In this document: positions 1 to 24,000 of the stretch, in pieces
How the letters are laid out: each line of letters starts with the position of its first letter
How positions within the stretch are numbered: position 1 is the stretch's first letter
Source of the DNA: Marinococcus sp. PL1-022
GTDB lineage: Bacteria > Bacillota > Bacilli > Bacillales > Marinococcaceae
DNA: 24,000 nucleotides
Assembly (NCBI RefSeq): GCF_033845285.1
Contig: NZ_JAWXCX010000001.1
Span: forward strand, 239,495-263,494
Direction of reading: 5' to 3'
The notes under the pieces: generated by a model
What the model was told of the DNA's origin: nothing
Database searches by the model: none
The model's input: only the letters and a program-made list of their open reading frames with translations
Program-made: the position numbers and the translations under genes

Positions 1-47
1 CGGAGGACATAGAACTTTCCATTCAGCCGGACAAAGAAGCGGTCGAG

Positions 48-683
48 GTGCAGGAAGAAGCTGGAGGTTCCATGTATGAAATAGTGTCGAAGGAACCGAG
101 AGTCTACAGTCAGGCAATTAAAAAGCAGGTATCTCCTTCCACAGGCGAACATATCTCATTTTTAATACTGGTTGCATGGATTCTTTTTTCAGCTTTATGG
201 TCGTGGGATCTGCTGCGGGGCATGACAGTTTTTTCTATCTGGTATTTTGGTATTTTAGGTCCAGGGGCCTTAATAATCAGTTTTTTAATGATTTACGGCA
301 GGTCCATTCAGGCATTTCATTCAAATCGGATGAAACAGGTCTTAAATTATCTTCCTCAGGCGGCAATGCTTGTACTGGTGATTCCCGTGCGTGACCTTAT
401 AACAAATGTACCTGAGGGTGGTCTAGTTCTTCCAGCAGCATTTAAATGGTGGTTCGTGCCAGCTGCAATCATGGCTACTGCCCTGGCGGTCCGGATTCTC
501 CAGAAGAGCTTTCTGCCAGTGTACGCCGTAATTATGGCCTCACTGATTATGGTATGGCTCGTGATCTCTGCGGTAGATCTTTTACCATTTCCTCATAATC
601 TAATTACCTATATTGTACTTGTCGGAGCTGCATTTGCTTATGGTGTCATTATGAATTTAAAGCCGGAGCGTGAGAAAAGTTAG
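48..683 (+). CDS. Polytopic membrane protein, unknown function (5' end uncertain)
   Basis: ORF track 48..683 with a GTG start. Hydrophobic stretches throughout (ISFLILVAWILFSALW, GILGPGALIISFLMIY, LIMVWLVISAVDLL) suggest several TM helices. The frame has no stop between nt 3 and 48, so the gene may start outside the window. Alternatively, ATG at 72 follows GGAGG at 63-67. No family recognised. Confidence 0.5.
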   Translation: MQEEAGGSMYEIVSKEPRVYSQAIKKQVSPSTGEHISFLILVAWILFSALWSWDLLRGMTVFSIWYFGILGPGALIISFLMIYGRSIQAFHSNRMKQVLNYLPQAAMLVLVIPVRDLITNVPEGGLVLPAAFKWWFVPAAIMATALAVRILQKSFLPVYAVIMASLIMVWLVISAVDLLPFPHNLITYIVLVGAAFAYGVIMNLKPEREKS

Positions 684-707
684 TTTCACGCATATTTCCC
701 GGGAAAT

Positions 708-736
708 AAAAAAAGGCCGTCCGCGCGGCCTTTTTT
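708..736. terminator. Bidirectional rho-independent terminator shared by convergent genes
   Basis: A-run 708-714, stem GGCCG (715-719) / CGGCC (726-730), T-run 731-736. It lies between the stop at 683 (+) and the stop at 738 (-). Confidence 0.7.
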
Positions 737-737
737 A

Positions 738-1028
738 TTATGAAAATTCTACCGCCGGCCCGGTTAAAATACCGCTGAACAAGTTGATCAACAGAAGCAC
801 CGTTAAAATAAAAAAGATAAGAAAGCTTATCCGGCTCTGGGCTTTAAAATGAGCCGCCAGGCCAACGCCCCACAGAGCGGTAATAACAAGGCCGGCGTAT
901 ACGTATAACGAAATGCCTCCGCCTACCACAATGGCAGTAACAATTAGAAGAATGTCGGTGGTGATGACGAGTAACAGAGAGATGGCTAAAAGCATGCTGC
1001 TGAACATTTTCATTCTGGCGTCTTCCAT
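738..1028 (-). CDS. Small hydrophobic membrane protein, unknown function
   Basis: 96-aa ORF, almost entirely hydrophobic (about 3 TM segments). AAAGGAG lies about 10 nt upstream of the ATG on the minus strand. The terminator follows directly after the stop. Confidence 0.55.
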   Translation of the reverse strand: MEDARMKMFSSMLLAISLLLVITTDILLIVTAIVVGGGISLYVYAGLVITALWGVGLAAHFKAQSRISFLIFFILTVLLLINLFSGILTGPAVEFS

Positions 1029-1200
1029 ATATATGAGCTCCTTTGCGAAGAATAAACTTCCTTCAATGTATCACAAACCCTATTGGAGAGGAAAATAAGA
1101 AGCAGGAAAAAAATAGTATAGCTGAAGCCATTTAAGTTTAAAGCAGCGGCAAACCGTAGTATATTGGGTAAAATAAAACGAAAAGGAAGAGGGAGCACAG

Positions 1201-1887
1201 ATGAAAGAGGCGCAGCTGATACGTATGAAATGGAGAGACGCATTATTTGCACATTGGGAAAAAGATCCCGTCGAAGTGGCCCGCAGCCTGCCGGATCATA
1301 TGGATGTAGATACGTTTCAGGGAAAAGCGTATGTAGGCGTGGTTTCGTTTTCAATGCATGATATCCGTCCTTTTTTTCTCCCGGGAGGGACAGGGCTGAA
1401 CTTCCCGGAATTGAATCTGCGCACGTATGTACGTGTGGACGGGGTGCCGGGCATTTACTTTTATAATTTGGATGCTTCTTCTCCGCTTGGCGTCTGGATC
1501 GCGCGACGGAATTTTTCTATTCCGTATTACCAGGCACGCTTTTCGATCCGCCGTCATCAAAGCTGGACGTACTGGAATCACCACCGGAGATCCGGGAACG
1601 TACGCTTTCGCGCAAAATACCGGGCGACTGGAGAACAGCTGCCGGCTGCTGCCGGCTCGCTCGAGAACTGGCTTGCTGAAAGATACCGTTTTTATACAGC
1701 GAAAGACGGACAGATTTGGTACGGGGACGTCGTACACGAGCCGTGGGAGCTGTACCGCGGTGAGTATAAAGAGGAAGAAAACGGGCTCCTCACAGCCGGC
1801 GGATTCAGGCAGTCAGACGGCCGTCCCGATCATGTTATGGTCAGCCCCGGCGTGAGTGTGGGTGCTGCGAGACTGCGAAAAAAATAA
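1201..1887 (+). CDS. DUF2071 (YqjF-like) family protein
   Basis: 228 aa. The N-terminal pattern W.DALFAHW...P..V...LP followed by F.G.AYVGVV.F.M and ELNLRTYV fits what I remember of DUF2071/COG3361. RBS AAGGAAGAGGGAG precedes the ATG. Confidence 0.75.
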   Translation: MKEAQLIRMKWRDALFAHWEKDPVEVARSLPDHMDVDTFQGKAYVGVVSFSMHDIRPFFLPGGTGLNFPELNLRTYVRVDGVPGIYFYNLDASSPLGVWIARRNFSIPYYQARFSIRRHQSWTYWNHHRRSGNVRFRAKYRATGEQLPAAAGSLENWLAERYRFYTAKDGQIWYGDVVHEPWELYRGEYKEEENGLLTAGGFRQSDGRPDHVMVSPGVSVGAARLRKK

Positions 1888-1918
1888 GCCTCTGCTGCCG
1901 AATACGGAGCAGAGGCTT
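1878..1918 (-). terminator. Rho-independent terminator of the SDR gene
   Basis: 11-bp stem AAGCCTCTGCT (1886-1896) / AGCAGAGGCTT (1908-1918). The A-run 1878-1884 reads as a U-run on the minus strand. There is no U-run on the plus strand. Confidence 0.6.
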
Positions 1919-1934
1919 AAATACGTTCATGATT

Positions 1935-2675
1935 TTACGGCTGGTCCACCGGACGAACAACAATTTCATTGACGTCCACGTGAGCTGGCTGGGTGAGGGC
2001 ATAGTATACTGCTTCTGCAATATCCTCTGAATTCAGCTGCTGCACGTTCAGTACCGAATCGAACTGTTCCATTACTTCTTTATCCGTAATGGTTTCAGTA
2101 AGCTCTGTATTAACCACTCCTGGAGAGATGGCAGTCGTACGGATGTTAGTCTGGGCTACTTCCTGTTCTAAGCCCATCATAATTGCCTTCACGGCAAACT
2201 TCGTACCACTGTATACGGAGCTGCCAGGGAAGATTTGGTGGGCAGCCACAGAGGATGTGGAAATAATATGGCCGTCGTTGTTTTCAATCATGTGTGGAAG
2301 GATGGCGTTAATGCCGTAAAGAACACCTTTGATGTTTACATCGACCATCTGGTCCCACTCATCGACCTTCTGGTTTTTCAATAAAGACAGCGGCATTAAG
2401 CCGGCGTTGTTAAAGAGGCCGTATACTTTGCCGAAGTGATTTACTGCTTCGCGTCCGAGTTCTTCCATCTGTTCACGGGAAGTAACGTCGGTTTCCTTGA
2501 CGATGATTTCACCAGGCTGATCGGAAAGCTCTTCTTTAATTTCGTTCAGGCGCTCGAGGCGGCGGGCAGCAAGTGCTACATTGGCGCCGTTTTCGACGAG
2601 TTTTTTAGCAGTTGCTCTACCGATGCCGCTGCTTGCTCCTGTAATAATAAATGTTTTACCTTGAAGTTCTGTCAT
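1935..2675 (-). CDS. Short-chain dehydrogenase/reductase (classical SDR) family oxidoreductase
   Basis: 246 aa. Contains the cofactor motif TGASSGIG, NNAG, and the catalytic YSGTK (YxxxK) preceded by a Ser. Confidence 0.9.
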   Translation of the reverse strand: MTELQGKTFIITGASSGIGRATAKKLVENGANVALAARRLERLNEIKEELSDQPGEIIVKETDVTSREQMEELGREAVNHFGKVYGLFNNAGLMPLSLLKNQKVDEWDQMVDVNIKGVLYGINAILPHMIENNDGHIISTSSVAAHQIFPGSSVYSGTKFAVKAIMMGLEQEVAQTNIRTTAISPGVVNTELTETITDKEVMEQFDSVLNVQQLNSEDIAEAVYYALTQPAHVDVNEIVVRPVDQP

Positions 2676-2887
2676 GACGTGTATCGCTCCTTTTTCTTAT
2701 AAGCTGTTTCTGCCATAACGTAGTTACTTTAAAATGATAAGTGGCATCGGAATATATGATACCCGCTGTGAGTTGATTCAATCATCCAATTTTTTCTAAT
2801 GAGGAAAAAATAAAATGAAAGGCGTATGTGACGGGGGACTTCAGGGGATCTGCGAGGCAAATTTTTTTGTTTTTCTGTTTGAAGGCT

Positions 2888-2911
2888 AAAAAACTCCCGG
2901 CTCTTCGCCGG
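2888..2911 (-). terminator. Possible weak terminator of the 2916..3299 gene
   Basis: 5-bp GC stem CCGGC/GCCGG (2897-2901 / 2907-2911). On the minus strand it is followed by GAGTTTTTT. The stem is short, hence the low confidence. Confidence 0.4.
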
Positions 2912-2915
2912 AAGC

Positions 2916-3299
2916 TCAAGACTTCACATGTGGGGGTCTTTTCTTTGGAGTGAAAATAATTTGTACCAAAAGACAGAGGGAAGCGGCCATGATGACCCCT
3001 ATTTCTATGTAATACCAAAACAGTTCACCACTGTTCAGCTGAAACATAGTGACTACACCGATTATCAGCAGGCCGATGCCGACACGGTTCATCCATCTCC
3101 AGCGCACAGCAAAAGCGGCAAACCATTGAATGAATGGAAGGTTAAATACAAGCCAAAGGACAACCGATGCCCCAATGCCGATCAGCCAGTACCCCTGCCC
3201 GATAAACAACTCAGCAGAAAAACGGGCAATGCTGATAATAGGTATATTCATGGCGGCACCTAAAATAATTCCGAGCAAAAATGTTAGAAAACGCCGCAC
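2916..3299 (-). CDS. Membrane protein, unknown function (about 4 TM)
   Basis: 127-aa ORF with four hydrophobic segments and a basic C-terminus (KKRPPHVKS). No family recognised. Confidence 0.55.
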   Translation of the reverse strand: MRRFLTFLLGIILGAAMNIPIISIARFSAELFIGQGYWLIGIGASVVLWLVFNLPFIQWFAAFAVRWRWMNRVGIGLLIIGVVTMFQLNSGELFWYYIEIGVIMAASLCLLVQIIFTPKKRPPHVKS

Positions 3300-3414
3300 G
3301 TCGATTCACCTCGAATGAGTTTCCCGGCCGGAAATATGCCAGGATATTACAAATAATATAACCGCTTATGATACGATGATACATAATCAAAGTGAAGAAA
3401 GGAAGGGTATTTCG

Positions 3415-3744
3415 ATGGCTTCTATTGAAAATTTTCATGACCTGGATATCAGAGTAGGAAGAATTTTACAAATAAAAGAATTTCCAGAAGCGAAAAAGCC
3501 GGCGTATAAGGCGTGGGTCGACTTTGGAGAAGGGGTGGGAGTAAAGCAGTCCAGTGCTCAAATTACAGATCTATATGAAATAAATGAACTCGAAGGGAAA
3601 ACAGTGATTGGTATTGTGAATCTTCCACCAATGAAAATTGCTTCATTTACTTCAGAGTGCTTAATTTTGGGCGTCTATACGGATGAAGGCGTAACTCTTC
3701 TGCAAACAGACCATGAAACGAAGATCGGGGAAAAAATCGGCTGA
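3415..3744 (+). CDS. csaA: tRNA-binding-domain chaperone CsaA
   Basis: From ATG 3415 (RBS GAAAGGAAGGG upstream) the 109-aa product aligns along its length with my memory of B. subtilis CsaA. Shared segments: F..LDIR.G.I...EEFPEA..PA.K..VDFG...G.KQSSAQIT, VNLPP..IA.F.SE.L.LG, and the terminal KIG. Confidence 0.9.
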   Translation: MASIENFHDLDIRVGRILQIKEFPEAKKPAYKAWVDFGEGVGVKQSSAQITDLYEINELEGKTVIGIVNLPPMKIASFTSECLILGVYTDEGVTLLQTDHETKIGEKIG

Positions 3745-3756
3745 GAGGGTGAAGAT

Positions 3757-4611
3757 ATGAAGTATGTTATTACGGGAGCCACAGGTCATCTCGGGGAAAA
3801 AGTAACGGAAGAGCTGCTTGAACTTGTCCCAAAGGAACAGGTGGTCCTGGGCGTGCGCGATCCTGAAAAAGCAGCGGTGTTCAGAGAGCAGAACGTGAGC
3901 ACGGCAAAAATGGATTATTATTCGTTTGATGAGCAGGTGAGCACCTTTCAGGGAGCAGACGTTGTGCTTTACATCCCGAGCATTACGCATCCGTCCGAAC
4001 AGCGGATCAAAGAATTTCAGACTTCTGTTGAAGCAGCGGAGCAGGCTGGGGTAAAGCAGTTTATGTTTATCGGATTCACGGCGGACCATTGGAACAATCC
4101 CTTTCATATGAGTCCGTTTTTCGGCTATGCAGTGCGTCGTATTGCGATGAGCCCGATGGCTGGAACCATTATCCGCAACGGAGTGTATGCGGATCCGCTG
4201 ATTTCTTATACGGAGGAGCTGGTCCGCACCAAAAGGCTCCCTTATCCGGCAGGGAGAGGGGCTATTTCCTTTATTTCTAGAAGAGATCTGGCCAGGGCAA
4301 TAGCTGCCGCAGCCGCAGCGCCCGAAAGACACGGGGGTGTTTACACGCTGACCGGGATACAGGCGTATACGATGGATGAATTGTGTGAACTGCTTTCCAA
4401 CATTACGGGAGAACGCATTCGTTATGAACCAATGGGGGTGCAGGAATTTGCCCGCACATATGATGACGGATCCGGCTTTGGCAGCGTGAATGCTTCGCTT
4501 TATGAAGCGGCCTCCATGGGGCTGATGGGAGAGGTTACTTCGGATGTGGAGAGACTTACCGGAAAGCCGCCGGAAATGCTGCGGTCATATCTCGAGCGGC
4601 ATTTATTATAG
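3757..4611 (+). CDS. NmrA-like / atypical SDR NAD(P)H-binding protein
   Basis: 284 aa. The N-terminal ITGATGHLG Rossmann motif and the length and organisation are typical of the NmrA/YtfG-like family. Confidence 0.8.
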   Translation: MKYVITGATGHLGEKVTEELLELVPKEQVVLGVRDPEKAAVFREQNVSTAKMDYYSFDEQVSTFQGADVVLYIPSITHPSEQRIKEFQTSVEAAEQAGVKQFMFIGFTADHWNNPFHMSPFFGYAVRRIAMSPMAGTIIRNGVYADPLISYTEELVRTKRLPYPAGRGAISFISRRDLARAIAAAAAAPERHGGVYTLTGIQAYTMDELCELLSNITGERIRYEPMGVQEFARTYDDGSGFGSVNASLYEAASMGLMGEVTSDVERLTGKPPEMLRSYLERHLL

Positions 4612-4640
4612 AAAAAGGACACGCAGGCAGCGTGTCCTTT
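4612..4640. terminator. Bidirectional terminator between convergent genes
   Basis: A-run, then stem GGACACGC (4617-4624) / GCGTGTCC (4630-4637), then TTT. Confidence 0.7.
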
Positions 4641-4650
4641 GATCGTTATG

Positions 4651-5460
4651 CTACTCTTTTAGAAAGCGGAGAAGCTCCTGATTGAACTTTTCTTTTTCAT
4701 CGACAAATAGTCCGTGACCGCTGTTTTCGAAAGGAACGACCTTCAGGTCATTGATTCCCTTTTGAAGCTCTCCGGAAAATTCAAACGGGCAGATCTGGTC
4801 GTTTTTCCCGTGAAAGCTTTCGGCCGGAACTGTGATAGAGGAAAGGTCTTCAAAGGAATCTTCATCCCGCAATGCTTTTGCTGAATGGATTGTTGAATAG
4901 CTTCCGGCTTCCATGCCAAGACCATGGAACCATGTTTTAAATACATCAGAAATGTTTTCGCTGCCAAAGAACATGCCGCCGAAATCCTCAAGCATTTTCG
5001 GACGGTCAGTGTTCAGGTTATCGATAATGCCGTCGACGTCTTTTTTCTCCATGCCGTACGGGAAGTTTTCGCGCTGCGTGAAGCTTGGAGCCGCCGGCGC
5101 GAGCAGAAGTAATTTAGAAACTCCCTGCTGTTTATGGCGGGCCATGTAACGAAGAGCAATCGGGCCTCCCATGGAAAAGCCGGCGAGGACGAAATTCTCC
5201 AGTTCCATGGCATCAACGACTCCTTTAACGTCGTCTGCCATTTGATTGTAATCATATCCGCTCCATGGCTTGTCGGACTGTCCGTAGCCGCGGAGGTCGA
5301 TGCCGATAAACCGGTATCCGTGCTTTGGCAGCTCATTGATCTGATATTCGTACATTTTGTGATTAACCGGCCAGCCGTGGATAAAAACGACCGGCTGCCC
5401 TTCACCGATATCCTCAACATAGATATGCACATCTTCTTCTACAGCGACATAATGTCCCAT
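4651..5460 (-). CDS. Alpha/beta hydrolase (non-haem haloperoxidase/arylesterase-like)
   Basis: 269 aa. Contains HGWP (oxyanion region), the nucleophile elbow GFSMGG, a late Asp (GKNDQ) and a His (SGHGLF). RBS GAAGGAGGA. Confidence 0.9.
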   Translation of the reverse strand: MGHYVAVEEDVHIYVEDIGEGQPVVFIHGWPVNHKMYEYQINELPKHGYRFIGIDLRGYGQSDKPWSGYDYNQMADDVKGVVDAMELENFVLAGFSMGGPIALRYMARHKQQGVSKLLLLAPAAPSFTQRENFPYGMEKKDVDGIIDNLNTDRPKMLEDFGGMFFGSENISDVFKTWFHGLGMEAGSYSTIHSAKALRDEDSFEDLSSITVPAESFHGKNDQICPFEFSGELQKGINDLKVVPFENSGHGLFVDEKEKFNQELLRFLKE

Positions 5461-5554
5461 TTAAGCAAATCCTCCTTCACTGGTAAAAAGATAATAATCA
5501 AGATAACTTAAAATACCCTTGTTTCCCGTGTGATAAACTTTGGGCGCTTCATTT

Positions 5555-5574
5555 GACAATGATAATCTTTTTCA
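5555..5574. promoter_or_regulatory. Fur-box-like operator in a divergent promoter region
   Basis: GACAATGATAATCTTTTTC (5555-5573) matches 16 of 19 positions of the classical Fur consensus GATAATGATAATCATTATC. TGATAAT-C-TTTTTCA (5560-5574) matches 12 of 14 positions of the 7-1-7 motif TGATAATNATTATCA. It overlaps TTGACA at 5553-5558. Confidence 0.55.
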
Positions 5575-5653
5575 ATTAATCTGTTGCTAATAAGACAAAA
5601 GGTGCTAATAAAGAAGAACTAATTGGAGGATTGGCTCAAAAAGGGGGCAGGTC

Positions 5654-6394
5654 ATGAGAGGAACAGTCATTTACCATCAGATTATGGACCGCGATGTATA
5701 TGTATACCTGCCTCCGGATTACAGCAGGAACAAACAGAAGCGTTATCCTGTTATTTATGTCCAGGACGGGGCCTATTTATTCCGGGATTCGGGCAGTGTG
5801 TGGGAAGCGCTGATGGAATCCGGATATATGCAGCCGGTAGTAATGGTCGGGGTGGAGCCGAAAAGCCGTATTCATGAGTATACGCCGTGGCCGGCAAAAG
5901 CGCTTTCTTTGCACCTTCCGGATTTCAAGGGGCTGGGTACAGAGTACGCATATATCCTGACTAACGGGATCCGCCCGTATATTAACGAAAAATACCGGGT
6001 AAAAACAGAAGCTGCCCATACCGGGTTGATTGGTGCTTCACTTGGAGGACTTGTTTCAATTTATATTGCCGATTTGTATCCTCACGTATTTCATAAGATT
6101 GGACTGCTCTCTGCTTCTTTGTGGTATGAAGGGATGGGAGCTTTTATTAATGAGAGACTCTCTCTTACCCTGCGCCATTACGTATATCTGTATGTGGGGG
6201 AATGGGAAGGGAGCGGGCAGCCCCTCATTGAGCCCTACATGGTGCCGAGAACGCAGATGATGTATGCACTGCTCCGAAAGCAGCTTGAAAACCAGGTGGC
6301 GCTCCATATAAAACCGAAAGCAATGCACGAAAGAAAGTATTTTATTTCCCAGTTTCCTGCAGCCTGCACATGGTTGTTTCCGCCTATGCATTAG
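5654..6394 (+). CDS. Putative esterase (esterase D / enterochelin-esterase-like alpha/beta hydrolase)
   Basis: 246 aa. The N-terminal V.VYLPPDY....YPVIYVQDG signature of the 'putative esterase' family is present, with nucleophile motif GASLGG. RBS AAGGGGG lies 6 nt before the ATG. Confidence 0.8.
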   Translation: MRGTVIYHQIMDRDVYVYLPPDYSRNKQKRYPVIYVQDGAYLFRDSGSVWEALMESGYMQPVVMVGVEPKSRIHEYTPWPAKALSLHLPDFKGLGTEYAYILTNGIRPYINEKYRVKTEAAHTGLIGASLGGLVSIYIADLYPHVFHKIGLLSASLWYEGMGAFINERLSLTLRHYVYLYVGEWEGSGQPLIEPYMVPRTQMMYALLRKQLENQVALHIKPKAMHERKYFISQFPAACTWLFPPMH

Positions 6395-6434
6395 CGGTAT
6401 AGTAAGAGAAACGGCACATGTGGAGGAGCTGGAA

Positions 6435-6644
6435 ATGGTAGCAGAGTTTTTCTTTCGATCCATACTTATGCCGGCGGTTGTTATTTTCTGTCTGATCTTT
6501 TACTTGACGCTTTTCTGGGTGCATCGAAGAGGAAGGCTCAGCCGGAGTAAAAATAAAAACGCCCGGCAGGCAAAAATTATTCGGAACGGGTTTGTGCTGA
6601 CAGGTTTTCTTGCTTTTATATGGTTTCTTTCGTTCTATATTTAA
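6435..6644 (+). CDS. Small 2-TM membrane protein, unknown function
   Basis: GGAGGAG lies 6 nt upstream of ATG 6435 (the track ORF starts at 6420). Two hydrophobic helices flank a basic loop (HRRGRLSRSKNKNARQ). A terminator follows. Confidence 0.45.
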   Translation: MVAEFFFRSILMPAVVIFCLIFYLTLFWVHRRGRLSRSKNKNARQAKIIRNGFVLTGFLAFIWFLSFYI

Positions 6645-6671
6645 TCACCTGCGCTGCTGCGGGTGATTTTT
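6644..6671 (+). terminator. Rho-independent terminator
   Basis: Stem ATCACCTGC (6644-6652) / GCGGGTGAT (6659-6667, one G-U pair) followed by TTTTT. Confidence 0.7.
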
Positions 6672-6714
6672 ATGTTATGTCAGCAGACAAAATGAAGCAA
6701 AGGGGAGAAAAACA

Positions 6715-7035
6715 TTGGGAAAAAATATTGATCTCGTATTTGGCGGCTACGAACTGCGTATCACAAAAGTATATCAACTGATTTACCATATCAATGACCT
6801 GATGCTTGCTCTTGTTTTTTTAGTTGGGAGCTTTTTATTTTTCTCAGAGACGACCACCTTTTACGGTACCTGGCTGTTTGTGCTCGGAAGCCTGCAGATG
6901 TTTATCCGTCCGGTAATAGCTTTGGCTCACCAGGTCCATGTGAACAAAGTAAGAAAACAGAGAAAAGAGTATGCCGGGCAGCAGGGCACGCGGGCTGTCC
7001 GTGTCCGGAAAGGGAGCCGGACCTATAAGCTGTAG
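6715..7035 (+). CDS. YrhK-like small membrane protein
   Basis: 106 aa with a TTG start after AAAGGGGAG. Two GS-containing helices (LVFLVGSFLFF and WLFVLGSLQMFIRP) resemble the YrhK-like domain as I remember it. Confidence 0.5.
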   Translation: MGKNIDLVFGGYELRITKVYQLIYHINDLMLALVFLVGSFLFFSETTTFYGTWLFVLGSLQMFIRPVIALAHQVHVNKVRKQRKEYAGQQGTRAVRVRKGSRTYKL

Positions 7036-7104
7036 CCAGAGAGGGCGTCTGGAACTGACTTATGTTAAAATATGGCTGTAGAAATGGAGAACGGAGGGGA
7101 AAAC

Positions 7105-9087
7105 ATGAAAAAAACGGCTGCAGCTGCGGGCGCCATAATGCTCATTGGAGGGCTGAGTGCCTGCAGTAACCGCGAGAGTGCGGAAGACAAAATGCAGGAA
7201 TTTACGGACGCATGGAACAATCAAAATTTCGAAGAAATGTACGGGTATTTAAGCTCAGATGCGCGCGAACAGATCAATAAGGAAACGTTTATTAACCGGC
7301 ATGAAACGATTTATGAGGATACAAACGCTGAAGAACTGAATGTTCAAACCAGTGAGACCGACGAGGAAGCTGAAGGAGAAGAAACAGCGCTTCCTTTCTC
7401 TGTGAGCATGACAACGAGCGCGGGGGATGTTTCCTTTGAGCAGGAAGCCTCCTGGGTACTTGAAGAGACAGAAGACGGGGAGGAGTGGCAGCTGGACTGG
7501 TCGCCTTCGTACATATTTGAAGAATTGGGATGGGAAGAGACGGTAAATGTCGAACGGACGGAGCCGGTACGCGGGGAAATTCTGGCGGAAGGCGGTGATC
7601 CGCTTGCGACAAACGTGGAAACGACCAGAGTCAGTCTGGTGCCCGGCAGCATGGGGGAAGAGCAGGATGAGACAATTTCCGCGCTCGCAGACGACCTGGA
7701 TATGTCAGAAGAAGATATTAGCGGAGCACTCGATCAGGACTGGGTGACAGATGAAAGCGCGGTTCCGGTGAAGACGCTTTCTCCTGACAATCAGGAAGCA
7801 GCATCAGACGTGGAGGATCTGCCTGGAGTGCAGCTTTCTGACGTTGGAAGCCAGCGGTATTATCCGGAACAGGAAGCCGCAGCTCATTTAACAGGATACA
7901 TCGGAAGCATTTCCGGAGAAGAGCTTGAAGAACGGGGCGGGACGTATACACAGTCATCCCAAATCGGCAAAGCCGGACTTGAATACGTTTATGAAGAGCG
8001 CCTTCGAGGGGAGCCCGGTATGCTTATCTCTACTTCGGAAGACGATGTGATCGCAGAGGAAGAAACGGTCGCCGGAGAGGACGTGCAGACGACCATCGAT
8101 ACCTCCCTGCAGGAGCGTGCTTATGAGCAGATAGAGGAAGATGTAGGAGCCACAGTAGCGCTGGATCCCCGGAACGGCGATACGCGGGCGCTGGTCAGCG
8201 CCCCTTCCTACAACCCGAACAACTATATTTACGGCTGGCCGGAGGACGAATTGGAGGAGTTTAATGACAGCGAAAATCGTCCGCGTGCTGCTAAATTTAA
8301 CAGCACCTATGCGCCAGGTTCAACAGTGAAGCCTATCACTGCTTCGGTCGGCCTGAGCAACGAAGCGATTACGCCGGATGAGGAAATGACGATCGAAGGC
8401 CTTGAGTGGCAGCCGGACAGCTCCTGGGGCGGTTATTCGGTGACCCGGGTGGATGATGAACTTAGCGAAGTGAACCTGCGCGAGGCATTAATTACGTCAG
8501 ATAATATTTATTTTGCCCGCACAGCGCTTAATACCGGAGCAGAAGATTTCACTGCCGGTCTGGAAGGCTTCGGCTTTAATCAGGAGATTCCATATGATTT
8601 TCCAATAGGAGAGTCGACGATTGCTTCTGAGGGTCTTGATTCTGAAGTGCTGCTTGCTGATACCGGCTATGGCCAGGGACAGATGCAGATGTCTCCAGTT
8701 CATCTGGCTTCAGCTTTTACGGCGTTCGTAAATGAGGGAGATATGCTGGCTCCGCAGCTTCTCGCTTCTTCTGACCGAAAAGTGTGGGAGGAAAACGTGG
8801 TGCCTGAAAGCGGCATTTCGACGATTCAGGAGGGCCTTGAAGGAGTCGTAGAGGATGACCGCGGCTCTGCCTATGAGCCTGTAAATGAAAGCATTTCAGT
8901 TTCAGGCAAGACCGGCACGGCGGAACTGAAGCAGGCCGGAGAAGAAGAGGGGACGGAAAACGGCTGGTTTGTGGCGTATGATAATGAAGAAGAAGATTTA
9001 TTGATTGCGTCGATGATCAAGAACGTCGAAGACCGGGGCGGAAGCAGCTACGTAGTGGAGCAGACCAAGCCATTGTTTGAAGAATAA
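7105..9087 (+). CDS. pbpC: Class B penicillin-binding protein with an NTF2-like (MecA_N) N-terminal domain; lipoprotein (PBP3/PbpC-like)
   Basis: ATG 7105 follows GGAGGGG. The signal peptide ends in the lipobox LSAC. The N-terminus (F.DAWN.QNFEEMY..L) parallels B. subtilis PBP3 and S. aureus PBP2a. Transpeptidase motifs STVK (SxxK), SDN (SxN) and KTGT (KTG) are present in the correct order. Confidence 0.9.
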   Translation: MKKTAAAAGAIMLIGGLSACSNRESAEDKMQEFTDAWNNQNFEEMYGYLSSDAREQINKETFINRHETIYEDTNAEELNVQTSETDEEAEGEETALPFSVSMTTSAGDVSFEQEASWVLEETEDGEEWQLDWSPSYIFEELGWEETVNVERTEPVRGEILAEGGDPLATNVETTRVSLVPGSMGEEQDETISALADDLDMSEEDISGALDQDWVTDESAVPVKTLSPDNQEAASDVEDLPGVQLSDVGSQRYYPEQEAAAHLTGYIGSISGEELEERGGTYTQSSQIGKAGLEYVYEERLRGEPGMLISTSEDDVIAEEETVAGEDVQTTIDTSLQERAYEQIEEDVGATVALDPRNGDTRALVSAPSYNPNNYIYGWPEDELEEFNDSENRPRAAKFNSTYAPGSTVKPITASVGLSNEAITPDEEMTIEGLEWQPDSSWGGYSVTRVDDELSEVNLREALITSDNIYFARTALNTGAEDFTAGLEGFGFNQEIPYDFPIGESTIASEGLDSEVLLADTGYGQGQMQMSPVHLASAFTAFVNEGDMLAPQLLASSDRKVWEENVVPESGISTIQEGLEGVVEDDRGSAYEPVNESISVSGKTGTAELKQAGEEEGTENGWFVAYDNEEEDLLIASMIKNVEDRGGSSYVVEQTKPLFEE

Positions 9088-9208
9088 CCCTTTCACTAAA
9101 TTGTCATTGAGGTACAAAGAAAAAATTTAGTTGTTTTCTCATACATCAGACGAATTACGGGTATGGGGAGAAAAGGAATCTTTGTATGTCAGACGAGGGG
9201 GTGAAAGA

Positions 9209-9817
9209 ATGACAGGACTGTTTATTGATCCGTTTTTATGGATCACCATTGGCTTGATTTTGATTGTAATAACGTTTTTGTTTTTCTGGTTCCGTCGCAG
9301 CTATGACCCAATAGGGCGAAAAATTCTGGCTGCAGTATTTATGATTTACCTGGCGACAATCGTACGTTTTACGCTGATCCCGGCACCGTATGAAGGGTCG
9401 CTCGGGCCAGGCCTTCAGCTGGGGGAATATTATCAGTTTCTACCGTTCTATACGATTGTAGAGTCGTTTCAGGAAGGTACATGGCTAGGTGTAATAGGAG
9501 GGCAGATTTTACTGTACCTGCTGCTGCCGATATTTTTTGGCATACTGATCAGTGATGACATTCACTTCATCTGGGCCTTTGCTATTGGTACACTTTTATC
9601 CTTCTCCATACAGCTGATGGAGTTTGGCATTAACTTAATTATTGGCTATCCGACGAGAGTGGCCGACATTGATTCAATTATTTTGAATACGCTCGGCGCG
9701 ATGATCGGCTATGCGATCTTTAAGTATTACCGGCGGTCACGGCGCAAGCAGAACAAACCGGTACTGCCGGATGCTATTGCTCCGCGGGACCGTTCAGCAA
9801 CAGCAGCAAAATTGTAA
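9209..9817 (+). CDS. VanZ-like family membrane protein
   Basis: ATG 9209 follows GGGGGTGA. It has multiple TM helices, and the early IYLATIVRFTLIP segment is typical of VanZ-like proteins. The tail is basic. Confidence 0.65.
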   Translation: MTGLFIDPFLWITIGLILIVITFLFFWFRRSYDPIGRKILAAVFMIYLATIVRFTLIPAPYEGSLGPGLQLGEYYQFLPFYTIVESFQEGTWLGVIGGQILLYLLLPIFFGILISDDIHFIWAFAIGTLLSFSIQLMEFGINLIIGYPTRVADIDSIILNTLGAMIGYAIFKYYRRSRRKQNKPVLPDAIAPRDRSATAAKL

Positions 9818-9820
9818 ATG

Positions 9821-9859
9821 AAAAGCCGCTATCTTCTTGTGGGAGACGGCGGCTTTTTC
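9821..9859. terminator. Terminator between convergent genes
   Basis: AAAAGCCGC ... GCGGCTTTTT with inner pairing TCT/AGA. An A-run sits on one side and a T-run on the other. Confidence 0.6.
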
Positions 9860-9867
9860 TGTATGTC

Positions 9868-10230
9868 TCAGCGTTTATCTCTGCTGCATTCAAGCGCCCA
9901 TTGGATGAGCGGCAGCTGCAAAGGGAGGCGCAACCAGTATAAAAGCGGGTAGGACCTGCCGTTTGGACGTAAAGGAATCCTTTTAACAGCCATATATACG
10001 TTGGCCGGGAAAATAAGTATAAAAAAGACGGCAGCCGGCTTGCCGGCGTATTTACTCCATTTCTGCATCGTAAAAGCAGTGCCTAAAACCAGCTCTGCTG
10101 CTCCGGATACGTATACCGCAGCTCTTCTCCCGTGGATCTTTAGCGGCAGAATACGCTCGAATTTTTCAGGTGAAGTGAAATGCAGAATGCCGGCAGGAAA
10201 AAGGATTGCTGCGAGAAGCCATCGTTTCAT
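9868..10230 (-). CDS. DoxX-like small membrane protein
   Basis: The internal ATG at 10230 (GAAAGGAC upstream) gives 120 aa. The sequence is mostly hydrophobic, and the FPANVYMA motif matches my memory of a DoxX-like/COG4270-type family. The track ORF extends to 10359, but its extra N-terminus does not look protein-like. Confidence 0.5.
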   Translation of the reverse strand: MKRWLLAAILFPAGILHFTSPEKFERILPLKIHGRRAAVYVSGAAELVLGTAFTMQKWSKYAGKPAAVFFILIFPANVYMAVKRIPLRPNGRSYPLLYWLRLPLQLPLIQWALECSRDKR

Positions 10231-10253
10231 GATAAGTGACTGTCCTTTCTGTA

Positions 10254-10544
10254 TTAAAATAAAATAAGATATATACACGCCGCACAAAGAATAGCGAGTA
10301 GAAGAAAAACGAGGCGGCGAAGGATATTCTGCCATAGAGGAGACAGAGTGCCTGTCCACTGGTGCACCTGTTTTTCAAGCTTGTGAAAGACAAACATGAT
10401 GCCGGAGGTGTCTTCTGCTGCCTGCTGCCTGGTAAAGGTTAGCGTATGAACGTCTTCCTTCAGACCGATCATTAATGCTACAAACAAAAGCAGCAGAAAA
10501 GGAAAAACTAAAATGAGCTGAAAAACAATAAACATAGCCACCAC
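10254..10544 (-). CDS. Small 2-TM membrane protein, unknown function
   Basis: 96-aa ORF with hydrophobic N- and C-terminal helices and a polar middle. It probably shares an operon with the downstream DoxX-like gene (23-nt gap). Confidence 0.45.
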   Translation of the reverse strand: MVAMFIVFQLILVFPFLLLLFVALMIGLKEDVHTLTFTRQQAAEDTSGIMFVFHKLEKQVHQWTGTLSPLWQNILRRLVFLLLAILCAACIYLILF

Positions 10545-10600
10545 GCTCCTCGTTCCTGTTTTCCCTGTTCATAAAAAAATCAATCCTGAGTGTGAGATTA

Positions 10601-10609
10601 TGGTATACT
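10601..10609 (+). promoter_or_regulatory. Extended -10 promoter element (TGgTATACT) for the riboswitch-crcB transcript
   Basis: TG at 10601-10602 and TATACT at 10604-10609, about 15 nt before the riboswitch. I found no good -35 element. Confidence 0.4.
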
Positions 10610-10621
10610 GGGCAAAGAATA

Positions 10622-10708
10622 GCTGGCGATGGAGTTCGCCGGAACCGCTCTAAAATAGAGCTGATGACTCCTGTCTGTTCACGGGATACGTGTGCAGACA
10701 GGATTTTT
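10622..10708 (+). promoter_or_regulatory. Fluoride riboswitch (crcB motif RNA) with a terminator expression platform
   Basis: GGCGATGGAGTTCGCC..AACCGCTC...GAGCTGATGACTCC reproduces the conserved crcB-motif core known from Bacillus examples. Then comes a 9-bp stem TCCTGTCTG (10669-10677) / CAGACAGGA (10695-10703) followed by TTTTT. The 5' arm of that stem overlaps the 3' end of the aptamer. The element sits directly upstream of the crcB genes. Confidence 0.9.
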
Positions 10709-10731
10709 GCGTTTAATAAGGAGGAAACGAA

Positions 10732-11106
10732 ATGAGACTGTATGTATGGATGGCTGCCGGCGGAGCTCTTGGCAGTCTGCTGCGTTATCTTGTAGACCGG
10801 TTGTTTGCGGCGGCTCCCGGCGTATTTCCATGGGGAACAATGGCGGCAAACATTGCCGGATGTTTTTTACTTGGATGGTTTACCTCGAGGATTATACAGC
10901 GAAAAGCGTGGCCGTCTATGTGGGAGGCTGTAGTAGGCACGGGAGTTATTGGGGCGTTCACGACCTTTTCGACATTCAGTGTGGAAACAATTCAATTAAT
11001 TGAAAACGGGGCTCTGGTTGCGGCCGGGGTATACGTTTTAGTCAGTGCTGCCGGAGGGCTTATAACTGCGGGTATTGGTTACCGTGCAGGAAGGAGAAAA
11101 AGCTGA
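10732..11106 (+). CDS. crcB: Fluoride ion channel CrcB/Fluc, paralog 1
   Basis: 124 aa with 4 TM. Contains GSLLRY, GT..AN..G and the GAFTTFSTFS motif. RBS AAGGAGG. Lies downstream of the fluoride riboswitch. Confidence 0.95.
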   Translation: MRLYVWMAAGGALGSLLRYLVDRLFAAAPGVFPWGTMAANIAGCFLLGWFTSRIIQRKAWPSMWEAVVGTGVIGAFTTFSTFSVETIQLIENGALVAAGVYVLVSAAGGLITAGIGYRAGRRKS

Positions 11107-11456
11107 TGACATGGCTGCTTGTCGCTCTTGGAGGAGCTGTTGGGGCTGCTGCCCGCGCAGCGTTGGTATCATGGTCCAAAGAAAACGGATGGCACCGGGT
11201 GCTGCCGTTTGGCACGATGTTTGTAAATGTATCGGGATCGTTTTTTCTCGGACTGGTCGTGGCGCGGGAAGCCGGTATTACAGAAACAGCGGGCATTGGC
11301 ATCGGTTTTTTAGGTGCGTTCACGACCTTTTCGACCTTTAATATGGAAATCATTCAAAAAATTGAAGCTGGTGAAGGGAGAAGTGCTTTGCTGTACGGAG
11401 TCGCAAGCTATGCCCTGGGGCTTTTGGCGGCGGCAGCCGGATATTTCTTTGGATGA
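11106..11456 (+). CDS. crcB: Fluoride ion channel CrcB/Fluc, paralog 2
   Basis: 116 aa. Contains GT..VN..GSF.LG and GAFTTFSTF. Its start overlaps the upstream stop by 1 nt (TGATG), which implies translational coupling. Confidence 0.95.
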   Translation: MTWLLVALGGAVGAAARAALVSWSKENGWHRVLPFGTMFVNVSGSFFLGLVVAREAGITETAGIGIGFLGAFTTFSTFNMEIIQKIEAGEGRSALLYGVASYALGLLAAAAGYFFG

Positions 11457-11492
11457 CAAAAGCCGTTTCCCCAGACAAAGGAAACGGCTTTT
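11457..11492. terminator. Bidirectional terminator (crcB / MFS gene)
   Basis: AAAAGCCGTTTCC ... GGAAACGGCTTTT is a perfect 13-nt inverted repeat with flanking A and T runs. Confidence 0.8.
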
Positions 11493-11495
11493 CAT

Positions 11496-12683
11496 TCATT
11501 TCGGGGAATTCTCCCCGGCTGTCTGAACATGAAAACGGATAAGCCAGGTAATCAAAATTCCGGCGAGTGCAAGCAGTGCGCCGAAATAAAAGACGCTGGA
11601 AAGGGAAAGCTGCTCTGCGACAGATCCGGCGACGACCGGGCCAAGCAGAATCCCTGCGGCGTAAAACGACTGGTAAAAGCCCATTGCACTCGCCTTCAGC
11701 GGCCCTGGGCTCACCTGGACAACCATTCCCAAAAGCAGCGGCAGCACAATTCCCAGGGCGAGCCCGAGCACCACCTGGTTCAGGCTCAGCTCCCATAAAG
11801 AAGCAGTTGACGGCATCCACGCAAGCGCTGCCGCCCCGGTAAGAAAGGAACCGTAAAGAAGTGGTTTGTGCAGCCGGAGCGGTATGGTATAAAACGATAA
11901 AAACAAGGATGCCAAAAGGTGCGGAATAAAAAAGGCAATGAAAATAACGACTAATGTCCGCTCCGTAGCCCCTATCGAAGACGCGTACAGCGGGGTGAAG
12001 CCGAAAATCGTCATGAAAATAATAGAATGACCGATAAAGCTCGCGCACGTAAGCCAGCGCAGGTCATGCAGCCGGAGAGTCCGGCTGATTAAAGAACGAA
12101 TTTTCAACGGCTCTGTCCTGGTCTGAACCGGTATTTCTTTTGTGAAAAGCGTAAATCCAATGCCGATCAGTGAAAAGGCCGCGGCAATCCAGAACAGCGC
12201 TGTAAACCCGAACAGATCAGCCAGATAGCCACTGAACATCATGCTGATAAACTGGGTGAAAACTGTTAAGAGCTGCAGAATGCCCATCGCTCTTGAGGAC
12301 TGATCGGCAGAAAAGTACCGGGAGTACATAATCGTCGCCATCACCCACATGGAGGCGGTCACCCCGGCAAGCAGCCGGGCGGTAAAAACCGCCGCAAAGG
12401 AATCAGATAAGACGAGCAGCACGCCGCTGATGAATCCACTGACAAATCCCACAATCAGCAGTTTTTTCAACAGCCCCTTCAAAGCATCGGAAAGAATGCC
12501 GAGCGGATAGCGCAACAGTACCTGCGTCGCCCCGTACGCACCGAGAATAACGCCGATTGCGGTGTAGGTGAAGCTGCTGTTTTCCAAATACAGACTAAAT
12601 ACCGGGACATACACATAGGTTGCGAACCAAAAGCAAAAAACAGCGGTTAAAAACAGGGCGTGATCACGTTTTGTAATAGTCAT
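11496..12683 (-). CDS. MFS transporter
   Basis: About 395 aa from ATG 12683 (AAGGATG upstream). It has about 12 hydrophobic segments, and the loop 2-3 motif G.LSD is typical of the MFS. Substrate not inferable. Confidence 0.85.
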   Translation of the reverse strand: MTITKRDHALFLTAVFCFWFATYVYVPVFSLYLENSSFTYTAIGVILGAYGATQVLLRYPLGILSDALKGLLKKLLIVGFVSGFISGVLLVLSDSFAAVFTARLLAGVTASMWVMATIMYSRYFSADQSSRAMGILQLLTVFTQFISMMFSGYLADLFGFTALFWIAAAFSLIGIGFTLFTKEIPVQTRTEPLKIRSLISRTLRLHDLRWLTCASFIGHSIIFMTIFGFTPLYASSIGATERTLVVIFIAFFIPHLLASLFLSFYTIPLRLHKPLLYGSFLTGAAALAWMPSTASLWELSLNQVVLGLALGIVLPLLLGMVVQVSPGPLKASAMGFYQSFYAAGILLGPVVAGSVAEQLSLSSVFYFGALLALAGILITWLIRFHVQTAGENSPK

Positions 12684-12871
12684 GGCTATCATCCTTATGT
12701 AAAAAATCAATCATTTGCGTAAAAAGCAGCTGCTCCCATCATAAACCAATTAAGTCTGAAAGATAAGCGCTTACCTTTAATTTCAATAAATAAGGAGAAA
12801 GGGAACAAGCTATTGCTTGTCGAACATTTTAAGGTCAGGGTCTGTTTTCGAAAGAATTACTCTGTAATTTA

Positions 12872-12880
12872 TGGTATAAA
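12872..12880 (+). promoter_or_regulatory. Possible extended -10 promoter element (TGgTATAAA) for the ABC operon
   Basis: TG at 12872-12873 and TATAAA at 12875-12880, about 60 nt upstream of ATG 12939. There is no convincing -35. Confidence 0.3.
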
Positions 12881-12938
12881 ATGGATGCTATATTGTTTAT
12901 TATAGAAGGGAAGTTTTCATCCCTGGAGGAGGGCGTAT

Positions 12939-13835
12939 ATGCTTGAAGTAAGTCGTTTATCGAAGCGTTTTTTAGAAAAGCAGGCTGTCGATGAGCTTTC
13001 TTTTTCAATTCAGCCGGGAGAAAGTCTCGGTTTGATTGGCCAGAACGGAGCTGGAAAAACAACTACGTTTCGCATGCTTCTCGGTCTGATGGAGCGTACA
13101 GACGGAGCAATAGAATGGCAGGGCAAAAAAGTGCATCACCTGCCGCTTGAGCAGGTCGGCTATCTGCCGGAAGAACGGGGGCTGTTTGCGGAAGAACAGG
13201 TGGAGCAGCAGCTGCTGTTTCTGGCTGGCCTGAAAAACATGAACAAGAAAGAAGCAAAAACTTCAATGGCCTACTGGCTCGAAGTGTTCGGGCTTGAGAA
13301 GGAAAAGAAGCAGAAATTAAACACGCTCTCCAAGGGCAATCAGCAAAAAATTCAATTGATCGCTGCCCTTGTCCACCGCCCTGATTTTCTTATTCTTGAT
13401 GAACCGTTCAGCGGACTTGATCCAGTGAACACGGATATTTTGAAGGAAGCCATTCAAAACCTGCGCCGGGACGGCGTGACTATCATTTTTTCAAGCCACC
13501 GCATGGAGCACGTGGAAGAAATCTGTGACAAGCTCGTTATGCTTAAAAGCGGAAGGGATATTTTGAGCGGGCGCCTCGGGGAGATCAAGGAGCGCATGGA
13601 TCGCAACCGGATTGTCGCTGAAGCTCCCTGCCCGCTGGAAGATGTAAGGACGTGGGAAGGGGTACAGGAGGTACGTGGATCCGGAGAAAAAATGCACATC
13701 TATACAGATACAAAATCAAGATCCCAGGACATTCTGCAGCAGCTTTTTACATATGGAGACGTCCGTGTCTTCCGGATGGAGCCCCCGTCGCTGGAGGAGA
13801 TTTTTAAAGAGAAAATAGGTGAAAACGATGCGTAA
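12939..13835 (+). CDS. ABC transporter ATP-binding protein (ABC-2 type, YhaQ/NatA-like)
   Basis: 298 aa. Contains Walker A GQNGAGKTT, signature LSKGNQQK, Walker B FLILDEPFSGLD and an H-loop SSHRM, plus a C-terminal extension typical of this subfamily. Confidence 0.9.
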   Translation: MLEVSRLSKRFLEKQAVDELSFSIQPGESLGLIGQNGAGKTTTFRMLLGLMERTDGAIEWQGKKVHHLPLEQVGYLPEERGLFAEEQVEQQLLFLAGLKNMNKKEAKTSMAYWLEVFGLEKEKKQKLNTLSKGNQQKIQLIAALVHRPDFLILDEPFSGLDPVNTDILKEAIQNLRRDGVTIIFSSHRMEHVEEICDKLVMLKSGRDILSGRLGEIKERMDRNRIVAEAPCPLEDVRTWEGVQEVRGSGEKMHIYTDTKSRSQDILQQLFTYGDVRVFRMEPPSLEEIFKEKIGENDA

Positions 13836-15054
13836 TATGTGGAGAATTTTTGCTCATACGTTTCGGGTACGGGCAGGTGCAAAATCATTTATTGTGTCGA
13901 CGGCGGTTATGCTTGTGGTCGTGCTTATCGCTCTGAGCCTGCCCAGAATTATCGACTTTTTCGGGGACGGGGAAGCAGAGATCAGCAGCCTGGCTGTTGT
14001 CAATGAAAGTGACTCCCTTCAGCTTCCCGGAGAAGCTGCCGGTATAGAGCTTGTGCCGTACGGGCAGGAAGCACAGGCAGAAAACGCCTGGGAGAACGGA
14101 GAAACAGACGGCTACCTGCTCTTTGAAAGCAGCGAAAACGGATATGATGGAAATTTATATACCGATGAAGATACGGGGGACGCGGCTCGCGCCCTTTCCG
14201 CCGGCATCCAGCAGGCACATGTCTCGCAATACGCACAAGAGCTCGGTATTACGGGTGAAGAGGTCCAGAATATTACCTCACCTGTGCAGATTGCAGAAAG
14301 TACAAAGGGCAGTGGAGGGAGCGGAGGCTCCTCCTCCGAAGAGGGGTTTAATCTTCTTTCCTACGCGGTTGTCTTTATAATTTACATTTATTCACTGATG
14401 TGCGGAATCATGATTGCCATGCAGATTGCCAAGGATAAGGAGCAGCGGGTGATGGAAATTCTTATTTCAAGTGCCTCCCCTGTTCAGCACTTGTTCGGCC
14501 GGGCATTCGGAGTATCGGCCATCTGGCTTTTCCAAATGGCCCTGGTGGCGGTAACGGCAGTGATATACGTAAACGCCGCCGGTCTCGATGACATCACCTC
14601 GCTTATCAGCTCGGCAGGAGGAGCCGCAGTTTCCACCTGGATATATGCCGTGGTGTTCCTGCTTCTTGGGATTGTTCTTTATGGAACGCTGTACGCCATG
14701 GTCGGATCGATGGCAGCCAAAACGGAAGAGGTCCAGAACTTCAGCCAGCCGCTGACATTTCTGCTCGTGGGTGCATTTGTCCTGTCGAACTTCGGGCTCG
14801 CGGCTCCGGGGAATATTTTCGTGACTGCAAGCTCCTTCATTCCTTTTTTCACCCCGTTTACAATGTTTGTGAGAACGAATGCATTAGACGTTCCGTGGTG
14901 GCAGATGGGTCTTAGCATCGGACTCAGCCTTGCTCTGGTGGCAGCGGCAGCCTGGTTCAGCGTCCGTCTGTACCGGGGCAGCGTCCTCGTTTACAGCAGT
15001 GATTCATTTAGCAGAAGGGTCAAGCAGGCACGGGAACTTGCCCGCAAAAAGTGA
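13828..15054 (+). CDS. ABC-2 family permease (YhaP/NatB-like)
   Basis: ATG 13828 follows AGGTGA and overlaps the ATPase stop by 8 nt. It has one N-terminal TM, then a long acidic extracytoplasmic domain ending in GSGGSGGSSSE, then about 5 TM helices. Confidence 0.8.
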   Translation: MRNMWRIFAHTFRVRAGAKSFIVSTAVMLVVVLIALSLPRIIDFFGDGEAEISSLAVVNESDSLQLPGEAAGIELVPYGQEAQAENAWENGETDGYLLFESSENGYDGNLYTDEDTGDAARALSAGIQQAHVSQYAQELGITGEEVQNITSPVQIAESTKGSGGSGGSSSEEGFNLLSYAVVFIIYIYSLMCGIMIAMQIAKDKEQRVMEILISSASPVQHLFGRAFGVSAIWLFQMALVAVTAVIYVNAAGLDDITSLISSAGGAAVSTWIYAVVFLLLGIVLYGTLYAMVGSMAAKTEEVQNFSQPLTFLLVGAFVLSNFGLAAPGNIFVTASSFIPFFTPFTMFVRTNALDVPWWQMGLSIGLSLALVAAAAWFSVRLYRGSVLVYSSDSFSRRVKQARELARKK

Positions 15055-15113
15055 TACACTAAAGCTGTACCCTCTATTCTCTTATGCTCACAGGAAAAAG
15101 GAGATGATCGTAT

Positions 15114-15488
15114 ATGGGATTGTTTGATGCCCTGATGGGAAATGCCTCTGACGCGGATTCGAAAAAAGTGGAAGAAGAGCTGCGGGAGTGGTTAACGGCA
15201 GGCGAGCAGGTCGAAAGTGCTTTTAAACTGTACCGGGATTTAATGGTATTTACAAACAAGCGCCTGATTATGATCGACAAGCAGGGAGTCACTGGTAAAA
15301 AGGTGGAATACCACACTATTCCGTACCGGAGCATTTCCCACTACAGAGTAGAAACCGCCGGCACATTTGATTTGGACAGCGAATTGAAAATATGGGTAGG
15401 CAGTAGTGCGGAGCCTATATCCAAGACCTTCCGAAATGATGATAATATTTTTGACGTCCAGCGTGCGCTGAGTAAGTACGTGCTGTAA
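15114..15488 (+). CDS. Bacterial PH-domain protein (bPH_1 / YvbH-like)
   Basis: 124 aa. The sequence MGLFDALMGNAS....L.EGE....AFKL.RDL.VFTNKRLI..DKQG.TGKKVEYH.IPY.SI.H..VETAG.FDLD.ELKIW closely follows the YvbH-type family pattern I remember. RBS AAAGGAG. Confidence 0.8.
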   Translation: MGLFDALMGNASDADSKKVEEELREWLTAGEQVESAFKLYRDLMVFTNKRLIMIDKQGVTGKKVEYHTIPYRSISHYRVETAGTFDLDSELKIWVGSSAEPISKTFRNDDNIFDVQRALSKYVL

Positions 15489-15495
15489 TAGAATT

Positions 15496-15528
15496 TTCCG
15501 GGTGCCCTTCAGGCATCCGGATTCTTTT
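15496..15528 (+). terminator. Rho-independent terminator
   Basis: 10-bp stem TCCGGGTGCC (15496-15505) / GGCATCCGGA (15511-15520) followed by TTCTTTTT. Confidence 0.8.
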
Positions 15529-15619
15529 TAAGGCAGGAAAGTACATATGATATGATGAACAAAAGAGAATCCACATGAATCAAACGATATCAAAATTTTC
15601 ACAAAGATGGAGGAGCATC

Positions 15620-16441
15620 ATGCAGAACAAGGAACAGTCGGCAGTTATCTCGTTGTATGAAAGCAAGCATAAAGAAAAAGACACAGTAGCTACGCACACG
15701 CATGACACCCATCAGCTGCTGTATGTTCTTGATGGGGACGGAGCCTGCGAGCTGGATGAACACGTGTATGATATTACGGCGGATTCTTTTCTTATTGTGC
15801 CTCCCAAAACGAGGCATTCAATCCGTGCGGATTCACATATGACAGTGTTGGTGCTGGAATTGGACGCCGGGAAGCTCAGCCGGGATGTGCGTACACAGCT
15901 GATTCCAAACGTTTTTGGCACGGCCCGTGTACAGTCCTTCAGCGCTATTGACAGCAGTGAGCTCCGGCAGATTATGCGGAAAATGCTTTATGAGCAGTCC
16001 CACGGCGACCAGCTCTGGCAGATGGCGCTTAAAATTCATATTGCTGAGCTCCTTTGCACACTTGCCCGCTCCAATCAGGACGCCGGACCGGGAGATACGA
16101 ATAAACTGCGGGTGGAACGCCTCCGGCAGTACATTGATACGCGTTATTATGATATTGAAAGCGCAGAGGATATCGCCGGCCGGATGGGGATGAGTAAGCG
16201 GTATATGCAGACTATTTTTAAAGAATACTACGAACGGACGCCGATGCAGTATCTGACTGAGGTCCGTCTCGGACTCGTCAAGCAGCTGCTTTTGGAAAGC
16301 GATAAAGATATTGTATCCATATGCTTTGAGGTAGGGTTCGAATCGTTATCCACGTTCTATCGTTTATTTAAAAAACACGTCGGAGTTCCACCGAACATGT
16401 ACCGGACGACCCAGAGAAGCAGGGAAGGGAAGCAGGACTGA
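15620..16441 (+). CDS. AraC/XylS family transcriptional regulator with an N-terminal cupin sensor domain
   Basis: ATG 15620 follows GGAGGA (the track ORF starts at 15575). The cupin-like region is HTHD.HQLLYVLDG......D....I...SFLIVPP..RH. The C-terminal double HTH ends in ...GFESLSTFYRLFKK..G.PP..YR. Confidence 0.85.
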   Translation: MQNKEQSAVISLYESKHKEKDTVATHTHDTHQLLYVLDGDGACELDEHVYDITADSFLIVPPKTRHSIRADSHMTVLVLELDAGKLSRDVRTQLIPNVFGTARVQSFSAIDSSELRQIMRKMLYEQSHGDQLWQMALKIHIAELLCTLARSNQDAGPGDTNKLRVERLRQYIDTRYYDIESAEDIAGRMGMSKRYMQTIFKEYYERTPMQYLTEVRLGLVKQLLLESDKDIVSICFEVGFESLSTFYRLFKKHVGVPPNMYRTTQRSREGKQD

Positions 16442-16503
16442 GCGTTAAATCATTTCCGAATCTGAGAATAAACGTCTGCAACTAATAAGACAGCGCATAC
16501 ATT

Positions 16504-16538
16504 TCTCTCTAGACTGAGAAGTAATCAGTTTAGAGAGG
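16504..16538 (+). promoter_or_regulatory. 14-bp-arm inverted repeat / leader hairpin abutting the Shine-Dalgarno of the first operon gene
   Basis: TCTCTCTAGACTGA (16504-16517), loop GAAGTAA, then TCAGTTTAGAGAGG (16525-16538). As RNA, all 14 positions pair (12 Watson-Crick, 2 G-U). The 3' arm contains most of GAGAGGAG (16533-16540), upstream of ATG 16551. Confidence 0.45.
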
Positions 16539-16550
16539 AGCAGGATTAAA

Positions 16551-17702
16551 ATGGCCGAACATACTATTGGCATTATTATGAACGGAGTAACAGGGAGAAT
16601 GGGGACGAGACAGCACCTGATCCGCTCGATTGCAGCTATCCGCGAGCAGGGAGGCGTCGAGATTGATAAGGGTGAATACATCATGCCGGATCCTGTTTTA
16701 GTAGGCAGAAACGAAGAAAAATTGAAAGCGCTTGCCAAGGAGCATGATATTGCACGCTGGACGACCAGCCTGGACGAAGCCCTCGCAGATGAACATAATG
16801 TGGTTTATTTTGATTCCCAGACGACATCAAGACGTGCTGAAGGCATTAAACGGGCAATTGAAGCCGGTAAACACATTTACTGTGAAAAGCCGACAGCCAC
16901 CTCGATGGAAGGAGCGCTTGAATTAGCCCGTCTGGCTAAAGAGGCTGGAGTTAAAAACGGAGTCGTGCAGGACAAGCTGTTTCTGCCTGGTGTATTGAAG
17001 CTGAAAAGGCTGATCGATGCCGGATTTTTCGGGGAAATACTGTCGGTCCGCATGGAGTTCGGCTACTGGGTATTTGAAGGCGGGTGGCAGGAATCCCAGC
17101 GCCCGTCCTGGAACTACAAAAAAGAAGAAGACGGCGGTATTGTGGTGGACATGTTCCCGCACTGGCGCTATGTGCTTGATGAATTATTCGGCTCGGTCCA
17201 ATCGGTCTCCGCTTCGGTGAAAACGCATATTCCGGAGCGTGTGGACGAGGCGGGAAATACGTATAAAGCAACGGCGGATGACGCCGCCTACGCCACGATG
17301 GAGCTTGAAGGCGGTATTACGGCGCAGATTAACTCCTCCTGGGTGGTACGGGTGGACCGCGATGACCTGCTGACGATTCAGGTGGACGGAACCGAAGGCA
17401 GTGCTGTAGCCGGTCTTAGAAACTGCAAGACCCAGCACCGGGTGAATACGCCAAAGCCTGTGTGGAACCCAGACCTCGAAAACACGATTGACTTTCAGAA
17501 CCAGTGGGAGGAAGTGCCGGACAATCAGCTGTTTGAAAATGCATTCAAAATCCAGTGGGAAATGTTTTTAAAGCACGTGCATCAGGATGAAGCTTTTCCG
17601 TGGGATCTGCTCGAAGGGGCAAAAGGCATGCAGCTGGCTGATCTTGGGCTGCAGTCATCTAAAGAACGCCGCTGGCTCGACGTGCCGGAACTGAATATAT
17701 AA
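16551..17702 (+). CDS. Gfo/Idh/MocA family NAD(P)-dependent oxidoreductase (paralog 1)
   Basis: 383 aa. Has an N-terminal Rossmann segment IGIIMNGVTGRMG, the family-typical CEKP motif, and a C-terminal alpha/beta dimerisation-type domain. Confidence 0.9.
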   Translation: MAEHTIGIIMNGVTGRMGTRQHLIRSIAAIREQGGVEIDKGEYIMPDPVLVGRNEEKLKALAKEHDIARWTTSLDEALADEHNVVYFDSQTTSRRAEGIKRAIEAGKHIYCEKPTATSMEGALELARLAKEAGVKNGVVQDKLFLPGVLKLKRLIDAGFFGEILSVRMEFGYWVFEGGWQESQRPSWNYKKEEDGGIVVDMFPHWRYVLDELFGSVQSVSASVKTHIPERVDEAGNTYKATADDAAYATMELEGGITAQINSSWVVRVDRDDLLTIQVDGTEGSAVAGLRNCKTQHRVNTPKPVWNPDLENTIDFQNQWEEVPDNQLFENAFKIQWEMFLKHVHQDEAFPWDLLEGAKGMQLADLGLQSSKERRWLDVPELNI

Positions 17703-17715
17703 GGAGGGGCAGCTG

Positions 17716-18900
17716 ATGACAAACTATATTTATTTGCCGAAGGCAGACGGAAGCACGTACCGGTATGAATTGACGCAGACAGAACCTCTGCCGGCTCCTT
17801 CGAAAAGCGAGTTCACCTCGAGGACAGCATATTCTGCCGTTCATGTGACAGCAGACCCGTTTGGCAGCAGTGACCCGGTCCGCCGTCCGGCTATTGACTG
17901 GGACAAAACGATGGAGTACCGCCATTACCTGTGGTCTCTCGGCCTGTCGGTGGCAGAGGCGATGGATACTGCCCAGAGAGGCATGGGGCTGGTCTGGGAG
18001 GATGCGAAGGAGCTGATCACCCGCTCAGTGCGGGAAGCAAAGAGCGTGGGCGGCAATATTGCCAGCGGCGCCGGTACGGATCATCTGGTGCCCGGGCCGG
18101 ACGTGACCATTGACGACGTGGTGCAGGCGTACGAAGAGCAGTGCTCCTTCGTGGAGCAGGCCGGAAGTAAAATCATTATGATGGCAAGCCGGGCCCTTGC
18201 CAAAGCGGCCTCATCTGCGGAGGATTACGAATACGTATACGGTAAAATTCTAAACCAGGTGAAGGAGCCGGTCATTCTGCACTGGCTTGGAGATATGTTT
18301 GATCCGAACCTTGCCGGCTACTGGGGCTCAGACGACGTCGATGAGGCGATGGAGGTCTGTCTGCGCGTGCTTCATACGCATGCAGATAAAATTGAAGGCA
18401 TCAAAATTTCGCTTCTGGATGATCAGAAAGAAATCGACATGCGGCGGAGACTGCCGGAAAGCGTTAGAATGTATACTGGTGATGACTTTAATTATCCGAG
18501 TCTGATTGAAGGAGATGAGCAGGGGTACAGCCACGCGCTGCTTGGCATTTTTGATGCGATCGCCCCGGCAGCTGCCGCTGGCTTAAAAGAACTGGATGCG
18601 GGTAATATGCAGAAATACCATGAGATTATGGATCCGACCGTTCCGCTCGCCCGTCATATTTTTCAGCAGCCGACGTTTGCGTATAAAACCGGTGTGGTGT
18701 TTTTAGCTTATTTGAACGGCCATCAGCCGCATTTCCGTATGGTTGCCGGGGCAGAAAGCGCCCGGTCCGTGCTGCATTTCAGCGAATTATTCCGGCTGGC
18801 CGACGAAGCCAGCGTGTTCCGGGATCCGGAGCTTGCTGCAGCGCGCATGAAGCCGATGCTTGAGCTTGCCGGTCTGCAGGCAAAGGAGGTTTATAAATAA
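17716..18900 (+). CDS. DUF993 family protein (uncharacterised, TIM-barrel-like)
   Basis: 394 aa. RTAYSAVHVTADP......IDWDKTMEYRHYLWSLGLSVAEAMDTAQRGMGL matches the hallmark N-terminal block I remember for DUF993. That family is typically annotated only as 'DUF993' or 'dihydrodipicolinate synthase family'. RBS AAGGAGGGG. Confidence 0.7.
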   Translation: MTNYIYLPKADGSTYRYELTQTEPLPAPSKSEFTSRTAYSAVHVTADPFGSSDPVRRPAIDWDKTMEYRHYLWSLGLSVAEAMDTAQRGMGLVWEDAKELITRSVREAKSVGGNIASGAGTDHLVPGPDVTIDDVVQAYEEQCSFVEQAGSKIIMMASRALAKAASSAEDYEYVYGKILNQVKEPVILHWLGDMFDPNLAGYWGSDDVDEAMEVCLRVLHTHADKIEGIKISLLDDQKEIDMRRRLPESVRMYTGDDFNYPSLIEGDEQGYSHALLGIFDAIAPAAAAGLKELDAGNMQKYHEIMDPTVPLARHIFQQPTFAYKTGVVFLAYLNGHQPHFRMVAGAESARSVLHFSELFRLADEASVFRDPELAAARMKPMLELAGLQAKEVYK

Positions 18901-19718
18901 TGGGTTCTCCTGATATGAATCGTCTGAGCCTGAATCAGATCACTACGGAAAACTTGTCTCTGAAGGAGGCTGCCGAAGGGTGCGCGGAACAGCAGATCCC
19001 CTGGATATCTGTATGGCGGCACAAAATAGAGGAAATCGGTTTAAAGGAAAGTAAAAAAATCATCGACGCCAACGGGCTGAAGGTCTCAAGCGTGTGCCGG
19101 GGCGGGATGTTCCCGGCCGCCGATAAAGAAGAACGCCTCCGGCGCATCGATGACAATAAACGAGCGGTGGAAGAGGCTGCAGAGCTGGGCACGGACGTGC
19201 TGGTGCTCGTATGCGGCCCGTCGCCTGATAAGGATCTTATCCGGAGCAGGGAATGGGTGCGCGAAGGCATTGAAGCAGTACTCCCCTTTGCGGAGCAGTA
19301 CGGGGTGAAGCTTGGTATTGAACCGCTCCATCCTATGTATGCGGCAGACCGTTCGGTGATCACCACCCTTGGAGAAGCTAATCAGCTGCAGCAGCAGGTG
19401 GGCAGCAGCCATCTTGGCGTCGTCGTGGATGTGTTCCACGTCTGGTGGGATCCATTTTTGTACAGGGAAATTGAACACGCCGGAGACACCATTCTGGGCT
19501 TTCACGTATCGGACTGGAGTGTGCCGCTGCCGGACATATTTAAAGGCCGCAGCATGATGGGAGAAGGCGTGATTGATATTCCGCGTATCCGCGGTGCGGT
19601 CGAGAAGCAGGGCTACCATGGTCCGATTGAGGTCGAGATTATCAATCAGGCCATCTGGGACCAGCCTGGGGAGCAGACCTTAAAGCAGATGAAAGACGCT
19701 TATCATATACACGTTTAA
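18900..19718 (+). CDS. Sugar phosphate isomerase/epimerase (xylose-isomerase-like TIM barrel, AP_endonuc_2 fold)
   Basis: 272 aa. Contains LGIEPLHP, VVDVFHVWWD, GFHVSDW, GEGVIDIP and GY.GPIEVEI, the metal-ligand-bearing strands typical of this fold. Its ATG overlaps the DUF993 stop (TAATG). Confidence 0.85.
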   Translation: MGSPDMNRLSLNQITTENLSLKEAAEGCAEQQIPWISVWRHKIEEIGLKESKKIIDANGLKVSSVCRGGMFPAADKEERLRRIDDNKRAVEEAAELGTDVLVLVCGPSPDKDLIRSREWVREGIEAVLPFAEQYGVKLGIEPLHPMYAADRSVITTLGEANQLQQQVGSSHLGVVVDVFHVWWDPFLYREIEHAGDTILGFHVSDWSVPLPDIFKGRSMMGEGVIDIPRIRGAVEKQGYHGPIEVEIINQAIWDQPGEQTLKQMKDAYHIHV

Positions 19719-19724
19719 ACAGAT

Positions 19725-19754
19725 AATAGCGGGGCCTGAAGGCTTGCCGCTATT
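19725..19754 (+). other. Intra-operon stem-loop without a U-tract
   Basis: AATAGCGG (19725-19732) pairs with CCGCTATT (19747-19754), with inner GCC/GGC pairing. It is followed by GTCGTATG, which is not a T-run. It sits in the 71-nt gap between operon genes 3 and 4. Confidence 0.4.
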
Positions 19755-19789
19755 GTCGTATGTTACAAAGCAAAAGGAGAGATGTTTTA

Positions 19790-20869
19790 ATGCCGAAGCC
19801 GTCCGAACATACAAATTTTGAACCGGTGCACCACGAAGAGTCTGCCGTAGAAGAAGGGACACTCACAATGGCAGCCGCAGGCCTTGAGCATGGCCATATT
19901 TACGGCATGTGCCACGGAATGAAAAGCGCCGGAGCGACAGTCAAATGGGTCTGGGACAAAGATCCGGAAAAAGTACGAGCGTTTCAGCAGAGCTTTCCGG
20001 AAGCCAAAGAGGCAGAATCACTTTCGCAGGTTCTGCAGGACAAAGGGGTACAGCTGGTGGCAAGCGCTGCTATTCCTGCGGAAAGAGGCCCGCTTGGCCT
20101 CAAAGTGATGGACCACGGCAAACACTACTTTTCCGCTAAGGCACCGTTTACCACTCTCGAACAGCTGCAGCAGGCGGAAGAGAAAACAAAAGCCACCGGG
20201 CTGAACTGGGCCGTTTTTTACAGTGAACGGCTGCAGGTGGAATGCGCAGGCTTTGCCGAGCAGCTGATCAACGAGGGAGCGATTGGAGAAGTCATTCAGG
20301 TGCTTGGTACCGGACCGCACCGGTTGAATATAGCGTCGCGTCCGGAATGGTTTTTCCAAAAAGAGCCCACCGGGGGTATTGTATGCGACATCGGAAGCCA
20401 CCAGATTGAACAGTTCCTCTGGTTCAGCGGCGCCCGGGATGCCGAGGTGCTCAGCAGTACAGCAGCGAATATGGCGCACCCGGAGCATCCCGAATTTGAG
20501 GATTACGGTGACGCCCACCTCCGGGGAGATAACGGAGCGGTACACTATTTTCGCGTGGACTGGTTTACGCCGGACGGCCTGAGCAATTGGGGGGATGGCC
20601 GGACAATAATTCTGGGCACGGAAGGGTATATAGAACTCAGAAAATACGTGGATCTTACAGACAGTGCACGTGGCGAGCGGCTGTATCTGGTTAACCAGGG
20701 CGGCGAAAGAAAATATGATGTAGAAGGGAAAGTAGGATTCCCTTATTTTTTCCGCCTGGCAAAGGACGTGGTGCACGGCACAGTGACAGCCATGCCGCAG
20801 GAGCATGCGTTTAAAGCGGCAGAGCTCAGCCTGAAGGCACAAAAGCAGGCAATAAAGATTAAACGGTAG
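19790..20869 (+). CDS. Gfo/Idh/MocA-like oxidoreductase, divergent (paralog 2)
   Basis: The overall Gfo/Idh/MocA layout is present. The glycine-rich loop reads AAAGLEHGHIYG and the position of the usual EKP motif reads SAKAP. ATG 19790 follows AAAGGAGAG. ATG 19868 (MAAAGLEHG) is an alternative start. Confidence 0.7.
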   Translation: MPKPSEHTNFEPVHHEESAVEEGTLTMAAAGLEHGHIYGMCHGMKSAGATVKWVWDKDPEKVRAFQQSFPEAKEAESLSQVLQDKGVQLVASAAIPAERGPLGLKVMDHGKHYFSAKAPFTTLEQLQQAEEKTKATGLNWAVFYSERLQVECAGFAEQLINEGAIGEVIQVLGTGPHRLNIASRPEWFFQKEPTGGIVCDIGSHQIEQFLWFSGARDAEVLSSTAANMAHPEHPEFEDYGDAHLRGDNGAVHYFRVDWFTPDGLSNWGDGRTIILGTEGYIELRKYVDLTDSARGERLYLVNQGGERKYDVEGKVGFPYFFRLAKDVVHGTVTAMPQEHAFKAAELSLKAQKQAIKIKR

Positions 20870-20885
20870 CAGGAGGTTAAAAGAA

Positions 20886-22076
20886 ATGGAACAGTCATGC
20901 CGGATCGTCCTGGCGGGCACAGCAGGATACGGGGAATTATATTTGCAGACATTAATAGAACAAAACCGCCTTTCCTGGGTGGTGGGCGTGGTCGACATTT
21001 TCCCGGAAAACAGCTCTTTTTATCAGGATATTCAGGCGGCAGGCATTCCGGTATACGAATCACTGGAGACTTTTTACGCCGAAAAGGAAGCGGAATTGGC
21101 AGTGATCGCGACACCTATTCATCTTCATGCCGCTCAGGCAGTTACAGCGATGAGGGCGGGGAGCCACGTACTCTGCGAAAAGCCAGCGTCGGCCTCGTGG
21201 GAGGAAGCAGAAGAAATGCGCCGGGTGCGTGATGAAACCGGAAAATTTTTAGCGGTCGGCTTTAACTGGTCGTTTAGTAATGCCGTACTCGAGTTCAAGG
21301 AAGACATTCAGGCAGGTAAATTTGGAAGGCCGCTTCACGGCAGTGCCCTGGTGCTCTGGCCGCGCAATGAAGCGTATTACGGGCGCTCCAGCTGGGCAGG
21401 CAAAAAGCTTGGCGCAGGCGGTGCCCCGATTTTTGACAGTGTGGCAAATAACGCGACAGCCCACTTTATGCATAATTTGTTTTATGTGCTCGGAGACACC
21501 AAAAACGAAAGCACAAAAATAAATACTCTGGAGATGGAAGTGTACCGTGCCAACCCGATTGAGACATTTGATACATGTGCACTCCGGGCGGTAACTGATA
21601 AAGATGTGGATCTGACATTTTTTGCTTCACATGCGGTTGAAAAAGAAGTGAATCCTTCCTTTTATATGGAGTTTGAAGATGCGGTAGTTTCCTACGAATG
21701 GGGGAGCCCGGTGAAAGCGTTGTGGCACAGCGGGGCAGAAAAAAGCTATAATGATCCTGAGAGTGAACATATGCATAAACTAGATGTATGTATCGATGCG
21801 GTGCTCGGGCATTCCCAGGATATCCGCTGCGGTCTGGAGGCGTCTTACTCTCATCTGCTGACCATTGAAAGCGTGCATCAGGCATTTCCCGAAAGCTATG
21901 CCTTTGCGGAGGAGGTGAAACAGGTGGACGCCTCCCTCGGTTTGACGTATATTCCGGGACTCGCAGAGGTGCTTGAAGCCTGTTACACAGAGCGAAAGCT
22001 TCCGGGGGAAACTACAGCAGCCTGGGCACGGGAAAAGAAAATGCTAAGCATTAACGGCGCCCGCTATCCGTATTGA
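20886..22076 (+). CDS. Gfo/Idh/MocA family oxidoreductase (paralog 3)
   Basis: 396 aa. Has the N-terminal IVLAGTAGYG loop and the CEKP motif. RBS AGGAGG. Confidence 0.85.
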   Translation: MEQSCRIVLAGTAGYGELYLQTLIEQNRLSWVVGVVDIFPENSSFYQDIQAAGIPVYESLETFYAEKEAELAVIATPIHLHAAQAVTAMRAGSHVLCEKPASASWEEAEEMRRVRDETGKFLAVGFNWSFSNAVLEFKEDIQAGKFGRPLHGSALVLWPRNEAYYGRSSWAGKKLGAGGAPIFDSVANNATAHFMHNLFYVLGDTKNESTKINTLEMEVYRANPIETFDTCALRAVTDKDVDLTFFASHAVEKEVNPSFYMEFEDAVVSYEWGSPVKALWHSGAEKSYNDPESEHMHKLDVCIDAVLGHSQDIRCGLEASYSHLLTIESVHQAFPESYAFAEEVKQVDASLGLTYIPGLAEVLEACYTERKLPGETTAAWAREKKMLSINGARYPY

Positions 22077-22104
22077 ATATGCATTATCTAAGGGGGACAA
22101 AAGC

Positions 22105-23136
22105 ATGCTTCAGGAAGAAAAGCTAAAGCACCAGACAATGCGAAAATGGATAATCCAAAAAGGAAAAAGCCCCCGGGTGGAACTGTTAAACCTTGGGGCA
22201 AGAGTTCAGCGGATATGGGCGAAGGACCGAAATGGAGTTGAAGAAAATATTTTGCTCAGCTACGCAGGGCTGGAGCAGTACGAGCGGGACAACATCTTTC
22301 TCGGCGCAGTCGTCGGCCCGGTGGCTGGTCGTATTCCCGAGGGACGGATGACAGCAGCCGACGTAGAGCATCCCTTAACTACAAATGAAGGCAGGCATCA
22401 TTTGCATGGAGGAGACGGCGGCTTTGGCAATGTCTACTGGGAAGCCGACGCCGGTGAAGATGACCAGCAGGCATGGGTACGTTTTTCGATTCACAGAACG
22501 GACGGCACTGACGGCTATCCTGGGAATGTGAAGGCATCTGTTACTTACATTGTGGAGGCCGGCGGCGATTTTACCGTCGAATATGATGGAGAGTCAGATA
22601 CTGATACCTGGTTCAGCCCGACCCAGCATATGTACATAAACCTGAGCGGAAATAACAAGCGCCCGGTCACAGAACAGCATGCTGAGATTCAAGCCTCGGA
22701 GGTCCTGGAGCTTGATAGAGAGCTGATTCCTACAGGAAAGCTTCTTTCAACAGCGGGAACGCCCTTTGAACTAAACGGAGATAAACCGCTCGGCGAACAT
22801 ATTAACAGCTCCCATGAGCAGGTGCGTGACGTGGCTGGCGGCATCGATCATTTTTTTATCCTCGAAGAAGGGAAAGAACCACAGGCAAGTGTATGGGATG
22901 AGTCTTCAGGACGGCAGCTTGATATTATCACAAGCGCTCCGGGGGCTGTGGTGTATACATCAAACAATGGGCCTGAACAGGATTTTGAAGCGGGACCCAG
23001 AGAAAAGCACCGCGGTATCTGCATTGAAACCCAGCAGCTGCCGGTGGATTTTGCTCATTTAGGAAAGCCAACTGCATATCTGAGTGCAAAAAACCATTTC
23101 CAGAGTTCTACGACCCTTCGAATGAACACAAGATAA
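22105..23136 (+). CDS. galM: Aldose 1-epimerase (mutarotase) family protein
   Basis: 343 aa. Contains GR...R, HLHGG..GF....W, GYPGN, PTQHMYINL, GIDHFF and the C-terminal CIETQQLP, which are the ordered hallmark motifs of aldose 1-epimerases. RBS AAGGGGGA. Confidence 0.85.
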   Translation: MLQEEKLKHQTMRKWIIQKGKSPRVELLNLGARVQRIWAKDRNGVEENILLSYAGLEQYERDNIFLGAVVGPVAGRIPEGRMTAADVEHPLTTNEGRHHLHGGDGGFGNVYWEADAGEDDQQAWVRFSIHRTDGTDGYPGNVKASVTYIVEAGGDFTVEYDGESDTDTWFSPTQHMYINLSGNNKRPVTEQHAEIQASEVLELDRELIPTGKLLSTAGTPFELNGDKPLGEHINSSHEQVRDVAGGIDHFFILEEGKEPQASVWDESSGRQLDIITSAPGAVVYTSNNGPEQDFEAGPREKHRGICIETQQLPVDFAHLGKPTAYLSAKNHFQSSTTLRMNTR

Positions 23137-23141
23137 CCAAG

Positions 23142-23171
23142 AAAAAACAACTCTTCCGGAGTTGTTTTTTT
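23142..23171 (+). terminator. Rho-independent terminator ending the sugar operon
   Basis: Stem AACAACTC (23146-23153) / GAGTTGTT (23159-23166), loop TTCCG, then TTTTT. Confidence 0.85.
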
Positions 23172-23236
23172 ATAGAATTCTTCTGTTTTCTTCTGAAATT
23201 GAGAGTGAAATTCTTAATTTAATAAGACGTAGTTTT

Positions 23237-23250
23237 TGAAAGCGCTTAAA
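23237..23250. promoter_or_regulatory. cre-like (CcpA) catabolite-responsive element
   Basis: TGAAAGCGCTTAAA matches the cre consensus TGWAANCGNTNWCA at 13 of 14 positions. The mismatch is the penultimate C. It lies 64 nt upstream of the TRAP binding-protein ATG. Confidence 0.45.
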
Positions 23251-23313
23251 ATAATAACAAAGCAGTAGAGAACAGATATTTCCTTGCTGAAAAAATAGAA
23301 AGGGGTTTCTTAT

Positions 23314-24000
23314 ATGAAAAAGTGGAAATGGGCGCGGGCCGGAACGATAGCATTAACTTCTTCGGCACTGCTGACACTGGCCGGCTGTGGAGGGAGCGGA
23401 AGTGCTTCATCAGAATCAGCAGAGGCGAATGCAGAAGAAACACAGACGTTAACACTTGCACATATTCACAACGATGCAAGTCCTGTGTATCAAAGTCTTG
23501 AAGACTTTGCTGATAAAGTGGAAGAAAAAACTGATGGAAGCGTACAGGTGGATATTTACGCAGAGGGGGTACTCGGTGGAGAAACGAAGGTAATGGAGCT
23601 GGTGCAGAACGGGGTGATTGATTTTGCCAAGGTAAACGGCGGAGTCGTGGAAAGCTTCGATGAGCAGTTCTCTGTCTTCAGTCTGCCGTATATATTTTCG
23701 AGTAACGAACAATTCCGCTCATTTATGGAAACGGATACAATTGATGAAATGTACAACGATTTATCAGAGGCCCAGCTTCGCGGCATTACTTATTACGATG
23801 CAGGGGCCCGGAGTTTCTATACACAGGATACAAAAATAGAAAGCCCGGAGGATCTCCAGGGGCTCAAAATTCGGACAATGACCAATGTTACTTCAATCGA
23901 AACGATGGAAATGCTCGGTGCTTCGCCAACGCCGCTTTCAGCAACCGAAGTTTATACATCATTGCAGCAGGGGGTCATTGACGGAGCGGAGAGCAGCCCA
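23314..24000 (+). CDS. TRAP transporter solute-binding lipoprotein (DctP family), 3' end outside the window
   Basis: This ORF is absent from the track because it has no stop within the window. I translated it by hand: MKKWKWARAGTIALTSSALLTLAGCGG... (lipobox LAGC), then ...LTLAHIHN....Y....FA.KVEE.T.G.V.V.IY..G.LG.E....E.VQ.G.ID... and ...EVYTSLQQGVIDGAESSP. This is the DctP-type pattern. RBS AAAGGGG lies 8 nt upstream. Confidence 0.9.
   Translation, partial: MKKWKWARAGTIALTSSALLTLAGCGGSGSASSESAEANAEETQTLTLAHIHNDASPVYQSLEDFADKVEEKTDGSVQVDIYAEGVLGGETKVMELVQNGVIDFAKVNGGVVESFDEQFSVFSLPYIFSSNEQFRSFMETDTIDEMYNDLSEAQLRGITYYDAGARSFYTQDTKIESPEDLQGLKIRTMTNVTSIETMEMLGASPTPLSATEVYTSLQQGVIDGAESSP

What the first reader, a model, noticed from the sequence alone, without database searches (positions are those of the whole stretch)
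15620..23136. AraC-linked six-gene operon (3x Gfo/Idh/MocA, DUF993, xylose-isomerase-like TIM barrel, mutarotase): candidate uncharacterised oxidative sugar or glycoside pathway
Seen in sequence: six same-strand genes run from 16551 to 23136. Gaps are 13, -1, 71, 16 and 28 nt, the only canonical terminator is at the far end (23142-23171), and a cupin-AraC regulator lies immediately upstream. The operon has no glycoside hydrolase, kinase, aldolase or phosphotransferase gene. Established knowledge: Gfo/Idh/MocA dehydrogenases paired with xylose-isomerase-like TIM-barrel enzymes are the core of several redox-assisted sugar pathways. Examples are levoglucosan degradation (LgdA, LgdB1/B2, LgdC: oxidation, elimination, hydration, reduction), C-glycoside deglycosylation (DgpA with DgpB/C; CarA with CarB/C), 3-keto-glycoside beta-elimination routes, and inositol catabolism (IolG/IolW/IolX with IolE/IolI). 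Inference: several oxidoreductases could provide oxidise-then-re-reduce steps, and the mutarotase suggests that a free aldose is consumed or released. DUF993 could supply a missing chemical step, for example a hydratase, lyase or partner subunit. As far as I know, the oxidoreductase/DUF993/TIM-barrel triad has no assigned function. That makes this the most plausible undescribed system in the window.
Basis: partly seen in the sequence, partly recalled or inferred. Interest (0 to 1): 0.7.

Follow-up and report, generated by a model that had tools for sequence, protein, structure and literature searches.

The report
Orphan sugar-acid operon around DUF993
This is a real AraC-linked operon whose core (a dehydrogenase, an aldolase-like protein of unknown function called DUF993, and an isomerase-like barrel enzyme) recurs across many bacterial phyla with no assigned function, and its neighbours point to kinase-free breakdown of a sugar acid rather than a glycoside.

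Summary
Seven same-strand genes lie at the stated coordinates and are bounded by two good terminators. The domain calls are correct (DUF993 E 2e-187).

Only three of the six operon genes form the conserved unit. GFO1-DUF993-TIM occurs in that order in 62 of 80 related genome loci from at least seven phyla. All three have solved but unnamed structures (3OQB, 4DNH, 7VPF/3JU2). I found no paper, NCBIfam model or PDB name that assigns a function to DUF993.

DUF993 is not a blank. It has a DHDPS/NAL (class I aldolase) fold, and Lys230 aligns with the Schiff-base lysine (conserved in 111 of 114 members). So the operon does carry a candidate C-C lyase.

Its binding protein is closest to D-glucuronate and D-galacturonate binders. 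Elsewhere the triad sits beside acid-type transporters, glycerate kinase, uronate dehydrogenase, kdgD, and rhamnose or pectin genes.

The barrel enzyme is closest to isomerases and epimerases (IolI, UlaE, IolO). It is not close to LgdB1, DgpBC, CarBC or IolE.

Best reading: a phosphorylation-free sugar-acid pathway, probably for a hexuronate-type substrate, in which DUF993 splits a keto sugar acid into C3 units. The chemistry is inferred, not shown.

The parts
15497..15521 (+). Intrinsic terminator that closes the preceding bPH-domain gene and forms the upstream boundary of the unit
   Evidence: 10-bp stem, 7 G-C pairs, T-run; gene content.
15620..16441 (+). Cupin-type AraC family regulator (273 aa from the ATG at 15620)
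   Evidence: Pfam AraC_binding, Cupin_2 and HTH_18. The gene call on L088 gives 273 aa. An orthologous AraC lies next to the triad in 13 loci, all Bacillota in the gene maps.
16442..16550 (+). 109-nt regulator-operon spacer with a GAGGAG ribosome-binding site before the GFO1 ATG; presumed AraC-controlled promoter (inferred)
   Evidence: Sequence. No terminator was found in this spacer.
16551..17702 (+). GFO1: Gfo/Idh/MocA oxidoreductase and obligate neighbour of DUF993 (core member 1)
   Evidence: Pfam. PDB 3OQB, named only 'oxidoreductase', E 1e-164. Lies directly upstream of DUF993 in 67 of 80 loci at 56-75% identity.
17716..18900 (+). DUF993 protein: DHDPS/NAL-fold barrel with candidate Schiff-base Lys230 (core member 2); predicted C-C lyase
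   Evidence: PF06187 E 2e-187. PDB 4DNH, 'uncharacterized', E 1e-147. AF2 model pLDDT 84; Foldseek TM-score (target-normalised) about 0.8 to DHDPS structures. hhalign 93% probability, with K230 aligned to DapA K161. K230 kept in 111 of 114 members.
18900..19718 (+). TIM: xylose-isomerase-like barrel (core member 3); start overlaps the DUF993 stop by 1 nt; predicted keto-sugar isomerase or epimerase
   Evidence: PF01261. PDB 7VPF, 3JU2 and 3QC0, none with a tested function. The profile search ranks IolI (7e-15), UlaE and TM0416 next. Lies directly downstream of DUF993 in 63 of 80 loci.
19790..20869 (+). GFO2: Gfo/Idh/MocA oxidoreductase (accessory)
   Evidence: Pfam. PDB 2P2S and 3U3X, 'putative oxidoreductase'. 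Present in Halobacillus, Oceanobacillus and Geomicrobium, and scattered in alphaproteobacterial loci beside CUT1 ABC genes.
20886..22076 (+). GFO3: Gfo/Idh/MocA oxidoreductase (accessory); nearest solved relatives are sugar 3-dehydrogenases
   Evidence: Pfam. PDB 3Q2K and 3Q2I E about 1e-19; DgpA (7XR9) 3e-13. Found in about 10 Bacillota loci.
22105..23136 (+). GalM-like aldose 1-epimerase (accessory, specific to this lineage)
   Evidence: Aldose_epim E 2e-57. galM_Leloir scores 231 bits, below its 398-bit cut-off. Found only in near-identical contigs L088 and L089.
23141..23171 (+). Intrinsic terminator (palindromic, so usable on both strands)
   Evidence: dG -15.2 kcal/mol, z = -4.0.
23314..24000 (+). 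5' part of a TRAP solute-binding lipoprotein (DctP) from the hexuronate-binding branch; DctQ and DctM follow beyond the window
   Evidence: Translation. Best PDB matches are 4N91 (D-glucuronate binder, E 8e-40), 4P1L, 4PF8, 4X8R and 4N8Y. Ligands for 4N91, 4MHF, 4X8R and 4N8Y come from PMC7660916 and PMC11668362. L088 shows DctP-DctQ-DctM. Orthologues follow the operon in Halobacillus and Oceanobacillus.

Best explanation
The locus encodes an AraC-controlled, phosphorylation-free pathway for a carboxylated sugar. In this organism the substrate is most likely a hexuronate-type product of pectin or rhamnogalacturonan breakdown, imported by the adjacent TRAP system.

The conserved engine is the triad GFO1-DUF993-TIM. 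The proposed steps are all inferred:
1. An NAD(P)-dependent dehydrogenase (GFO1, replaced by an SDR in a second architecture) and an IolI/IolO-like barrel isomerase or epimerase (TIM) convert the sugar acid into a specific keto sugar acid.
2. DUF993, a divergent DHDPS/NAL-fold enzyme, forms a Schiff base with that keto group through Lys230. It then breaks a C-C bond by retro-aldol or the closely related diketo-hydrolytic chemistry.
3. The products are two C3-level fragments: pyruvate or dihydroxyacetone, plus glycerate, tartronate semialdehyde or glyceraldehyde.
4. These fragments enter metabolism through enzymes encoded elsewhere, such as glycerate kinase, dihydroxyacetone kinase and aldehyde dehydrogenase.

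GFO2, GFO3 and the mutarotase are lineage-specific front-end steps. They would set the anomer and carry out redox conversion of the imported aldose acid (uronate to aldonate or aldarate).

Shown here: gene structure, synteny, fold, conserved lysine and neighbouring gene families. Inferred: the substrate, the order of steps, the bond cleaved and the products.
For: - Triad synteny: 62 of 80 loci from Bacillota, Alpha-, Beta- and Gammaproteobacteria, Actinomycetota, Chloroflexota, Acidobacteriota, Gemmatimonadota, Verrucomicrobiota and others. A dehydrogenase always directly precedes DUF993 where checked: GFO1, a different GFO (L020), or an SDR.
- DUF993 fold and lysine. All polar residues at the C-terminal ends of the eight strands are more than 90% conserved, including in the SDR-type loci.
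- Acid-type uptake systems:
  - A uronate-branch TRAP binding protein lies in the window and follows the operon in Halobacillus and Oceanobacillus.
  - Other TRAP systems occur in Salicibibacter, L020 and L083.
  - TTT occurs in 11 loci plus Palleronia and Pseudoroseomonas, an NMT1-type ABC system in 13-23 loci, and a LIV-type ABC system in 3-5 loci.
- Links to C3 products: glycerate kinase is translationally coupled to DUF993 on pAO1. It is also present in the Sinorhizobium pSymA, Paracoccus and 'Roseateles' clusters and near the Marinobacterium triad. glpFKD-dhaKLM lies directly upstream in Gracilibacillus. An aldehyde dehydrogenase is present in pAO1 and in Rhizobiaceae loci.
- Links to uronates and aldarates: a bona fide Udh homologue (PDB 3RFT, E 3e-59) lies next to GFO1-DUF993 in L083 and is also present in L019. 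kdgD, a mandelate-racemase-family gene and an NADP aldehyde dehydrogenase flank the triad in Palleronia.
- Links to pectin and rhamnose: RhaEW and RhaI lie downstream in this organism, and rhaM/B/A/EW plus an RG-I lyase flank the operon in Halobacillus. A Pel9A-like lyase lies near it in Oceanobacillus.
- TIM's nearest named relatives are isomerases and epimerases that act next to a carbonyl.
Against: - No enzyme was assayed, and the substrate is unknown.
- DUF993 does not hit Pfam DHDPS at E <= 0.01. The family's catalytic Tyr133 aligns with His189, and the N-terminal pyruvate-binding motif region does not align. Classic pyruvate-aldolase chemistry is therefore not assured.
- The many conserved His, Asp and Glu residues could equally form a metal site.
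- Gfo/Idh/MocA enzymes usually act on cyclic polyols, and the best named hits of all three GFOs are IolG.
- The window's TRAP binding protein carries Ser-Ser where uronate binders have Asn-Asn ('DGAESSP' against 'DGAENN'). Its ligand may therefore not be plain GlcA or GalA.
- The TRAP genes lie behind a terminator.
- Some loci carry neutral-sugar ABC systems instead (pAO1 CUT2, Paenibacillus lautus and Devosia CUT1).
- The SDR-type clusters add a CoA transferase, enoyl-CoA hydratase and acyl-CoA dehydrogenase/ETF, which this scheme does not explain.
- The 80 loci are the best-scoring subset of at least 593 matches, so the synteny figures describe close orthologues only.
Confidence: 0.4

Rival explanations
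1. Diketo-hydrolase variant of the non-phosphorylative aldonate route. A dehydratase makes a 2-keto-3-deoxy sugar acid; this would be TIM, or the enolase-superfamily protein found upstream in Proteobacteria. GFO1 or the SDR oxidises C4, and DUF993 hydrolyses the 2,4-diketo acid to pyruvate plus a free acid (glycerate, lactate or glycolate). This shares the C-C-cleavage idea with the best explanation but fixes the order as dehydratase, then dehydrogenase, then hydrolase.
For: - The gene order enolase-superfamily protein, GFO1, DUF993 occurs in 18 proteobacterial loci.
- The SDR that replaces GFO1 is annotated like a 3-ketoacyl reductase. From my own knowledge, the known L-KDR, L-KDF and KD-pentonate 4-dehydrogenases are SDRs.
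- Free-acid products would explain the glycerate kinase and the CoA transferase next to DUF993 where no aldehyde dehydrogenase is present.
- TIM and its orthologues show faint UxuA (mannonate dehydratase) hits.
Against: - TIM's closest named relatives are isomerases and epimerases, not dehydratases.
- From my own knowledge, the known diketo hydrolases are FAH-family enzymes, and no NAL-fold hydrolase precedent is known to me.
- With a uronate or aldarate substrate the acid product would be tartronate, which is awkward metabolically (inference).
Confidence: 0.2
2. Cyclitol pathway. GFO enzymes oxidise an inositol or a carboxylated cyclitol to an inosose, and TIM (IolI-like) interconverts inososes. 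DUF993 then opens the ring by Schiff-base retro-aldol, the reverse of the inositol-phosphate synthase cyclisation, or by diketone hydrolysis as in the Thermotoga IolG/IolM/IolN/IolO route. The product would be a hexos-5-ulose or 5-keto-gluconate. A GFO would reduce it to a free aldose, and the mutarotase would handle that aldose.
For: - All three GFOs have IolG as their best NCBIfam hit (66, 38 and 62 bits).
- TIM's best characterised PDB relative is IolI over its full length (E 7e-15), and its best NCBIfam hit is IolO.
- This reading gives natural roles to three oxidoreductases and to a GalM-type mutarotase.
- pAO1 carries a CUT2-type sugar ABC transporter.
Against: - All these scores lie far below the equivalog cut-offs (355 and 300 bits).
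- Acid-type transporters dominate the contexts, and no iol genes (iolC, D, E, B, J) were seen in any locus map.
- The glycerate kinase, Udh and kdgD links are left unexplained.
Confidence: 0.12
3. This is a redox-assisted glycoside or anhydrosugar cleavage system: 3-keto oxidation by a GFO, beta-elimination by the TIM barrel, then hydration and re-reduction, as in the Lgd, Dgp/Car and 3-keto-glycoside routes. DUF993 would supply a missing step.
For: - GFO3's nearest solved relatives are sugar 3-dehydrogenases (3Q2K and 3Q2I at about 1e-19, DgpA at 3e-13, a glucuronide 3-dehydrogenase 8TDI at 3e-7).
- The operon carries several oxidoreductases together with an XI-like barrel.
- The Paenibacillus lautus triad lies next to a CUT1 ABC transporter and a GH43 gene.
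- The altered uronate-type TRAP pocket could accept a uronide (speculation).
Against: - The LGDH and BT_2158/2159 model scores are 17-63 bits against cut-offs of 650-750.
- The TIM profile finds no chain named as a 3-keto-levoglucosan eliminase, C-glycoside deglycosidase or inosose dehydratase at E <= 0.01, and finds only the epimerase YcjR at 6e-4.
- The conserved core lacks GFO3.
- DUF993's fold points to Schiff-base C-C chemistry.
Confidence: 0.12
4. Oxidative decarboxylation of a free uronate or aldonate. GFO1 makes a beta-keto acid (for example a 4-keto-uronate, as in UDP-glucuronate decarboxylase, or a 3-keto-aldonate, as in the animal uronate cycle or the bacterial tetronate route). DUF993 decarboxylates it through a Schiff base, and TIM isomerises the resulting keto-pentose. 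GFO2 and GFO3 reduce it to a pentose, which the mutarotase equilibrates.
For: - Every core member has a role, and the scheme fits acid import with no kinase in the operon.
- TIM resembles UlaE, OtnI and Hyi-type isomerases and epimerases.
- The NAL-fold enzyme KdgD is a precedent for decarboxylation within this fold (my own knowledge).
- A GalM-type mutarotase fits a neutral aldose product.
- The homologous pAO1 cluster has been linked to xylose (PMC8190789, which cites Mihasan 2013).
Against: - The repeated glycerate kinase, aldehyde dehydrogenase and dihydroxyacetone kinase links are not explained.
- The mutarotase is confined to one lineage.
- No pentose genes were seen adjacent.
Confidence: 0.1
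5. Weimberg-type oxidative pentose pathway, as proposed in the literature for the pAO1 homologues. GFO1 would be the xylose dehydrogenase, DUF993 the 2-keto-3-deoxy-pentonate dehydratase (like the DHDPS-family L-KDA dehydratase), and an aldehyde dehydrogenase would make 2-oxoglutarate.
For: - pAO1 carries a sugar ABC transporter, a GMC oxidoreductase, AldH, GFO1 (57% identical), DUF993 (49% identical) and glycerate kinase.
- PMC8190789 states that pAO1 encodes an oxidative xylose pathway.
Against: - GFO1 scores 40 bits against the Gfo6 xylose dehydrogenase model (cut-off 350).
- No xylonate dehydratase or lactonase is present in any cluster.
- Glycerate kinase has no role in a Weimberg route.
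- The window has no aldehyde dehydrogenase, and it has an acid-type importer.
- I could not read the primary paper.
Confidence: 0.06

Closest known systems
E. coli galactarate/glucarate pathway (GarD/GudD dehydratase, GarL aldolase, GarR tartronate-semialdehyde reductase, GarK glycerate kinase)
   Same: Both take up a sugar acid, make a keto-deoxy acid, cleave it by aldol chemistry to pyruvate plus a C3 aldehyde, reduce that aldehyde and use glycerate kinase. Glycerate kinase is repeatedly linked to DUF993. An enolase-superfamily protein lies upstream in Proteobacteria.
   Different: None of the window proteins is an orthologue. DUF993 has the class I (lysine) NAL fold, whereas GarL is a class II metal aldolase. 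The redox partner is a Gfo/Idh/MocA enzyme or an SDR, not a beta-hydroxyacid dehydrogenase. TIM has no counterpart.
Agrobacterium oxidative uronate pathway (Udh, Gli, Gci, KdgD, 2-oxoglutarate-semialdehyde dehydrogenase)
   Same: Both combine a dehydrogenase, an isomerase, an enolase-superfamily enzyme and a DHDPS-fold enzyme acting on uronate-derived acids. Udh, kdgD and a mandelate-racemase-family gene occur next to the triad in some loci.
   Different: kdgD co-occurs with DUF993 rather than being replaced by it. DUF993 is only about 15% identical to DHDPS-family structures. No semialdehyde dehydrogenase is present in the window.
Non-phosphorylative L-rhamnose, L-fucose and pentose routes with a 4-dehydrogenase and a diketo hydrolase (LRA5/LRA6 type)
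   Same: The clusters share a mutarotase, an aldose dehydrogenase, an acid-sugar dehydratase, a dehydrogenase and a C-C cleaving enzyme, with no kinase and with pyruvate as a product.
   Different: In the known routes the cleaving enzymes are FAH-family hydrolases and the dehydrogenases are SDRs. Here they are DUF993 and GFO1. No lactonase is present.
Inositol enzymes IolG, IolI and IolO (Bacillus and Thermotoga pathways)
   Same: These are the best named relatives of the GFO proteins (IolG) and of TIM (IolI in the PDB, IolO in NCBIfam).
   Different: All scores are far below the family cut-offs. No other iol genes are nearby, and acid-type transporters predominate.
Levoglucosan (LgdA/B1/B2/C), C-glycoside (DgpA/B/C, CarA/B/C) and 3-keto-glycoside systems
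   Same: These systems also pair a Gfo/Idh/MocA oxidoreductase with a xylose-isomerase-like barrel. GFO3 is distantly related to DgpA.
   Different: The family tests fail. The conserved core contains a NAL-fold protein that these systems lack. No glycoside-type context surrounds most triads.
pAO1 sugar cluster of Paenarthrobacter nicotinovorans (proposed oxidative xylose pathway)
   Same: It contains true homologues: GFO1 (57% identical) and DUF993 (49% identical), translationally coupled.
   Different: It has no TIM, GFO2, GFO3 or mutarotase. It adds a GMC oxidoreductase, AldH, glycerate kinase and a CUT2 ABC transporter. No biochemical role for its DUF993 protein was found in the literature I could reach.

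Membership tests
Pfam DUF993 (PF06187) | Full-length match above the gathering score | tested here: met
   E 2e-187, 623 bits against a cut-off of 24, profile positions 1-382 of 382.
DHDPS/NAL class I aldolase superfamily | (beta/alpha)8 barrel with C-terminal helices that superposes on DHDPS/NAL structures | tested here: met
   AF2 model pLDDT 84. After 4DNH, the next 49 Foldseek matches listed are DHDPS-family chains or the related hydratase-aldolase PhdJ, with probability 1.0 and target-normalised TM-score 0.71-0.82. Profile-profile hhalign gives 93% probability, E 3e-7.
DHDPS/NAL class I aldolase superfamily | Schiff-base lysine at the end of strand 6 (E. coli DapA K161) | tested here: met
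   K230 in 'GIKISLL' aligns with K161 in 'GIKEATG' and with the 'GIKYA' motif of 3D0C. It lies at the end of predicted strand 226-231 and is conserved in 111 of 114 diverse members. This shows position only; Schiff-base formation was not shown.
DHDPS/NAL class I aldolase superfamily | Catalytic tyrosines (DapA Y133, Y107) and the pyruvate-binding GxTGE motif; a Pfam PF00701 match | tested here: not met
   H189 aligns with Y133. Y107 has no tyrosine counterpart, and the motif region is not aligned. There is no PF00701 hit at E <= 0.01.
DHDPS/NAL class I aldolase superfamily | Covalent imine with a keto substrate | not testable with these tools
   Needs borohydride trapping with mass spectrometry, or a crystal soak of 4DNH.
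Levoglucosan pathway (LgdA dehydrogenase, LgdB1 eliminase) | Match to the LGDH equivalog model; TIM related to LgdB1 | tested here: not met
   NF052479 scores 62.7, 34.8 and 48.2 bits against a cut-off of 650. No chain named as a levoglucosan-pathway eliminase appears among the PDB profile hits at E <= 0.01.
C-glycoside deglycosylation (DgpA/DgpBC, CarA/CarBC) | Close DgpA homologue plus a two-subunit XI-like lyase | tested here: not met
   Similarity to DgpA (7XR9) is only E 5e-9, 4e-6 and 3e-13. No chain named as a C-glycoside deglycosidase was found with the TIM profile, and the operon has no small beta-subunit gene.
3-keto-glycoside route (BT_2158/BT_2159 families) | Match to the glycoside or disaccharide 3-dehydrogenase equivalog models | tested here: not met
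   Scores of 16.6-28.8 bits against cut-offs of 650-750.
Inositol catabolism (IolG, IolE, IolI, IolO) | Equivalog-level matches and co-located iol genes | tested here: not met
   IolG TIGR04380 scores 65.8, 38.3 and 62.1 bits against 355. IolO scores 53.8 against 300. IolI is the best characterised PDB relative of TIM (E 7e-15) but remains distant. No iolB, C, D, E or J genes were seen in the locus maps.
Galactose mutarotase (GalM) | Aldose_epim domain and the galM equivalog score | tested here: inconclusive
   The domain test is met (E 2e-57). The equivalog scores of 231 and 176 bits fall below the cut-offs of 398 and 240. The substrate is unknown.
Hexuronate-binding TRAP solute-binding proteins | Clusters with structurally defined GlcA and GalA binders; the two ligand arginines and the asparagine described for STM3169/4N91 are present | tested here: inconclusive
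   The best PDB hits are uronate binders (ligands). Arginines in 'GARSFY' and 'LKIR' are conserved against 4N91. The 'GAENN' motif reads 'GAESS' in the window, Halobacillus and Oceanobacillus. That these positions are the ligand-contacting residues is my reading of the alignment.
AraC/XylS regulators with a cupin sensor | N-terminal AraC_binding/cupin domain and a C-terminal double HTH | tested here: met
   PF02311, PF07883 and PF12833.

The most novel reading that the evidence does not exclude
DUF993 founds a functionally new branch of the class I aldolase (NAL) fold. With its dedicated dehydrogenase and an IolI-like barrel isomerase it forms a previously undescribed, ATP-independent 'oxidise, isomerise, cleave' module. 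This module would be very widespread in soil, rhizosphere and halophilic bacteria (more than 8000 clusters at 90% identity). It would convert carboxylated sugars or cyclitols directly into C3 units, or decarboxylate free uronates to pentoses, as an alternative to the isomerase (Ashwell) and Udh/KdgD uronate pathways.
Probability: 0.45. Interest if true: 0.75.

Novelty: new variant of a known kind. Interest (0 to 1): 0.6.

Why it matters
Three structural-genomics orphans (3OQB, 4DNH and 3JU2/3QC0/7VPF) turn out to be the products of one tightly conserved gene triad found in at least seven phyla and on many rhizobial and actinobacterial megaplasmids.

Assigning their chemistry would have three effects:
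- It would annotate thousands of genes now labelled 'dihydrodipicolinate synthase family protein', 'Gfo/Idh/MocA oxidoreductase' and 'sugar phosphate isomerase/epimerase'.
- It would probably reveal a new kinase-free route for plant-derived sugar acids.
- It would add a new reaction type, or at least a new substrate class, to the NAL aldolase superfamily, which is of interest for biocatalysis.

The work here turns an open-ended 'unknown operon' into a short list of testable reactions with defined reagents.

Tried and rejected
- Literature (all 10 searches used): DUF993, PF06187, IPR009334, the PDB codes 4DNH, 3JU2, 3QC0, 7VPF, 3OQB, 2P2S and 3U3X, the SMc0413x tags, guessed pSymA tag ranges, PGAP product-name combinations and pAO1 sugar-cluster terms. 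None gave a function. The only mention was SMc04132/33 as PhaR-dependent genes in a table.
- The primary pAO1 xylose paper and the pAO1 sequence paper are not held.
- A 14-sequence DUF993 alignment was too diverse for the genome scan, so I repeated the scan with 7 sequences.
- My first neighbour clustering was corrupted by long antisense ORFs in high-GC loci. I redid it with a GC3-based gene picker.
- hhalign of the DUF993 profile against single DapA or KdgD sequences was uninformative. Profile against profile worked.
- An exact-sequence look-up of the mutarotase found nothing.
- I looked for Rosetta-stone fusions of DUF993 with GFO1 or TIM among long family members and found none.
- The proteobacterial enolase-superfamily neighbour has no PDB sequence relative at E < 1.
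- Rejected readings:
  - DUF993 as a plain KdgD replacement, because kdgD co-occurs with it.
  - The mutarotase as part of the conserved system, because it is lineage-specific.
  - The six genes as one universally conserved unit, because only three are.

Full report

Yes. The ORF list agrees with independent gene calls on a 99%-identical public contig (L088). Seven + strand genes result:

| Gene | Coordinates |
|---|---|
| AraC | 15620-16441 |
| GFO1 | 16551-17702 |
| DUF993 | 17716-18900 |
| TIM | 18900-19718 |
| GFO2 | 19790-20869 |
| GFO3 | 20886-22076 |
| Aldose 1-epimerase | 22105-23136 |

Pfam confirms each domain, with DUF993 at E 2e-187 over the whole model.

The unit is bracketed by two convincing terminators, at 15497-15521 and 23141-23171. 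The second folds on the + strand with dG -15.2 kcal/mol (z = -4.0) and is followed by a U-run. The other terminator-like hits inside the unit are weak and lie within coding sequence. A GAGGAG ribosome-binding site precedes GFO1.

**2. What is conserved, and what is not?**

DUF993 is a large family. It has more than 8000 clusters at 90% identity and 1817 representatives at 50% identity with E <= 0.001.

A scan of one genome per species returned at least 593 loci, and the best 80 were kept. They come from Bacillota, Alpha-, Beta- and Gammaproteobacteria, Actinomycetota, Chloroflexota, Acidobacteriota, Gemmatimonadota, Verrucomicrobiota, Rokubacteria and Methylomirabilia.

I ran tblastn of the window proteins against these loci. 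Results:
- GFO1 lies directly upstream of DUF993 in 67 of 80 loci, and TIM lies directly downstream in 63 of 80. Both are present in 62 of 80.
- The median GFO1-to-DUF993 gap is about 15 nt.
- Identities are high for catabolic enzymes compared across phyla: GFO1 56-75%, DUF993 54-68%, TIM 39-67%.

By contrast:
- AraC, GFO2 and GFO3 travel with the triad mainly in Bacillota.
- The mutarotase was found only in near-identical contigs of the same organism.

The conserved unit is therefore the triad, not the six-gene operon. One caveat applies: the 80 loci are the best-scoring subset, so these figures describe close orthologues.

A second architecture appears on plasmids of Sinorhizobium (pSymA), Paracoccus, Caballeronia, Paraburkholderia and a 'Roseateles' record. 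There an SDR takes the place of GFO1, giving SDR-DUF993-TIM. This unit is embedded among a CoA transferase, enoyl-CoA hydratase, acyl-CoA dehydrogenase with ETF, glycerate kinase, aldo-keto reductases and a GMC oxidoreductase. In Psychrobacillus a different GFO, a CaiB-type CoA transferase, an acyl-CoA dehydrogenase and a TRAP binding protein surround DUF993. Wherever I looked closely, a dehydrogenase directly preceded DUF993.

**3. What is DUF993?**

Its closest solved structure is 4DNH (SMc04132, named 'uncharacterized protein', E 1e-147). An AlphaFold model (pLDDT 84, pTM 0.85) matches 4DNH. Beyond that it matches dozens of dihydrodipicolinate synthase structures at target-normalised TM-score of about 0.8 and roughly 15% identity.

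I compared a 114-sequence DUF993 profile with a small NAL-family profile (DapA, NanA, YjhH, KdgD and four neighbours). This gave 93% probability and E 3e-7 over 200 columns. The alignment shows the following:
- Lys230 ('GIKISLL', at the end of predicted strand 6) aligns with the Schiff-base Lys161 of E. coli DapA ('GIKEATG').
- Lys230 is present in 111 of 114 diverse members, including the SDR-type and pAO1 proteins.
- The family's catalytic Tyr133 aligns with an invariant His189.
- Tyr107 and the pyruvate-binding motif region have no clear counterpart.
- Pfam DHDPS is not hit.

The residues at the C-terminal ends of all eight predicted strands are more than 90% conserved. They are H43, E81, D84, T85, R88, T121, D122, S158, R159, H189, W190, K230, S232, T254, D256 and D257. 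Together they define one active site shared by both architectures.

DUF993 is thus a divergent member of the class I aldolase fold and a plausible Schiff-base C-C lyase. Its chemistry need not be classic pyruvate aldol cleavage, and a metal site cannot be excluded.

**4. The partners**

- **GFO1.** It equals PDB 3OQB ('oxidoreductase', E 1e-164). Its named relatives are all distant: 1,5-anhydrofructose reductase, YjhC, levoglucosan dehydrogenase and scyllo-inositol dehydrogenase.
- **GFO2.** It equals 2P2S/3U3X, both named only 'putative oxidoreductase'.
- **GFO3.** It is nearest to the sugar 3-dehydrogenases 3Q2K and 3Q2I and to DgpA.
- **TIM.** It equals 7VPF, 3JU2 (SMc04130) and 3QC0. A 35-sequence profile next finds IolI (inosose isomerase, E 7e-15, full length), UlaE, TM0416/IolO, ketose 3-epimerases and YcjR. 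At E <= 0.01 it finds no chain named as a 3-keto-levoglucosan eliminase, C-glycoside deglycosidase or inosose dehydratase.
- **NCBIfam.** It gives only far sub-threshold hits. IolG is the best hit for all three GFOs, IolO is the best hit for TIM, and DUF993 has no hit at all.

**5. Context in this organism and its relatives**

A lipoprotein gene for a TRAP solute-binding protein starts at 23314. On L088 it is followed by dctQ, dctM, a bifunctional rhamnulose-1-phosphate aldolase/dehydrogenase (1280 bits against a cut-off of 1014) and a Gram-positive-type L-rhamnose isomerase.

The binding protein's best PDB relatives are 4N91, 4P1L, 4PF8, 4X8R and 4N8Y. Papers I could read describe 4N91 and 4MHF as D-glucuronate or D-galacturonate binders. 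They describe 4X8R and 4N8Y as glucuronate- and galacturonate-bound (PMC7660916, PMC11668362).

In the printed alignments, arginines conserved with the uronate binders are retained. However, 'GAENN' reads 'GAESS' here and in the Halobacillus and Oceanobacillus orthologues. The ligand may therefore be a modified uronate.

Related genomes show similar surroundings:
- **Halobacillus naozhouensis.** The same operon without the mutarotase, followed by the orthologous dctPQM and an RG-I lyase, and preceded by rhaM, an MFS gene, rhaB, rhaA, rhaEW and a DeoR gene.
- **Oceanobacillus kimchii.** The operon plus dctPQM, near a Pel9A-like lyase.
- **Salicibibacter.** The triad plus an MFS gene and another TRAP system.
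- **Gracilibacillus.** glpFKD-dhaKLM directly upstream, with GH43-like, GH67 and UxuA genes nearby.
- **Paenibacillus lautus.** A CUT1 ABC system and a GH43 gene instead.

**6. Context elsewhere**

In Proteobacteria the typical operon is a TetR gene, then a transporter, then the triad. The transporter is TTT TctCBA, an NMT1-type ABC system or a LIV-type ABC system. Between transporter and triad there is often a second XI-like barrel. A 460-510 aa divergent enolase-superfamily protein lies there in 18 loci (MR_MLE_C at 21.5 bits; no PDB relative).

Other recurring neighbours:
- **Glycerate kinase.**
  - It starts 1 nt after DUF993 on pAO1.
  - It is present in the SDR-type clusters.
  - It lies near the Marinobacterium triad.
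- **Aldehyde dehydrogenase.** It accompanies DUF993 on pAO1 and in Rhizobiaceae loci.
- **Uronate dehydrogenase.** A true homologue (3RFT, E 3e-59) with a GntR gene and a TRAP system ('GAENN' type) lies next to GFO1-DUF993 in L083. Another Udh is present in the Microvirga locus.
- **Aldarate genes.** In Palleronia the TTT-triad-TetR unit abuts an NADP aldehyde dehydrogenase, kdgD and a mandelate-racemase-family gene.

**7. Interpretation**

Taken together, the evidence favours a kinase-free catabolic module for a carboxylated sugar. The evidence is an aldolase-fold enzyme with a conserved lysine, an obligate dehydrogenase partner, an isomerase-like barrel, mostly acid-type importers, and repeated links to glycerate kinase, dihydroxyacetone kinase, aldehyde dehydrogenase, Udh and kdgD. 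In the window's clade there are also links to uronate-type TRAP uptake and to pectin and rhamnose genes.

In this module, redox and isomerisation steps would set up a keto sugar acid, and DUF993 would cleave it into C3-level products. I put 0.4 on this general scheme.

Within the scheme I cannot decide among three versions:
- (a) A keto-deoxy aldarate or aldonate cleaved to pyruvate plus tartronate semialdehyde or glyceraldehyde, with GFO1 as the reductase (Gar-like).
- (b) Tagaturonate or fructuronate cleaved to dihydroxyacetone plus tartronate semialdehyde.
- (c) The 4-dehydrogenase plus diketo-hydrolase order, which I list as a separate rival at 0.2. It best fits the SDR-type clusters and the gene order enolase-superfamily protein, GFO1, DUF993.

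The remaining rivals are:

| Rival | Confidence |
|---|---|
| Cyclitol ring opening | 0.12 |
| Oxidative decarboxylation of a free uronate | 0.10 |
| Weimberg-type xylose route proposed for pAO1 | 0.06 |

The CoA-dependent genes of the SDR-type clusters remain unexplained by every scheme.

**8. Novelty**

I found no published or curated function for DUF993 or for the triad. The component superfamilies and the general logic (oxidative, non-phosphorylative acid-sugar catabolism) are known. I therefore file this as a new variant of a known kind. There is a fair chance (about 0.45) that the chemistry is a new branch of the NAL fold and a new pathway.

The finding is a good, well-bounded target for enzyme discovery, but its function remains unproven.

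Noticed in passing
window 10616-10680 (+): A fluoride riboswitch (Rfam RF01734, 60 bits against a gathering score of 34, E 1e-14) lies upstream of two small overlapping ORFs at 10732-11106 and 11106-11456. These are probably a CrcB fluoride-channel pair, but I did not check the ORFs.
   Followed up: partly
window 7072-9817 (+): A MecA_N/PBP_dimer/transpeptidase penicillin-binding protein (671 aa, PBP2a-like architecture) is followed directly by a VanZ-like protein.
   Followed up: no
window 11496-15488: An MFS transporter lies on the - strand at 11496-12710. It is followed on the + strand by an ABC_tran plus ABC2_membrane_3 exporter pair (12939-15054) and a bPH_1 domain protein (15114-15488). 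These appear unrelated to the sugar operon.
   Followed up: no
related loci, e.g. L022 9004-10431, L019 7390-8778, L018 7352-8782: A 460-510 aa divergent enolase-superfamily protein lies directly upstream of GFO1 in 18 proteobacterial loci. It hits MR_MLE_C at only 21.5 bits, below the Pfam cut-off, and has KxK, D, E and D/E-like motifs. It has no PDB sequence relative at E < 1, so it is an orphan family in its own right.
   Followed up: partly
L093 1-12000; L098 1-13400; L002 2200-13800: A conserved plasmid cluster of about 12 genes occurs in Sinorhizobium pSymA, Paracoccus and a 'Roseateles' record. It contains a GMC oxidoreductase, two aldo-keto reductases, a CoA transferase, enoyl-CoA hydratase, glycerate kinase, acyl-CoA dehydrogenase, SDR-DUF993-TIM and ETF alpha and beta, with ETF-QO in the 'Roseateles' record. 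It looks like a separate undescribed pathway that combines DUF993 chemistry with acyl-CoA steps.
   Followed up: partly
L096 7998-17182 (Streptomyces yangpuensis plasmid): A divergent DUF993 member (43% identical) sits between a mycofactocin-type SDR and an FAD monooxygenase, at the head of a type I polyketide synthase gene. This suggests recruitment into secondary metabolism.
   Followed up: no
Bradyrhizobium loci, e.g. L034 13485-14039, L040 14696-15286: A two-subunit thiamine-diphosphate decarboxylase pair lies a few kb downstream of the triad in about 7 loci. By size and split-gene layout it resembles sulfopyruvate decarboxylases. A cytochrome P450 lies in the same stretch in about 9 loci. 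In Microvirga a malate/L-lactate dehydrogenase-like protein (by eye, not scanned) is adjacent. Whether these genes are functionally linked to the triad is unknown.
   Followed up: no
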